Shown here in pieces: positions 1 through 64,000 of a DNA stretch of 64,000 nt. Location: assembly GCA_014905635.1 (NCBI GenBank), contig JABVCE010000032.1, positions 1 to 64,000 of the forward strand, in the 5' to 3' direction. How positions within the stretch are numbered: the stretch's first letter is position 1; the number at the start of each line of letters is the position of its first letter. This DNA comes from Scenedesmus sp. PABB004. Its lineage: Eukaryota. Both the position numbers and the translations under genes were made by a program. Below the pieces are notes generated by a model. The model saw only the letters and a program-made list of their open reading frames with translations, had not been told where the DNA came from and did no database searches.

Positions 1-3000
1 TGCAGCTGGTGGCATTGGCGTTGGGGTCGGCCTTGCAAGGATTGCCGGCACAGCCGTCCGTGTCTGCGCAGGCGCAGCAGGCGGCCGAGCAAGTTGGGCG
101 CGCGCGCGAGGGTTGGTTAGACGCTGGCACGCTGAAGGCGTGACGGCGTTGTCCACGCTGCGGCATGGCCATGCTTTACCTGTGCAGCCGAGCGCGCACT
201 CCATGTGTACCCGGTTGCAGCCGCAGGTGTGGCCCGCATTGGGCAGGTCAGAGCAGACAGCCGTTGGAGTTGGTGACGTGTGGCGCAGGGGCTTGAAGCA
301 CCAGCAGTCACTCGTCGCTAGATTTCATGGCGCGGGGAACGGGGTGGGTGGGGGCAGGATTGACGTGCATGCGGTCGTCTGCGGCCGCGCGCGCACAACA
401 CCCACCCGTGCACTTCGTTGTAGCGGCATCCCATCCAAAGCCGTTGGCGCAGTCGCACATGTAGCCGCTGCCAGGCGCAGCGACGTCGTGGCAGGTGCCG
501 TTGGAGTTGGCCACGTTGGCACAGGGGTTGCCGCCGCCCGCGGGGGCGCAATCATCCTTCTCTGCGGGGCAGCGCAAGCGCCCAGGTCGGCAGCATGAGC
601 TCCGACCTTGGATTGCCAGCGCCGTCGAGCGGAGCCCGCTGGGGCACGCGCTCACCGATGCACTTGCGCTGCGCCGCGCTCCATGTCAGGCCGCGTGTGC
701 AGCCACAGCTGAAGCCGCCGCCCGCGGTGTTGGAGCACGCGCCGTCCGACCCCACGACAGCGGCGCAGGGGTTGTTGACTGGGTCGCACGTGTTGTTGTT
801 CGCTGCGGCGGCGAGCAGGCGCAGGGCGGCAGTGTCGGCAGAAGATGGCGCACAAGGGGCACAGAGGCACACAGACGCACACCCCGTCACTCACCCGGGC
901 TCGGGCTCGGGCTGGGCCTGGGGACAGGGCTCGGGCTCGAGGGGCTCGGGCTCGAGGGGCTTGGGCTCGGGCTGGGCTTCTGTGCCGGGGTGGTGCACGT
1001 GGACGTGGCCGGGTTGCAGAAGAAGCTCGCGCAGTCGCCATCCGACTTGCACGACTTGTTATCGCCGCAGAGGGCGCACGAGCTGCCGCCGCAGTCCACA
1101 GCGGTCTCATCGCCGTTCTTGACACCGTCGGTGCAGGTCGGCTCCTGCAGTGGGCAGCCGGCACCATGCCAATGGTCGGCGTCAGCTGCTAATCTGAGCG
1201 GTTTCGCCGAGTGAGCGGGAGCAGGCACAATCACGCACCTTTGTCGCGCACACGCCGCTGACGCAATTGGTGGACGCGCAGTCGGTTGCAGCGGTGCACT
1301 TGCTGCCGGCCGGGCATGCAGGGCAGGTGCCACCGCAGGTGGTGTTCGAGCAGGACGGTGCCTGCGCGTTTCAGGCAGGTGGCGGCAGCGCAGCGAGGGG
1401 TTGCGTATTGCTGGGTGTTGCGCGCGACACATGGCGCCGCGCGCTGCGCATGCTCACCACCGTCGAGCACACGCTGTTCACACAGTTGCCAGACGAGCAG
1501 TCGCCGTCGAGTGCGCACGGCTGCTGGAGCGGGCAGGGGCGGCAGCTGACGCCGCCGCAGTCGGTGCCTGCGGTCAGGCAGCGGCCAAGCGTGAGGCCAG
1601 GCCGGCTGTCAGGGTGCACCACAAGGCGGTGCGCAAGGCTGCTGAGGGGGCGCCGACCGCCCCGCACCCGTCTCGTCCTGGTTCTTGATGCCGTCGGAGC
1701 ACGTGGGCCAGGCCCCGCTGCACGTGCCCTGCACACAGTTGCCTGTATCACAATCAGTTGGCACCAGGCATGTGGTGCCAATGGAGCAGGCGGGGCAGGC
1801 GCTGCCACCGCAGTCTACGCCCGTCTCCAGACCGTTCTTGATGCCGTCGGAGCAAGTTGGGTGCTGCAGGGTGTCAGCAATGAGGCAGGTGTGAGACGCC
1901 GGGAGCAAGAGGGTCGAGAGGCAGCTCGCTGCATCCGCCCTCGCGCGTGCGCGCACCGGTTCGCCGCAGGAGCCTCCCTTGCAGTAGTCAGAGCCGCAAT
2001 CGGAGTCTATCTTGCAGGCGGCGTGGATGGTGAGGCACGGGAGGCACGAGCTGCCACCGCAGTCCACGTCAGTCTCGTCACCGTTCTTGATGCCGTCAAA
2101 GCAGGTCGGCTCCTGTGTCTTGCACACACCGTTGATGCAGTTGGCGGACGTGCAGTCATACGCAGTTGAACACTTACCGCCGACTGGGCACGCCGGGCAA
2201 ACGCCGCCGCAGGTGGTGCTAGAGCAGGACGGCGGCTGCGCGTTCCGGACAGGCAGCAGCAGCGCAGCGAGGGGGTTGAGCGCTGCTGCACAGAGTGCAG
2301 CGCACACCCGCCGGGGCTGCGCTGCGCGCGCTCACCTGGCGGGCGCAGAAGCTGCCCCTGCACAGCAGGCCAGTGCTGCAGTCCGAGTCAAAGGTGCAGC
2401 GCGTTCCTCTGCGGCACTCGGGGCAGTTGGGCCCGCCGCAGTCGACGTCGGTTTCGTTGCCATTCCAGATGCCTGTGCGGTGCGCCAGCGGGGAGGGGCT
2501 CGGGTCGGGCTGTAACCGCTGGCGAGCGCGCAGCGCTGGTGGTAGCCGCATGCTGCGGCCCAGCACGGGGGGCGTGGTGCGCGCGCACCGTCGTTGCACG
2601 TGGGGACCTGGGCGACGCAGCTGCCCTTGTTGCAGTTGCTGGACGCGCAGTCCGAGGGCCGCTCGCAGCGCTGCCCCGTGCCGCACGGAAGGCAGCTCGA
2701 GCCGCCGCAATCCACACCTGCGAGGGCGCGAGCGTAGCGCAGCACGTCGGCACCCAGAGGCGCGTGCGGCAGAGCCCCCCTCCTCCCCCCTCCTCCCCAC
2801 CGCGGGCGCGGGCCACGGGCCACACCTGTCTCGCCCGGGCTCAGCAGGCCGTCCTGGCAGGATGCAGCCAACACGGCGCAGAAGCCACCCTTGCAAAGAC
2901 CATCTGTGCAGTGTGCAGAGCTGGAGCACCGCTTGCCGGTCGAGCACGTAGGGCAGCTCCCGCCGCAGTCCACGTCTGTGTGCGTGGGTGTGCGTGTGCG

Positions 3001-3907
3001 TGAGGCGGCGGCAGCAGATCAGGCGGCGTCGTGCAGCAGTGCCCGCTGCAGGGCACCCCGGGCGCGCTCGGCGCGGCGCACCTGTCTCGTCGCCGCTCTT
3101 GACGCCGTCCGTGCAGTGGGCCGGGGTCACCTGCGCGCGCGCACACAGCGATGGGTCGGTCCACAGGGCCCAACAAGCCGCCCCCTCGCTCCCCCGCTCG
3201 CGCGCCTCGCTGTGCGTGCGTGCGCGCGCCACTACTCACCACACCGCCGGTGACGCACTGGCCGGCGCTGCACGCGCCCCCGGTGCAGGCCGCGCCGTCA
3301 GCCTGGTTCCTCCAGTAAATCATGCCCGTGTTGGCGTCGCACCCCAGCGGCGCGCGGCACTGCTCGGGCGGGGGCCGCACGCACGCGCGGCACGCCGAGG
3401 TGCCGCCGGGCGACCAGGCGCCCGCCGCGCACTTTGTGCAGGTGGGGCCGGGCGCGTAGCCGTAGCCAGGCACACAGACTGCGGGAGCGCGCGAGTGTGA
3501 GGTGAGGCGAGAGCCCGCGCCTTGGTGCGCTTGCTGCGCGTAGCAGGCCGCGCACCATCACAAGCCTTGGAGTTGTGCCCTACGGTGGTGAAGGGGAACG
3601 GGCAGCGATTGCAGCCTCGCTTGGAAGCAGTGAGCGTGTAGCCTGGGCTTGAGCACAGGCAAATCGGCGGGGAGCCAGGCGTGCACGCGGCGCAGCCCGG
3701 GATGCCGCATCCGTGCAGCGCCGAGCTCGGCGGCAGCTTGACGCCGCACTTGCTCTCCGTCGCAGCCACGGCTGCGGGTACTGCTGCGTGAGCGGCCGTG
3801 GCAGCGGCAAGCATCAGAGCGAGTCCGAGAAGCGCCGCTGAAGCGGGGCGGCGCCCGCGCTGCGGGCAGAGCTGGGTACATAGCGGTGACATGTTGGGAC
3901 GTTTCAT
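1..3907 (-). CDS. Inverted partial copy of the secreted Cys-rich/EGF-repeat gene (5' ~half visible; indels in 1-310)
   Basis: Same signal peptide (MKRPNMSPLC...ALLGLALMLAAATAAHA), DGxKNGDETDVDCGG repeats, SP linker and first EGF modules as the + copy. Exon sequence in 1-310 has several indels relative to the + copy. Confidence 0.8.
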
Positions 3908-3935
3908 GAAAAAACGTTGAGAGAGCGCAAACTGC
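1..3935. repeat. Left arm of ~3.9-kb inverted duplication (pairs with 5902-9824)
   Basis: Reverse complement of 3901-3935 matches 5902-5936. The ORF track gives near-identical peptides on opposite strands (e.g. 887..1432- equals 8407..8952+). Position 1 maps to ~9824. The arm may continue beyond the window start. Confidence 0.97.
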
Positions 3936-4711
3936 TCGACGGGCCCCGCTACGCGATCGGCCGGCCTAACAGTTGTTCTAACATGGTGCGAAGCTCCGGC
4001 TGGTTACTCTGAAGGGTTGTTCAACATACCGACGCGCCCCACGCTCCAGGGCCAGCTGGCTGCCTGGACACGGGCGCTGTGGTACTGGGCGCGAAGCAGC
4101 GACTACAGGCGCATGGTCGCGGTCTCGCGTCTGGGCGGCCTGGCGCACGCCCAATCGCACAGGAGGCAAAAGCCCGATTGGCATGCCACCGCTGGCACGC
4201 CGGGCGCTGATGCCACTGGCACGTCCGCACGTGGCACGCGGGACCGTCAGTGGCACTGGCGCCCAATCCCCGCGCCAGATCACGCCCCAGGTTGTCGGCC
4301 CGACAGCCCCGCCGACGCCTCCAAGCAGTGCCCCCTCATGCTGCCACCGCCCGCTGCGACAGCCGCTTGTCAACGCCAGCAGCCGGGGGCGGCGCTGCCA
4401 GTGGCGCAGCTGCGTGTCGGCGGTTCCGTAACGATCGGAGCTGGCCTGTCATGCCATCCAGCATGGCCACGGGGCCGCGGCCATGCTGCCGCTGCTGCGA
4501 CGCCCGCGCCCCGCCCGGCGGGCCCCGGCGGCTGCTCCGGCAGCCGCGCCCAATGCCACCGGTCCACCTGTGCGCACGCGCAGCCGCTGCTGCGCGGCGG
4601 CGCGGCCGCCGCGAGCCCGGCAGTCGCGGCGGGGCGCAGCCTAGGCGGCCCTCTGACCTCTCACCGCGCCCACCACCTCAGCCGCCGCCTCGCCCGCCCC
4701 TGGTGGTGCAG

Positions 4712-5160
4712 GGCCACGCGGAGGCGGTGGTGCGCGGCCTGGCGCTCGAGAGCCTGGCGGAGCTCGACGGCGTCGTGGGCGTCGGCGGCGACGGGTTGTT
4801 CAGCGAGCTGCTGGCCGGCCTGCTGCAGCACCCGCACCCCGCGCAGGCCCTGCGCCTGCGCCTGGCGCTCATTCCTGGCGGCTCGACCGACGCCGTGGCG
4901 TGCACGTGCGCGCACGCCACGCGCGCGCGCGGTCGGCGGCAGTGCGCCGGGGCCGCCGGTCTGCCGCGCCCGCCCGCCGACCCGCGCCACCGCCGCCCGC
5001 GGCCGATCCACGCCAGGCTGCACGGGACGCGCGACGCCCTGACCGCGACCCTCCACATCGCTCTGGGCGACTCAACGCCCCTGGACGTCGCGCAGGTGGT
5101 GCCCTTGGCCGTTGCGCCGCCGGGCGGCGCGGTCGAGGCCGAGCGCGGCGCGACGGCGAC
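4712..5160 (+). pseudogene. Ceramide/sphingosine kinase (DAGK-catalytic family) fragment, 2 exons
   Basis: LDGVVGVGGDGLFSELLAGL...LRLALIPGGSTDAVACT|LHGTRDALTATLHIALGDSTPLDV contains the GGDG and IPxGSTD motifs typical of ceramide kinase. The rest of the gene is not visible in the ~2-kb spacer. Confidence 0.75.
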
Positions 5161-5262
5161 CCCGCCATGTCACGCGGGGCGCAGCCCACCGCTGCCCTGC
5201 TGCACCGCGTTGGATCACGCTCGGGCTTGGGCGTCGCCGGGGCGGCGCTGCAGCGCCGTTCG

Positions 5263-5640
5263 CTGAGCGCTGGGCCGCGTCGGGGCCGAGCCGCCCGCCC
5301 GGTCACCGCCGCGCTGCGCCAGCAGCCGCGGCGTGCTATATACCCCCGCACCACCGCCGCCTGGGGCACGCGCAGCGCACCAGGGGCAGGCAGCCGGCGG
5401 CCCGCCGCCGCGCGGGGCAGCGCACGGGGTGCAGCGCGTGCTGCCGCGATGTGGCTCGGCCGCCGCCGCGTGCGCGTGGCAGGCGACGGGCAGGGCCTGC
5501 TGCTTGAGTTGTTGCCGCCGGAGCGGCGCTGCTGCTGCCCGCCGCGCTGGCGGCCTGTGCGCGCCGCCAGCGCTGCTGCTGCCCGCCGCTCAGCGCCGCG
5601 CAGCGAGCTGCGATGCGGTGAGCCGGGGCGCGCCCGGCGG
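5263..5640 (+). repeat. Dispersed ~350-400-bp unit 'R' copy 1 (ends in ATG-MWLGRRRVRVAGDxQGLLLE..PERRCCC)
   Basis: Alignable by eye to 15080-15365, 29921-30860 and 38445-39385. Confidence 0.85.
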
Positions 5641-5901
5641 CATGGCGGCGGCGGCGTGCTGTCGCCGGCGTGCGCCCACTGCGCTGGCGCCGGCGCAGTG
5701 CCGTTTGCGGAGGTCGTCGCGCTGCGCTGCCGCAGCTGTTCGTGCCGAGTACCACCACAAAATCATTCCCCCTCTCGCTTTCAGCGCCTCCAAGCGGCCA
5801 ACCGGGCAAGCGCCGGGCGCGCCTTGTTAAGTAACCCTTCCGAAACACTGCCGAAGAGTGAGCTTCGCACCGTGTTTCCGGCCGATCGCGCGACGCCGGG
5901 C

Positions 5902-8900
5902 GCAGTTTGCGCTCTCTCAACGTTTTTTCATGAAACGTCCCAACATGTCACCGCTATGTACCCAGCTCTGCCCGCAGCGCGGGCGCCGCCCCGCTTCAGC
6001 GGCGCTTCTCGGACTCGCTCTGATGCTTGCCGCTGCCACGGCCGCTCACGCAGCAGTACCCGCAGCCGTGGCTGCGACGGAGAGCAAGTGCGGCGTCAAG
6101 CTGCCGCCGAGCTCGGCGCTGCACGGATGCGGCATCCCGGGCTGCGCCGCGTGCACGCCTGGCTCCCCGCCGATTTGCCTGTGCTCAAGCCCAGGCTACA
6201 CGCTCACTGCTTCCAAGCGAGGCTGCAATCGCTGCCCGTTCCCCTTCACCACCGTAGGGCACAACTCCAAGGCTTGTGATGGTGCGCGGCCTGCTACGCG
6301 CAGCAAGCGCACCAAGGCGCGGGCTCTCGCCTCACCTCACACTCGCGCGCTCCCGCAGTCTGTGTGCCTGGCTACGGCTACGCGCCCGGCCCCACCTGCA
6401 CAAAGTGCGCGGCGGGCGCCTGGTCGCCCGGCGGCACCTCGGCATGCCGCGCATGCGTGCGGCCCCCGCCCGAGCAGTGCCGCGCGCCGCTGGGGTGCGA
6501 CGCCAACACGGGCATGATTTACTGGAGGAACCAGGCTGACGGCGCGGCCTGCACCGGGGGCGCGTGCAGCGCCGGCCAGTGCGTCACCGGCGGTGTGGTG
6601 AGCAGTGGCGCGCGCACGCGCACACAGCGGGGCGCGCGAGCGGGGGAGCGAGGGGGCGGCTTGTTGGGCCCTGTGGACCGACCCATCGCTGTGTGCGCGC
6701 GCGCAGGTGACCCCGGCCCACTGCACGGACGGCGTCAAGAGCGGCGACGAGACAGGTGCGCCGCGCCGAGCGCGCCCGGGGTGCCCTGCAGCGGGCACTG
6801 CTGCACGACGCCGCCTGATCTGCTGCCGCCGCCTCACGCACACGCACACCCACGCACACAGACGTGGACTGCGGCGGGAGCTGCCCTACGTGCTCGACCG
6901 GCAAGCGGTGCTCCAGCTCTGCACACTGCACAGATGGTCTTTGCAAGGGTGGCTTCTGCGCCGTGTTGGCTGCATCCTGCCAGGACGGCCTGCTGAGCCC
7001 GGGCGAGACAGGTGTGGCCCGTGGCCCGCGCCCGCGGTGGGGAGGAGGGGGGGAGGAGGGGGGCTCTGCCGCACGCGCCTCTGGGTGCCGACGTGCTGCG
7101 CTACGCTCGCGCCCTCGCAGGTGTGGATTGCGGCGGCTCGAGCTGCCTTCCGTGCGGCACGGGGCAGCGCTGCGAGCGGCCCTCGGACTGCGCGTCCAGC
7201 AACTGCAACAAGGGCAGCTGCGTCGCCCAGGTCCCCACGTGCAACGACGGTGCGCGCGCACCACGCCCCCCGTGCTGGGCCGCAGCATGCGGCTACCACC
7301 AGCGCTGCGCGCTCGCCAGCGGTTACAGCCCGACCCGAGCCCCTCCCCGCTGGCGCACCGCACAGGCATCTGGAATGGCAACGAAACCGACGTCGACTGC
7401 GGCGGGCCCAACTGCCCCGAGTGCCGCAGAGGAACGCGCTGCACCTTTGACTCGGACTGCAGCACTGGCCTGCTGTGCAGGGGCAGCTTCTGCGCCCGCC
7501 AGGTGAGCGCGCGCAGCGCAGCCCCGGCGGGTGTGCGCTGCACTCTGTGCAGCAGCGCTCAACCCCCTCGCTGCGCTGCTGCTGCCTGTCCGGAACGCGC
7601 AGCCGCCGTCCTGCTCTAGCACCACCTGCGGCGGCGTTTGCCCGGCGTGCCCAGTCGGCGGTAAGTGTTCAACTGCGTATGACTGCACGTCCGCCAACTG
7701 CATCAACGGTGTGTGCAAGACACAGGAGCCGACCTGCTTTGACGGCATCAAGAACGGTGACGAGACTGACGTGGACTGCGGTGGCAGCTCGTGCCTCCCG
7801 TGCCTCACCATCCACGCCGCCTGCAAGATAGACTCCGATTGCGGCTCTGACTACTGCAAGGGAGGCTCCTGCGGCGAACCGGTGCGCGCACGCGCGAGGG
7901 CGGATGCAGCGAGCTGCCTCTCGACCCTCTTGCTCCCGGCGTCTCACACCTGCCTCATTGCTGACACCCTGCAGCACCCAACTTGCTCCGACGGCATCAA
8001 GAACGGTCTGGAGACGGGCGTAGACTGCGGTGGCAGCGCCTGCCCCGCCTGCTCCATTGGCACCACATGCCTGGTGCCAACTGATTGTGATACAGGCAAC
8101 TGTGTGCAGGGCACGTGCAGCGGGGCCTGGCCCACGTGCTCCGACGGCATCAAGAACCAGGACGAGACGGGTGCGGGGCGGTCGGCGCCCCCTCAGCAGC
8201 CTTGCGCACCGCCTTGTGGTGCTACCCTGACAGCCGGCCTGGCCTCACGCTTGGCCGCTGCCTGACCGCAGGCACCGACTGCGGCGGCGTCAGCTGCCGC
8301 CCCTGCCCGCTCCAGCAGCCGTGCGCACTCGACGGCGACTGCTCGTCTGGCAACTGTGTGAACAGCGTGTGCTCGACGGTGGTGAGCATGCGCAGCGCGC
8401 GGCGCCATGTGTCGCGCGCAACACCCAGCAATACGCAACCCCTCGCTGCGCTGCCGCCACCTGCCTGAAACGCGCAGGCACCGTCCTGCTCGAACACCAC
8501 CTGCGGTGGCACCTGCCCTGCATGCCCGGCCGGCAGCAAGTGCACCGCTGCAACCGACTGCGCGTCCACCAATTGCGTCAGCGGCGTGTGCGCGACAAAG
8601 GTGCGTGATTGTGCCTGCTCCCGCTCACTCGGCGAAACCGCTCAGATTAGCAGCTGACGCCGACCATTGGCATGGTGCCGGCTGCCCACTGCAGGAGCCG
8701 ACCTGCACCGACGGTGTCAAGAACGGCGATGAGACCGCTGTGGACTGCGGCGGCAGCTCGTGCGCCCTCTGCGGCGATAACAAGTCGTGCAAGTCGGATG
8801 GCGACTGCGCGAGCTTCTTCTGCAACCCGGCCACGTCCACGTGCACCACCCCGGCACAGAAGCCCAGCCCGAGCCCAAGCCCCTCGAGCCCGAGCCCCTC

Positions 8901-9824
8901 GAGCCCGAGCCCTGTCCCCAGGCCCAGCCCGAGCCCGAGCCCGGGTGAGTGACGGGGTGTGCGTCTGTGTGCCTCTGTGCCCCTTGTGCGCCATCTTCTG
9001 CCGACACTGCCGCCCTGCGCCTGCTCGCCGCCGCAGCGAACAACAACACGTGCGACCCAGTCAACAACCCCTGCGCCGCTGTCGTGGGGTCGGACGGCGC
9101 GTGCTCCAACACCGCGGGCGGCGGCTTCAGCTGTGGCTGCACACGCGGCCTGACATGGAGCGCGGCGCAGCGCAAGTGCATCGGTGAGCGCGTGCCCCAG
9201 CGGGCTCCGCTCGACGGCGCTGGCAATCCAAGGTCGGAGCTCATGCTGCCGACCTGGGCGCTTGCGCTGCCCCGCAGAGAAGGATGATTGCGCCCCCGCG
9301 GGCGGCGGCAACCCCTGTGCCAACGTGGCCAACTCCAACGGCACCTGCCACGACGTCGCTGCGCCTGGCAGCGGCTACATGTGCGACTGCGCCAACGGCT
9401 TTGGATGGGATGCCGCTACAACGAAGTGCACGGGTGGGTGTTGTGCGCGCGCGGCCGCAGACGACCGCATGCGCGTCAATCCTGCCCCCACCCACCCCGT
9501 TCCCCGCGCCATGAAATCTAGCGACGAGTGACTGCGTGCTCAAGCCCTGCGCCAACGTCACCAACTCCAACGGCTTCTGCTCTGACCTGCCCAATGCGGG
9601 CCACACCTGCGGCTGCAACCCGGGCTACACGTGGATTGCCAGCGCCGGCGCGTGCAGAGGTAAAGCATGGCCATGCCGCAGCGTGACAACGGGCGTCACG
9701 CCCTGCAGCGTGCCAGCGGCTAACCGACACCCTCGCTCGCCCACCTGCTGCGCCTGCGCAGACACGGACGGCTGTGCTGGCAATCCTTGCAAGGCCGACC
9801 CCAACGCCAATGCCACCAGCTGCA
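5902..9824. repeat. Right arm of inverted duplication
   Basis: Reverse complement of 1-3935, with a few SNPs and small indels. Confidence 0.97.
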
Positions 9825-12800
9825 AGGACGTCCCAGCGCCCGACAGCGGCTACACGTGCATGTGCAATCCCGGCTTTGTTTTCAACGCTATCACACGCAA
9901 GTGCCAAGGTGCGTTGCAGGAGAGCCGGGGCTCGCCTCTGCACGCTGCACGCCGCACGCTGTGCGCCGCCCCCGCTCACCACCCCTCGCCCTTGCTCGCT
10001 GCCAATACACAGACGAGGACGGCTGTGCAAACAAGCCGTGCGCTGGCATCGCGAATGCTAATGGTGTCTGTCACGATGTGCCTGCGCCTGGCACTGGATT
10101 CACCTGCGAGTGCAACCCAGGTGGGTGGTGAGCGGATTGGCTGGGGGGCTGCGAGGTGACCAGTGACGTGTGTGCGTCTGCGGTATTCACGCCGCCGCTC
10201 ACGCACGCGCGCTCCCTCTGGCTGCGCCAACCAGGCTACGGCTGGGCGGCGGCGACCAAGGTGTGCACAGCGACAAACGCATGCGTCACCAACCCATGCC
10301 AGGGCTTGCCGTTCTCGAACGGTGTGTGCTCCAGCCTGCCGGGCATGCAGTACAGCTGCGGGTGCAGCACCGGCTACAGCTGGAGTGCTGCGTTGCGCAC
10401 GTGCATCGACACCAACGGTTGTGCGTCCAACCCTTGTGATGCCGACCCCAACGCCGTCATTGGAAGCTGCACGGACGTGCGCGCCCCAGACACCGGGTAC
10501 ACGTGTCGCTGCAAGCCTGGGTGAGCTCTTGTCTTGTCTGAAATGTGCAAAAACCTCAAAGCATTAACTGCCTTGAACTCCGAGCTGACAGTCTGCGTCA
10601 CGCGGCCGCCCACTTGCAGGTATGAGTTCAACCAGCCAACGAGGCAGTGTGTAGGTGAGTGACCTCATTTCAGTGTTGCGTGTTGTGCTTCCGCGAGCCC
10701 AAAGGGCGTTGCTAAGACTGCCTGCCCGCAGATCCCAACGGCTGCACCAACGCGCCATGCAAGAGTGTGGCCAACTCCAACGGCCGCTGCTCTGATGTGC
10801 TTCCGCCAAACACGGGCTACGTGTGCGGCTGCGACACAGGTTACAGCTGGGACACCGCTGCCCTCAAGTGCAAAGGTGGGTGGGTGTGAACAGCATTGAT
10901 TGTGGTACTGGGAATGTAGCTACTGCGGGAAGTTGCCTCGCTCGTTGGCGGCAGACGCTGAGCGCGATAGGGCTGCCCAGTCCTGAGTATTCCCAAAACA
11001 ATGCTCCCCCATCGCAGACACAAACGGCTGCCTGGGCAACCCATGCTCCAACATGACCAACGCCAGCGGTGCCTGTACGGACGTGCCAGCGCCTGGCAGT
11101 GGGTTTGTGTGTGGCTGCATCAATGGCGCGCAGTGGGTGTCTGGCGCGTGTGTCGGTGAGCAAAACGCTGTTTTGCCGCCGCTGCCTCATGCTGCTGCCA
11201 CGTACATGCTCAACCCCCGCTGTTTTTGCCCGCAGATGTGGACGGGTGCGTCAACAACACTTGTGGTGCTGTTCCTGGAAACAGCAATGGCACGTGCATC
11301 GATGTTCCAGCACCTGGCACAGGCTATACGTGCGCCTGCAGCGCCGGCCTCTCCTATGATGCATCCACCAACAAGTGTATCGGTGGGTGGGGGCTGCGCA
11401 AACAGAGTGGGCTTGAATTCATTAAATGCTGAGCCTCACACCCTTGCTGTCAATCGCAGACACCAACGGCTGCCTGGGCAACCCATGCTCTAATGTGACC
11501 AACGCCAATGGTACGTGCATCGACACTCAGGCTCCTGGAAATGGCTACAGCTGCGCCTGTCGCACAGGGTGAGGGAATGGGAATGCATTTTGCTGCACGA
11601 AATGCTCACGCGCTGCACCAGTCACCACCCCTCACCTTTCTGTCCGTGTCGCTGCAGGTACTCTTGGAGCAAGAGCACCAAGCAGTGCAAAGGTAGGCAG
11701 GGGGCGAGAAGGCCTTGCGCTGGTTGCTCGCTTCCAAGCCTCTCACGTTTTTGGCTCCCCCTCTCTCTCTCCCGCTTTCTCCCTGTCTTGCAGACACAAA
11801 TGGGTGCCGCAATGACCCATGTGGCACCGTCCCACACGCCATGAACGGCTCGTGCGTCGACGTGGCAGCTCCTGGCACCGGCTACACGTGCAAGTGAGTG
11901 CACCGTGCCCGGGGTGTGACCGGGGGGGGGGGGGTGGATGGCGTGCTGCTCTCTCAACCGTTAAAGCCACTAACCAACGCCCAACTCAACAAAACTGATC
12001 AACTTTGCAGGTGCTCATCTGGATATTCTTGGAACACCACATCGTTGGCGTGCCAAGGTTGGTAGCTGGGTTAAATGATTCAACTTTTGTGGCTAACCTG
12101 GTGTTTCAATTGCTTGTTTAGTTTTGTTTGACGCCCATTTTCTCTCCGCCCGCAGACATCAACGGCTGTGTGAACAACACGTGCGCCGCTGTGGCCAACT
12201 CGGACGGCAGCTGCACAGACGTGCCTGCCCCGGGAACCGGGTACGTGTGTGGCTGCACCTCGGGCCGCGCATACGACGCTACAACCAACGCATGCACAGG
12301 TGGGTATGTGCCAGCACGTGAATTCGGCACCGCAGCTTTCTGCTGTGCTGCTGCTGCGCTGCCGGGGGCCCCACCCTGGGTTTGTGGTACTCTGCTCGCA
12401 GACATTGATGGCTGCACGGGCAACCCATGCAACAGCACGCCCAACACGATTATAAATGGTACCTGTGCTGACGTGGCAGCGCCCGGCACCGGCTACACGT
12501 GCCAGTGAGTGTGCCATGCCCGGGGGCCTGACAAGGGGTGCTGCTCTCTCAACCACGAACCAACCACTAACAAACACAACCCATTTTGCAGGTGCTCATC
12601 TGGATACTTTTGGAACACCACATCGTTGGCGTGCCAAGGTTGGTAGCTGGGTTTCAGCATGTTTGTTGTTTCCACGTTCCTGGTGTATCAGCAGTGGGTT
12701 TGACGCCGATTTTCTCTCCGCCCGCAGACGTCAACGGCTGTGTGAACAACACGTGCGCCGCTGTTGCCAACTCGGACGGCAGCTGCACAGACGTGCCTGC

Positions 12801-14171
12801 CCCGGGCACCGGGTACGTGTGTGGCTGCACCTCCGGCCGTGCATACGACGCTACAACCAACGCATGCACAGGTGGGTGTGTGCCAGCACGTGAATTCGGC
12901 ACCGCAGCTTTCTGCTGTGCTGCTGCTGCGCTGCCGGGGGCCCCACCCTGGGTTTGTGGTACTCTGCTCGCAGACATTGATGGCTGCACGGGCAACCCAT
13001 GCAACAGCGCGCCCAACACGATTATAAATGGTACCTGTGCTGACGTGGCAGCGCCCGGCACCGGCTACACGTGCCAGTGTAGCGCGCCATTCCTGTGGGA
13101 CGGCGTCACAAAGTCTTGCTTGCGTAAGTTGCAATGCTTGGCCTGGGGGGACTCTGTCGTCAGACACTGCCCCGCGATCTCTTAACTGCTGCCGCCCACG
13201 CGCACGCACATGCAGCCCCGTCTCTTGAAGGCTTTTACAACCCCGACACGTACAAGGTGGGTCGGCCACATGCGTCGGTAAGGCGCTGCACGAGTCCTCG
13301 TGCAGTGTAGCTCACCCCTCCTGCTCCGCGTCATAGGTGCTGCAAACATGCAGGAGCTTATCTTCTGCGTGCCAGGGCTGGGTTGCGCCTTTGTCGATCT
13401 CAGAAAACATTTATTCGGTCCCCGCCGACACTCCCAACATACCAGCTTGGCAACCAAGAGACCGAGGCAACGACCAGTTCGCGCTCGTGACGACGAACCG
13501 GCAGGGCGCCTTCTGCGTCGACATATGCAACAGCGCAGACTGCGGTGACGTCCACGGCAACAGTGAGTAGGACAGGAATACAAACGCTTTTTGCTGCGTT
13601 TTGTTGCTTTTGTGCTGACCTGCCTGCTGCTTGTTGTCAACAGCAGTGCCCGCCCTCCACCGCTTGACGATGCGCCGCTCTCCGCCGCGCGCGCTGCCGC
13701 AGTCATTCAATACAGCTGCCAGTGAGTGAGGGCAGGGGTTCTGCCGCGCGCGCTGCCGCAGGGGGCGCCCTGGCGCGCGGCGGCGGGGCGCGGCGGCGTG
13801 CCGTGCCACGCCGCGCGCCTCGTGCGTGGGCGCTGCGCTTCACTGCAGTTGGGCGCCCCACACGCTCGGCGTGCTGCCCGTCGCGCAGTTATGGACCCAA
13901 CCAGCTGTGGTACTGGAATTCCACAGCAGACGGCTTTGGCGGGCGCCTGCTGCGCAGCGTGAGCTCTGGCAGGTGTGTGACCGCATGCCCGGAGGCCAAC
14001 ACTTACTGCAACTTTGTTGGCGATGTGTCTACGGCGCCATGCAACGCGACCGACCCCACCCAGCGCTGGGCCTACAAGGCACCAGGTGTGGCTGATGCGC
14101 ATGACCCTGTGCCAACTTCCGCCAGCGCCAACCTCACACGCCCTACACCGCTCGCAGGGTCGGTCCCTTGA
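5930..14171 (+). CDS. Large secreted multi-exon protein: signal peptide, 7 CxDGxxNxxETxVDCGG Cys repeats, Ser-Pro linker, ~16 EGF-like modules, C-terminal ricin B-type lectin domain
   Basis: Exons joined by GT-AG introns. EGF-like modules read DxxGCxxNPC..NGxCxDVPAPGTGYTCxCxxGYxW..C, and the linker is KPSPSPSPSSPSPSSPSPVPRPSPSPSP. The spliced tail reads FCVDICNSADCGDVHGN|IIQYSC|HYGPNQLWYWN...LRSVSSGRCV...CNATDPTQRW (QxW motifs). The exact 3' end is uncertain. Confidence 0.85.
11859..13077 (+). repeat. Tandem duplication (~570-610 bp unit) of two EGF modules including their introns
   Basis: 12007-12500 is nearly identical to 12588-13077, including intron text such as 'ccagcacgtgaattcggcaccgcagctttctgctgtgctgc'. 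Confidence 0.9.
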
Positions 14172-14429
14172 CAATGATGATGGTGGTGGTGGAGGAGTTG
14201 GTGACGTTGAGTCGTTGCAAACAAATGCAGGCTTCTGGACAATCTGCCTGGACGCACAGTCAGCATGAATCGTTGCTGTGCATTTGCTGGTGCATCTCAA
14301 GCTGAGGGCAAGCAGCATGAGCAACACTGCAGTGTGCTTCTCCAGCAGCATTGCGTCGTTGAGCCGGGCCTGGCGGCTGGCGGCTGGGCTGCGGCGCCCG
14401 CCGCGCCGCCCCCTCCGCCGGAGCCTGCA

Positions 14430-14654
14430 GGGAGCTGAACAGGCTCGCCCTCGGGGTTGTTCGCCCGGGCGGCGTGCTGCTCACCTGCTCTTGCAGCGGA
14501 CCCAGAGTGGTGGCCTGGCCTTCATTGTCGTCGACGCGGCCCGCAAAGCGGAGCAACAAGTTGTACTGCTGGGCCACGCCGACGCTGTGCCGGATCGCCC
14601 CCTGCATACAATGAGGGCGAGAACCTTGCCACACTCATGTACCGCGTACTGTGA
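14430..14654 (+). pseudogene. Degenerate 3' fragment of RlmI-like methyltransferase
   Basis: LNRLALGVVRPGGVLLTCSCSG ... LMYRVL* matches 29455-29690, with indels. Confidence 0.8.
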
Positions 14655-14955
14655 GCCGCTGCGTGCTGGTGATGACCTGGGGGGGGGGGGAGAGGGGGGC
14701 GACGACGGCGCACGCTCACGGGGCATCGCGGCAACTGAAAGTTCTGGGCCCCTAGGCTACATGCTTGGCTGTGCGGCGGCCTGCCCCTGCCGGGGTGTGG
14801 TATGGCAAACACTGCTAGACTCTCCGCGCCTCTCCCAAAGATCCCACTGCTCGCCCCTCACCCCTCCCCAAGACGCATTGCCTCACCGGCAGTGCGTCCA
14901 GATACTGTCGCCGGCGGCCCGCTGCCCGCGCCCGCTGCTCGCCGCTGCAGGTCAC

Positions 14956-15017
14956 CAGCGCGCCCCCGCACAGATCAGCGCGCCCCGGCACAGATCAGCG
15001 CGCCCCCGCACAGATCA
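14956..15017. repeat. 3 x 20-bp tandem repeat (cagcgcgcccccgcacagat)
   Basis: Directly visible head-to-tail copies with no spacers. Confidence 0.9.
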
Positions 15018-15079
15018 CGGTCGCTGCGGGGCTCCACCGCAGTCCTCAGAGACGAGAACATTCCGTGAGGTGCACGAGC

Positions 15080-15365
15080 GGGCCGAAGCCAGCGAGCAGC
15101 CGGGGCGTGCTAAGACCCCCAGACAGCAGTGGGGCGCACGCGCAGCGTGCCTGTGCCGGCTGGCAACCCGCCGCCGCCTGGAGCAGCGCGCACGGCGCGG
15201 TGCGTGCTGCCGCGATGAGGCTCGGTCACCACCGCGTAAGCGTGGCAGGCGACGAGCAGGGCCTGCTGGAGGTGCAGCCCCCCGAGCGGCGCTGCTGCTG
15301 CGCGGCGCTCTGGCGGCGTTGCGGAGCGCCGCGCAGCGAGCTGCGATACGGTGCGCCGGGGCGTC
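15080..15365 (+). repeat. Dispersed unit 'R' copy 2
   Basis: gtgctgccgcgatgaggctcgg...gtggcaggcgacgagcagggcctgctggagg...gagcggcgctgctgc...gcgccgcgcagcgagctgcgat matches 5263-5640. Confidence 0.85.
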
Positions 15366-15607
15366 CGGCGGCCTAGGGGCTACGTGTGTTCGCGGCGTGC
15401 GCGGAGGATGCGTCGACGAAACGCGGGGCAGTCACCCCCAAAACCCGGCGCGACAGCAGCGGCGCCCGCTTGTCTGCCGCCGCGGCGCCGCATGTCCGCA
15501 CACGCGCCACCGCTCACGCCCACAGCTCCCGCTCCCAGCCGTTCCCCCTCCCAGCCGGTTCGTGGCGCGTGGAATTGCCCCCCGCTGCGCCTGCAGGCGG
15601 CCCCAGG

Positions 15608-16003
15608 ATGGCTGGGGAGCGGCCCCCCAGCGAGATCAAGGTCATCCAGCCCCACGACCCCGCGGTGGACCGGCGCGTCATCTACGAGTGCAACTTTAGC
15701 GTGGAGGCGGCGGTGGTGCCCGAGTTTGCGGCCTACCTGCGGCAGCACATGCGGGAGATTGTGGGCCTGGACGACGGCAAGCTCTTCGACCGCGCCACGC
15801 TCTGCGTCGCCGAGAACGAGGGCCACCACGACGCCGGCCGGGCCCACCTGTGCGCGCGCTACCGCGCGCGCTCTCGCTTCCGGCTGCAGGAGTACTTCGA
15901 CAAGGCTGGCGACCGCCTGCGCAAGGACATGCTGGAGAAGTGGGGCGGCCGCTTCGAGGTCCAGCGCCGCATCCTGGCCGTGGATAGTGTGCTGGAGGCC
16001 TGA
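15608..16003 (+). CDS. DUF4286-family protein (131 aa, intronless)
   Basis: VIYECNFSVEAAVVPEFAAYLRQHMREIV...LCARYRARSRFRLQEYFDKAGDRLRKDMLEKWGGRF fits the DUF4286 pattern (IYxVxxxV...W/YL..H..E...Y.....L..Y.....P.LR.....KF). Strong GC3 codon bias. Confidence 0.75.
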   Translation: MAGERPPSEIKVIQPHDPAVDRRVIYECNFSVEAAVVPEFAAYLRQHMREIVGLDDGKLFDRATLCVAENEGHHDAGRAHLCARYRARSRFRLQEYFDKAGDRLRKDMLEKWGGRFEVQRRILAVDSVLEA

Positions 16004-16009
16004 GGTGGC

Positions 16010-16141
16010 CGCGGCGGCGGCGGCGGGCGCGGCCGCAGCAGCGGCGGGCGCGGCAGCAGCAGCGGCGGGCGCGGCAGCAGCAGCGGCGGGCGCGGCAGCA
16101 GCGGCAGCAGCGGCGGGCGCGGCAGCAGCGGCAGCAGCGGC
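16010..16141. repeat. GCG/GCA minisatellite (~21-bp unit gcggcagcagcagcggcgggc) downstream of DUF4286
   Basis: Visible tandem units. Confidence 0.85.
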
Positions 16142-16838
16142 GTGCCGGGCCCCTCGCGCGGGAGTCTTGCCCCGGGCGGGGCAGAGCGCCAGGGGCCGCC
16201 CGCGCGGGCGGCGTCTGCTGCGCCATGGGCTGGCAGCGGCGCAGCAGCCGTGCGCGGGGGCGCCAGCAGCACCGCCGCTGCGCGGCCGCGGCGGTCGCCG
16301 TGGCGGCGGCGCCGGCGAGCCCGCCGCGCCAGGGCATCTGCCCGCGGTGCATGCTGTGTGCTGCGTGCGGCGGGGCGCCTCTTGTACAACCCCCTCTTTT
16401 TTGGCGGGCAGCGGGCAGAGCAAGGCAGCGGCGCCGCGCAGCGCCGCGGCGGGCGCGGCGGCGCCTCAGCGCGCGCCGCGGCCACCGCGCGCGCGACCGG
16501 TGAGTGCGGCTGCTGCCCGCGCGCGTAGGCGTGGGTTTTCGGGGGCGGCGGCGGTATTGGCGGCGGCGGCGGGCGTGGCGGCGGCCGGGGGCGGCAGCCC
16601 TCCGGGGGAGAGCGAGTGATACGCGGCGCGGGGCCGCGCGTCGCCCCGGGCAGTTTTGGCACAGCGTGGGGCGTGGTGGTGGTGTGTGCGGAGTAGGAAA
16701 TCCTGATGATTCGTGCCACCTGACGCCGCTACCGGGGCCGGGCGTCGGGGCTGCCCGACGGCACGAGCGCCAGCGACAGCGGCGCCAGCGACGGAAGACG
16801 ACGACCCGCCCGACGGTTGGCCCCTGCCCTCGCCCGGC

Positions 16839-16874
<36 letters not shown>

Positions 16875-17072
16875 GGGCGGCAGCGGCGCTGCGACGAGCG
16901 CTGGCGGCGGTTCTCCGCTGGGCCCTGGCCGAACGCAGGCGCTTTCCGGCGCATTGGTCCGCCGCAGCGCCGTGCCCTCAGCGCGCAGCGCCTGGCCGGG
17001 CCGAAGAGGCGGCGCTGAATTCATCAGGCGGGCGCTCGCGTGCGGCGGAGCGGCCGCGCTGCGGTGGCCGGC

Positions 17073-20000
17073 ATGGAGGCGGCCCTGGTGCCGCGCCAGG
17101 GCGTGCTGGAGTTTGGCTGCGCCTCCGTGCTGGCGCCGCTGGCGCTGGACAGCGTCGCGGCCGTCCAGGCTGCGGCGCGCGGCCTGGCGGGGGCCGCCAG
17201 CGCCGGCCCCGACGGCGCGAGTGAGCGGCGCGCGACGGTCGCGGGCGCGCCGGCGCCGCGAGCGGGCGCGCCCGGGCGACGGCGCGCGCAGCGCCGCCGC
17301 TGCTGCTGCCGCCCGCGGCGCCGTGCTTGCGCCGCGCTCGCGCGGCCGTCGGCCCTCACGCCCGCGCGGTCCGCGGCGCCGCAGAGTACGTGAGCGCCGC
17401 GGCCGCGGCGGGCGTGCTGGACATGGCGCCAGAGGTGTGCCAGCTGCTGTTGGACGTGCTCGCGGCGGTCGGCGGCCGCGCGGCGCGGGCAGCCGCGCCG
17501 GGCGGCGGCGTGGGCGGCGTGGACGCGCACGACCTGGGGCTGTTCCTGATGGCGCAGCTGTACAACCGGGAGAGCCATAAGCCGGAGACGCAGGACCACT
17601 GGCCAGAGCCGGCGCCCGGTGGCGGCGCGGCAGGCGGCGGCGGCGCGGGCGAGGCCGCAGCCTGGAAGGCCGCCGGCCGCGGCCCGCAGCCAGGTGGGGG
17701 CGCGCGCATGCGGGCACGGCTGCCAGCGCTCGCTGCTGCACTCGGTCCCCCCCCCCCTCTCCTCCCATGACCCCCCGCGCGCCGCGCCGCGCAGGCTCGC
17801 CCGGCGGCGCCGCGAGCTCGCGGCTGCTGCTCAAAAGCCAGCTGGCGGCCGCGCAGCGCAGCGCCGCCGCGTTTGCGCGGGGCTACCGGGAGTTTCTCGC
17901 GCGCCATGCGCGCAGCCTGCTGGAGCTGGCCATGGACGACCCCAACGCCGCGCTCGCGTGGCACGCAGCGCGCGCGGCGCAGGTCCAGCAGGCCAAGGCG
18001 GCGCAGCTGCAGCTGGCACAGCCGGCGGCGGCGGCGGCGGCAGCGGCGGCGGCGGCGCAGCGCTCGCCGCCGCCGCAGCAGCGGCCAGCCGAGCAGCAGG
18101 CGCCCGGCGGCGACAGCGAAATGACGCCGGTGGACGATGCGGCGCCCGCGGCGGCGGTGGCGCCCGCGGGCGGGGGTGCGCCGGCGGGCGAGGAGCGGGA
18201 CGAGAGCATGCAGTCGTCGCCGCCGCGGCGCGCGTCGGACGACGGCACCACCAGCCAGCAGCAGCAGCAGCAGCAGCCGCCCGGCACGCCGAGCGCGAGC
18301 CCGGCGGGCTCCGCGTCGCCGGTGCCGGCGGGGCTGCGCAGCCCCAGCCCGAGCGGCGGCGGCGGCGGCGGCGGCGCCGCCACGGCCTGGCCGACCGCGC
18401 CCGGCAGCCTCGCCCGCAGCTGCAGCGCGGTTCCACCGGTGTCGCTCAGCGCAGCAGAGTTTGACCGCCTGGGCTTCCTGCTGGAGCTGCGCGCGCCGGG
18501 CGCGGCCGCGGCGGCGCCGGCGGCGGCGGCTGCGGCAGCGGGCGAGGCGCCCGTCGGCTCGCCCGCGGCCGCGGCGGGGCCCGGCGGCGGCGCCGCGCGG
18601 CTGAGCGCGTGCGTGCCCGGGTACGGCGCGCGGCCGGCGCTGCTGATGGAGGAGCTGCTGGCCTGGATGGCGGGCGCGTGGGGCCAGGAGCCGCAGCAGC
18701 ACGCGCACCAGCAGCAGCTGCACCGCCCGGCCGCCGCCGCGGCGGGTGGGGGCCAGCCCAACAGCAGCAGCAGCGACGGCGGCGGCGCCGCCGCTGCGGC
18801 GGGCGACGCAGCGCCGGCGGCGGGTGCGCTGGACGGCTGCGCCGCGGCGTGGCTGGGCATGGAGGGCATCTCCACCAGCCCGCCGCGCAGCAGCAGCAGC
18901 GGGGGCGGCGGCACGCTGCCGCACCCGAGCAGCCCCGCCGCCGCCGCGGGCGCCGCCGGGGGCATGAACGGCGCCCTCACCGGCGGCGACGCGGGCGGCG
19001 GCCTGGGCCTGGGCCTGGGCTTGAGCCACATCCGGGTCGTGCCAGCGGGCGGCAGCGGGGGCGCCAGCAGCGGCGGCAGCGGCGCCAGCAGCAGCAGCAG
19101 CGGCGGCGGCGCCGCCGCCGCGCCGCGCGGGCTCGTCGCGGTGGCCGCGGGGCGCGTGAGCGAGCAGCTCATCGCCGGCGTGCACCGCGGCACCGTGGTG
19201 CGCGGGCCCAGCGACGTGCCGCCCGGCGCCGCGGGCGAGCTGGTCATTCGCGACTGCAGCGAGGCCCACATCTACGTGCTGGCGCCGCTCAGGCGCGCAC
19301 GCGCGCGCGAGCGGCGCCGCCGTCCGTGGCGCAGCGGCCGGCGATGGCTGACGTGCCTTGACGCGCCGTGCCCCGCCCCCGGTGCCCCGGCCCTCTTCCC
19401 CTCCCCCCCTTGCCACCAGGCTTGCGCGCATCACCAACTGCACCGACTGCACCGTCTGCCTCGGCGCCGTGGGCGCGCTGCTGCGCCTGGACGGCTGCGA
19501 GCGCCTGCAGCTCACCGCCGCGGCGGGGCAGGTGCTCGCGGTGTCGTGCCACTCCTGCGTGCTGCACCTCGGCACGCCGCGCCCGCCCGCGCTGCTTGGC
19601 GACTGCAGGTGCGCCGCCGCGCCGCCCGCGGCCCCGCGCCCCCTCCCCCCCCCCTCCTCTCCCCTCGCTCCCCTCCACGTGCACGCGCACACGCACCCCC
19701 CAAACCCTCCCCGCACCCCCTCCCCCTCCCCCTCCTCTCCCCTCGCTCCTCCCCACGTGCACGCGCACACGCACCCCCCAAACCCTCCCCGCACCCCCTC
19801 CCCCTGCCGCGCCGCCCCGCGGCGCAGGTTCAACCGCCTCGCCCCCTTCAACACGCGCTACGAGGCCCTGCCGCAGCACCTCGCCGCGGCGGGCATCGCA
19901 CACGGGCCGAGCCTCTGGGACCAGCCCCTGCTGCTCAGCGGCGGCGGCGGCGGCGGCGGCGGCGGTAGCAGCGGCACCAGCGGCGGCGCGCCCGGCGGCA

Positions 20001-20630
20001 GCGGCGGCGGCGCGGCCGCGCAGCGCCAGCAGCGCCCCGGCGCGGCGAGCCCCAGCAGCCCGCACACGCACGGCAGCAGCGGCGCGGGCCCGGGCGGCGA
20101 GCGGCGGGGGTGGGGCGGCGGCGCCAAGCCGGTGTCGCTGCTGCCGCCCGAGGAGTTCCTGCCGCTCGTGGTGCCCTTCAGGCGCGCGCCGCGCCGCGCC
20201 CGCCGCAGCGCGCTGCCCACGCAGCCCGCCTGACCGCGCCCGCCGCGCGCACTGCGCGCGCAGGGGCACGCCCGGGCCGCTCGCCGGCGGCGCGGCGCAC
20301 TCTGCCAGCACGCACTGGCTGCCAGGCAGCCACAAGGCGGCGCAGGGCCCGCTACCGGCGCTGCCCTTCCCGCTGCCGGAGCCGTACGACGCGGCGCTGG
20401 CGCAGCAGAGCAGCGTGGTCGGCGAGCTGCGCGGCCGCATCCGCGGCAGTGGCCTCGACGAGCCCCGGCGCAGCGCACTGCAGGGCGTGATCCAGGCGTA
20501 CTTCCGGGAGTGGCTGCACTCGAGCGGCGCCATACGACAGGTGTACGACCTGTCCAAGCTGGAGGGCGACGAGGTCGGCGCCGCGGGCGGCAGCCCGCCC
20601 GCGGCGCTGCGCGACACCAGCCAGCTGTGA
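17073..20630 (+). CDS. TBCCD1: TBCC domain-containing protein 1 (centriole/basal-body positioning), multi-exon
   Basis: N-terminal LVPRQGVLEFG and DLGLFLMAQLY. C-CAP/TBCC beta-helix IRDCSEAHIYVLAPLR|LARITNCTDCTVCLGAVG...SCHSCVLHLGTPRPPALLGDCR|FNRLAPFNTRY. Also LLPPEEFLPLVVPF and C-terminal PFPLPEPY...IQAYFREWLHSSGAIRQVYDL. Confidence 0.85.
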
Positions 20631-21109
20631 GGGCCGCGCGCGCGCGTGGCGGCGGCGGTTGCGGCCGCGGGCGGGCGCGCACCTGAACCTGCAGCGGGCC
20701 GCGCCGTGCGTGGCGGCGGCGCGGGGCGGGGGCGTTGGGGTCACATCGATTGCTGCACCGGGCCGGCGGCCGTGCGCAACGGCGGCGCCGAGAGCGTCTG
20801 CGGTGGTGGCAAACGCGCCGAGCCTGGCGCACAGCCGCACAGCGGGTCCCCGGGCTGAGCCCTGCTCCAGGCGCGAAGCGGCGCCTCAGCTGTAGCCGCG
20901 CCGCCGTGCCCCACCCCGCCTGCGTTGGTCTCCACGCCGCCAGTTAATCGCGGGGCTGCCACCCCGCGCGTCCGCGAGCCCCGCAACACAGCCCCTGGCC
21001 GCCGCAGCGAAAGCAGTCGACGCGGTGCGCGTGCTCGGCGCGTGCATGAGAAGCCCGGCCGACCACCCCAGGATGCTGCGAGTGGCCGACTGACCGCCCG
21101 GCGCGCGCC

Positions 21110-24100
21110 ATGGCGAGCGCCGCCGCGGGCGCGCCGGCGGAGCAGCGCCTGGCGTGCGGCGGCCCGCCCGCCGAGCAGCTGCCCGGCGGCGGCCCCGCTG
21201 GCGCCGCCAAAGGCGCCAGGCGCAGGGTGGGGCAGGACAGCGCCGCCGAGCAGCAGCGTCCGGCCTCGCCGCCCGCGGAGCAGCCGCGCGCAAGGCCACG
21301 CGGCGCGCAGCCGCCGGTCGCTCAGCCGCCGGCCGCTGGGGCCGGGGCTGCCGTGGCGGCCATCGCCGCGCCGGCCGAGGGCGCGCGCCCCGCCGCGGGG
21401 CCGGCCGGTGCCGAAGGCACGGCGCCGCCAGGTGAGGCGCCGCGGCAGCCGAGCATCGGCGAGGTGCTGAGCCTGGTGGTCCAGCGCGGCACGGCACTGC
21501 CTCCCGAGCTGCTGCTGACAAGCCCGGTGGTTCGGCTGCACGTGGTCCACGCCGGCACGGGCGAGTATGCCCGGCTCGCGGGCGGCGGCGCGCTGCGGCA
21601 GGCCGTGGGGGCGAAGCAGCAGGACGCGGTGCGGCGCGCGGGACCTCGCAAAGCTGCACGACGGCGGGCAGCGCCCCGCCCCCTCGCCCCCTCCTCGTGC
21701 TGAGCGCGTCGCCGTGCTGCTGCGACGCCGCGCCCACGCCACGCGCGTGCGCGCAGATGCTGGAGGGGGCGGCCGGCCCGCGCTGACCACGGTGGACAAC
21801 GACACGCCCTGCCCCCGGGCCGCGCTGCTGGGCCACCTGCCGCCCATCCAGACGCGGCCGGCGGAGCTGGCGGGCACGCCGGGCGGCTGCGGGCTGTGCG
21901 CCGAGTGGGGCCAGGAGCTGTGCGCCGACCTCGCTCCGCGGGACCTCGCCGCCGGCGACGCGCTGCTGCTGCTGGAGGTCCTGCAGCTGCCGAGCGGCTT
22001 TGGGCGCTTCCAGCACCACGCGGCGGCGTATCGCCACTACGGCGGAACCCATCGCGTGGCGTGGGCGTTCCTGCGGCTCGCGCCGCTCATGCCGCGCCTC
22101 GACGCCGCCGGCGGCGCGCTGCGCCTCGACCTGCGCCTGCACCGCTACGACCCGGGTGAGCGCCGCGGCGCGCGGCGCGGCAGCGCGCGGCAGCGCACGG
22201 CAGCGCACGGCGGCGGCGCGGCGCGGCGCGCGGCGGCGGCGGGGCGGCAGCTCACGCGCGCAACCCCTGGCACCAACAACAGCCGCTCTGGGCGCTGGCG
22301 GCGCGTGGTGGTCGCACGGCGGGGGAGGGCCGCATCCTGCCAACACGGCAAAGGCGGCATGGGCGTCGTGGCGCACGCTGGGCCTCAACGCGGCGGCCGG
22401 CGACGAGTCCGGCAGCCCCCCGCGCGGCGGCGGGTCGCCAGGCTCGGAGTCGCCGCGCGGCGGGCAGCGGCACAGCCCCAAGCGCGGCCGCGCGCGCTAC
22501 CCTGGTTTCCTGCAGGCGCGGCGCGTGGTCGGCTGGGGGGGGGGGGCCAGTTGCAGCTGCAGCTCAGGGCGGCGCACCCTGGGCCCGCTGAGCCGAGCTG
22601 CGCGGCGGTGGCGGCGCGCGCCCAGGTGGTTCTGTGTTCGCGGCTTCGCCCCGCGCCCGAGGGCTTGCTGGTGGCGACCGATCCAGCGGCGGGCCTGCGC
22701 CCAGAGCTGCCGGCGGGCTTCGGCAGCGGCTTTGAGCGCGGTGCGGGCGGCAGGGGGGGGAGGGGAGGCCAAGGGCCGCCGCGGGCGCAACACTTGGTGC
22801 TCAAGCGCCGCGCGCCGTGCCGCGCCGCGCCGCGGCAGGCTGCATCCCCTGGGACCTGCTGCGCGGCGCCCGCACGCCGGGCGGCGGTGGCGGCGCCGCA
22901 GGCGCCGGCGCCAGCGCCGGCGGCGCGGCCGCCGCGGCTGGGGCGGGCTGCGCGTCGGTGCTGGCGATGCAGCAGCTGGCGCTGGAGTCGCAGCTCCACC
23001 GGCCCAGTACACACCCATGCCAGTTGCCCAACGCGCTGCTCGCCGAGGCTCGCGGCCCCGCGGGCGGCGTGAGCGTGCTGGCGGCAAGCCACGACGGCCG
23101 CTGGCTCGCGGTGGCGGCTGGCGACGCCACGGGGCGTTTCCAGGCGCGCGTGCCGCCGAAGCAGCGCAGCGCCGCCGCAACCTTGCGCGCGCACGTCCCG
23201 CCTCCTGCCCCCCCCCCACACCCACGCCCACCCACCCACGCCCGCCCACCCACCCACACGAGCGCGCGCGCGCGCGCCCAGGTGCGCCTGTACCACTGCC
23301 TCAGCGGCGCCCCCGCCGCGGAGCTGGGGTGGCACGCGGGCCTCGTCTACGGCCTGACCTGGGCGCACGACGACAGCGCCCTCGCCAGTGCGTCGGCCGA
23401 CTTCACCGCCAAGCTCTGGCACCTGCCGCGCCTGCCGGCGCCGCTCGGGGCGCAAGGCGCGCCCGCGCGCGCCGACGACGGCGCGTGCCGCTGGCCGCCC
23501 GGTTGGCTGGCCGTGCTGCAACACCGCTGCCACGTGTACGACGCGGTGCTGCACCCGCTGCGCACGCCGCTGGGCCTCGTGGCGGCGACGGGGGCGGCTG
23601 ACGGCTACGTGCGGCTCTGGGCTGCAGAGTCAGGGCAGATGCTGGCGTGCGTGCGCGTCTGCGGCGCGGGGGCGGTCAACTGCCTGGCCTTTGGGCAGCT
23701 CGGCAGCCGTGTCTTTGCGGGGGACGCCGCCGGGCGCCTGACCGAGCTGGCCGTGGACCTGGGCCCGCTCGCGGCAGCGGAGGCCAACATGGCAGATGCC
23801 ACTCACGTCCCCTGCGCGCCGCCTGCGGCTGCCGCGGAGGCAGAGGCGGTAGAGGCGGCGCGCGCGTCGCCCGAGCCGGCGGCGGCGGCGCGCGACGGCT
23901 GCGCGTCGCCAGTCGCGGCGGCGCTGCGGCGCGGCAGCCCCGCGGCGCAGGCGCTGGGGGGCCAGGAGCTGCTCAAGGCGCTGCGCGTGAGCGCTGACCT
24001 GGCGGGCGGCAGCGTCGTGGCGCTGGCGCTGCACCCGGGCGGGCACCAGCTGCTGGCGCTCACCAAAGCCGGCCGCGCCGCGGCGCCCGGCGGCCGTGCT

Positions 24101-25074
24101 GGCTGCAGCGAGGTGGCGGTGCTGGACCTCAAGCTCCTGCTGGCGGCGCGGCGGCTGCCGGGCGTGCGCTGCAGCGCGCCTTGCAAGTTGGCGGTCAGCC
24201 CCGGTGCGTGACCAGCCAGGCGCAATGCGGCGCGGCGCGCGCGCGCGGCGGCGCCCGCACCCGCCCTGACCCGCTGTCTCAACGCGGGTGACCCGACCCG
24301 CTGACCCGTCTGCCTGTGCCCTCCCCCTGCCCCCGCCGCCAACTTTTAGACGGCAACTTTGTGGTTTGGGGCGACGATGAGGGCGGCACCGTGATCTGGC
24401 ATGTGGAGAGCGGCTCGCGCACGCCGCTGACGCACGCCGAGCTCGGAGGCGCGCCCGTGGGTTGCGTGGCCTGGAGCGCCTGCTTCCACGCGCTCGCGCT
24501 CAGCAGCCTCAGCCCACTCGCCCCCATCCGCGTGCTTGGCTGGGACCCGGGCCAGCCGGCGGTGCGCCTGACGCCGTCGCCGCCGCAGTCGGCGCGTGCG
24601 GGCACGAGGTTCGTCGGGCGCGCACAGGCGTGTGCCGCCGACGGCGTGGGGCGCACCCGCCACGTGCTGCCGGACATGCTGACGCCCAGCCACGTGCACG
24701 CGCTGCTGGCTGACCTGCGCGCCTCTGCGGCGCAGCGCGGCCTCTACGGCCAGCCTGGCGGCCCGCAGGGCCACCACCTGGTGGTCGTGGCGGCGCACGG
24801 CAACAGCGCCGGCAGCCACACGCTCCACGGCGAGCGGCGGCGGCCGGCGCGCGGCGCGCTGCGGGGCGCGGAAGATGCCGCGGGCGCCGCAGCGGAGGCC
24901 GGCGGCACGGCGGGCGAGGACCCGCAGCCGGCCCCGCAGCTGGACCCGCCGGATGCAGAGGGGTCAGACGCCAGCGGTCGAAGCGCGCCCAGCACGCCCC
25001 GTGGGTCGCTGGCCGCGGCGTGTGGCGCCGGCGCCGCGGCAGGCGCGGCCACGCCCTGGCTGCAGGCACGGTGA
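21110..25074 (+). CDS. AHI1: Jouberin/AHI1-like ciliary transition-zone protein (C2-like domain + WD40), multi-exon
   Basis: PVVRLHVVHAGTGEY, LPPIQTRP, EWGQEL, LLLLEVL, RVAWAFLRL, RYPGFLQ|VVL and CQLPNALL...ASHDGRWLAVA, then WD repeats (HAGLVYGLTW, SASADFTAKLW, ATGAADGYVRLW). The order matches AHI1 architecture. Confidence 0.8.
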
Positions 25075-25319
25075 CAAGCGAGCTCCAGCACGGTTACTCC
25101 GCTTGCGTCGCCCGCCGCACGTCGCCTGCACACGGCAACCGCCGCCGCGGCACGTCTGCAGCCCCGCCGCCCCAGCGCTGAGCCCAGGCAGCATGCGGCG
25201 GCCGCCAGCGCGGCAGCGCGGCCCCGCTGGTGGCGGCGCAGCCAAGCGGGCCCCTGTGGCGCTGCGGCCGGCTCGCCTTCGTGCGCGTCCCGCTTCCGCT
25301 TGCCGCGTCGCCTTCCCCC

Positions 25320-26877
25320 CTAATCCTTCGTCGTGAGCTCGCCGTACTCGGCCGAGTCCTCGACGTTAGACTCGCCCAGGTTGAGCAGAATGCCGGGGTT
25401 CTCCTGCACAGCGGTTGAGGGTGCAGGGTTTAGGGTGAGGGGGGGGGGGGGCAACAGCTGCATCGGGCGGGCGCGCGCGGGCGGCGCGGCCGCGCCGCAC
25501 CTGCAGCAGCGCGACAGGGTCCTGGCCGGGGAAGCTGGTTGACAGGAAGGAGAGGCTGCGGCTGAGTGTGGCGGGGTCTGTCAGCTCGGGCACGGCCTGG
25601 ATGATCTCATCCACGCTCTCCGCGGCAGACAGCAGTGCCTTGACCTGCGGGCGCGGGCGCGCAGGCGCGGGCGCGGTCGACCGGGGCGGCCCGTGCGGGG
25701 GCTCCCGCCCCGCACGCCCAGAGCGCCCTGAGCGCCGCCGGCGCGCAGCGGGCGCCTCACAGCGGCGGCGCTCTCGGTGATGCGTTGCTCCGACTCCAGC
25801 AGCGTCCGCGGGCGGCGCGCCACGATGGAAAACACGTCGGCGCTGCGCGTGCCGGCGGCGGCGCGGTGACACCCCGCCCGCCCGAGGGGGGGGGCAGGGC
25901 AGCCCCTCCGGACTCCCTCCCGGCCCCGCTTCCTGCGCGCGCGCGCTCACTCCGGGTAGGCCGACTTGAGCAGAATCAACTTGTTGGCCGCGCCTGTCAC
26001 ATCCTCACTCAGCGCCACCTGCGCAGCGCGTGGGTGCGTGGGTATGTGGGTGACGTGGGTGGGTGTGCTTGGAGGGGGGGGGGAGGCGTTGGCGCCACGG
26101 GGCCCCCGGGGCAGCCGTGCAGGCGCACGCGCGGGCCCGTGCGCATGCACGCTGGCCCGTACGTGCGCGCGCGGCCCCGTGCCCGGGCGCGGGCTGCGGG
26201 CCGTGGCGCCGCGGCGCCGCGCGCACCCAGTCTGCGGGCTTCATCTTGTTGAGGTTGACCAGGTCGGGCAGCAGTGCCTCCAGCGCCGCCAGGTTGGCTT
26301 GCACCGCGGCCGCATCCTTGCCGCGCCGCCGCGCGGCCTGCCGGGCGGCCGCGCCGCGCAGCGTGGGCGGGGTCGGCGCGTCGGCGCGAGCCGCGCAGCG
26401 CGCCAGCCGCCCCTCCCTCCCCCGGGTGTCGCTCGCACCAGCAGAATATCTTCCATGTCCCTCTTGCGTCGCCTCGTTTCCCAATCCTGTGCGCGCAGGC
26501 GGCGCAGGGTCGCAGCACGTGGCGGCGCGGCGTGGCGTTGCACGGCGCGGCGCGCGGGCCCTCCTCCTAGCTGGCAGCCGCCGCACCGCTGCCGGCACGG
26601 GTGCGGGGCGGTTGCCCACGTAGAGCTGGCTCATGGTGAAGGCCTTGCTGTAGGCATCGTGAAAGCGCGCCTCCTCGGTCTGGGCTGCAGCTGCGCCGCC
26701 GCCGGCGCCGTCAGCGCTGCTGCCTCCTCCGGCGCGTGCGCCGTCGCTGCGGGCCAGGTGGCTGCTGCGGCGGGATGCCACATGCGACCCGTGCCACCGC
26801 AAGCGGCTGCCGGAGCAGCCGGGGCCCGCCGGGCGTGGCGGCGCCAGGCGCGGCGCCGCGTGCCGCAGCAGCAGCAT
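25320..26877 (-). CDS. Uncharacterised protein with probable plastid/organelle transit peptide, ~7 exons
   Basis: Exons splice in frame: MLLLRHAAPRLAPP...FHDAYSKAFTMSQLY|DWETRRRKRDMEDILL|...LLPDLVNLNKMKPADW|VALSEDVTGAANKLILLKSAYPE|...|ENPGILLNLGESNVEDSAEYGELTTKD*. Confidence 0.7.
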
Positions 26878-27323
26878 GGCCTGCGGCCCGCTTCTGGGCG
26901 GGCGCTGGCTCTCAGTGGACCGAGCAGATCGGCACGGAACCTGACCTTTCACCACCCGGACGCAGCTGTGCCCCTGGCGCGCAGCGCCGGCGCGCCGTCG
27001 CCGACGCGGCCGCGTAAGCGCTGCTGCTGCGGCGGGTGGTGGCGGCGCGAGGCGGCACTGATCGGAGGCGTTGGCCGGGGGATGTCGGGCGGGCACACCG
27101 GCATGTCGGGGGCGCGCAGAGCGCCAGCTGCACAGCGGGTTGGGGTTGATGCTGCCCCGCCGTGCTGACGGTCCGGGGCGAGCGCACGGCTCGCTGAGCC
27201 CTGGGGTACCTGCCCCACACCACCAGACCAGCGGATCCCAGCTGAAGCCGCGCGCGGCTGGCAGTCGCCGGGCGACGGAGAGCCGGCGCCGCTCGACATC
27301 GCCCTGCTCGCCGACGAGACGCC

Positions 27324-27718
27324 ATGGCCGCGCTGCGCCGCCACCTACTGTCGGAGATGGCGCGCGACGGCGAGCGCGGGGAGACGCCAGCCGCGGGCGG
27401 GGGGCGCGCGCAGCGCGTGCTGGTGCCCGCGCGTGCGCGGCGCGGCAGGGGCGTGGCGTTGTTTAACAAGGTGCGGTGCCTCGTCGCGCGCGGCGTGGGG
27501 CGCGGCGCGCGGCGCGGGCACGCGCCGCAACGGCCGCGCGGCGCGGCCCGCGCCGCCCGTGCGCCCCGGCACTGCGCCGCGCCGCAGCTGGTGCACGATG
27601 CGAGAGACATCGCCGCCCACATCTTGGCGGAGCACACGGCGGACGGCCTCGTCGACGGCGCGCCCTGCTGCGGTGCCAAGGCGCAGCAGGCGGCGCAGCA
27701 GGCGGCGCAGCAGGCGGC

Positions 27719-27772
<54 letters not shown>

Positions 27773-29690
27773 CAGGGAGGCGCCGGGGGCAAGGCGGCAG
27801 CAGCAACGCCCGCGCCCGCCGGCGGCAAGGCGGGACACACTGGCAGTCCCGGCAAGGGCAGCAGCGGCGGCAGTGGCGGTGGCGGCAGCGGCAGCGCCGG
27901 CGACACCGGCGTGCGGCTGATTGATACCGCAATCGGGCGCGTTGTTGCGGAGGCCGCGCCGGGCACGCCGGTGGTGGTGCTGAAGAAGGGCAAGGCGCGG
28001 CTGTTTGAAGGCGGCTCGCCCCTTGCCTACAGCGGCGCCGTCGACTGCGTCCTCGGCAGCCCGCCCGCCAGGGGCGCCGCGGTCGTCGTGGCCGACCACA
28101 CGCGCACGCCCATCGCCTGGGGCGTCTCCAACCCGGTCTCAATGCTCCGCGTCAGGCGGGCTGCCCCGCACCGCCGGCCGCGCCGTCCCGCGCGCGTCCG
28201 CGCCCGCGCAGCGCCATGCACAGTGCGCACCGCGCACAGCACGTGCGCCACCCGCGTGCCGTGCACGCAGGCTGCTTCAGAGCGAGGCCGAGGCCCTCGC
28301 GGACGACATCGCGGTGCTCGACCTGGATGCGCTGCTCGATGCCTCGCGTATGTCAGGCGATGGCGCTGCGGCGCTTTCTCGGCCTGCCAGGGGAAGAGTG
28401 GTGCGTGGTGCGGCTGATTAACAGCGAGGGCGATAGCCTCTTCGGGCTGTTGGCAGACATGCTGGGCGCCGCGCCGGAGTGCCGGCGCCGCGCGCATGGT
28501 GTGGCGGCCCTCCGCCGGCATTCTGAAGGAGGAGGGGCGTGGGAGGTGGAGGCGCAGGCCCCGCCCGGCGCGGGGGGCACGAGCGCCGCCGGCTCGCCGC
28601 TGTCGGCACAGGCGGAGGAGCCCGGCGGCGCGTCCGCTGGGGCACAGCAGCTTGCAGTCGTGTGTGAGTGCGGGGTGCAGTTCCACGCCAGCCCCGGGGC
28701 GGGCCAGAAGATGGGCTTTTACGCCGACCAGCGCGCCAACCGCTCTGCCATCGCGGCGCTGGCGGCCGGGAAGAGCGTGCTCGACCTGTGCTGCTTCAGC
28801 GGCAGCTTTGGCCTCCACGCCGCGGCGGCCGGCGCGGCGGCGGTCACAGGCGTCGACTCGTCACCCGTGGCGGTCGAGCTCGCCACCGCCAACGCGGCGC
28901 TCAACGGCTTGTCGGACAGGTGCGGCGCGGCGGGCCGCCGTGTGTGTGTGTGGGGGGGGGGCTTCGCTCCCGGTCCGCGGGCGCTCGCCTGGCTGCCGCG
29001 CGCCCGCCCGGGCAGTGGCGCGACCGCCGTTTTTGTGCGTCGCAGGTGCGTTTTTTTAAGGGATGACGTGGTGACGTCCCATCGACGTGGGCAACGCCCA
29101 CAATGAGGTCGTCATCGATCCACCCAAGCTGGGTGCGGGGCGCGTGCGCAGGCGCTGCGCCCGCCGTGCGGTCGCCGCGCCGCCGCCTCACCACTCCCCG
29201 GCCGCGCCGCCGGGCGCCGCAGCCCCCAACAAAGCCCCCTTCCCGAGGGCGCCGAGCAAGTACAGGTGGGGGGCTGCGCGCGGCGGTCGAGCTCCGCTGC
29301 TCGCCGGCCAGCGTGTGCAAGAGGCTGGGGCAGCGCCGCGGCCGGCGCCCCGATCGGGGGCCAGCTGCTGAGATGCGGCGCCCCCCCCCCCCCCCCGTCC
29401 CCTGCCCCGGTGTGCGGTAGGCAGCTGCCTACCGCACACCGGCCTGTTGAGCTGCAGCTCAACAGGCTCGCCCTCGGGGTCGTCCGCCCCGGCGGCGTGC
29501 TGCTGACCTGCTCGTGCAGCGGCGCAATGACCCAGAGCGGCGGCCTGGCCCGCATCGTCGCCGACGCGGCAGCAGAGGCGGAGCATCAGACCACGCTGCT
29601 GGCGACGCCTGGAGCGGCGCCAGACCACCCGTGCACCCGGGGCACCTTGAGGGCGCCAACCTCACCGCGCTCATGTTCCGCGTGCTGTGA
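27324..29690 (+). pseudogene. RlmI-like (PUA + SAM-dependent) rRNA m5C methyltransferase, frameshifted
   Basis: [63 protein letters not shown] and GGVLLTCSCS. Frameshifts near 28340 and 29070-29105, plus drifted motifs (GQKMGF for GQKTGF). The 5' boundary is uncertain. Confidence 0.75.
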
Positions 29691-29920
29691 GGCGCGCGCT
29701 GCGTGCCGCGCGCTGTGTCCCTCGGGGCGGCGGCGCGTGCTGCGAGGCGCACCGCGCGCTGCGCGCTGGCGGCGCCCGGGGCAGCGGCACATGCTGTGAG
29801 GCGCTGCGCACTGCGCCGCCGGCGGCGCTCCAGGGCGCCGGCGCGCGCGGGCGGGGCCTGGCGGCAACCCTCGACTCATGTTCCGACCGTGGGCCGCGCT
29901 GCGGCGCCGTTCGCCGTGCG

Positions 29921-30860
29921 CTGAGCGCTGGGCCGCTTCGGGGCCGAGCCGGCCCACCCGCACGGCCACTGCGGCGCTGCGCCAACAGCCGCGGCATGCG
30001 CAGGCCCCGCACCACCGCCGGCCGGGCGCGAGCAGCGCGCCAGGGGCAGCCAGCCGGCGGCCCGCCGCCGCCCGGAGCAGCGCGCGTCGCGGCGCGCGTG
30101 CTGCCGCGATGTTGTTGTTGTTGTTACACGCAGGCTCAGTCGGGATTCCCGACTCGGGGCAGGGCAAGAACGAATGCGTTCTTGGGCGGCACGCTTGGTG
30201 CGCACGCGCCATGGGAAAACCGTCAGAAAACCACCCCCTTCACTGCTACAGCGCCGGGCACAGGCCGCAAGGCCCTAAGCCCCGGGGTCAGTCGCGCAGA
30301 CGGCGCGCAGATCCCAGCGACGGTCGCTGCAGCAGCCACTAGCGCAGTTCGCGCGCCCCGGCTCTGGTGCTCACACCCCGAGGTCGCCCCCGGTAATGGT
30401 CCCGCGCCCTTCAAGGGCGGCGCCAATGGTAACAGGATGCCGATGTACAGGCTGACGGCCAGAGGGGCCACCAACATCCGAACGCAGTCGCCACAGCTCC
30501 GCAACATAGGTCGCTGCCGCCCGCGCCGTATCAGGGTGCGCAAGGCAGGGCCCAAGCAACCACTGCCGTGCGCGCTGCAGGGCGCCGCGTACTGCCACGC
30601 TGTCCGTGTCCGCCGCTGTGCCGGCCGAGTCCGCTGCCAAATCGCCAGCTGCCGCAGCCGCCGGGGCAGGCAACGCCGGCACGCCGCCTGCGCCCCGATG
30701 TGGCTTGGCCGCCGCCGCGCGAGCGTAGCGGGCGACGAGCAAGGCCTGCTGCTGGAGGTGTCGATGCCGGAGCGGCGCTGCTGCCCGCCGCGCCGGCGGC
30801 GCGGCGGCGCTGCTGCTGGCATCCCGCTGCCCGCTGCCGCCCTACAACGATGTGCGCTGC
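29921..30860 (+). repeat. Dispersed unit 'R' copy 3, interrupted by retroelement
   Basis: Both flanks of the 30113-30701 insertion match the uninterrupted copies at 5263-5640 and 15080-15365. Confidence 0.85.
30113..30695 (-). mobile_element. 5'-truncated non-LTR retrotransposon fragment with (AAC)n tail and 6-bp TSD (cgatgt)
   Basis: TSD at 30107-30112 and 30696-30701; empty site in R copies 1 and 2. Minus-strand ORF remnant ...WLLGPCLAHPDTARAAATYVAELWRLRS...*, 3'-UTR hairpins, then gtgtaacaacaacaac. Confidence 0.8.
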
Positions 30861-31598
30861 GGCGCGCGCGGCGCGGGCGGCGCGGGCGGCGGGCGGCGGG
30901 CGGCGCGCACGGCGCGTGGGCGGCCTGTTTCCGAGCGACTGCTGCTCGCAGCAGGTGGCGCCGACGCAGCAGGTTGGCCTGGCGTTGTCAGAGTCATCTC
31001 GCCGCCCCGCGAGAATTCTCGGCGGCCGACGCCCGCTGCTCAGACCGGCACTCTGCGGGCTGAACGCTGCGCTCTGAGAGCCACAGCCACTCCGGCGTCA
31101 CTGCATGGCTTTGCCAGGTAGAGGTGTGCGCGGCGGGGCCGCCGGCAGCGCAGTGGGGCGGCGGTCGGGGCGAGAACTCTGTCTCATCGGCACGCCGCAA
31201 ACATGCGTGCCCCGGTCGTGCCGAGCGCACGTCGCACCGCGCAGTTCCACAGTAGTATGCCTGTTCGCGCGTGGCGTGGCGTGTTGAACGCGCTCAGTAC
31301 CCCCCCGACATCATCATCATAACACGTAGCTTCTTTTAGATCGTCTGAATGAAGTATTAGCCCCCCTCCCCGCGACGGTCGAGTGCGGACAAGCCCCGTG
31401 CCCTTCCGCAGGCTGGCGCAGCCCCCCTCCCCCCGCAGCCCCCCTCCCCGCGCCCGCTCCCTCGAGTCAGCCACTCCCTCTAACACACATCGCGCAGACA
31501 GCGCCGCGCGGCATCAGCGCGCCCCCCCCCCCCCTCCTCCCCCCGGGGGCGCCCCTTCCCCCCCTCCCGCCCTGCCGGCCCTCTCCGACGCCCAAGTG

Positions 31599-34500
31599 AT
31601 GGGGATCTCCCGCTCCCAGCTGGCACTGGCGGGCGTGTTGGCGCTCGCCGCCCTCGGCGCCAGCGCCCGGGCGTCGGCGGCGCTGGCGGCGGACGGGCCC
31701 GGCGACACCGACGCAATCAACACCACCCCACGCGACTCCGCGGCCGCCACGGCCACCGCTGGTCACGGTGGCAAGCACGGCCACCATGACCGCGCTCGGC
31801 GCTCCCCGGCGCTGCGCTCGCCGGTCACGCTCTCGCCGGCGCCCGGCTCGGCCGTGCTGGAGGTGGAGCTGACGCTGCGCCAGGGAAGCGTGACGCTCGA
31901 CACGGTCTCGCCGGGGGAGGTGGGGAACTTCCTGCTGTTCGCGTACCGTGTCGTGAAGGGCGTGGCGGACGGCGGGCCGCTCGCGGACGAGGCGGGCGTG
32001 TACCCAGGCCCGACGCTCAAAGTGCAGCCCGGGCAGACGCTGGTCGTGCGCATCCAGAACGCGCTCTTCAACCTGACGATGCAAGACTACTCTGACCCGA
32101 GCTACACGCCGGCGGGCCAAGTCGTCCCGTGCGTGCGGGGGGGGGGGGGCATCAGGCACGGGTCGCTGGCAGCCAGCCCACGCGCGCGGCAGCAGGCGCG
32201 CGCTGCTGGCAGCCAGCCCACGCGCGCCCGCTGCCGCGCCCGCCGGCCGCGCGCAGTCTCTACCCCCCGGCTTTGACCTCTTCGCCCTACAACAACCACG
32301 TGCACGGGATCCACACGAGCCCGTCGGGGCAGTCCGACAACGTGTATCTGTCCATTCCCCCCGGCATGTCCAACACGTACACGTACTACATCCCCACGGA
32401 CCACCCGAGCGGCCTGTACTGGTACCACACGCACAGGCACATGTTGACGTCGCCGCAGACGTTCCGCGGCCTGGCCGGCATGCTCGTCATTGGCCGCGCC
32501 GACGGGTACATCCCCGCCGTGACGGAGAATAAGCTCCCGATCCGCGTCATGGCCATCCAGTACAACACCGTGTTTGACCGCGCCTGCGCGAGGGGGCGCC
32601 GCATCTTAAACAACCCGTACTGGAACTCGGGCATCAACACGTCCGTGGTGCCCGCGCCGGGGGAGCTGGCCGCGGGCACCTACCGCCCTCTGCTGACGCC
32701 CATCAACTTCCTCGACTCGGCCAAGGGCACGACGTTCATGACGGCGTGGTGGGCGGGGAACCTCAGCGTCAACAACAACCGCGGCAAGTTCCAGTGGATG
32801 CCGCAGTCGCTCCAGACGTTCACGGACGCCAAGGGCAACGTCGTGCAGCGCGCCCAGCCCAACGCCGACCCCAAGCTCAGGGACGTGCAGTTCACCATAA
32901 ACGGCCAGTTCCAGCCGACCGTCTATGACACACAGCGCGGCCAGACGGAGATCTGGGTCTTGGCCAACATGGCCGACGCGGCCTACGCCGTCGTGACGCT
33001 CACAGAGACGGCGACGGGGAACCACCCCGTCATTTCCATCGTGGGGCAAGACGGCAACCCGCGCGACGATGTTGGTGCCTCCTTTTTGGACGGGGGCCGG
33101 CGCTTGGTGCTGCCGCCCGCCACGCGCTACGCGATCGCCGTCACGATGCCGATGCAGGGCGACTTGGTGCTGGAGATGCCGCCGCTCCTAGTGAGCGAGT
33201 GGGCGCAGCTCAAGGGGCAGCTCAGCAACCTGGGCATCCTCTATGTCAACGACGGCACGGACAACCCCCCCGCGCAGCTCGGGAACATCTCCATTGCTGT
33301 GAACGTGGTCAACTACTTTGACGGCTTCTTCCTCACGCCCACGCAAGTCCTGCTCACGGCCAAGCCCAATGCAGCCCGCCCCCCTGTCCCGTCCGTCCCG
33401 TTCCTGCAAGGCCAGCCCACAAATGCGTACTCGAGCTTCTGCCAGACGGTCGGCAAGCCCGTCGCGGCCACGCGGAGGCTCCTCATTACCGGCGGCTTCA
33501 ATAACGAGCTCGCCAACCCTGAGGACCCCAACGCGTTCACGTACCAGTTCTCGGGAAACCAGTTCCCCAACATTCCACTTTTGCAGCCTCGATTGGACTC
33601 GATTGAGGAGTGGACGTTCGTAAACTACAACAACGACCAACACCCCATCCACATCCACATCAACGACTTCCAGGTCACGGAGATTGTGGACCCGTCGACC
33701 AACCCGCCCACACGATCGGGGCCATCAAACTACGGCCAAGATAACATCAACGTCCCCTACCCGAGCGCATCAAACGTGCCCGGCTCGGTGAGGGCCCTGC
33801 TTGCGCGTGTGACGCAGCAGCGCTGCCGCCGCTGGCGTTTGCGCTGACGCTGACTTTGATGCTGTATGCGTACGCTCGCGCGTCACGGCTGTGCGCGACG
33901 CAGGTTTCGCTGCGCACGTGCTTCAAGCAGTACACCGGGGCGTACGTCACCCATTGCCATCGCCTGAACCACGAGGACAACGGCCTAATGGCCATCATCA
34001 ACGTCATCCCGGCTCGCAGCTTTGTGGCGGTCGTGAGCCGTCGCGCTGCCAGCGGCCAAAACCAAACAGCGCGCGTTGTCGTCACCGTTATCAGCACGGG
34101 CGACGTCGGCGGCCCGCGCGACGTCGTCGTGGCCGACGACCTTGAGCCGTTTCCAGGCTACCAGGGCGACCTCGTCACAGCCATGGGCGACATTGACGGC
34201 GACGGCGTCTTTGACTTGGTTGTGGGCACCAAGTCGGACCGCCGCCCCCGCGTCGCGGCTTGGTCTGGGGCGTCTGACTTCACCAAGGCACTGGTGCAGC
34301 CCTTCTTCTTGCTGCCCCGCGCCAGCGCCAAGCCCGTGGTGCTCAGCCTTGCCGCGGGCGGATACGTCCTGGGCACGAACACGTCGGCCATTTCCAACGT
34401 CGTCATTGGCATGGAAGGGCTCGTGCGCGTCTACGACTTGCTCGCGAAGAAGGTGGTCTCGTCGTTCTCCCCGTTTGGGGTCAAGTACGTCGGCCCCGTC

Positions 34501-35088
34501 TCTGTTGCCACGGGCCAAGTCACAGCGACCGGCCGCACAGGCATCGTCGCCGGGTCGGGGCAAGGGCTCGTCCAGGTCTTTGCCTACACGCTGTATGAGC
34601 CGCTCTCCGGCGCAACCGAGCCCCAGCCCACGCTGTTGTCGTCCTTCTCTCCGTTTGGCGACACCGTGATGCCCGTGGCGCTCGCGGCGGGCTGGGTCGC
34701 CGGAGACGAGGGCGGCTTCGCACGCATCGTGGCCAGCCACCCCACGCAGAACCAAGTCAAGGTCCTGACGCTCGCGAGCTTGAGCCGCACGCAAGGCCAC
34801 CCCGCCATCTACATCACGCCCTTGTCGGACTACTCGCTGGCCGCCGCGTACGTGGAAATGGCCAACTTCACAGTGCCGTTCGTCCCACCCGGCACGAGCG
34901 TGGCGGTGGCCACAGCCAGCCACGTCGGCGGTGCCAGCCTTGTCGTGAGCGCCGTCGGGGCCGACGTCGTCAAGCTCACCGAGCTGGTGCGCCCGTCCCC
35001 CAACGCCACGTCCCTGGAGCCCGGGCCATTCCACGATGTGTGGGTCGCAAGCGGGGGTGCCGTTGTGCTCCAGGTGAGCGGGGCGTGA
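31599..35088 (+). CDS. Secreted multicopper oxidase (laccase-like) with C-terminal FG-GAP/VCBS-like beta-propeller region; introns 32129-32256 and 33788-33903
   Basis: Signal peptide, and all four Cu-binding motifs: NNHVHG, WYHTHRH, HPIHIHIN, HCHRLNHEDNGLM. C-terminal PFPGYQGDLVTAMGDIDGDGVFDLVVG and FSPFGVKYVGPVSVATG repeats. Confidence 0.92.
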
Positions 35089-35200
35089 CGACCCAAGCGC
35101 CGGAGCCGCGAGCCCGCGCCGAGGGCGGCGTGGTGAGTCACCAACGACGCGGGCTACCTCCTTTTGTCTGCAACACTTGCGCCTTGTTTGATTACAGCTG

Positions 35201-35244
35201 AAAAAAAGATAAAGATAAAGATAGTTACACCACAGGCTCGCGCC
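35201..35244 (-). mobile_element. 44-bp retro-type insertion with (TATCTT)n tail, 7-bp TSD acagctg
   Basis: TSD at 35194-35200 and 35245-35251. Absent at the paralogous site (~43717) in duplicate copy 2. The same core is present at 54871-54903. Confidence 0.85.
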
Positions 35245-36054
35245 ACAGCTGTTCTTTTTGCTGTTTATAACGTTTTGAACTGCTACATATATCAACGGCT
35301 CGAGGGTGGGTGGCTTGGCGACTCCACGCGAGTGGGCTTGCGCTCGAGGGGGGCCGAGGCATTGCCCCTGCGGGGGTGTGGTGGCCGGTCAGGACGGGGG
35401 CACGCAGCGTGAGGTCGTGCGCTGCACGACACGGCTGCACGACGAACGGGAGGCCTGTTATAACGGCCTGCCGTGGCCACGGCGGTGCTGTGCGCGGCGC
35501 AGCACGGTGTGGTGGGGCGGGCTGACCGGGCGGCATGGCGGGGCTGGTGTGGCTCTGGGCCTGCACTCTGGTGCGCGCCTCAGACCCGGGGAGGGGGGAC
35601 TGATGGCATGCACAGGGACTGGTGTGTGCGGGGCTGCGCGTGCGCTGGCCGCGGCGCAGCCGCAGCGACACGCCCCATGCCAGCGCCGCCGGCGACGCCA
35701 ACGGCGTCGGCCGTGAGCGCAGCATGTGGGAGGCTGCTTTTCCTGTTTCTGGTTGCACTGTTCTTGGGCTGACCTGACCTGCTGTCGGGGTGCTGACAGG
35801 GAGCGTGCCCGTCAGTAGCCGACCGGGCAACTCAACAACAACAACAACTCGACGAAGGGCTCGCCCTGCGTCAGCGGGTGCGTCGTACGTTTTCCTACGT
35901 TTTCAGAGACACAACATGTCCAAGAGCCTAACAAACGAAAGCTGCAAACAACGAAAGCTTTAACGACAACCGTGGCCCTCGCCGCCACCGCGCCCCGCGC
36001 CGGCGCCTGCAGCCGGCCTAGTTGTAACGCCAATGACTTTGCACATCTGGAGCT

Positions 36055-36570
36055 GCTTCCGCAGCGGCTTTGAACGGGGGCGGCAGAGGGAGGAGGGCCA
36101 AGGGCCGCCACACGCGCAGCACCGGTGCTCACGCGCGCCACGCCTCGCCGTGGCAGGCCACCCTGCAGCTGCAGCTGCCCCCCCCCCCTGGACCGCCTCA
36201 ACCGCCCCGCGCCGCCGCGCCTGCAGGAAACCAGGCAGCGCGGTGCGGCACGGCCGCCGCGGGCGAGGCAAGCCGCGCGCCGGTGCTGCGCAGCAGCTGG
36301 CGCTTGAGGCGCAGCTCCACCGCCCCCACACGCAGCCGTGCCAGGTGCCCAACGCGCTGCTCGTTGAGGCGTGCGGCCCCGTGGGCGGTGTGAGCGTGCT
36401 GGCGGCCAGCCACAACGGCCGCTGGCTCGCAGAGGCGGCTGGCGATGCTGTGGGGCGCTATCAGGTGCGCGTGCCGCCGAAGCAGTGCGGCGCCGGCGCG
36501 CTGCTGGCCTCGCACGCGCGGCTCCCCCCCCCCACACACACACACAAAACACACCCACCCACATGCACCC
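36055..36570 (+). pseudogene. Scrambled fragment of AHI1-like gene (copy 1)
   Basis: QQLALEAQLHRPHTQPCQVPNALLVEACGPVGGVSVLAASHNGRWLA matches 22970-23150. An internal piece (~36160-36260) is the reverse complement of ~22480-22570. Confidence 0.85.
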
Positions 36571-36810
36571 ACCCACTCACATGCGAGGCGCCGCGTGCTG
36601 CGCCGCCGGCTGCGCCCGGGGCGGCGGCACGTGCGCCGGCCCCATAGACCGGCGCGCCTGGCAGCGACGTGCGCAATGCTGAACCCCTCCGTCTGGCGGC
36701 GCTCGGGGCACTTGGGGACGGGGAGTGCGTGCATTCATCCGGTGCCAGCCCACCAGGCGCGGCTGCAGCTGAGGAAGGAAGATAGCGCGGGGGCCCGCAG
36801 CCGCGGCCCT

Positions 36811-38214
36811 GAGGCCGAGGCCCTCGCGGACGACATCGCGGTGCTCGACCTGGATGCGCTGCTCGATGCCCCGCGTATGTCAGGCGATGGCGCTGCGGCG
36901 CTTTCTCGGCCTGCCAGGGGAAGAGTGGTGCGTGGTGCGGCTGATTAACAGCGAGGGCGATAGCCTCTTCGGGCTGTTGGCAGACATGCTGGGCGCCGCG
37001 CCGGAGTGCCGGCGCCGCGCGCATGGTGTGGCGGCCCTCCGCCGGCATTCTGAAGGAGGAGGGGCGTGGGAGGTGGAGGCGCAGGCCCCGCCCGGCGCGG
37101 GGGGCACGAGCGCCGCCGGCTCGCCGCTGTCGGCACAGGCGGAGGAGCCCGGCGGCGCGTCCGCTGGGGCACAGCAGCTTGCAGTCGTGTGTGAGTGCGG
37201 GGTGCAGTTCCACGCCAGCCCCGGGGCGGGCCAGAAGATGGGCTTTTACGCCGACCAGCGCGCCAACCGCTCTGCCATCGCGGCGCTGGCGGCCGGGAAG
37301 AGCGTGCTCGACCTGTGCTGCTTCAGCGGCAGCTTTGGCCTCCACGCCGCGGCGGCCGGCGCGGCGGCGGTCACAGGCGTCGACTCGTCACCCGTGGCGG
37401 TCGAGCTCGCCACCGCCAACGCGGCGCTCAACGGCTTGTCGGACAGGTGCGGCGCGGCGGGCCGCCGTGTGTGTGTGGGGGGGGGGGCTTCGCTCCCGGT
37501 CCGCGGGCGCTCGCCTGGCTGCCGCGCGCCCGCCCGGGCAGTGGCGCGACCGCCGTTTTTGTGCGTCGCAGGTGCGTTTTTTTAAGGGATGACGTGGTGA
37601 CGTCCCATCGACGTGGGCAACGCCCACAATGAGGTCGTCATCGATCCACCCAAGCTGGGTGCGGGGCGCGTGCGCAGGCGCTGCGCCCGCCGTGCGGTCG
37701 CCGCGCCGCCGCCTCACCACTCCCCGGCCGCGCCGCCGGGCGCCGCAGCCCCCAACAAAGCCCCCTTCCCGAGGGCGCCGAGCAAGTACAGGTGGGGGGC
37801 TGCGCGCGGCGGTCGAGCTCCGCTGCTCGCCGGCCAGCGTGTGCAAGAGGCTGGGGCAGCGCCGCGGCCGGCGCCCCGATCGGGGGCCAGCTGCTGAGAT
37901 GCGGCGCCCCCCCCCCCCCCGTCCCCTGCCCCGGTGTGCGGTAGGCAGCTGCCTACCGCACACCGGCCTGTTGAGCTGCAGCTCAACAGGCTCGCCCTCG
38001 GGGTCGTCCGCCCCGGCGGCGTGCTGCTGACCTGCTCGTGCAGCGGCGCAATGACCCAGAGCGGCGGCCTGGCCCGCATCGTCGCCGACGCGGCAGCAGA
38101 GGCGGAGCATCAGACCACGCTGCTGGCGACGCCTGGAGCGGCGCCAGACCACCCGTGCACCCGGGGCACCTTGAGGGCGCCAACCTCACCGCGCTCATGT
38201 TCCGCGTGCTGTGA
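36811..38214 (+). pseudogene. 5'-truncated duplicate of RlmI-like pseudogene
   Basis: Copy of 28284-29690 starting mid-exon at the duplication junction. Confidence 0.85.
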
Positions 38215-38636
38215 GGCGCGCGCTGCGTGCCGCGCGCTGTGTCCCTCGGGGCGGCGGCGCGTGCTGCGAGGCGCACCGCGCGCTGCGCGCTGGCGGCGCC
38301 CGGGGCAGCGGCACATGCTGTGAGGCGCTGCGCACTGCGCCGCCGGCGGCGCTCCAGGGCGCCGGCGCGCGCGGGCGGGGCCTGGCGGCAACCCTCGACT
38401 CATGTTCCGACCGTGGGCCGCGCTGCGGCGCCGTTCGCCGTGCGCTGAGCGCTGGGCCGCTTCGGGGCCGAGCCGGCCCACCCGCACGGCCACTGCGGCG
38501 CTGCGCCAACAGCCGCGGCATGCGCAGGCCCCGCACCACCGCCGGCCGGGCGCGAGCAGCGCGCCAGGGGCAGCCAGCCGGCGGCCCGCCGCCGCCCGGA
38601 GCAGCGCGCGTCGCGGCGCGCGTGCTGCCGCGATGT

Positions 38637-39219
38637 TGTTGTTGTTGTTACACGCAGGCTCAGTCGGGATTCCCGACTCGGGGCAGGGCAAGAACGAATG
38701 CGTTCTTGGGCGGCACGCTTGGTGCGCACGCGCCATGGGAAAACCGTCAGAAAACCACCCCCTTCACTGCTACAGCGCCGGGCACAGGCCGCAAGGCCCT
38801 AAGCCCCGGGGTCAGTCGCGCAGACGGCGCGCAGATCCCAGCGACGGTCGCTGCAGCAGCCACTAGCGCAGTTCGCGCGCCCCGGCTCTGGTGCTCACAC
38901 CCCGAGGTCGCCCCCGGTAATGGTCCCGCGCCCTTCAAGGGCGGCGCCAATGGTAACAGGATGCCGATGTACAGGCTGACGGCCAGAGGGGCCACCAACA
39001 TCCGAACGCAGTCGCCACAGCTCCGCAACATAGGTCGCTGCCGCCCGCGCCGTATCAGGGTGCGCAAGGCAGGGCCCAAGCAACCACTGCCGTGCGCGCT
39101 GCAGGGCGCCGCGTACTGCCACGCTGTCCGTGTCCGCCGCTGTGCCGGCCGAGTCCGCTGCCAAATCGCCAGCTGCCGCAGCCGCCGGGGCAGGCAACGC
39201 CGGCACGCCGCCTGCGCCC
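38637..39219 (-). mobile_element. Duplicate of non-LTR retroelement fragment within unit R copy 4 (38445-39385)
   Basis: Identical to 30113-30695; TSD cgatgt at 38631-38636 and 39220-39225. Confidence 0.8.
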
Positions 39220-40121
39220 CGATGTGGCTTGGCCGCCGCCGCGCGAGCGTAGCGGGCGACGAGCAAGGCCTGCTGCTGGAGGTGTCGATGCCGGAGCGGC
39301 GCTGCTGCCCGCCGCGCCGGCGGCGCGGCGGCGCTGCTGCTGGCATCCCGCTGCCCGCTGCCGCCCTACAACGATGTGCGCTGCGGCGCGCGCGGCGCGG
39401 GCGGCGCGGGCGGCGGGCGGCGGGCGGCGCGCACGGCGCGTGGGCGGCCTGTTTCCGAGCGACTGCTGCTCGCAGCAGGTGGCGCCGACGCAGCAGGTTG
39501 GCCTGGCGTTGTCAGAGTCATCTCGCCGCCCCGCGAGAATTCTCGGCGGCCGACGCCCGCTGCTCAGACCGGCACTCTGCGGGCTGAACGCTGCGCTCTG
39601 AGAGCCACAGCCACTCCGGCGTCACTGCATGGCTTTGCCAGGTAGAGGTGTGCGCGGCGGGGCCGCCGGCAGCGCAGTGGGGCGGCGGTCGGGGCGAGAA
39701 CTCTGTCTCATCGGCACGCCGCAAACATGCGTGCCCCGGTCGTGCCGAGCGCACGTCGCACCGCGCAGTTCCACAGTAGTATGCCTGTTCGCGCGTGGCG
39801 TGGCGTGTTGAACGCGCTCAGTACCCCCCCGACATCATCATCATAACACGTAGCTTCTTTTAGATCGTCTGAATGAAGTATTAGCCCCCCTCCCCGCGAC
39901 GGTCGAGTGCGGACAAGCCCCGTGCCCTTCCGCAGGCTGGCGCAGCCCCCCTCCCCCCGCAGCCCCCCTCCCCGCGCCCGCTCCCTCGAGTCAGCCACTC
40001 CCTCTAACACACATCGCGCAGACAGCGCCGCGCGGCATCAGCGCGCCCCCCCCCCTCCTCCCCCCCGGGGGCGCCCCTTCCCCCCCCTCCCGCCCTGCCG
40101 GCCCTCTCCGACGCCCAAGTG

Positions 40122-43100
40122 ATGGGGATCTCCCGCTCCCAGCTGGCACTGGCGGGCGTGTTGGCGCTCGCCGCCCTCGGCGCCAGCGCCCGGGCGTCGG
40201 CGGCGCTGGCGGCGGACGGGCCCGGCGACACCGACGCAATCAACACCACCCCACGCGACTCCGCGGCCGCCACGGCCACCGCTGGTCACGGTGGCAAGCA
40301 CGGCCACCATGACCGCGCTCGGCGCTCCCCGGCGCTGCGCTCGCCGGTCACGCTCTCGCCGGCGCCCGGCTCGGCCGTGCTGGAGGTGGAGCTGACGCTG
40401 CGCCAGGGAAGCGTGACGCTCGACACGGTCTCGCCGGGGGAGGTGGGGAACTTCCTGCTGTTCGCGTACCGTGTCGTGAAGGGCGTGGCGGACGGCGGGC
40501 CGCTCGCGGACGAGGCGGGCGTGTACCCAGGCCCGACGCTCAAAGTGCAGCCCGGGCAGACGCTGGTCGTGCGCATCCAGAACGCGCTCTTCAACCTGAC
40601 GATGCAAGACTACTCTGACCCGAGCTACACGCCGGCGGGCCAAGTCGTCCCGTGCGTGCGGGGGGGGGGGGGGCATCAGGCACGGGTCGCTGGCAGCCAG
40701 CCCACGCGCGCGGCAGCAGGCGCGCGCTGCTGGCAGCCAGCCCACGCGCGCCCGCTGCCGCGCCCGCCGGCCGCGCGCAGTCTCTACCCCCCGTCTTTGA
40801 CCTCTTCGCCCTACAACAACCACGTGCACGGGATCCACACGAGCCCGTCGGGGCAGTCCGACAACGTGTATCTGTCCATTCCCCCGGCATGTCCAACACG
40901 TACACGTACTACATCCCCACGGACCACCCGAGCGGCCTGTACTGGTACCACACGCACAGGCACATGTTGACGTCGCCGCAGACGTTCCGCGGCCTGGCCG
41001 GCATGCTCGTCATTGGCCGCGCCGACGGGTACATCCCCGCCGTGACGGAGAATAAGCTCCCGATCCGCGTCATGGCCATCCAGTACAACACCGTGTTTGA
41101 CCGCGCCTGCGCGAGGGGGCGCCGCATCTTAAACAACCCGTACTGGAACTCGGGCATCAACACGTCCGTGGTGCCCGCGCCGGGGGAGCTGGCCGCGGGC
41201 ACCTACCGCCCTCTGCTGACGCCCATCAACTTCCTCGACTCGGCCAAGGGCACGACGTTCATGACGGCGTGGTGGGCGGGGAACCTCAGCGTCAACAACA
41301 ACCGCGGCAAGTTCCAGTGGATGCCGCAGTCGCTCCAGACGTTCACGGACGCCAAGGGCAACGTCGTGCAGCGCGCCCAGCCCAACGCCGACCCCAAGCT
41401 CAGGGACGTGCAGTTCACCATAAACGGCCAGTTCCAGCCGACCGTCTATGACACACAGCGCGGCCAGACGGAGATCTGGGTCTTGGCCAACATGGCCGAC
41501 GCGGCCTACGCCGTCGTGACGCTCACAGAGACGGCGACGGGGAACCACCCCGTCATTTCCATCGTGGGGCAAGACGGCAACCCGCGCGACGATGTTGGTG
41601 CCTCCTTTTTGGACGGGGGCCGGCGCTTGGTGCTGCCGCCCGCCACGCGCTACGCGATCGCCGTCACGATGCCGATGCAGGGCGACTTGGTGCTGGAGAT
41701 GCCGCCGCTCCTAGTGAGCGAGTGGGCGCAGCTCAAGGGGCAGCTCAGCAACCTGGGCATCCTCTATGTCAACGACGGCACGGACAACCCCCCCGCGCAG
41801 CTCGGGAACATCTCCATTGCTGTGAACGTGGTCAACTACTTTGACGGCTTCTTCCTCACGCCCACGCAAGTCCTGCTCACGGCCAAGCCCAATGCAGCCC
41901 GCCCCCCTGTCCCGTCCGTCCCGTTCCTGCAAGGCCAGCCCACAAATGCGTACTCGAGCTTCTGCCAGACGGTCGGCAAGCCCGTCGCGGCCACGCGGAG
42001 GCTCCTCATTACCGGCGGCTTCAATAACGAGCTCGCCAACCCTGAGGACCCCAACGCGTTCACGTACCAGTTCTCGGGAAACCAGTTCCCCAACATTCCA
42101 CTTTTGCAGCCTCGATTGGACTCGATTGAGGAGTGGACGTTCGTAAACTACAACAACGACCAACACCCCATCCACATCCACATCAACGACTTCCAGGTCA
42201 CGGAGATTGTGGACCCGTCGACCAACCCGCCCACACGATCGGGGCCATCAAACTACGGCCAAGATAACATCAACGTCCCCTACCCGAGCGCATCAAACGT
42301 GCCCGGCTCGGTGAGGGCCCTGCTTGCGCGTGTGACGCAGCAGCGCTGCCGCCGCTGGCGTTTGCGCTGACGCTGACTTTGATGCTGTATGCGTACGCTC
42401 GCGCGTCACGGCTGTGCGCGACGCAGGTTTCGCTGCGCACGTGCTTCAAGCAGTACACCGGGGCGTACGTCACCCATTGCCATCGCCTGAACCACGAGGA
42501 CAACGGCCTAATGGCCATCATCAACGTCATCCCGGCTCGCAGCTTTGTGGCGGTCGTGAGCCGTCGCGCTGCCAGCGGCCAAAACCAAACAGCGCGCGTT
42601 GTCGTCACCGTTATCAGCACGGGCGACGTCGGCGGCCCGCGCGACGTCGTCGTGGCCGACGACCTTGAGCCGTTTCCAGGCTACCAGGGCGACCTCGTCA
42701 CAGCCATGGGCGACATTGACGGCGACGGCGTCTTTGACTTGGTTGTGGGCACCAAGTCGGACCGCCGCCCCCGCGTCGCGGCTTGGTCTGGGGCGTCTGA
42801 CTTCACCAAGGCACTGGTGCAGCCCTTCTTCTTGCTGCCCCGCGCCAGCGCCAAGCCCGTGGTGCTCAGCCTTGCCGCGGGCGGATACGTCCTGGGCACG
42901 AACACGTCGGCCATTTCCAACGTCGTCATTGGCATGGAAGGGCTCGTGCGCGTCTACGACTTGCTCGCGAAGAAGGTGGTCTCGTCGTTCTCCCCGTTTG
43001 GGGTCAAGTACGTCGGCCCCGTCTCTGTTGCCACGGGCCAAGTCACAGCGACCGGCCGCACAGGCATCGTCGCCGGGTCGGGGCAAGGGCTCGTCCAGGT

Positions 43101-43611
43101 CTTTGCCTACACGCTGTATGAGCCGCTCTCCGGCGCAACCGAGCCCCAGCCCACGCTGTTGTCGTCCTTCTCTCCGTTTGGCGACACCGTGATGCCCGTG
43201 GCGCTCGCGGCGGGCTGGGTCGCCGGAGACGAGGGCGGCTTCGCACGCATCGTGGCCAGCCACCCCACGCAGAACCAAGTCAAGGTCCTGACGCTCGCGA
43301 GCTTGAGCCGCACGCAAGGCCACCCCGCCATCTACATCACGCCCTTGTCGGACTACTCGCTGGCCGCCGCGTACGTGGAAATGGCCAACTTCACAGTGCC
43401 GTTCGTCCCACCCGGCACGAGCGTGGCGGTGGCCACAGCCAGCCACGTCGGCGGTGCCAGCCTTGTCGTGAGCTCCGTCGGGGCCGACGTCGTCAAGCTC
43501 ACCGAGCTGGTGCGCCCGTCCCCCAACGCCACGTCCCTGGAGCCCGGGCCATTCCACGATGTGTGGGTCGCAAGCGGGGGTGCCGTTGTGCTCCAGGTGA
43601 GCGGGGCGTGA
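40122..43611 (+). CDS. Multicopper oxidase copy 2; apparent 1-nt frameshift at C-run 40881-40885
   Basis: Near-identical to 31599-35088, but C5 replaces C6 in 'tccattcccccggcatg', and there are two Ala-to-Ser changes. Could be a pseudogene or a homopolymer error. Confidence 0.8.
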
Positions 43612-44526
43612 CGACCCAAGCGCCGGAGCCGCGAGCCCGCGCCGAGGGCGGCGTGGTGAGTCACCAACGACGCGGGCTACCTCCTTTTGTCTGCAACACT
43701 TACGCCTTGTTTGATTACAGCTGTTCTTTTTGCTGTTTATAACGTTTTGAACTGCTACATATATCAACGGCTCGAGGGTGGGTGGCTTGGCGACTCCACG
43801 CGAGTGGGCTTGCGCTCGAGGGGGGCCGAGGCATTGCCCCTGCGGGGGTGTGGTGGCCGGTCAGGACGGGGGCACGCAGCGTGAGGTCGTGCGCTGCACG
43901 ACACGGCTGCACGACGAACGGGAGGCCTGTTATAACGGCCTGCCGTGGCCACGGCGGTGCTGTGCGCGGCGCAGCACGGTGTGGTGGGGCGGGCTGACCG
44001 GGCGGCATGGCGGGGCTGGTGTGGCTCTGGGCCTGCACTCTGGTGCGCGCCTCAGACCCGGGGAGGGGGGACTGATGGCATGCACAGGGACTGGTGTGTG
44101 CGGGGCTGCGCGTGCGCTGGCCGCGGCGCAGCCGCAGCGACACGCCCCATGCCAGCGCCGCCGGCGACGCCAACGGCGTCGGCCGTGAGCGCAGCATGTG
44201 GGAGGCTGCTTTTCCTGTTTCTGGTTGCACTGTTCTTGGGCTGACCTGACCTGCTGTCGGGGTGCTGACAGGGAGCGTGCCCGTCAGTAGCCGACCGGGC
44301 AACTCAACAACAACAACAACTCGACGAAGGGCTCGCCCTGCGTCAGCGGGTGCGTCGTACGTTTTCCTACGTTTTCAGAGACACAACATGTCCAAGAGCC
44401 TAACAAACGAAAGCTGCAAACAACGAAAGCTTTAACGACAACCGTGGCCCTCGCCGCCACCGCGCCCCGCGCCGGCGCCTGCAGCCGGCCTAGTTGTAAC
44501 GCCAATGACTTTGCACATCTGGAGCT

Positions 44527-45040
44527 GCTTCCGCAGCGGCTTTGAACGGGGGCGGCAGAGGGAGGAGGGCCAAGGGCCGCCACACGCGCAGCACCGGTGC
44601 TCACGCGCGCCACGCCTCGCCGTGGCAGGCCACCCTGCAGCTGCAGCTGCCCCCCCCCTGGACCGCCTCAACCGCCCCGCGCCGCCGCGCCTGCAGGAAA
44701 CCAGGCAGCGCGGTGCGGCACGGCCGCCGCGGGCGAGGCAAGCCGCGCGCCGGTGCTGCGCAGCAGCTGGCGCTTGAGGCGCAGCTCCACCGCCCCCACA
44801 CGCAGCCGTGCCAGGTGCCCAACGCGCTGCTCGTTCAGGCGTGCGGCCCCGTGGGCGGTGTGAGCGTGCTGGCGGCCAGCCACAACGGCCGCTGGCTCGC
44901 AGAGGCGGCTGGCGATGCTGTGGGGCGCTATCAGGTGCGCGTGCCGCCGAAGCAGTGCGGCGCCGGCGCGCTGCTGGCCTCGCACGCGCGGCTCCCCCCC
45001 CCCACACACACACACAAACACACCCACCCACATGCACCCA
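44527..45040 (+). pseudogene. Scrambled AHI1-like fragment (copy 2)
   Basis: Duplicate of 36055-36570. Confidence 0.85.
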
Positions 45041-45320
45041 CCCACTCACATGCGAGGCGCCGCGTGCTGCGCCGCCGGCTGCGCCCGGGGCGGCGGCACG
45101 TGCGCCGGCCCCATAGACCGGCGCGCCTGGCAGCGACGTGCGCAATGCTGAACCCCTCCGTCTGGCGGCGCTCGGGGCACTTGGGGACGGGGAGTGCGTG
45201 CATTCATCCGGTGCCAGCCCACCAGGCGCGGCTGCAGCTGAGGAAGGAAGATAGCGCGGGGGCCCGCAGCCGCGGCGGCAGCCGCCTCCCGCAGCAGCAG
45301 CAGCGGCGGCGGCGTGCGCG

Positions 45321-45950
45321 ATGCTGGACCTCAGCGCCTGGCTCTCCTGGAGCGGGCTGCTGCAGCTCCTGGCGGGTGCGTGGCTGCTGAACACCATCTG
45401 GCAGAGCGGCCAGGCGCAGCGCCAGCGCGCGGCGCCTTCGGGCGCGGGCGGGCCGGGCGGCCCGCGCCTGCCGCAGCGCGCGCCGGCGTCGCCGTCTTCG
45501 CCCCTACAGACCGGTGCGCCGAGCGGCGAAGCACCCGGCGAGGCGGAGCAGGTGCGGCGGCCGCGCAGCAGCGGCGCTGCCGCCGGGCCGGCGTGCGCGC
45601 GCGGCGGGGCCTGGCGGGGCGCGGCGCGCGGTGGATTGCGCGCCGCCGCATGGGCTGAGGCCATGCTGTGGCTGGCCTAGCGCTGGGCGAGGCGGCATCG
45701 CCGCCGCCGCCCCTCGCCGCCGCCGGCCCACGCCCACGCGGGCCGGCGCCGCGGCTGCTGCGCAGAGCGAGGATGCCGGGCTGATGGCGGAGGTGCTGGC
45801 CGACTACCTGGCCAAGGCGGAGGCGTACCGCAGCGACCTGGGCGACAAGCGGCTGACGGTGGAGCATATGGTGCTCGCCATGGCAGAGGTGGGCTGGGCG
45901 CCGCGCGCCGGCGGCGGCGGCAGGGGCAGGGCGGCAGCAGGGGCAGGGGC

Positions 45951-45992
<42 letters not shown>

Positions 45993-48314
45993 GGCGGCAG
46001 GGCCGCTGCCCGCGCGCACAGGGCCCGCGGCTGCGGAGGCAGCGCAGGGCGCAGCGGCGCCCCGCTCGCCGCGCCCGCACACGTACGAGTGCGCGCCGCA
46101 CCGCGCAGGACCCGCGCTTTGGCGAGATCATGTCTGTGGCTGAGGGCCTGGACAGCGAGCAGATCAAAAAGGCCATCCGCAAGAGCCGCGTCGTCTACAA
46201 CCGCGGCGGCGCCGACGAGGCCGCGGCACCCGAGCCGGGTGCGCAGCACGCAGCATGCGACGGGGGGGGGGGGGGGGGGGGCAGCGTGTAGCGCGTGCAG
46301 CGCGCGCCCTCCTCCCCCGCTGACCCCTGACCCCCCCCCCCCCCCCCGCCGCGGGGGCGTGGCGCGCACGCGGCGTGGCGGCGCGTCGGCGGCGGCGGGT
46401 TAGGCGTGCTGGCCAAGTACTCGCGCGAGCTCACGGCCGAGGCGGGCGAGGGGCGGCTGGACCCGGTGATTGGGCGGCACGACGAGATGCGGCGCCTCAT
46501 TGATGTTCTCTGCAGGCGCACCAAGAACAGGCGCGCGGGGGGGGGGGGGGGGGAGGGAGGAGGGGGGGGAGGGGAGGGAGGAGGGGGCAGGGCGGCAGCG
46601 AGCAGCCAGCGGCTGGCCGCCCTGTGAGCCCCCCTCCTCCGCCCGCCGCGGCCGCGGTCGCCGCCGCCGCCGCCGCCGCGCAGCGCGGTGCTGCTGGGCG
46701 AGCCGGGCGTGGGCAAGACGGCCATCGTGCAGGGCCTGGCGCAGCGCCTCGCCGAGGGCGACGTGCCGGAGGTGCTGCGCGGCGCGCGGCTGTACGCGCT
46801 GGAGCTGGGGCTGCTCATGGCGGGTGCGGTCGCGGCGGCGCGCGGCGCCGGGGGGGGGGGGGGGGTGAGGAACCCCCAGGGTTGAGTCGGGGAGGGAGGG
46901 GGGGGGCAGTTGACGCGACGGCCGCCCCTGGCCCTCCCTATCCCTGCCGCCGCCTGCCGCCGCCTCGCCCCGACCTCTGCCGCCGGGCGCACCCAGGCGC
47001 GACGTTCCCGGGCGAGTTTGAGGAGCGCCTGCGCGGCGTGCTGTCCGAGCTGGTCGGCGCGGGGCGGGGCGCGCTGCTGTTCATCGACGACATCCACGCA
47101 ATCACCGGGCCCAACGCGCAGCAGGGCGGCGGCGTGAACGACGCGAGCGTGCTGCTCAAGCCCCTGCTCGCGCGGTGCGGCGCGCGACACGGCCGCGCGC
47201 GGGCGCGGCCGCCCTCCCTCGCCTCCCCCCCCCCCTCCCCCCCCCCCCCCCCGCACACACGCCGCCGCCCCGCCGCGCCCGCACGAGCTCGCCGCCGCCC
47301 CGCCCCGCCCCGCCGCGCACTCACGCGCCCGCTGCCGCCCCGCGCCGCGCGCAGCGGCGAGGTGCGCGTGCTGGGGTGCACGAGCGCCGACAAGTACCGC
47401 AAGTTTATTGAGAAGGACCCCGGCCTGGAGCGCCGCTTCCAGACCGTGGCCGTCGGCGCGCCGAGCGTGGGCGAGACGATGTCGATTCTGCGCGGCCTGC
47501 GGCACAAGTGCGCGGGGGGGGGGGGGGGGCACGCGCCGTGCCACGCTGCGACCTGCGCTCCCCGCCCCGCGCCGCGCCGCGCCGCGCCGCCGCGCGCGCG
47601 CGCCCGACCGCCGCCGGCGCGCGCGCGCGCCCTCGCACGCAGGTACGAGGCGCACCACGGCGTGCGCATCGCCGACAGCGCGCTCGCCGCGGCGGCGCAG
47701 CTGAGCGACCGCTACCTGCCCGACCGGCAGCTGCCTGACAAGGCGATCGACCTCATGGACGAGGCGGCGGCAAAGGTGCGTGCACGCGTGGGTGTGGTGG
47801 CGGTGGTGGGGGGTGTGGGCGGGTGGGTGGGTGGGGGAGGGAGGGAGGGAGGGAGGGGGCGAGGGAGGCTGGGGCGAGGAGCGCGGGGCGTGCGAACGTG
47901 CGCGCATGCGTGCGTGGGAGGGAGGGGCGGGGCTTTGTTGATACGGGGGGGGGGGGGGCTGCACACCCACGCTCTGACAAGCTGGCAGCCTCCCCTCACA
48001 CACGTACACGACCTGTTCCCCCCCCCCCCCACACACACACCGCCCTGCAGGTGAAGACCGACCTGGTGCTTAAGCCCGAGGCCCTGGACAGGGCAGAGCG
48101 GCGCATGCGGTGCGGCGCCACGCAGGGCCGCCTGCCGCCCCGCCCCGCCCCGCCGTGCCACGCCGCGCGCTCAGCGCGGCCGCCGCGCGCTGCCACCGCC
48201 CTCGCAGGCAGCTGCAGACGGAGCGCAAGCTGCTGCAGCGCACGGCGGAGCTGGACGCAGGCGCCGCGGCCGACCTGGAGGGTGCGTCGGGGGCGACTGC
48301 AGCGCGCGCGCGCG

Positions 48315-48356
<42 letters not shown>

Positions 48357-51300
48357 CCCTGCCGGGCCGAGCGCCCGCCCGCCCGGCAGCCCCGCCGCGC
48401 CACTCGCGCCCACACGGCCGCTGCCGGCCGGCCGCCCCGCCCCGCCCGCCGCGCCGCGCGCCCGCCCCGCGCGCGCGCGCGGCAGCCCTGGAGGAGGAGC
48501 TTGCGCGGCTGACCGAGAGCACCGCCGTGCTGGCGGCGACGTGCGAGGCGGAGGCGCAGGAGAGTGAGCGCACGCAGCGCCTGCAGGACGACCTGGACCG
48601 CCTTGACGCTGGTGGGTGTGGGGGTGTGAGGGTGTGAGGGTGTGTGTGTGGGGTGCGTGGGTGTGAGGGGGTGAGGGGGTGAGGGGGTGAGGGTGAGGGG
48701 GGGGGGGGGTGAGGGTGAGGGGGTGAGGGGGGGGGGGGGGGGGGGGCTGCGCTGCCCCGGCGGGGCGCGCCGCGCCGCGCGCGCCGCCCGCGCACCCCGC
48801 CCGACCCCCTGCCCCCCTGCCCCCCCCCCCGCGCCCCCGTGCGGCAGAGATTGAGGCGGCCGAGGAGGCGGGCGACGCGGCGCAGGCGGAGCAGCTGCGC
48901 AAGGCGCGGCGCAGCGAGCTCGTGCGCAAGCTGCGCCAGCTGCAGCGCCGCCACGCGCAGGGCGGCGGCAAGGCCGGCAAGGGCGGCGCCGCGTCGCGCA
49001 GCGGCAGCGGCAGCGGCAAGCTCAGCCGGGCTGAGGTGGTCGAACCCGACGTCGCGCGCATCATCAGCGCCTGGACCGGTGCGCGCGCGCGCCTGCGCGC
49101 GTGGCGTGCGCGCGCGCGCTGCGTGTGTGTGTGTGCGCTCGCCGCCGCGCAGCCCCACGCCCCGCCGCCGCCGCCGCGCCCCGCCCCGCGCGCGCCGGCC
49201 CCATCCACACCCGACCCCCCCCCCCTCTGCGCGCCGCCTGGCCGCCCCGCAGGCATCCCGCTGACCAAGCTGGTGGAGAGCGAGGCGGCGCGGCTGCTGA
49301 CCCTGGGCGACGAGCTGCATCGCCGCATCATCGGCCAGGATGAGGCGGTCGACGCGGTCGCGGAGGCCATCCAGCGCAGCAGGCGCGCGCGCACGGGGCC
49401 TGCGCGCGCGCGCGGGGCGCCCGGATGCCGCGTTGCAGCGGATGCACACGCCCCCCCCCTCTCCCCCTCTCTCCCCTCCCTCCTCCCCCCCCCCCTCCTC
49501 CCCTCCTCCCCCCCCTCCTCCCCCCTTCCCCTCCCCCCGCGCGTGAAGCCCGGGGCCCCCTGCCGCCCCTAAAACCGTGCCTGCCCCCCTCAACCCTCAC
49601 TCCCTAAACCCTGCTTACCCCCCTCACCCCTCGCCTCCTAAACCCCTCCCCCCAGGGCGGGCATGAAGGACCCCAACGGCCCCATCGCCAGCTTCCTCTT
49701 CCTGGGCCCCACCGGCGTGGGCAAGACGGAGCTCGCCAAGGCGCTGGCGTCAAACCTGTTCAACACGGAGGAGGCCATGGTGCGCGGAGGGTGTGGGTGT
49801 GGGTGTGTGTGGTGATGGTGGTGGTGGGGGTGTGGGGGGGGGGAGGGCTGGAGCCAGGCGGTTGTCTGGCTGGGCCTCTGCCGGGCGCCGCTCGAGCGCC
49901 GTCGACCCCTCCTCCTGTCCTCCTCCCCCCCCCCCCCAAACACACACACACAAAACACACACAAAACACCCCCCCCCCCCCCCCCCCCCCCTGCCCACCC
50001 ACACCCACACCCACACCCACACCCCCCCCCCCCCCCCCCAGGTGCGGCTGGACATGAGCGAGTACATGGAGAAGCACGCAGTGGCAAAGCTCATCGGCGC
50101 GCCGCCCGGCTACGTGGGCTACGACGAGGGCGGCCAGCTCACAGAGGCGGTGCGCCCTTTGGGGCCGGGGGGGGGGGTCGTGCGGGCGTGGGGCGGGGAG
50201 CGAAGGGGGGAGGGACGGGGGAGGGCTGGGGAGGCTGGCCGTGCGAAGGCGGGGGCGGAGGCGACGCCGCGCGGCGCCGACCCCCGTCCCCCCCCCTTCC
50301 GCCCCCCTCACCCCGCCGCCGCCCCGCGCGCGGCCAGGTGCGGCGCCGGCCGTACAGCGTGGTGCTGTTTGACGAGGTCGAGAAGGCCCACGTGGACGTG
50401 TTCAACCTGCTGCTGCAGCTCCTCGACGACGGCCGCGTCACAGACAGCCAGGCGCGCCGGCCGCGGCGCGCGCGCGCGGGCGCTGGCGTGTGTGCCTGTG
50501 TGTGCTTGTGTGTGCGTGCGTGTGGGGCGGCGCGACCCCCTCACCACACCCATGCCCACACCCACACCACCCGCCCCACCCCCCCCCCCCCCCCCCCAAA
50601 CCCCCCAGGGACGCGTGGTGAGCTTCAAGCACGCCATCGTCATCCTCACCAGCAACCTGGGCAGCGCGGAGATCTTCAACCACGCCTACCGCGCGCGCGA
50701 GCAGGGGCGCGACGCAGACGCAGAGGGTGACCGGCCACCGCCGCCGCCGCCGCGGCGGGCCCGCGTGCCTGACCTTGTCCCGCGCCCCGCCTCCCTCGCT
50801 CCCTCCCCTCCTCTCCCCCCCCCCTCCTCACACACCCACACGCGCACACACGCTAAACCTCCCCCCCCCCCCCGGCCCCCCCCCCCCCCCCCGCCCCCGC
50901 CCGCCAGACGTGCGCGAGCTGGTCATGGCCAAGGTGCGCGCCCACTTCCAGCCCGAGTTCCTCAACCGCCTCGACGAGTTCATACTCTTTGCGCCCCTCA
51001 GCAGCACGCAGATCGAGGCGATCGTCGGCCTGCGCGCGCGCGGCGTCGCGGCGCGCGTCGCGGAGAAGCGCATGACCCTGCGCCTCGCGGACAGCGCGAC
51101 GCGGTGCGTGGGGGTGTGTGGGGTGGGGGAGGGCTGCCCGCCGCGCCCCGCTGCCGTGCCTGCTGCACGCCTGCCGCTGTGCCTGCTGCGCGCCGCACCT
51201 CCCTCCCCCCCCCCTCCCCTTCTGCCTCTTCCCCCCCCCCCACACACACACACAACACTCACCCGCCCCCCCACCCCCCAGGCACCTCGCGGGCGTGGGG

Positions 51301-52210
51301 TACGACCCCGTGTACGGCGCGCGGCCCGTCAAGCGCGCGATCCAGCGCGAGCTCGAGACGCCCCTCGCGCAGGCGCTGCTGCGCGGCCAGTTCCAGGCGC
51401 GCGCCGCGCCGCGCACGCGAGCGCCCGACCGGCGGGCGCGCAGCGCGCGCCGCCACACGCGGCGCCGCGGCGGCTCGCTGGCTGCAACTCTCACGGCAAC
51501 CCTCCTCCCCTCTCCTCCCCCCCCCCCACACACACACACATACACCACAGGAGTTTGACACCATCGTGGTCGAGGCGCACCCCTCGGGCGAGGGCCTCGC
51601 CTTTGCCCGCATCCCCGCGCCGCCCGACCCGCTGGCAGAGTCGGACAGCGACGGCGAGGCCGCGGGCGGTCGCGCCGCGCAGCAGCAGCAGCAGCAGGGC
51701 GTGGCCATCCCCGTGGTCATCCCCGGCACGGCCAGGGGCGGCAGCGCCGGCGGCCGCAGCAGAGCGGCCGCCGACGCCCCCGCCGCGGGCCGGCCGCCGG
51801 CGGGCGCCGCGGCCAACGGCGTCAAGGGGGGCCACAGGTTTGACCCGCTGGCGCAGCGCAAGAAGCAGGGCGCCAGCGGCGGCCGCAGTGGCACGACAGG
51901 CAGCGGCAACAGCAGCGGCGGCGGCGGCAGCGGCAGCAGCAGCGGCGCGCGGGCCTCGTCCGAGGCGATCGGCGCGGACGCGCCGCCAGCGCTGGAGGGC
52001 GATGACGGCGCGCCGGCGGCCCCCACGCGCAGCGGCGGTGGCGGCGCGCCGCAGCGCGACGGCAGCAGCGGCAGCGTGGCGGCGCTGGTGGAGGGCATGG
52101 ACGCGGCGGTGGCTGAGCGGCTCGTGGACGGCGGCGGCCCGCTGCCCGCCTTCCTGCGGACGCCGGTGGTGCGCAACGACCAGGACAGCCTGCCGACGCA
52201 GTCGGTGTGA
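45321..52210 (+). CDS. clpB: ClpB/Hsp100 family AAA+ chaperone, divergent, many introns
   Basis: [54 protein letters not shown], coiled-coil middle region, [66 protein letters not shown] and [16 protein letters not shown]. The start codon is uncertain. Confidence 0.92.
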
Positions 52211-52443
52211 GGCGTGGCACGTGCGCCGTGGCTGTGCGCGACGTGACTGCGCGGCAGCCTCGCCTGGCGGCTGGCTTTGCCATGCAACTCCCTCGCACGC
52301 GCCGCCACAGCTCGGGGCCGATCGGCGCGCCAACCAGCACAACTCGCAATATGCCTGCTCGTAGCGAGCACCAACTCCACACAATGCCGAAGACCGGCGT
52401 CTGCGAGTGCCCGCTCGGCTGGCCGCAGCACGCGCAACACGGC

Positions 52444-53300
52444 ATGCAGCATCCGTTCGCCCAGCAGCACGCGCCAGTGCCGCCGCCGCGGCCGGGCCAG
52501 CTGGCGGCGGCGGCGGCGGAGGTGCTCGCGCTGCCGGCGGCGTTCTCGCTGGTGGAGCGCGCCAACCTGCCGGCGCTGCAGGTGGGGAGGAGCGGCCGCC
52601 GCAGCAGGCGCCGCCGCGGCCCAGCCCACGCCGCTGCCCGTGCTCACGCGCAGGCGGCGCTGGCCTTCCCTGAGCTCGCGGCGGAGGCGCGCGTGCTGCG
52701 GCGGCTGCAATACAAGGGCCGCAGCCAGCACCGCGCGGGCAGGCACCACCAGGCGGCCGCGCAGGTGCGCGCATGGCAGGGCCTCGATGGCGGCAGCAGC
52801 ACCGCCGCACTGCTTTTTTTGTGCCAATCGACCCTCCCCCGCCCGCCCGCCGGCTGCGCCAGGCGCTGCAGGCGCTGGACCTGCTCTGGTGGCGCTGCAG
52901 CTGCCGGCGCTGGTGCAGGGCCTGCACGCGGCGGCTGCGCACGTCGCAGCCCGAGGCCGCAGCGGGCAGCAGCGACGGCGCGTAGCCGCGGCGAGGCGCG
53001 AGCCGCCAGCCGGGGCCGCCGCAGCCAGAGCCGCCCAGCGAGCGGCAGGCGGCGCGGCTGCCCTGCTCCGCGGCGGGCGCGCGGGTCGCGCGCCGCGTGC
53101 TGTGCGGCGCGGCGCTCCTGTGCGACGCCCAGGCGGCGGCGCTGGCGGCGGGCGCCGCGGCGTCGGCGCTGCTGGCGGCGCTGCAGGCGTACGCCGCGCT
53201 CGTGGAGCTGCTGCCGCTGCTGCCACAGTCGAGGCCGGGCGGCTGCGCCGCCGACGACGCGCGGCGCCTGCCGGCGCTGCTCAACGCCGCTGGCGGGGGC
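52444..53300 (+). pseudogene. Possible NEPRO/Rmp1-like (RNase MRP-associated N-terminal domain) gene remnant
   Basis: ELAAEARVLRRLQYKGRSQHR resembles the E..L.RL.YK..NQHR motif. GT-AG introns flank it, there is an apparent frameshift near 52885, and it runs into the convergent GT61 3' end. Confidence 0.45.
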
Positions 53301-53378
53301 TGCTGCCGCGCCTGCAGGCCATCCCGTTTGCAGACGGCGCAGGTGGAGCGGAGGGCCCTGGCAAAGGTTTTCAAGTCA

Positions 53379-54741
53379 TCATTTCAAGCCCATCCGCATT
53401 GAGGCTGTCGCAATGCCCAGTCTCAACAAGCCAGGCAGCTTGTCTTTTTCTTCTACAACGCCGTAGTACGTTGTTATGTGTGCCGCGTACAGCAGAATCT
53501 GCAGCTCTTTCACCTCGCCGCGCCTGCCAAAGACGATGGAGGAGGCGCCGTCACGCGCGAACAGCGAGTTGTAAGCGATTGTGCCGTGCTCTGACACGAC
53601 GACCGTCGCGCTGCGCACGGTCTCGATGGTGGCTTTGATCGTGAGCTGTGACGGGTCGATGCACGTGACCGGGACTTCTGGTGGCCCCAGCGCCTCTGCA
53701 GCACGTTTCACGTCCTCACAAAGCTGTGGCCACTGCGGTGCGGTGAACGCAGGGACCTGCAGTCGGCAACGCGGGGGGGGGGGGGGGTCAGGCCGCCCCG
53801 CGGGAGGGCAGCGTGCTCTTGCACGTGCAGCGTCGCACCTTCACGTTCACGACGATTGCATGCCGCCGCAGCGGTGACTCCGCGAGCCCCAAGCGCCGCA
53901 CCACACCCGTGCTCAGGTCTCGCAGGGTAGTCGCGCGCTGCAGGTCGACGCTGCGCAGGCTGAAGGCACTCGACTGCCCGACGACGAGCCTGTCCACACA
54001 CACTGAGGCGTTGGCCCACCCCGGGTCTGATGCGACGTCGATGGACGGCCGACCCAGCAAGAGCGGGTCCCACACACGGTGATTCTCCGCGCACCGCTCG
54101 TGCCGCCGCCGGCCGGTCATAGGGTCCATGTTTTCTATTGACCAGAAACCGTTCCACGCGCGGCAGCCATCATACAAGAGCTGCACGTCTGCGGCGCCGA
54201 CGCCGAACAGCCTTGCGGCGGCGAGGACAGGCAGCAGGACGTCAATCAACAGGTGCCCAAAGTTGTCGCTGTAGGTGTTTGTGGCATAGAAGAAGGTGGC
54301 ATTGTCCAGAAACGTGTGGGCGGCAGGCCGCCGCGCGTGCTCGACCGTCGGGCGCCAGGGCTTGTTGCCGGCGGCCGGGTGATCCAGGTAGCCAAGGTAC
54401 ACAAAGGGTTGCATGCTGCTGATGCGCTGCCTCTCCGGCGTGCTGGGATCCTCAAAAAAGGTGACGCCAGAGCTCCCATTGAAGCACACATTGCGGAGCA
54501 CGCACACGCGGAGCTCGGGCGACGTCGCCGGGGGGAATTTGTAAAGGACCTTCTGCTGCGACCAGCCGTCAAAGCTCTGCTGGCCGCCTATGCAATGGAA
54601 TGCACTGTAGGGCGCGTGTCGCGAGCTTGGCGTGGCCGCCGGGAGGACCTGAGTGGTGGAGGCGTGCTGGGGGGTGCCGCCGCGCCATGATAAAAGGGCC
54701 AGCGCGGGGATCATGAGCACAAGAGCCACAATTGCGCGCAT
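53379..54741 (-). CDS. Glycosyltransferase family 61-like (DUF563) type II membrane protein; intron 53757-53838
   Basis: N-terminal signal anchor MRAIVALVLMIPALALLSW. Motifs VCVLRNVCF, NFGHLLIDVLLPV, VCVDRLVVG and LTIKATIETVRSATVVVSEHGTIAYNSLFARDGASSI. Confidence 0.75.
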
Positions 54742-54829
54742 CGCAGCTCGCAGCTGGGGTCGCTGCCCGGCGCTGACGCCAGTCGACCCAACGCAGCCTG
54801 TGTGCTGCTAGCCCGCACGCTGTGCCGGA

Positions 54830-55360
54830 GGGAGTTGAAGATGCTCAAACTCCAGGCCGGCGCGCAGCGATAGATAAAGATAAAGATAAAGATAGTTACA
54901 CCACAGCGAGCTGCCGACGCACCCGGTGTGCCCGAAGAGCGCAGAGTTGGGAGGCGGGAAGGTGTCCAGCATGGCGGCGGTGTCGGGTCGATCCGAGCAA
55001 GCCGAGCGACAGCTGGGCCCCCACCGAGCTTGAGCGGCGGCTGGACATAACACGCTGCTACAGCCCGCGACGGTCGCGGCGCGACCTCGAGCGCACAGGC
55101 CGAGCTGGCGCTTCAGCGTCCACTCACGCAGCTGCACTGAAACGCTGCAGCGCAGCGGTCGCCCGCGCCGTCAGCCGCGCGCCACGGTCCCTCGGCCACC
55201 ACGCGGCCCGCCGCGCGAGCCAGGGTCGCCGCCGCGTCACGCACCCGTGCCGCAGCGCCTGCTGTCCCTGCGCCCGCCCTGCACAGCTGGAGCAGCAGCT
55301 GCTCGGTCGGACGCGCAGCAGGAGCGCGGCGCATCGGCGGTCGTCGCGCCGCGAGCAGCG
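54830..55360. promoter_or_regulatory. Diverged duplicate of 58370-58850 (5' end of SDR/TIM gene plus divergent intergenic region), now between GT61 and FAD oxidoreductase
   Basis: Long matching tracts, e.g. gctgccgacgcacccggtgtgcccgaagagcgcagagttgggaggcgggaagg and ctggacataacacgctgctacagccc. The duplication is seen directly; a promoter role is inferred. Confidence 0.7.
54871..54903 (-). mobile_element. 33-bp retro-type insertion with (TATCTT)n tail, 6-bp TSD cagcga
   Basis: TSD at 54865-54870 and 54904-54909. The empty site is at ~58410 (gcagcgagctgccg). Same core as 35201-35244. Confidence 0.85.
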
Positions 55361-55372
55361 CCCCCCAGCAGC

Positions 55373-56660
55373 ATGCGCATTGCGGTGATTGGCGGCGGCT
55401 GGTACGGTGAGCCGAGGCAGCGGTGGCGTGCCCGCCAGCAGTTTGCGGGGGCTTGCGGCCCGCGCCAGACCACGCACCGGCCGTTCCCGCCGCCGCAGGC
55501 TGCCACTTGGCGGCGGAGCTCATCCGCCTTGGGGAGGACGTCACGGTCCTGGAGAAGGGGCCGTGTCTGTTCGGTGGTTCGTCAGGCTTAAACCAGTTCC
55601 GGCTCCACCTGGGCTTCCACTACCCGCGCTCGAGCACGACGCGGCACCAGATCGTGGCCGCGCACGACCGGTTCGTCAAAAAATACCCAAACCTCTTCTT
55701 TCCTGTGACGACAAACGTGTACTGCATCTCCGCTGGCGACAGCATGCTCGACTTTCAGACCTACAAGACCATCATGCAGGTGTGAGCAAGGCGGGCGCCG
55801 CTGAGTGGTGCAGCAACTCGCCCTCTGCTGATGTGCTCACTCACTGCGTGCGCACCCGCCGCTCGCTGCAGCACGACTGCGCGGGTGTGGCGTTCGAGGA
55901 GGTGGACCCCGGCGCCATCGGCCTGTCCAACGTCGAGGGCGCGCTCGTGTGCCGCGAGGGCGCGCTGCTCGCGGACGAGCCCAAGCGCTTCTTCACGAGC
56001 CTCCTCCACAGCCGCGTGCGGTTTGGCTGCGAGGTCCGCAGCGTGCGCACGCTGCCGAGCAACGGCACCGACGCCGCCGGCGTGGACGTCGACGGCGAAC
56101 AGTTTGACTGGGCCGTCGATTGCACGTACGGACAGCTCGCAAACCAGCGCTGCGGGCTGTACTACGAGGCCTGCCTGACGTTAGTTTACAGGAGGCGGCA
56201 GAAGAACACTCACCACCTGAACCACGCCTTCACAGTCATGGACGGCCCCTTCACCAGCCTCTTCCCGTTTTTCGCTGATTACGCCGACGCCGTCGGCGAC
56301 ATCGGCCGGCTCCACACGCTCACGCACGTCACGCACACGCACATGGCGCGGTTCAAAACGTTTGCCGAGGCCCGCGCGTTTGCGGCTGCCTTCACCGACG
56401 CCGACGCCGAGCGGGCGCGGCCGCAGTTTGAGGCCGGCATTACGCACTACCTGCCCTCGTTCCCCCAGGATTACGAGTACCACTCCTACTTTGTGAGCTT
56501 CAAGACCAAGACGGCGGGTGGCGCGGACGCGCGGGAGACGGTGTGCGAGACGAGCGGCCGCGTCATCTCGGTCATGAGCGGCAAGGTCAACACCATCTTC
56601 CTGGCGGAGGACTACGTGCTCAACGCGATGGGCCTGCGCCCCGCGCCCACCCAGGCATGA
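55373..56660 (+). CDS. FAD-dependent oxidoreductase (DAO-like superfamily); introns 55407-55498 and 55780-55871
   Basis: MRIAVIGGGWYG|CHLA...VTVLEK...GSSGLNQFRLHLGFHYPRS, FDWAVDCTY, FTVMDGPFTSLFP, TLTHVTHT and VMSGKVNTIF. No signal peptide. Confidence 0.85.
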
Positions 56661-56774
56661 CTGGCAAGCGGGGACGAGCCGCGCCGAGCTGTCGGGGCTC
56701 AGCCCGTGCCCCAGCAGTTGAGAGATGGAGCGCGGCGGCAAACAACCGCACCGTCAGCGGCAGGGGACTTACAC

Positions 56775-58478
56775 TCACACTGCATAGCTCGACGCAAAGA
56801 CTGCCAGGGAGGCCGCCAGCTCCGGCAGCGACGAGCACACCATCTCCACAGACAGCAGCTTGTCGTAGCCAGCAGCGTCCAGCGCGGCCGCAAACCGTGC
56901 GTGGTCGGAGCGAGCCGGGGCGTCGGGCTTGGGCGCCGACAGCGGCGCCAGGAAGGGCTCCGAGACGTGCACGTGGCCGAGGACGTCGACGCAGTCCGCG
57001 ACCGCGGCGCCCGCGTCCTCGCCGGCGAGCGCCATGCACGCCGCGTCCAGGTGCACCCTCAGGCCGGGGTGCGCCACTCGCCGCACCAGCGCGGCGGCGT
57101 GCCGCGAGGTGGTGACAAAGTTGCAGCCGTACTCTGCGGCGTTGGGCTCGAGGCACAGCACGCAGCCCCGCTCCTGCGCATACGCCGCCAGCCCCGCAAA
57201 CGTGCCCGCAAAAATGTCGTCCGCCTCGGCAGCGCTCATGCCCTCCGGCACGCGCCGGTTCTTGGGCGCCCCAAACACGATCGGCACAGGTGCTCCCGGC
57301 CGCACCGCCGGTCGTAGCGCGCCCACGAGGTCGACGATCAGCTGCACGTGCCGCACCAGGCTGGCGCGCGCCTCGGGGCTGCCGAAGAGCACAAGGTCGG
57401 GCTTGTTGTAGAGAATGGCTTGCACGGACGAGATCTGCAGCCGCGCAGCCGCCAGCCTGCCGACCAGCCCCGCCACGAGCGCCTCGAGCTGCTGCCCGCC
57501 CTGCGCGTGCGCGGCCTCGAGCTCCTCCCAGGAAAAGAAGCGGGTCGGCGCGAGCTCGACGAGGCGCACGCCGGCCAGCTGCAGCGCGCCCGCCGCGCCG
57601 CTGTCGTCGGCCTCCTTCCACGCGATGCACGACACCGTGGTGCGGCGCGCGAGCCTGTGACGGGCGAGGAAGGCCCGGAACGCGGCCTCCACCGACGCCG
57701 CGCTCTGGCTGTACGCGCCCGCGCTGCTGCTCCCCAGCGCCCGCGCGTGCTTGGTGCACAGGTCGTACGCCGCGGCCGGGCCCGCGTGTCCCACCGGCCC
57801 GTCCGGCAGGAGGCCCGCGTCCGCCACGAGGCCCACCAGGCGCGGCGTCGCGACGGGCTCGGGGAAGAGGTTCACCTCGCGCAGCCCCAGCGCCAGCACG
57901 CGCTGCAGGTTGCGTGCGAGCGCCGAGGTGTCGTACCACTGGAACGACGTGTTGGTGTTGATGGCGGCCACGTTGTTGGCGTGCAGCAAGTCAAACACGT
58001 AGTTCTTCTTCAGGTGCAGCCCGAACAGCGCCGGCAGGCGCACGACGATGGCCTTGTCGCCGTAGCGGTCGCGCACGAAGCGCTCAAACAGGGCGCGGTG
58101 CCGGCCGTACGCGTGCAGCGCGTCGCCGTCGGCCGCCGCGCCGCCGCCGGGCGCGCCGTCCTCGTCGCGCCGGTCGTCGGTCGGGTGGTAGACGTCGATG
58201 GTCGAGATCAGCACAAAGCGCTCGCACTCGACGGAGCGCAGCACGTCCTGCAGCGACTGCACCGTGGCGAGGTCGCGCGCGGGCTCCTTGTTGGCCAGCC
58301 ACTTGGCCGCCGGCAGCGCCGCAAACACGACCAGGTCGAACGCCCGGCCCCGCGCATCGTCCACGTTCTGGGAGTTGAAGGTGTGCTCAAACTCCAGGCC
58401 GGCGGCTCGCAGCGAGCTGCCGACGCACCCGGTGTGCCCGAAGAGCGCAGAGTTGGGAGGCGGGAAGGCGTCCAGCAT
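56775..58478 (-). CDS. Intronless two-domain fusion: NAD(P)-binding epimerase/dehydratase (extended SDR-like) + xylose-isomerase-like TIM barrel (sugar epimerase/isomerase), 567 aa
   Basis: N-half: ALFGHTGCVG, AAKWLAN, FVLISTIDVY, YGRHR, VRLPALFG..LKKN. C-half: VELAPT, VFGAPKNR, LCLEPNAAEYGCNF, VHLD, HVHVSEP, LSVEM (E/D/H/E metal ligands). TGTAA lies just after the stop. Confidence 0.88.
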   Translation of the reverse strand: MLDAFPPPNSALFGHTGCVGSSLRAAGLEFEHTFNSQNVDDARGRAFDLVVFAALPAAKWLANKEPARDLATVQSLQDVLRSVECERFVLISTIDVYHPTDDRRDEDGAPGGGAAADGDALHAYGRHRALFERFVRDRYGDKAIVVRLPALFGLHLKKNYVFDLLHANNVAAINTNTSFQWYDTSALARNLQRVLALGLREVNLFPEPVATPRLVGLVADAGLLPDGPVGHAGPAAAYDLCTKHARALGSSSAGAYSQSAASVEAAFRAFLARHRLARRTTVSCIAWKEADDSGAAGALQLAGVRLVELAPTRFFSWEELEAAHAQGGQQLEALVAGLVGRLAAARLQISSVQAILYNKPDLVLFGSPEARASLVRHVQLIVDLVGALRPAVRPGAPVPIVFGAPKNRRVPEGMSAAEADDIFAGTFAGLAAYAQERGCVLCLEPNAAEYGCNFVTTSRHAAALVRRVAHPGLRVHLDAACMALAGEDAGAAVADCVDVLGHVHVSEPFLAPLSAPKPDAPARSDHARFAAALDAAGYDKLLSVEMVCSSLPELAASLAVFASSYAV

Positions 58479-58898
58479 GGCGGCGGTGTCGGGTCGATCC
58501 GAGCAAGCCGAGCGACAGCTGGGCCGCCACCCTTGAGCGGCGGCGGCTGGACATAACACGCTGCTACAGCCCTGCGACGTGGACGCCGCAGCAGTCTCTG
58601 CAGCATGCACGGACGCAGCTGCACTGAACCGCTTGCAGCACAGCCGTCATCCACGCCGCTCAGCCGCGCCGGCCTCGGGCACCACGCGGGCGCCGCAGTG
58701 TCACACACCGTGCCGCAGCGCCTGCTGCCCCTGCTGCCGCCCTACCCCACAGCTGGAGCAGCTGTTGCTCGCTGCCGCGCATCAGGAGCATTGTTCCTGC
58801 AGGGCCGCAGAGCGGCGCGTGCGCGGCGTCCGCCGCGAGCGCCGCGCGGCCTGCAAGCCGCAGCGCGACGGGCTGATGTCGACGCGCAGCACGGGCTG

Positions 58899-59873
58899 AT
58901 GTCGACGATTGCTCGAGGCGTGGGGGCTTGGGCAGTGGAGTTCTCCAGCGCAGTGCTCATGATATTTTTCAACAAGGTGCTGCTCTCAAACATGAGCTTT
59001 CGGTTCCCGGTCTCATTGACGGCGATGCACTTTGCGTGGACCGCGGTCGCCACGGCGGCGATGCAGCACTGTGGCGCCGCCGCTGGTCAGGGCGTGGTCG
59101 CTTTACCCCCGCTGCACGCCCTGTTGCTATTCGCCCTGCTCTCTACCACAGCCATCATCTTAAGCAATGCCTCACTCCTGCTTAATTCGGTTGCCTTCTA
59201 TCAGATAATGAAGCTCCCCACGCTCCCGTTTGTTGCGGCCGTGGAGTGGGTCGCGGGGACCAAGCAGTACGCTTGGCAGCACGCAGCGCTGTACGCGACC
59301 ATCCTGGCTGGCGTGTGGCTGACGATTGCGGGCGAGGTGCGCGCTAGCTGGACGGGCACCGCCGTGGCGATGGCATCCTTCATGTCTGCTGGCACTCACC
59401 AGTTTTTTTGCGGGCGACTGCAAGCGGCGTACTCGATGACGCCCAGCCGCCTGTTGGCGTTCATCTCGCCCATCAAAGCCATTGTGCTGTTTGCCTCGGG
59501 CCCCTTCCTTGACAAAGCGCTGTTCGGAGCCTGGCTGGGCGCGTACGCCTGGACGGGCGCGGCCGCGTCGCTGGTCGCGGGGACTTGCCTTCTCGCTGTG
59601 GTCTTGAACCTCGCGCAGTACACCGTCATCAGCCTGCTGGGCGCGGGCCCCTACCAGGCGTTCAGCCAGCTCAAGACGGCAGCGGTCGTCGTGCTCGGCT
59701 CTCTGGTGTTCCAGGGCGACGTGCGGGCGCAGCAGCTTGCAGGTACGGCGCTTGCGATCGCTGGCGTGCTGTCCCTGGCGCGCTTTGAGCGCCACCTGGA
59801 GCGTTTAAAGGAAACGGCGTTCATGGAGCTGCCCTCAAGCACGGAAGCCCAGCCCCCGCCACCAGCAAAGTAA
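58899..59873 (+). CDS. Nucleotide-sugar transporter (TPT/SLC35E family, plant UXT/URGT-like), intronless
   Basis: SAVLMIFFNKVLL...FRFPVSLTAMHF, LSNASLLLNSVAFYQIMKL and YQAFSQLKT, with about 10 hydrophobic segments. Confidence 0.88.
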   Translation: MSTIARGVGAWAVEFSSAVLMIFFNKVLLSNMSFRFPVSLTAMHFAWTAVATAAMQHCGAAAGQGVVALPPLHALLLFALLSTTAIILSNASLLLNSVAFYQIMKLPTLPFVAAVEWVAGTKQYAWQHAALYATILAGVWLTIAGEVRASWTGTAVAMASFMSAGTHQFFCGRLQAAYSMTPSRLLAFISPIKAIVLFASGPFLDKALFGAWLGAYAWTGAAASLVAGTCLLAVVLNLAQYTVISLLGAGPYQAFSQLKTAAVVVLGSLVFQGDVRAQQLAGTALAIAGVLSLARFERHLERLKETAFMELPSSTEAQPPPPAK

Positions 59874-60010
59874 CTGCGCCCTTCTGTGGGCGCGCCGCGA
59901 TCATCGCTGGCTCTTCGCCCCCGGGTGCGGCAGCCGCGCGCCGACAGCCGCCGCGTGGGCGCGTCACTGGCAAAGCTGCAAGCAGCCGTTGCTGACGTTA
60001 CATGCCGCCC

Positions 60011-61168
60011 TCATAGTCGGCCCTTCTTCGCGTCCGGGAAGAGGCTGTGCGCGAGCGCCTGCGACGCGACCGCGCCGCGGTACTCGCTCACGTACTGCTC
60101 GACCTCGGCCCACAACGGATCGCCCGGCTGCACTCCCAGCAGCGGCCGCAGCAGCTCCGCGAGGCTCTTCCACGCGCCCTCCTCGTGGCCCGGCCGCAGC
60201 ACATGGGCGTCGACAAACGCCGCCAGCGCCGCCTCGTCCCAGCTCCTGTGCTGCCAGCCGGAGCGGTCGATGCGGTCGGCGTGCGTCTGGCGCGGCGCCA
60301 GCTCGATCGCGCCCCGCACGCCAGCGTCGAGCTGGCTGATGCGGTACGACACCAGCCGCTGGTCCATGGACCACTGCGCGAACGAGAGTTCAACGGCTGA
60401 GGTGTAGTTGAACGCAACCGCGAGCTCAGCGTTGATGTGGCGCGCAAAGGCCTCGGACAGGCAGCCCGGGCCGGCCGAGACGTCGCAGATGCAGTCGTAC
60501 CGCATCGCCCTGCGCCACGCCCACACCGGCAGCGCGACCGTGGACATGGGGAACTCGCGGAAGGTCGTGTTGAACAGGTACGTCTCGCCGCAGCACAGCG
60601 CGTTGGTGATCTTGCCCATGCTGCCGTTGCCGCGCGGCAGGAACGTGGCGCCGCTCGCGACGGGCCAGATGTCCGCATCCGTGGTGACGAGCGTCGTGTT
60701 GGCGTCGCCGATGCCGCGCAGGCGGCCGTGCAGCCCGCACAGGCCGGCGACAAACGCGCGGCCGACCTGGGCGAGGGCGACATTGTTGAGCGCCCGCTGG
60801 TCGCTGTGGTCGACAAACAGCAGGTTTTCGGTGAAGTTCCAGCGAGCCAGGTAGCGCAGCATGGTGGACGTGGCGGCGTCCGTGCCCCAGGCGCGGCTGC
60901 CGGGCACGTCGTTCACGAGCAGCACGACCGGCTCGATGCGCTGCCGCCGCCGCCACACGAGCGCCGACAGTGGCACGAAGAACGCGTACAGCGGCGCCGA
61001 GCCCGTGGAGAGGACGACATACTCGGAGAAGGTCGGCCCCGGCGATGGTGGCGGGCTGCCGGCGGCGCGGCCGGCGCGCGGCGCCGCGGACAGCAGCCCG
61101 ACGCACGCCGCCGCCGCCGCCAGCGCCGCCGCCAGGGCCAGGCCGCGAAACAGGCGCGTTGGCCGCAT
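60011..61168 (-). CDS. Type II membrane protein with DxD motif; putative GT-A glycosyltransferase, intronless
   Basis: Signal anchor LALAAALAAAAACVGLLS, then YAFFVPLSALVW, AQVGR, LVTTDADIWPV (DxD), WSMDQRLVS, RIDRSGW and VDAH. TGTAA lies after the stop. Confidence 0.6.
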   Translation of the reverse strand: MRPTRLFRGLALAAALAAAAACVGLLSAAPRAGRAAGSPPPSPGPTFSEYVVLSTGSAPLYAFFVPLSALVWRRRQRIEPVVLLVNDVPGSRAWGTDAATSTMLRYLARWNFTENLLFVDHSDQRALNNVALAQVGRAFVAGLCGLHGRLRGIGDANTTLVTTDADIWPVASGATFLPRGNGSMGKITNALCCGETYLFNTTFREFPMSTVALPVWAWRRAMRYDCICDVSAGPGCLSEAFARHINAELAVAFNYTSAVELSFAQWSMDQRLVSYRISQLDAGVRGAIELAPRQTHADRIDRSGWQHRSWDEAALAAFVDAHVLRPGHEEGAWKSLAELLRPLLGVQPGDPLWAEVEQYVSEYRGAVASQALAHSLFPDAKKGRL

Positions 61169-61305
61169 GAGGAATGGGAAACAATGATGCGCAGCGCCGG
61201 CAGCGCGCTTGGACAATCTAACAAGGCTGTAGCGCGCACACGCTATTTGGTGGCCGAAGCACACCGCTTTGCCCTGCGGCAGCCCGCCCCTGCATCACAC
61301 CGACG

Positions 61306-62469
61306 ATGAGGCCCCCCCTGCTGCCGCCAGTTCTTGCAGCCCTGGTCGTGACCGGGGCGCTGCTGCTGCTGAGCGAGCTGCGCGCGGCCCCCCCATGCCG
61401 CGGCGCTGCCCAGCACTCCTCGCTCGGCAGCGGTCCCGGTGCCTCCGCCGCCGTGTCAACGGCCTCCCTGCACGGCAGCAGCTTGGGGCTGCTGACCATG
61501 CGGTCGTTGGAGCGGCCGTTCCTGCTGGTCACCGACGGCAGCACCACGGGCGCCCCGCCCGCGCCGCCGCGGGCCGATGGCGATGAGGCGCAGCAGGCGG
61601 TGCTCACGCAGCTTGAACTCGCCCGGCGCTGTGCCGAGGACGCGGACACGGTCGTGGTGGACGTGGGCGCGTTCCTGGGCGACTTCGGGCTGGCCGCGGC
61701 GGCGGCGGGGTGCCGCGTGTACATCTTCGAGGTGCGGCAGCTCGAGGCAGAGCTTGAGCCTGCCGCGCGTGGCGCCAGGCCCGCGCTTCAGCGCCCCGCG
61801 GCGCCTCCCCATGTGCCGCAGGTTCAGCCCCGCCAAGCGGCACTCATCCAGGCGTCGATCAACGTCAACGGCTTCGGCGAGCGCGTGACCCTGGTCAACA
61901 AGGCCGTCACCAACGCGTCAAACGCGCGCTTGACGTTTTCGGCCGCCGGGGGTCAGACGGCCAAGGCGGGCGGCGGCGGCGGCACAATAACTGTCGACAG
62001 CGTTGCCCTCGACGACCTCTTCCCCGCGCCTGCAAGAATATTCTTCCTGAAAATTGACACGGAAGGTTGGAGGCACGGCCGCACGCCGCGCCGGTGTTGG
62101 CACTGTTCTGACGCCGCCGCTGGCTCCCTCCCGCGCGCAGGGTTTGAGCTTGACGTCTTTGCAGGCGCGGCACGGCTCTTTCAGCAGCGGCGTGTCGACA
62201 ACGTGGTCTTTGAGTACACGGCGTTCTGGACCGACCGCGCTGACCAGCAGGCGCTTCTGCCCTTTGTAGAAGCTTTCCAGCCGAGAGCGCTGTACGCGCT
62301 CGACCGCACGGGGCCAACGGTGTACGGCCCGCTGGGTCCCCAGGACGTGCGGGGTTTCTGGAAGGCGCACAACGACCGGCACCTGCAAACTGACGTGTAC
62401 GCAACGTTCAGCGATGCGGACAGCCGGAAAGTGCGCGCGACGCCTTACACCCAGAGCGTAAACGCTTGA
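61306..62469 (+). CDS. FkbM-family SAM methyltransferase with signal anchor; probable introns 61732-61821 and 62066-62140
   Basis: VVVDVGAFLGDFGL, VYIFE|VQP, SINVNGF, SVALDDLF, FLKIDTE|GFELDVFAGA and VVFEY. Confidence 0.88.
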   Translation: MRPPLLPPVLAALVVTGALLLLSELRAAPPCRGAAQHSSLGSGPGASAAVSTASLHGSSLGLLTMRSLERPFLLVTDGSTTGAPPAPPRADGDEAQQAVLTQLELARRCAEDADTVVVDVGAFLGDFGLAAAAAGCRVYIFEVRQLEAELEPAARGARPALQRPAAPPHVPQVQPRQAALIQASINVNGFGERVTLVNKAVTNASNARLTFSAAGGQTAKAGGGGGTITVDSVALDDLFPAPARIFFLKIDTEGWRHGRTPRRCWHCSDAAAGSLPRAGFELDVFAGAARLFQQRRVDNVVFEYTAFWTDRADQQALLPFVEAFQPRALYALDRTGPTVYGPLGPQDVRGFWKAHNDRHLQTDVYATFSDADSRKVRATPYTQSVNA

Positions 62470-62611
62470 GCATCATCTTTCTGGTTCCCTGCAGCTCGAG
62501 CCACCACCGCCAAGCAGTCGAGGCGCCGGGCGCGGTGGCTGCATCGCGGCGGCAGGCCTCGCCTCTCGCTGCACCAGGAGCGCCGCTGTGCTGGCCAGCA
62601 GCCAGCAGCTA

Positions 62612-64000
62612 TCAGCAGGTGATGAACACGTCCTCCATGCCAAACTGCTCTTCCACAATAAACGCTCTCAACGCAGCGGGCGAGAGGGCAGGCGCGCTGT
62701 CGGGATCGCCCACCGTTGTCATTTGCTTGACCCTCTTGATGGTGCACTGGAGCTCCAGCAGCGCCGCAAACGTCTCGTGCGCCGCCGCGCGTGATATGAT
62801 GCCGTCGCGCTGCCACGTCACCGGCGCGACCTCGATCAGCAAGTGCCGCACGCGCTTGCTTCGGAGCATGCCCATGGCCGTCTTGAGGACGGACACCTCA
62901 AAGCCCTCCGTGTCTGCGACGGGCCCAGGCGCGCCGTCATGAGCGGCTCACGCGGCAAGCAGGGCTTGCTTGCTGCCCGGCCTTCCCTGGCGCACCGATT
63001 TTGATCATGAAGATACTGATGCCGTCAAACACCGCATCCAGCGACACGGGGTGGGTGGTGACGTTGGTGCGCGGCCCCGGCACGGCCGTGGCGTCCAGTC
63101 CCGTCTTGACGCTGAACGAGCCACGACAGAGCGGAGGGACGGCCATGACCATCGGCGTCGGGTCGGCTGCAATGGCCTCGGGGATGATGCCAAACCGGCC
63201 CTCAACGATGGCTCGAATGTGCCCGTTGAGGCAGAGGTTGCGCTGGATTATGTTGATGCACAGCGGCTGGGGCTCGAAAAACACGACCTCGCAACCGTAG
63301 GACGCGGCGAGCACGCCTGGCGGGGAAGGGGGGGGGGGGGGAGATCGTGTGTGTGTATCTGGGGGGGGGCACCACGTGTTCACGAGGGTCGCTGTCGCTG
63401 ATTCTCACCGTAAAACCCCGCATTGGCGCCCGCGTCGACGAACAGCCCGCCGTGGCAGCCCTGCCCGAAAATTCGACTGAACACTGCGTGGACGTGTCGC
63501 TCGCTGTTGACTATCCAGTTCATGATGTCATCAGAGTCCTGTTGGCCGGGGTTCAGCGCAGCGACAGGCGGCGGCGCTGAGCAGCAGCAGCAGCAGGAGC
63601 AGCAGGAGCGGGGCGCCGCTGCCACTCGCGCAGCGCGGCGCGGCCCGCACCTGCGTCAGGTGGATGCGCTCGCCGCCCGGTTCCGAATACAGCAGCGTCT
63701 GGGCCAGCTTGCCCTGCTCAAACAGGCGGGAGCAGTCTGCGCGTGCTGCAAAGCGCTGCGAGAGGCCAGGCTGCGCTGTGACAGCAGACGCCGGCGCCGG
63801 GGCCGCCGCCGAAGCTGACGCCGCGGCACCATGTCCGGCCAGCAGGGCTTGTTCGATGCCGCGCTGGTGGACCGCGATGTGCACAAGCAAACACCCAAAC
63901 ACCGCCGCCAGCACGACCGTGGCAGCGGTCGACGCCCAGCTGCTTCGCGGCGGGCGCGCGGTGACAGCGGGTCGCCCCGCGCGCTTGCGGGCCTGGCGCA
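62612..64000 (-). CDS. Second FkbM-family methyltransferase with signal anchor, multi-exon; start probably 1 nt beyond window
   Basis: (M)RQARKR...VVLAAVFGCLLVHIAV, LFVDAGANAGFYG|VLAASYGCEVVFFEPQP, VSLDAVF, MIKI|DTEGFEVSVL and LLIEV. Confidence 0.85.

Follow-up and report, generated by a model that had tools for sequence, protein, structure and literature searches.

Seven alternating glycan-related genes in Scenedesmus sp. PABB004 enclose a putative sugar-remodelling module found in bacteria and giant viruses

Do seven neighbouring genes at the end of an algal genomic stretch make up a single pathway that decorates a glycan? The window that we analysed, 64,000 nucleotides of Scenedesmus sp. 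PABB004 (JABVCE010000032.1:1-64000), carries seven consecutive genes (G1-G7) from 53379 to beyond 64000, in the orientation - + - + - + -. A preliminary description had proposed that they oxidise, epimerise and reduce a nucleotide sugar in the cytosol, import it into the Golgi, transfer it and O-methylate it. On balance, we lean towards reading the seven genes as one functional glycan-decoration cluster built on a conserved sugar-remodelling module.

Layout and families of the seven genes

We modelled the genes and compared their exons with homologues. The models confirmed the strict alternation that had been described, an arrangement with a chance of 1/64 for seven genes by simple arithmetic. 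CDS-to-CDS gaps measure 631 bp between G1 and G2 (head-to-head), 114 bp between G2 and G3 (tail-to-tail), 420 bp between G3 and G4 (head-to-head), and 137, 137 and 142 bp from G4 through G7; four of them match the ~115-140 bp reported earlier, and the other two are larger. Each gene has 0-3 introns, all short, and the contrast drawn before with an intron-dense neighbour also held: the coding sequence of the upstream ClpB-like gene is spread over several short blocks that change frame, so that this gene is intron-dense. With introns and a host-like GC3 (0.78-0.93), the cluster genes are integrated in the host. A scan of ORFs across the remaining 53 kb of the window turned up nothing glycan-related.

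Two genes encode the candidate remodelling enzymes. G2 (55373-56660, plus strand; exons 55373-55406, 55499-55779 and 55872-56660; 367 aa) has two 92-nt introns whose splice junctions agree with the homologue alignment. Its own matches to Pfam DAO and NAD_binding_8 are weak and under the cut-off, its homologues exceed the DAO cut-off, and its best solved-structure matches (3dme, L-alpha-glycerophosphate oxidase) span the FAD-binding N-terminus. Judged by these homologues, G2 is a predicted flavoenzyme of the DAO/glycerophosphate-oxidase (GlpO) type. G3 (56775-58478, minus strand; 567 aa, intronless) fuses an RmlD-like extended SDR (residues 1 to ~275) to a ketose-3-epimerase-like TIM barrel (~285-567). 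The barrel matches Pfam AP_endonuc_2 with 51.7 bits (cut-off 31.1), and its profile retrieved D-tagatose, psicose and L-ribulose 3-epimerases from the PDB (E about 1e-10) as well as 6wn6, a 3-keto-D-glucoside 4-epimerase (E 9e-9). The metal/catalytic Glu/Asp/His/Glu residues are identical at 4/4 positions in the alignment with ketose 3-epimerases.

The SDR domain of G3 scores under the Pfam cut-off and is supported by homologues and by a predicted model (pLDDT 92.4), which Foldseek matched to RmlD, MoeE5 and GalE (TM 0.65-0.73). The nearest folds are all NDP-sugar enzymes, namely dTDP-4-dehydrorhamnose reductases and NDP-sugar epimerases. RmlD is the best fold match (5u9c, 1vl0 and 1kbz; TM 0.65-0.71) and RmlD-like NDP-4-keto-sugar reductases have the GxxGxxG, Ser and Tyr positions in common with G3, but at the sequence level the resemblance is very weak (E 0.26). 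Across 55 sequences, GxxGxxG, Ser92 and Tyr124 are invariant, whereas the Lys position of YxxxK is an invariant Arg, so reductase activity is not assured; this Arg and the fusion to a TIM barrel set the domain apart from RmlD. A segment scan found no hydrophobic segment in G2 or G3, in keeping with the earlier remark that both lack N-terminal anchors, and G2 is accordingly a predicted cytosolic protein. Sequence and fold model together support the view that the three putatively cytosolic domains would suit an oxidise/epimerise/reduce chemistry, as the preliminary description had suggested.

The remaining genes are candidates for transfer, transport and methylation. G1 (53379-54741, minus strand; 426 aa) consists of exons 53839-54741 and 53379-53756 around an 82-nt intron (53757-53838), and belongs to the GT61 glycosyltransferase family by a PF04577 match that falls on exon 2 (30.4 bits, cut-off 27). 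G4 (58899-59873, plus strand; 324 aa, intronless) is a TPT/DMT-superfamily transporter of the nucleotide-sugar-transporter type (PF03151, 54.2 bits, cut-off 30); its model has several hydrophobic segments, and no sequence match was found among solved structures. G5 (60011-61168, minus strand; 385 aa, intronless) is identical to one database protein and has 257 representative relatives with an invariant DxD motif (D164, D166). A Pfam scan of 40 members revealed neither a glycosyltransferase family nor any other family common to them, and against PDB sequences there was no significant match (best E 0.26, to unrelated proteins). One of the 40 members gave a lone weak PSD13_N match (E 0.0048). The AF2 model of G5 (pLDDT 88.7) retrieved WbbM, glycogenin, LgtC and UGGT in Foldseek (E about 1e-6, at a modest TM of 0.37). 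Hence, the protein described earlier by its DxD motif is modelled with a GT-A glycosyltransferase fold, in a family that has no name.

G6 (61306-62469, plus strand) matches the FkbM methyltransferase family (PF05050, 36.1 bits, cut-off 22.7; TIGR01444, 36.8 bits against a cut-off of 37.7), and would be 332 aa long with two in-frame, stop-free inserts (90 and 75 nt) removed as introns, though it is uncertain that they are. G7 (62612-64000, minus strand, 5' end outside the window; at least 366 aa) has three introns of 112, 92 and 82 nt. Because its assignment relies on a weak NCBIfam fkbM match (E 0.004) and on 34% identity to G6 (E 3e-16), we classify it by sequence as a likely FkbM-like paralogue of G6. 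N-terminal hydrophobic segments lie at residues 1-22 of G1, 5-30 of G5, 3-28 of G6 and 20-46 of the partial G7 model, where type II anchors had been proposed. Profile annotation, suggested as a check, placed G1, the G3 barrel, G4 and G6 above Pfam cut-offs and left G2 and the G3 SDR domain below them; it gave no Pfam family for G5 and only the weak NCBIfam match for G7.

A duplicated divergent promoter

A segment of ~450 nt, comprising the first G3 codons and the entire G3/G4 divergent promoter, is duplicated, with its second copy between G1 and G2. Repeat search and alignment placed the source copy, which holds the real first codons of G3, the divergent intergenic region that separates G3 from G4, and the leader of G4, at 58373-58795, and the derived copy at 54830-55330 (both unstranded features). 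The derived copy retains a dead G3 start and first codons, broken up by a (CTTTAT)n-type microsatellite. In the 122-nt core of the duplication, 54904-55025 and 58410-58531 match at 98%, and no third copy was found within the window. A single putative bidirectional promoter is thus common to G1/G2 and G3/G4, two of the three divergent pairs. Such a promoter would coordinate expression, and the cluster genes may be co-expressed.

The module in bacteria, giant viruses and metagenomes

We searched the flanks of foreign loci with the cluster proteins (tblastn, E <= 1e-3). A G2 homologue lies beside a G3 homologue in 71/80 prokaryote, 40/58 viral and 11/15 metagenome loci (122/153 overall), mostly as its immediate neighbour; the metagenome scan recovered only distant copies. 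Fusion proteins also occur: P0017 is an SDR-TIM-FAD protein, P0016 joins the C-terminal part of the FAD protein to the SDR, and L003:12746-14452 joins a GT2_4/GT92 domain to the FAD domain. Because of the conserved adjacency and the fusions, G2 and G3 are, on comparative sequence evidence, functionally linked beyond reasonable doubt. Our literature searches found no paper describing this module.

In bacteria, the module keeps company with GtrA/SMR-type transporters, GtrB-like GT2 enzymes and polytopic membrane proteins of 7-16 TM, and some operons pair GtrA with a GT2 that has two C-terminal TM helices (GtrB/ArnC-like). An Azospirillum plasmid operon reads SDR, TIM, GT2, FAD, GT, with a GT61 gene and three SAM methyltransferases (none annotated as FkbM) nearby; a 10.8-kb Psychrobacter plasmid reads SDR, TIM, SMR transporter, FAD, GtrB-like GT2, GT2, 7-TM protein. 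Giant-virus contigs place the module among glycosyltransferases, methyltransferases and sugar-nucleotide enzymes, with GT61 in 9/30 and FkbM in 6/30 giant-virus-like loci within about 5-6 kb, several of these loci being closely related. Since GT61 and methyltransferase genes recur near both the viral and the Azospirillum modules, the grouping is not peculiar to this window, although giant-virus glycosylation regions often contain GT61 and FkbM genes anyway, which lessens the weight of their recurrence here. DMT/SMR/GtrA-type transporters beside bacterial modules likewise make such a transporter a recurrent companion, a parallel to G4.

Homologues of G1, G4, G5, G6 and G7 were absent from all 153 foreign loci at the same threshold. 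The GT61/FkbM recurrence is therefore at family level only (profile matches to foreign genes: G1, E 2.7e-4; G6, E 7.5e-9), and this is also how G1 relates to module-flanking GT61 genes elsewhere. The proposed synteny search in bacteria and giant viruses hence bore out the G2-G3 pair and, by family, GT61 and FkbM; for G4 and G5, cluster membership drew no support from these loci. Is the pair, then, the only unit? G2 and G3 could be a functional two-gene remnant of a bacterial operon. G1 and G4-G7 would then be secretory-pathway genes of the ordinary kind, placed next to the pair by chance or because genes in this region are densely packed in general. Foreign loci speak for the pair alone, and glycosyltransferase and methyltransferase genes are numerous in algal genomes. 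We nevertheless consider this unlikely, given that 7/7 consecutive genes are glycan-related in a window where no other scanned ORF is, that they alternate strictly and have gaps of 114-142 bp, that one bidirectional promoter was copied to serve both G1/G2 and G3/G4, and that in viruses and bacteria the module repeatedly has GT61, FkbM and small DMT-type transporter genes as neighbours.

The closest eukaryotic relatives are the homologues from Raphidocelis and Hyaloraphidium.

The viral copies raise the question of whether the cluster is what remains, in eroded form, of a giant-virus glycosylation island that once integrated here. Of 25 viral loci with both SDR and TIM, 22 have them fused, compared with 1/80 prokaryote loci; GT61 and FkbM genes accompany the module in giant viruses too; and a eukaryote+virus grouping was not rejected by the AU test (p-AU 0.62), its tree being 7.6 lnL better. 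A free IQ-TREE search, however, nested the eukaryotes within Pseudomonadota-like bacteria (set of 30, SH-aLRT 99). Identity is 30-48% to bacteria compared with 24-33% to most full-length (fused-type) viral copies; the best segments of a few viral contigs are 36-40% identical. Spliceosomal introns and host-like GC3 in the cluster genes, the lack of any viral hallmark gene in a scan of 25 ORFs from elsewhere in the window, and the distance of G1, G6 and G7 from viral GT61/FkbM genes also count against a viral island, which we regard as very improbable. A 2022 review of glycosylation in giant viruses (Mimiviridae, chloroviruses; PMC9614988) contains no mention of xylose isomerase, TIM barrel, GT61 or FkbM, and therefore the module is not among the viral pathways described there. 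Unlike giant-virus clusters, the window copy sits in a nuclear, intron-bearing algal locus.

A candidate pathway and its relation to known systems

For the favoured single cluster, we infer the following order of reactions. First, the flavoenzyme G2 would act in the cytosol on a phosphate-activated sugar, carried on either an NDP or a polyprenyl/dolichyl phosphate, and oxidise one of its secondary hydroxyls to a ketone. Second, the G3 TIM barrel, of the metal-dependent ketose-3-epimerase type, would invert the carbon adjoining the keto group, and the RmlD-like half of G3 would reduce the ketone with NAD(P)H, so that a common sugar is turned into one of its rare epimers. The DMT-superfamily protein G4 might then move this activated sugar into the lumen of the ER or Golgi, where the anchored G1 (GT61) and G5 (GT-A) may attach it or build its acceptor. 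Finally, the anchored FkbM enzymes G6 and G7 could O-methylate the glycan. The earlier pathway interpretation is partly supported as a whole, in its cluster reading and its oxidise/epimerise/reduce logic.

The E. coli YcjQ/YcjR/YcjS system interconverts gulosides and glucosides by dehydrogenating a hydroxyl, epimerising the neighbouring carbon and reducing. G2/G3 resemble it in their proposed reaction logic and in a xylose-isomerase-like TIM barrel epimerase (YcjR, 6wn6). The redox partners are non-homologous, Gfo/Idh/MocA NAD enzymes in Ycj as opposed to a DAO-type flavoenzyme and an RmlD-like SDR here, and the Ycj system is catabolic, whereas the G2/G3 module lies among glycosyltransferases. 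Excerpts of PMC11194591 and PMC11127046 describe a second parallel, DprE1/DprE2, which converts decaprenyl-phosphoryl-ribose to arabinose, with the GtrA-like Rv3789 alongside. There, an FAD oxidase and an SDR reductase invert one carbon of a carrier-linked sugar through a keto intermediate, comparable to our proposal, beside a GtrA-type membrane protein, and bacterial G2/G3 relatives are found in like company. DprE1 is of the FAD_binding_4/vanillyl-alcohol-oxidase type, unlike the DAO-type G2; DprE2 is a classical rather than an extended SDR, and the route has no TIM-barrel epimerase.

The bacterial surroundings bear on the substrate. By analogy, their GtrA/GtrB-like genes point to a polyprenyl-phosphate-linked sugar, a hint that fits poorly with a nucleotide-sugar transporter and weighs against our main reading. 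The module might thus act on a dolichyl-phosphate hexose or pentose at the cytosolic ER face, with G4 flipping the product or transporting something else and the lumenal enzymes using a lipid donor; the bacterial relatives probably act on undecaprenyl-phosphate sugars. This possibility, which we hold to be real but doubtful, finds support in the interleaving of the bacterial module with GtrB/ArnC-like GT2, GtrA/SMR and 7-16-TM polytopic proteins. Kelly et al. 2024 (PMC11127046) report that auxiliary epimerases broaden the range of lipid-linked sugars in three-component GtrA/GtrB/GtrC-like (GT136) systems, that an SDR epimerase makes undP-xylofuranose from undP-ribofuranose, and that a decaprenyl-P sugar is the substrate of DprE1/DprE2. 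These periplasmic GT136 systems resemble the bacterial module in their GtrB-like GT2, GtrA/SMR flippase candidate and polytopic proteins, but their epimerase ORF13 is a single GalE-like SDR, and the text of that paper contains no mention of FAD, oxidoreductase or xylose isomerase. Unlike them, the algal cluster lacks GtrA, GtrB and GT-C genes. Several points speak against a lipid-linked substrate: a GT2/DPMS-like or GT-C-like gene is absent from the window, G4 belongs to the nucleotide-sugar/triose-phosphate transporter family, and every nearest fold of the SDR domain is an NDP-sugar enzyme. Also on this side, G1 (GT61) and G5 (GT-A with DxD) belong to folds that use nucleotide sugars.

As in plant and fungal metabolic gene clusters, non-homologous genes of one presumed pathway adjoin; here they come with a shared, duplicated bidirectional promoter. 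Known eukaryotic clusters mostly make secondary metabolites, and we know of no glycan-decoration gene cluster in a green alga. The enzymatic core of this one is an unstudied three-part cassette that is also present in many bacteria and giant viruses.

Seven alternating genes in a resident algal locus

Gene models were built from stop-to-stop ORFs, Pfam and NCBIfam scans, and splice-site modelling. They bear out the preliminary description of seven adjacent genes in strict alternation of strand: G1 (53379-54741, minus strand; GT61; 426 aa, 1 intron), G2 (55373-56660, plus; FAD oxidoreductase; 367 aa, 2 introns), G3 (56775-58478, minus; SDR-like domain plus TIM barrel; 567 aa, no intron), G4 (58899-59873, plus; TPT-type transporter; 324 aa, no intron), G5 (60011-61168, minus; without a Pfam family; 385 aa, no intron), G6 (61306-62469, plus; FkbM; 332 aa, 0-2 introns, both candidates being in frame and stop-free), and G7 (62612 to >64000, minus; FkbM-like; at least 366 aa, 3 introns). 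The G3 and G5 models are identical to existing protein-database entries. Coding gaps from G1 to G7 are, in order, 631, 114, 420, 137, 137, and 142 bp. The tight packing described earlier therefore holds except at two of the six gaps (631 and 420 bp), and G7, with the far end of the cluster, is cut by the window edge.

GC content is 60-81% across the window and 67-72% in the 54-64 kb stretch. GC3 lies between 0.78 and 0.93 in all seven genes, which together with the introns marks G1-G7 as resident nuclear genes and rules out contamination or a recent foreign insertion. The remaining 53 kb hold unrelated genes (DAG kinase, TBCC, WD40, two multicopper oxidases, and a multi-exon ClpB-like gene). 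The two multicopper-oxidase ORFs (Cu-oxidase_2, Cu-oxidase_3) at 32096-33844 (+) and 40619-42367 (+) are uninterrupted, 583 codons each and ~8.5 kb apart; in an otherwise intron-rich region, they appear to be intron-poor paralogues arranged in tandem.

TGTAA (TTACA on the opposite strand) is the usual green-algal poly(A) signal. TTACA occurs at 56769-56773 and 59998-60002, 2 and 9 nt past the stop codons of G3 and G5, respectively. No TGTAA signal was found for G2, G4, or G6 within the tail-to-tail gaps of 114-142 bp, which makes it probable that their 3' ends extend into the convergent neighbour. Long G homopolymers of ~17, 14, and 9 nt (53772-53788, 63330-63343, and 63362-63370) lie within predicted introns of G1 and G7, and are possibly assembly error sites or regulatory structure.

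HMM annotation placed four of the genes above their Pfam cut-offs: G1 (GT61), G3 (TIM barrel), G4 (TPT), and G6 (FkbM). With the exons scanned separately, exon 2 of G1 matched GT61 (PF04577; 30.4 bits, cut-off 27) over profile positions 79-135 only, and exon 1 gave no GT61 match. GT61 enzymes transfer xylose, arabinofuranose, or GlcNAc from a UDP-sugar, an activity that G1 may share. G4 scored 54.2 bits against TPT (PF03151; cut-off 30) over positions 11-288 of 291, and is by its profile match a member of the TPT/nucleotide-sugar-transporter family and a predicted transporter. G6 reached 36.1 bits against PF05050 (cut-off 22.7) and fell just below the cut-off for TIGR01444 (36.8 versus 37.7 bits). 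G7 is a G6 paralogue (E 3e-16) with only 17.5 bits against TIGR01444 (cut-off 37.7).

G5 is of a different kind. An exhaustive search returned 257 representative relatives; none of the 40 members scanned carries a meaningful Pfam family (one gave a stray weak match), and the family profile found nothing significant among solved structures (best E 0.26). The G5 structural model (pLDDT 88.7) matched the retaining GT-A enzymes WbbM, glycogenin, LgtC, and UGGT (GT8/GT24-type) in Foldseek at E about 1e-6, with a modest TM score of only 0.37 by query length. In the DxD motif, D164 and D166 are invariant. On this modelled fold, G5 is best called an anchored GT-A glycosyltransferase of an unnamed family. 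In Kyte-Doolittle scans, G1, G5, G6, and G7 each have a single N-terminal hydrophobic segment, whereas neither G2 nor G3 has one, in agreement with the anchors assigned in the preliminary description.

The G2-G3 core and its counterparts across domains

G2 and G3 were proposed earlier to oxidise, epimerise, and reduce a sugar, and their domains fit this proposal. G2 carries a GxGxxG dinucleotide-binding motif (IGGGWYG, across exons 1-2) and the family stretch S..NQ.R.H.G.HY, which reads SS..NQFRLHLGFHYPR in G2 and aligns with all homologues. Exon 2 scored 20.8 bits against DAO (PF01266), under the gathering cut-off of 27.9; bacterial G2 homologues pass it at 93.0, 65.3, and 63.4 bits. Solved-structure matches were 3dme and glycerophosphate oxidase, and the FAD-binding N-terminus of G2 is, judged by these similarities, of the DAO/glycerophosphate-oxidase type.

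The C-terminal domain of G3, a xylose-isomerase-like TIM barrel, scored 51.7 bits against PF01261 (cut-off 31.1). Its family profile matches D-tagatose, D-psicose, and L-ribulose 3-epimerases at E about 1e-10 and 6wn6, named a 3-keto-D-glucoside 4-epimerase, at E 9e-9. The G3 motifs CLEPN, HLDAAC, HVHVSE, and SVEM align with the E, D, H, and E of D-tagatose 3-epimerase 7dz5, all four identical; E444, D478, and H504 are invariant and E545 nearly so. We take this Glu/Asp/His/Glu set to be the metal and catalytic residues. The N-terminal domain has weak sequence matches (19.6 against Pfam Epimerase, cut-off 20.9), with G14, G17, and G20 of its GxxGxxG motif invariant. An AlphaFold model of this extended-SDR domain, a Rossmann fold, from 55 sequences (pLDDT 92.4) matched dTDP-4-dehydrorhamnose reductases, MoeE5, UDP-galactose 4-epimerases, RMD, and GMER at TM 0.65-0.73. 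It lacks the catalytic YxxxK: Ser92 and Tyr124 are invariant, and position +4 is an invariant Arg128 instead of Lys. The earlier family calls thus fall below profile cut-offs for G2, for the G3 SDR, and for G7, and are upheld for the first two by the bacterial G2 homologues and the SDR fold matches. Together, the G2 and G3 domains suit oxidation, epimerisation beside the resulting keto group, and reduction, the same logic as in YcjQRS of E. coli and in DprE1/DprE2.

G3 has few close relatives: eight proteins at 51-60% identity, among them those of the green alga Raphidocelis subcapitata and the fungus Hyaloraphidium curvatum, one at 41%, and a few distant ones. Two database homologues are natural fusions of the parts. 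P0017, from a 60-kb contig, is a single 793-aa protein in which SDR and TIM are followed by a G2-like domain, and P0016 has the C-part of a G2-like domain and then an SDR. A further fusion, of GT2_4/GT92 with FAD, lies in a giant-virus contig (L003:12746-14452).

A synteny search had been suggested as a check on the cluster, and it led to several observations on G2 and G3. First, scans with the G3-family alignment returned 58 viral-contig loci (in many cases from giant-virus MAGs of 19-49% GC), 15 in metagenome contigs, and at least 548 in prokaryote genomes of many phyla. The metagenome scan found no close relatives of the algal protein, only distant copies at 25-38% identity. Second, a G2 homologue stands in the flank, mostly directly adjacent, in 40 of the 58 viral loci, 11 of the 15 metagenome loci, and 71 of the best 80 of the at least 548 prokaryote loci. 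Third, SDR and TIM are separate neighbouring genes in 79 of these best 80 prokaryote loci, and are fused in 22/25 viral and 8/12 metagenome loci that have both parts. The only fused "prokaryote" case (L084), on a contig filed under a Sulfurovaceae MAG, falls inside the giant-virus clade in both of the trees described below and could be viral DNA that was placed in a bacterial bin. In a tight cluster of almost identical viral contigs (L033-L044 and L057), only the SDR-like part is present (G3 residues 11-215, 34% identity), with a G2-like gene ~1.5 kb away in most and no TIM part detected at the threshold used. We conclude firmly that G2 and G3 form a functional unit, of a kind that is widespread and unstudied.

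Neighbourhood and origin of the module

Recurrent bacterial operons have the order [GtrA-like]-FAD-GT2-SDR-TIM-GT2. The GT2 that lies between FAD and SDR ends in two TM helices, as do polyprenyl-phosphate glycosyltransferases of the GtrB/ArnC type, and Pfam-less proteins with 8-16 hydrophobic segments adjoin the bacterial GT2/FAD/SDR genes. An Azospirillum plasmid is annotated in the order hypothetical (SDR)/TIM barrel/GT2/FAD oxidoreductase/GT, near GT61, GT9, GT2, three SAM methyltransferases, two GDP-mannose dehydratases, and an ABC transporter. The 10.8-kb Psychrobacter plasmid pA22P4 (L164) carries SDR/TIM/SMR transporter/FAD/GtrB-like ORF/GT2/7-TM protein and little else. At 5410-6403, where no gene is listed, one frame encodes a GtrB/ArnC-like GT2 with C-terminal hydrophobic helices, which makes this small plasmid a seemingly complete mobile glycan-decoration cassette around the module. 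RefSeq-style plasmid annotation names the module proteins only as "hypothetical", "TIM barrel protein", or "sugar phosphate isomerase/epimerase".

This company of GtrA/SMR, GtrB-like GT2, and polytopic proteins points to a bacterial module that would act on an undecaprenyl-phosphate sugar, which would then be flipped and used outside the cytoplasm. Such a role would be conceptually the same as that of the auxiliary epimerases of three-component glycosylation systems, as portrayed in two papers (PMC11127046, PMC11194591). The algal cluster is not itself a Gtr-type three-component system: the window holds no GtrA-like flippase, GtrB-like GT2, or polytopic GT-C, parts that are all present around the bacterial homologues.

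Giant-virus-like loci likewise have flanks rich in glycosyltransferases. In the 30 loci examined, GT61 is present in 9 and FkbM in 6; these are raw fractions, uncorrected for background frequency, from a set that includes close relatives of each other. Other flanking genes are WcbI, GT2/GT92, GT10, GT11, and small EamA/SMR-like ORFs. The viral identity is supported by an NCLDV capsid gene in one contig (L027) and a B-family polymerase in another (L060). In a third giant-virus contig, two small ORFs (L016:5690-6025 and L016:14922-15278) match the RuBisCO small subunit at E 2e-5 and 6e-5, both short of the Pfam cut-off. Close kinship of G1, G6, and G7 to the GT61 and FkbM genes that neighbour the module in other loci was considered and ruled out, the likeness being at family level only. 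Counterparts of G4 and G5 were found in none of the foreign module loci; the G5 family does occur in viral contigs (nine loci, 21-29% identity), none of which has the module.

To place the algal copy, we used a FastTree phylogeny of the SDR domain (162 rows) and a quick IQ-TREE phylogeny of both domains (62 rows). Eukaryote copies and virus-like copies each form a clade of their own (SH-aLRT 99 for both). The free search sets the eukaryote clade among Pseudomonadota-like bacteria, and the higher identity of the algal copy to bacteria (30-48%) than to most full-length viral copies (24-33%; 36-40% in a few viral contigs) likewise argues against a virus link. The SDR-TIM fusion common to eukaryotes and viruses argues for one, and a tree forcing their copies together is 7.6 log-likelihood units better and not rejected by the AU test (p 0.62). 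Free tree and AU test thus disagree on the direction of transfer, among copies whose base composition differs strongly between the groups. Whether the source was bacterial or viral, acquisition of the module is old.

A duplicated divergent promoter and the meaning of the cluster

A segment of ~450-500 nt is present in two copies, at 54830-55330 and 58373-58795, with 98% identity over a 122-nt core; no third copy exists in the window. The 58-kb copy contains the true G3 start with the first ~35 codons, all of the intergenic DNA between the divergent genes G3 and G4, and the leader of G4. The 55-kb copy, between G1 and G2, contains a dead G3 start and is broken by a hexanucleotide microsatellite. 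Since the breakpoint lies within G3 coding sequence, the 55-kb copy is the derived one. Hence, one bidirectional promoter is common to two of the three divergent pairs (G1/G2 and G3/G4). We suggest that it confers co-regulation on both pairs, and such duplication would be one way for a eukaryotic gene cluster to gain co-regulation. A motif common to the G5/G6 promoter and the duplicated one was sought, and only 9-10-mers of chance size were found.

Two features of the leaders were noted. The dead G3 copy upstream of G1 (54808-54970, minus strand) keeps its ATG and a ~54-codon open frame ending before the G1 start; it would be an upstream ORF of G1, provided that transcription of G1 begins as that of G3 does. 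Directly before G4 (58860-58905), GGGCTGATGTCGACG occurs twice, 23 nt apart. The first ATG of the pair, which is out of frame, begins a very short uORF (MSTRSTG*), and the second is the G4 start.

The cluster is real and unusually coherent. By position and families, it contains at least three adjacent non-homologous genes of what would be one pathway, as expected of a eukaryotic metabolic cluster; that shared pathway is suggested by analogy with module contexts elsewhere. The wider reading, in which a sugar is remodelled, transported, transferred, and methylated, is plausible. Two findings lend it support: GT61, methyltransferases, and small transporters recur beside the module, and the promoter is duplicated. 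In this pathway, the substrate, product, and transport step are putative, and G1-G7 would be co-expressed.

The module has no product assigned to it, although it is found in at least 548 prokaryote loci, dozens of giant-virus contigs, and a few eukaryotes; identifying its sugar would close a gap shared by bacterial, viral, and algal glycobiology. Green microalgae are marked by O-methylated N-glycans, and G6 and G7 are concrete candidates for algal glycan O-methyltransferases. Sugar epimerisation via a keto intermediate, within a glycan gene cluster, is the known part. The module as a combination of parts was not found described in openly available full-text literature. By term search, xylose isomerase, TIM barrel, GT61, and FkbM are absent from a 2022 giant-virus glycan review (PMC9614988); a 2025 review of microalgal N-glycosylation covers O-methylation and GT61, and a term search of it did not find the word "methyltransferase". 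Within this open literature, the module and the algal methyltransferases therefore look undescribed. Algal glycan decorations influence the suitability of microalgae as hosts for biologics (PMC12507850).

A bolder synthesis is offered tentatively, as one we consider possible but rather doubtful. The trio would be a so far undescribed cassette, spanning the domains of life, whose product is a rare epimer of a sugar on a phosphate-linked carrier; candidates include a hexose of the gulo, allo, or talo type and an unusual pentose. A small set of eukaryotes would have captured it. The cassette would serve Gtr-like surface-glycan decoration in bacteria and the viruses' own glycans in giant viruses. 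The alga would have assembled a true eukaryotic glycan cluster around it, wired by the duplicated bidirectional promoter, with the Golgi-anchored G6 and G7 as the so-far unidentified O-methyltransferases of microalgal glycans.

Follow-up and report, generated by a model that had tools for sequence, protein, structure and literature searches.

A convergent flavoprotein gene and SDR-TIM-barrel fusion gene of Scenedesmus sp. PABB004 as the candidate eukaryotic form of a widespread three-enzyme sugar module

The decaprenyl-phospho-ribose 2'-epimerase DprE1/DprE2 of the Corynebacterineae combines oxidation by an FAD enzyme with reduction by an NAD(P)H-dependent SDR; the flavoprotein, DprE1, has the VAO/PCMH fold, DprE2 belongs to the classical SDRs, and the system is not known to include a TIM barrel. 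The redox enzymes of the YcjQ/YcjR/YcjS system of Escherichia coli are NAD-dependent sugar dehydrogenases. This second system interconverts D-gulosides and D-glucosides via 3-keto intermediates: a dehydrogenase forms a keto-glycoside, a xylose-isomerase-like TIM barrel epimerises it at the adjacent carbon, and the ketone is then reduced by another dehydrogenase (PMC11543891 and the title of the YcjR PDB entry).

The gene pair described here, from a 64,000-nt window of Scenedesmus sp. PABB004 (positions 1 to 64,000 of contig JABVCE010000032.1, assembly GCA_014905635.1), resembles both systems. It would share with YcjQRS the sequence of oxidation, epimerisation by a TIM barrel and reduction, and with DprE1/DprE2 the division of an epimerisation into FAD-dependent oxidation and SDR-dependent reduction, which makes the conversion irreversible; in bacteria, polyprenyl-phosphate glycosyltransferases and GtrA-like proteins adjoin both DprE1/DprE2 and the present module. 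It differs from DprE1/DprE2 in having a flavoprotein of predicted DAO/GlpD fold, an extended RmlD-type SDR and a third catalytic domain that is always present. The same flavoprotein and extended SDR stand in place of the two NAD-dependent dehydrogenases of the Ycj system, which is catabolic and accompanied by an ABC importer, whereas the present module is accompanied by glycosyltransferases.

The flavoprotein gene (55373-56660, plus strand) and the fused gene (58478-56775, minus strand) lie tail-to-tail (Table 1), with start ATGs at 55373 and 58478, just where the original prediction had placed an intronless Rossmann/TIM-barrel frame convergent with an FAD enzyme. The motifs on which that prediction was built, GxxGxxG, YGRHR in place of YxxxK, and NQFRLHLGFHYPRS in exon 2 of the flavoprotein gene, were all recovered, but the partial intronisation that it proposed applies to the flavoprotein gene, which has two introns, and not to the fused gene, a single open frame (58478..56778, stop codon at 56775-56777) encoding 567 aa. 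The two copies of the direct repeat that bracket the pair are 98-100% identical across ~160 bp and ~80% identical thereafter, and the left copy holds, on the minus strand, a truncated pseudo-copy of the fused gene that covers its first ~35 codons.

Table 1. Features of the gene pair and its surroundings in the window
Feature	Positions	Strand	Remarks
317-aa protein	53788..54741	-	N-terminal hydrophobic stretch; no Pfam or NCBIfam match
Direct repeat (~400 bp), left copy	54904..55325		Immediately upstream of FAD gene
FAD gene, exon 1	55373..55406	+	MRIAVIGGGWYG; GxGxxG dinucleotide-binding motif
FAD gene, intron 1	55407..55498	+	92 nt, GT..AG; homologues colinear straight through the junction
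FAD gene, exon 2	55499..55779	+	Carries NQFRLHLGFHYPRS
FAD gene, intron 2	55780..55871	+	92 nt, GT..AG
FAD gene, exon 3	55872..56660	+	262 codons + TGA; substrate-domain part, conserved TxMDGPxxSLxP and GK motifs
Spacer between convergent stop codons	56661..56774		114 bp
Fused gene, C-terminal xylose-isomerase-like TIM barrel	56775..57644	-	Residues 279-567 + stop
Fused gene, N-terminal extended-SDR (RmlD-like) domain	57645..58478	-	Residues 1-278: GHTGCVG, S92-T93, Y124-G-R-H-R128
Direct repeat (~400 bp), right copy	58410..58790		First codons of fused gene and divergent promoter common with transporter gene
SLC35E3-like (TPT family) sugar transporter gene	58605..59873	+	PF03151, 53 bits; divergent from fused gene
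417-aa protein, putative GT-A-like glycosyltransferase	60011..61264	-	N-terminal hydrophobic stretch and DxD motif
Open frame with FkbM-type methyltransferase domain	61222..62466	+	PF05050, 36.1 bits

The AF2 model of the fused protein (pLDDT 91.4, pTM 0.89) predicts that its N-terminal half is an extended SDR, with a Rossmann fold, GxxGxxG (GHTGCVG, residues 14-20) and a C-terminal substrate subdomain. By VIA-align it matches MoeE5 (Z 23.2) and RmlD 3sc6 (Z 22.3), and with UDP-GlcNAc 4-epimerase included the Z scores are 22-23 across 249-259 residues; in PF01370 (Epimerase) it falls slightly short of the cut-off (19.6 versus 20.9), which several homologues pass. Like RmlD (dTDP-4-dehydrorhamnose reductase) and the NDP-sugar 4-epimerases, it is a short extended SDR with GxxGxxG, Ser/Thr and Tyr, but a bacterial member scores only 23.3 with TIGR01214 (cut-off 224), and the catalytic Lys is replaced by Arg: S92/T93 and Y124 are kept, and the Lys position of the triad is Arg128 (YxxxR, within YGRHR at 124-128) in 22 of 22 aligned members. 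With this family-wide replacement in the alignment, reductase activity of the domain can only be assumed. Residues G14, G17, G20, S92, T93, Y124, R128, E444 and D478 are invariant in the 22-member alignment of the fused-protein family.

The C-terminal half matches PF01261 (51.8 bits versus a cut-off of 31.1, E 1.2e-13), and its proposed metal ligands, E444, D478, H502 and E545, are all retained, the last two being at least 90% conserved in the same 22-member alignment. In alignment they correspond to the motifs LE.., HLD, H.H.SE and ..E (7dz5 positions) of the ketose 3-epimerases for D-tagatose, D-psicose/allulose and L-ribulose, which are the best relatives of this half in both sequence and fold (2zvr, Z 26.6, rmsd 2.3 over 248 residues). 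YcjR (6wn6) follows with Z 24.9 and rmsd 2.8 over 253 residues at an identity of only 15%, and IolE and AtHYD with Z 22. Membership of the ketose 3-epimerases was nevertheless rejected, the scores being 22.4 bits with the PsicseEpim model NF051856 and 31.2 with the IolO model NF041099 against cut-offs of 300; identity to those enzymes is 15-20%, the motifs GSPKNR and LEPN..YGC are particular to the present family, and an SDR is fused or adjacent. The TIM superfamily also includes dehydratases, eliminases and hydratases. A PDB sequence search with the fused protein returned matches from the TIM half only, at E 2e-5 or weaker, and among the PDB sequence matches there was no solved structure of a close relative of the module proteins.

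The spliced product of the flavoprotein gene is a stop-free protein of 367 aa, colinear with four homologues (P0019-P0022) at 51-70% identity; exon 3 has nine homologues, of which P0018 and P0019 are 66-67% identical. The exon 2 fragment alone is below the Pfam cut-offs (PF01266, 20.9 bits versus 27.9; PF13450, 18.7 bits), and full-length homologues carry PF01266 (87.5 bits in the L158 member); no NCBIfam model reached its cut-off. The AF2 model of homologue P0020, 59% identical to the window protein (pLDDT 92.0), aligns with GlpD (Z 28.3, rmsd 3.0, 325 of 365 residues) and also with glycerophosphate oxidase, glycine/sarcosine oxidases and L-2-hydroxyglutarate dehydrogenase. The protein is classed as a DAO-family oxidoreductase with the predicted two-domain DAO/GlpD (GR2-type) fold and an N-terminal GxGxxG. 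It shares this motif and the FAD-contact motif ..RLH.G.HY.. with GlpD and glycerol-3-phosphate oxidase, but is only 10-14% identical to GlpD-type DAO enzymes, and NQxRLHxGxHYxR and TxMDGPxxSxxP are specific to its family; across 22 aligned sequences the conserved residues include N47, Q48, R50, H52, G54, H56, Y57 and R59. A VAO/PCMH oxidase of the DprE1 type was considered and rejected, since Pfam gives DAO/NAD_binding_8 and the model aligns with the GlpD type; the analogy with DprE1/DprE2 that had been drawn for this locus thus survives as logic and not as fold. Because amine oxidases also have the DAO fold, the module might instead begin by oxidatively deaminating an amino sugar.

A survey of 185,579 prokaryote species, with one genome for each, confirmed the module at no fewer than 496 places, and viral contigs have it at 228; its carriers are bacteria, giant viruses and tailed phages, together with a small number of algae and fungi. 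That the three domains sit together is not due to chance, because they are adjacent or fused in 138 of the 160 bacterial and viral loci examined: of 80 loci from viruses and 80 from bacteria, 70 and 68, respectively, have a homologue of the flavoprotein in the flank that was fetched. Among 32 long homologues, 17 unite all three domains in one protein, the DAO-type domain included, in four domain orders, and another six are fused to glycosyltransferase domains. A functional link among the three domains is supported by the conserved adjacency and the natural triple fusions. The SDR and TIM barrel are mostly encoded by separate genes in bacteria, and fused forms prevail in AT-rich giant-virus contigs. 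A homologue with the same two domains is the 512-aa 'Xylose isomerase' of Fadolivirus FV1/VV64 (A0A7D3V5Z3; Foldseek E 4.2e-42, TM 0.75/0.82), which is 28% identical to the window protein; the two Azospirillum pieces are ~41% identical. Since the fusion is found in all eight close relatives, in 73 of the 150 best library matches and in 22 of 80 viral loci, it did not arise in this genome.

In bacteria the order of the cassette is FAD-GT2a-SDR-TIM-GT2b, and the commonest neighbours are GT2a (44 of 80 loci) and GT2b (36 of 80); at scores below the curated cut-offs, GT2a resembles PgfS and ArnC, and GT2b resembles dolichyl-phosphate hexose transferase, AglJ and PpgS. Such polyprenyl-phosphate-type GT2 neighbours, sometimes with GtrA, occur in most bacterial loci and fit lipid-linked and nucleotide-linked substrates equally. 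Bacterial homologues had been expected as separate adjacent genes of surface-polysaccharide loci, and for the most part they are: the module genes occur in polysaccharide loci, where GT2, GtrA, GMD, RmlD and export genes are close by, and GtrA-type and DUF2142 membrane proteins are present in some. The operon on plasmid p2 of Azospirillum sp. TSA2s is surrounded by GT4, GT9, GT61 and GMD genes, and phage cassettes are likewise placed among glycosyltransferases. The names given by PGAP to the bacterial neighbours are generic ('hypothetical protein', 'TIM barrel protein' and 'FAD-dependent oxidoreductase').

The algal pair also has neighbours suggestive of glycan synthesis. The transporter gene, which probably starts at the ATG at 58899, has homologues named 'solute carrier family 35 member E3', and in a second eukaryote in EukProt the transporter homologue (scaffold27.g6000) is numbered beside the fused-gene homologue (g5999). 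The 417-aa protein has no Pfam match, but aligns by hhalign with a DxD family found near the module in seven viral loci (probability 90.8%, E 1.2e-6, 220 columns), and a search of Atlas structures returned mostly viral clusters (TM 0.86 by target). The 317-aa protein can be linked only weakly to GT61, by an Atlas score of 0.87, and it does not resemble the GT61 of Azospirillum.

The few eukaryotic copies, those of Raphidocelis and Hyaloraphidium among them, group in a single clade nested within prokaryotic and viral sequences; such nesting is expected under horizontal acquisition, and is not the pattern of a family widespread and vertically inherited in eukaryotes. In the SDR and TIM trees this clade falls on the side of the bacteria, in the FAD tree eukaryotes, viruses and a subclade of proteobacteria form a polytomy, and a joint clade of eukaryotes and giant viruses is not rejected (AU test, p 0.071). 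In Hyaloraphidium, the two genes are listed on separate contigs (28,112 and 706,498 bases), and therefore are not linked there. Eukaryotic copies have introns and host-like GC3, so any transfer must be old; in the window, whose GC content is 72%, the two introns and the GC3 of 0.89 and 0.93 point to an old, fully adapted pair rather than a recent operon capture. Thus, of the prediction that an operon was horizontally acquired and then fused, the acquisition agrees with the nested clade, but the fusion predates this genome.

The interpretation that we prefer, to which we assign a probability of roughly 0.55, is that the pair is a real, host-adapted eukaryotic form of a widespread three-enzyme module that converts an activated sugar to its epimer, and that its source was ancient and bacterial or viral. 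The flavoprotein would oxidise one of the sugar's secondary hydroxyls, leaving a ketone and passing the electrons to an acceptor; the metal-dependent TIM barrel would then remove and return a proton on the carbon adjacent to the ketone via an enediolate, so that the centre is inverted or the carbonyl moved, as in the ketose 3-epimerases and the 3-keto-glucoside 4-epimerase YcjR; and the RmlD-like domain would reduce the ketone with NAD(P)H. The carbons concerned may be C2/C3 or C3/C4, and the separate oxidant and reductant would render the conversion irreversible by the logic of DprE1/DprE2. A succession of oxidation, isomerisation or epimerisation, and reduction had been foreseen for this locus, and the modelled folds and conserved catalytic residues fit it. 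In this organism the substrate is probably a nucleotide sugar, because the SLC35E3-like transporter is a conserved neighbour; this reading is also backed by the extended, NDP-sugar-type fold of the SDR, by the divergent promoter that the transporter gene shares with the fused gene, and by the virus-related DxD protein. Neither protein has an N-terminal targeting extension, and so both would be cytosolic; the product may enter the secretory pathway through the adjoining transporter and be used there by the putative glycosyltransferases encoded nearby, which would be membrane-anchored, and by the methyltransferase of FkbM type. The pair may have entered an ancestor of the lineage long ago, either already fused or fused early.

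The same chemistry might instead be performed on a dolichyl- or polyprenyl-phosphate sugar, making the module a functional analogue of DprE1/DprE2, but we consider this rather unlikely. The frequency of GT2a and GT2b in bacterial loci, their resemblance to enzymes of lipid-linked sugars, and the occasional GtrA-type and DUF2142 proteins favour it, as does the best structural match of the flavoprotein: GlpD oxidises a secondary alcohol, the hydroxyl beside a phosphate ester, at the membrane. In the Arn pathway, though, the ArnC-type enzyme works after modification at the level of the UDP-sugar, and GT2a neighbours are thus compatible with a substrate that is not lipid-linked. Phage, giant-virus and eukaryotic loci have other glycosyltransferases in place of polyprenyl-phosphate GT2 partners, and the SDR fold and the conserved eukaryotic transporter are both of the nucleotide-sugar type. 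A TIM barrel acting as a dehydratase or eliminase, so that oxidation, beta-elimination of water and reduction yield a deoxy or rearranged sugar, is improbable: such reactions are served by the E-D-H-E metal site elsewhere in the xylose-isomerase-like superfamily, but the top matches in sequence and fold are ketose 3-epimerases and YcjR, by a gap in Z that is small and not decisive.

Catabolism of free glycosides, inositols or ketoses as carbon sources, in the manner of YcjQRS or the Iol enzymes, is very unlikely even though the nearest characterised relatives of the TIM barrel (ketose epimerases, YcjR and IolO) are catabolic. The neighbours are consistently glycosyltransferases and genes of polysaccharide export or synthesis, the direct fusions to glycosyltransferase domains and the presence of the module in phages and giant viruses point the same way, and neither the 30 largest neighbour clusters nor the further clusters scanned included a recurrent sugar kinase, ABC importer or repressor. 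It is scarcely credible that the two genes are contaminants from a bacterium or virus, or a dead insertion with no role in the organism: the prokaryote-like distribution of the family is the only point in favour of such a reading, and against it stand the two spliceosomal-type introns, intact frames, conserved catalytic residues, GC3 in keeping with the window, ordinary multi-exon eukaryotic genes on the flanks, and a record of a protein identical to the fused protein from a contig of 330,915 bases.

Literature searches for the module returned no paper describing it, and the curated libraries have no specific name for it. It may tentatively be proposed that the trio is a previously unrecognised machine for irreversible sugar epimerisation that makes a donor of a rare hexose or pentose not supplied by any known NDP-sugar pathway, and that in the alga it forms, with the transporter, the DxD transferase and the FkbM methyltransferase, a glycan cluster of foreign origin. 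If the chemistry is as proposed, the module, which a cultured giant virus also carries, would be a widespread route to an activated rare sugar for surface glycans, and would explain the block of 'hypothetical', 'TIM barrel' and 'FAD oxidoreductase' genes that recurs in glycan loci of bacteria, phages and giant viruses. It would also show the role of an SDR in which Arg replaces the catalytic Lys, and would illustrate the retention by a eukaryote of a glycan cluster that came from a prokaryote or virus.

The convergent arrangement of an FAD gene and an intronless fused frame, which the original prediction had read from the DNA, is borne out to the base. The FAD gene, encoding a DAO-fold oxidoreductase, is interrupted by two introns of 92 nt each with GT..AG ends, and its spliced product of 367 aa is stop-free and colinear with the homologous proteins P0019, P0020, P0021, and P0022 (70, 59, 57, and 51% identity, respectively). 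A third intron (56180-56235) was considered and dropped, as its removal would take out 56 nt and break the frame in a region through which the homologues are colinear. The fused gene, which joins an SDR domain to a xylose-isomerase-like TIM barrel, ends with its stop codon 114 bp from that of the FAD gene. The GC content of the window is 60-81% (mean 72%), and outside the gene pair multi-exon eukaryotic genes are found (ClpB/Hsp104-type AAA fragments, multicopper oxidase, WD40 repeats, and diacylglycerol kinase). A search of sequencing runs with the window returned a single DNA match (0.09 share of sampled words), and among the runs listed there was no RNA match.

Features of the window around the FAD gene and the fused SDR-TIM gene
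Feature	Coordinates	Strand	Description
GC-rich region	16001-30000		76-81.5% GC (2-kb windows); many long Ala/Arg-rich open frames on both strands; Pfam matches limited to the next three rows
WD40 frame	22736-24208		
PUA_3 match	27467-28414		
SAM-methyltransferase match	28009-29103		
Tandem duplication	28284-36807 and 36811-45276		~8.5 kb, near-perfect
ClpB/Hsp104-type AAA+ chaperone pieces	46504-52207	plus	AAA_lid_9 and AAA_2 matches; intron-split
Pseudo-copy of fused-gene start	54808-54975	minus	truncated, first ~35 codons
Direct repeat, left copy	54904-55325		~400 bp
FAD gene	55373-55406, 55499-55779, 55872-56657, then TGA	plus	three exons
Fused SDR-TIM gene	ATG 58478 to stop 56775-56777	minus	one open frame, 567 aa
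Direct repeat, right copy	58410-58790		~400 bp
TPT-family transporter gene	58605-59873		PF03151, 53 bits; relatives named 'solute carrier family 35 member E3'
417-aa protein gene	60011-61264	minus	N-terminal hydrophobic stretch; no Pfam match
FkbM-type methyltransferase frame	61222-62466		beyond the 417-aa gene
317-aa protein gene			opposite side of the gene pair; family not assigned

The tandem duplication, in which each of nine sampled blocks is 97-100% identical, provides second copies of a multicopper-oxidase gene and of a PUA/SAM-methyltransferase gene, and could be either a recent event or an assembly artefact. The ClpB/Hsp104-type gene near the module is an ordinary eukaryotic housekeeping gene.

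The TPT-family transporter gene and the fused gene share a divergent promoter of ~400 bp. In a EukProt genome, the homologues of the fused gene (scaffold27.g5999 = P0008, 55% identity) and of the transporter (scaffold27.g6000 = P0183, 52%) are numbered consecutively, indicating that the pairing has been kept in a second eukaryote. The direct repeat that flanks the gene pair is 98-100% identical over ~160 bp and ~80% identical thereafter. Its right copy comprises the working promoter and the initial codons of the fused gene, and its left copy, in which the pseudo-copy is interrupted by an (ATAAAG)n-like microsatellite, lies directly upstream of the FAD gene. The FAD gene thus stands behind a duplicate of the promoter of the fused and transporter genes, which suggests that the three may be co-regulated.

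The 417-aa protein, encoded beyond the transporter, was aligned with a 241-aa DxD family of mainly viral occurrence, whose members are near the module in seven viral loci (L005, L049, L062, L063, L065, L068, and L077), in the first of which the DxD-family gene immediately adjoins the fused gene. The match (hhalign probability 90.8%, E 1.2e-6, 220 columns) includes the common motifs D.D..P, W..DQ, RIDR..W, and D.H.LRP, and the predicted structure of the protein found mainly viral clusters in the Atlas, with weak GT-A-like matches. It is a candidate for a possible new glycosyltransferase family common to phages, giant viruses, and Scenedesmus. When 28 clusters of locus neighbours (including v226, v231, c22, c27, GT2a, and GT2b) were searched in the window, only two matched: c34, which matches the 417-aa protein, and c45, which matches the fused gene itself. 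The 317-aa protein has no Pfam match at E up to 1; assignment to GT61 was rejected, the Atlas lead being just 0.87 and BLASTP against an Azospirillum GT61 protein giving E 1.6.

The first half of the fused protein contains GHTGCVG, an S-T pair, and YGRHR, and scores 19.6 against PF01370, slightly below the cut-off of 20.9; the second half matches the xylose-isomerase-like TIM barrel family PF01261 at 51.8 bits (cut-off 31.1). When 22 two-domain relatives are aligned, G14, G17, V19, G20, S92, T93, Y124, G125, and R128 of the SDR half are invariant, so the presence of YGRHR where YxxxK would be expected, pointed out originally from this one gene, is real, and is a trait of the family (YxxxR) and not decay in Scenedesmus. 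The invariant residues of the TIM half are V401, G403, P405, R408, E444, Y450, and D478, the first four of them in a GSPKNR motif from which K406 and N407 are absent from the conserved list, and H502 and E545 are conserved in at least 90% of the relatives. E444, D478, H502, and E545 align with the LE, HLD, H.H.SE, and ..E motifs of the ketose 3-epimerase 7dz5, positions that we take to be the metal and catalytic sites of ketose 3-epimerases.

Structure prediction fits a ketose-epimerase-like barrel, an extended SDR, and a GlpD-like flavoprotein. In the AF2 model of the fused protein (mean pLDDT 91.4, pTM 0.89), the predicted TIM part (residues 276-565) superposes on 2zvr, a D-tagatose-3-epimerase-related protein (Z 26.6, rmsd 2.3, 248 residues), on other ketose 3-epimerases, and on YcjR, a 3-keto-D-glucoside 4-epimerase (Z 24.9), and the predicted SDR part (residues 1-279) superposes on extended-SDR enzymes of NDP-sugars (MoeE5, Z 23.2; RmlD, Z 22.3). 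The fold of the FAD protein was taken from its homologue P0020 (59% identical to the Scenedesmus protein), modelled from a 22-sequence alignment with mean pLDDT 92.0; this model matches GlpD (Z 28.3, 325 residues) and further matches glycerophosphate oxidase, glycine/sarcosine oxidases, opine dehydrogenase, and L-2-hydroxyglutarate dehydrogenase. The scores of all three parts of the module fall well short of the NCBIfam cut-offs, representatives of the three core families have no match in PHROGs at E 1e-3, and the PGAP labels on bacterial members are only 'hypothetical protein', 'TIM barrel protein', and 'FAD-dependent oxidoreductase'.

Among 1.84 billion representative proteins searched, 3505 matched at E<=1e-3, 403 of them at E<=1e-30, and by size the best 150 included 73 two-domain proteins, 41 single-domain proteins, and 30 of at least 680 aa. 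Those 30 and the proteins P0015 and P0028 were run against Pfam, and in 17 of the 32 a third domain of FAD type (DAO-type in 16, only NAD_binding_8 in one) is joined to SDR and TIM, in the orders SDR-TIM-FAD, TIM-FAD-SDR, FAD-SDR-TIM, and TIM-SDR-FAD. Such triple fusions argue that the three domains act jointly. Among the other long homologues, six carry fused glycosyltransferase domains, one carries a canonical NDP-sugar dehydratase/epimerase, and eight have no extra domain. All three domains also lie in one open frame in a Sulfurovaceae MAG (L092:4692-7181, 830 aa) and in a viral contig (L057:7038-9386, 783 aa).

In scans for the module, 341 candidate places in viral contigs yielded 228 confirmed ones, and 588 candidates in species genomes of bacteria and archaea yielded at least 496; the best 80 of each kind (160 loci) were analyzed further. 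In tblastn with six FAD-family queries, the fetched flank contained an FAD gene in 70 viral and 68 bacterial loci out of 80 each, several of the loci without a match being short contigs. When a greedy ORF caller was run on the 160 loci and its 2013 calls were clustered, the FAD family was present in 127 loci (68 viral, 59 bacterial), SDR alone in 102 (51 and 51), TIM alone in 101 (48 and 53), and the fused SDR-TIM protein in 23 (22 and 1); these neighbour-family counts are minima because the ORF caller sometimes took antisense frames in GC-rich bacterial loci.

The commonest bacterial cassette is FAD-GT2a-SDR-TIM-GT2b, in varying order, where GT2a and GT2b are two families of GT2 glycosyltransferases present in at least 44 and at least 36, respectively, of the best 80 bacterial loci. 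GT2a resembles PgfS and ArnC, and GT2b resembles dolichyl-phosphate hexose transferase, AglJ, and PpgS, all with scores far below the curated cut-offs. Genes for GtrA-type and DUF2142 proteins, GMD, RmlB/RmlD, Wzt, and export are also found nearby. In Azospirillum sp. TSA2s, an operon of plasmid p2 encodes a hypothetical protein, a TIM barrel, GT2, an FAD oxidoreductase, and a glycosyltransferase, with two GMD genes and genes for methyltransferases, GT4, GT9, GT61, and GT2 on its flanks; a search of 72,556 plasmid records gave 12 matches. Given the GT2, GMD, Wzt, and export neighbours, these neighbourhoods agree with the statement in the original prediction that the three domains occur as separate adjacent genes in bacterial surface-polysaccharide loci. 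A second layout, FAD-SDR-TIM without the GT2 pair, is found in Thauera, Rhodopila, Humitalea, and others. Bacteria that carry the cassette and can be cultured include Azospirillum, Microvirga, Afifella, and Gorillibacterium. In nine of the 80 bacterial loci, all lacking the GT2 pair (L128, L134, L136, L141, L150, and others), a family of ~520-940-aa proteins without a match in Pfam or NCBIfam adjoins FAD-SDR-TIM.

A phage portal gene adjoins the module in 29 of the best 80 viral loci (of 228 places), in the order portal, 226-aa protein, SDR, TIM, FAD, usually with three glycosyltransferase-like genes after it. These phage-type loci (within L019-L078; for example, L028:5200-13800) have 45-51% GC and carry the module right after terminase and portal, with the 226-aa protein corresponding to phrog_24776 and FAD followed by a ~231-aa protein, a GT4-like protein, a DXD transferase, and DUF4422. 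The recurrent 226-aa and ~231-aa proteins may be additional parts of the pathway. GC content ranges from 18 to 53% in the 22 viral loci that have the fused gene (18-37% in 19 of them), and many of these loci bear giant-virus MAG names. The cultured Fadolivirus FV1/VV64 has a fused homologue of 512 aa (Foldseek E 4.2e-42, TM 0.75/0.82), and among GenBank phage genomes there is only one match in 50,697 records.

The fused protein has eight close relatives (51-60% identity), those named being from Hyaloraphidium curvatum, Raphidocelis subcapitata, and one EukProt entry; the FAD protein has nine matches, H. curvatum among them, where the two homologues are on different contigs (28,112 and 706,498 bases) and hence not linked. 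A metagenome scan with the fused protein found only one weak locus (L161, 35% identity). Three unrooted trees were built (IQ-TREE quick mode, LG+G4, SH-aLRT support only) from input thinned at 60-62% identity (FAD from 127 to 77, SDR from 102 to 58, TIM from 101 to 63, and fused from 23 to 18), omitting the partial proteins P0018, P0023, and P0024; of the many two-domain proteins whose source is unknown, six were included. In the FAD tree, where the Scenedesmus row carries 11 wrong N-terminal residues from exon 1, the eukaryotic clade (support 99) falls within a group of support 98 that is separate from the main bacterial clade, as one branch of a polytomy that also contains the viral clade, a Thauera/Acetobacteraceae-type subclade, and the pair P0026 and L024. 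In the SDR and TIM trees, the eukaryotic clade (97 and 100) is on the bacterial side beside fused proteins of unknown source, and the viral clade is separate (90 and 95). Forcing the eukaryotic and giant-virus fused proteins together in the TIM alignment, a grouping chosen after the tree was seen, costs 51.9 log-likelihood units and is not rejected (p-AU 0.071). The patchy occurrence of the eukaryotic copies and their nesting among prokaryotic and viral sequences favor the horizontal acquisition originally proposed. GC3 (0.89 for the FAD gene, 0.93 for the fused gene), the two introns, and the kept transporter pairing show long residence in the host lineage.

With folds, conserved catalytic positions, three-domain linkage, and glycan context established, a chemistry can be proposed for the module by analogy. 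The closest structural relatives of the modelled flavoprotein include GlpD, glycerophosphate oxidase, and L-2-hydroxyglutarate dehydrogenase, which oxidize secondary alcohols, and in DprE1/DprE2 one epimerization is divided into an oxidation by a flavin enzyme and a reduction by NAD(P)H. The Ycj proteins of E. coli are a precedent for a dehydrogenase, a TIM epimerase, and a dehydrogenase acting on glycosides, according to PMC11543891, citing Mabanglo et al. 2020; the enzyme roles are taken from there and from the PDB title of 6wn6. On these precedents and the chemistry of the nearest relatives, the flavoprotein would oxidize an activated sugar, the TIM barrel would epimerize it at the carbon adjoining the ketone, and the SDR domain would reduce the epimerized keto-sugar. 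In a possible alternative first step, an amino sugar would be oxidatively deaminated, and the TIM barrel, whose closest relatives invert a carbon adjoining a ketone, could also be a dehydratase; the closest relatives of the SDR reduce or epimerize keto-sugar nucleotides.

As to what the proposed oxidation, epimerization, and reduction would act upon, a lipid-linked substrate is a serious rival to a nucleotide sugar, and the bacterial neighbours GT2a/GT2b and GtrA speak for it. The search of the window showed no polyprenyl-phosphate GT2 partner, and none recurs beside the module in the 80 viral loci; for this reason, and because of the extended-type SDR fold and the SLC35-type transporter neighbour, a nucleotide sugar would be the more likely substrate in Scenedesmus.

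Each domain of the module is from a known superfamily, and its reaction logic has precedents. No specific curated family in NCBIfam or PHROGs was found for the combination of DAO-fold flavoprotein, YxxxR extended SDR, and ketose-epimerase-like barrel; no close relative of the module with a solved structure was found, nor any description of it in open-access papers and bioRxiv. The one-polypeptide forms of the Sulfurovaceae MAG and the viral contig would suit biochemical work. As the Scenedesmus instance is a single case within a large family, the main interest is in this family and its product, rather than in the Scenedesmus locus.
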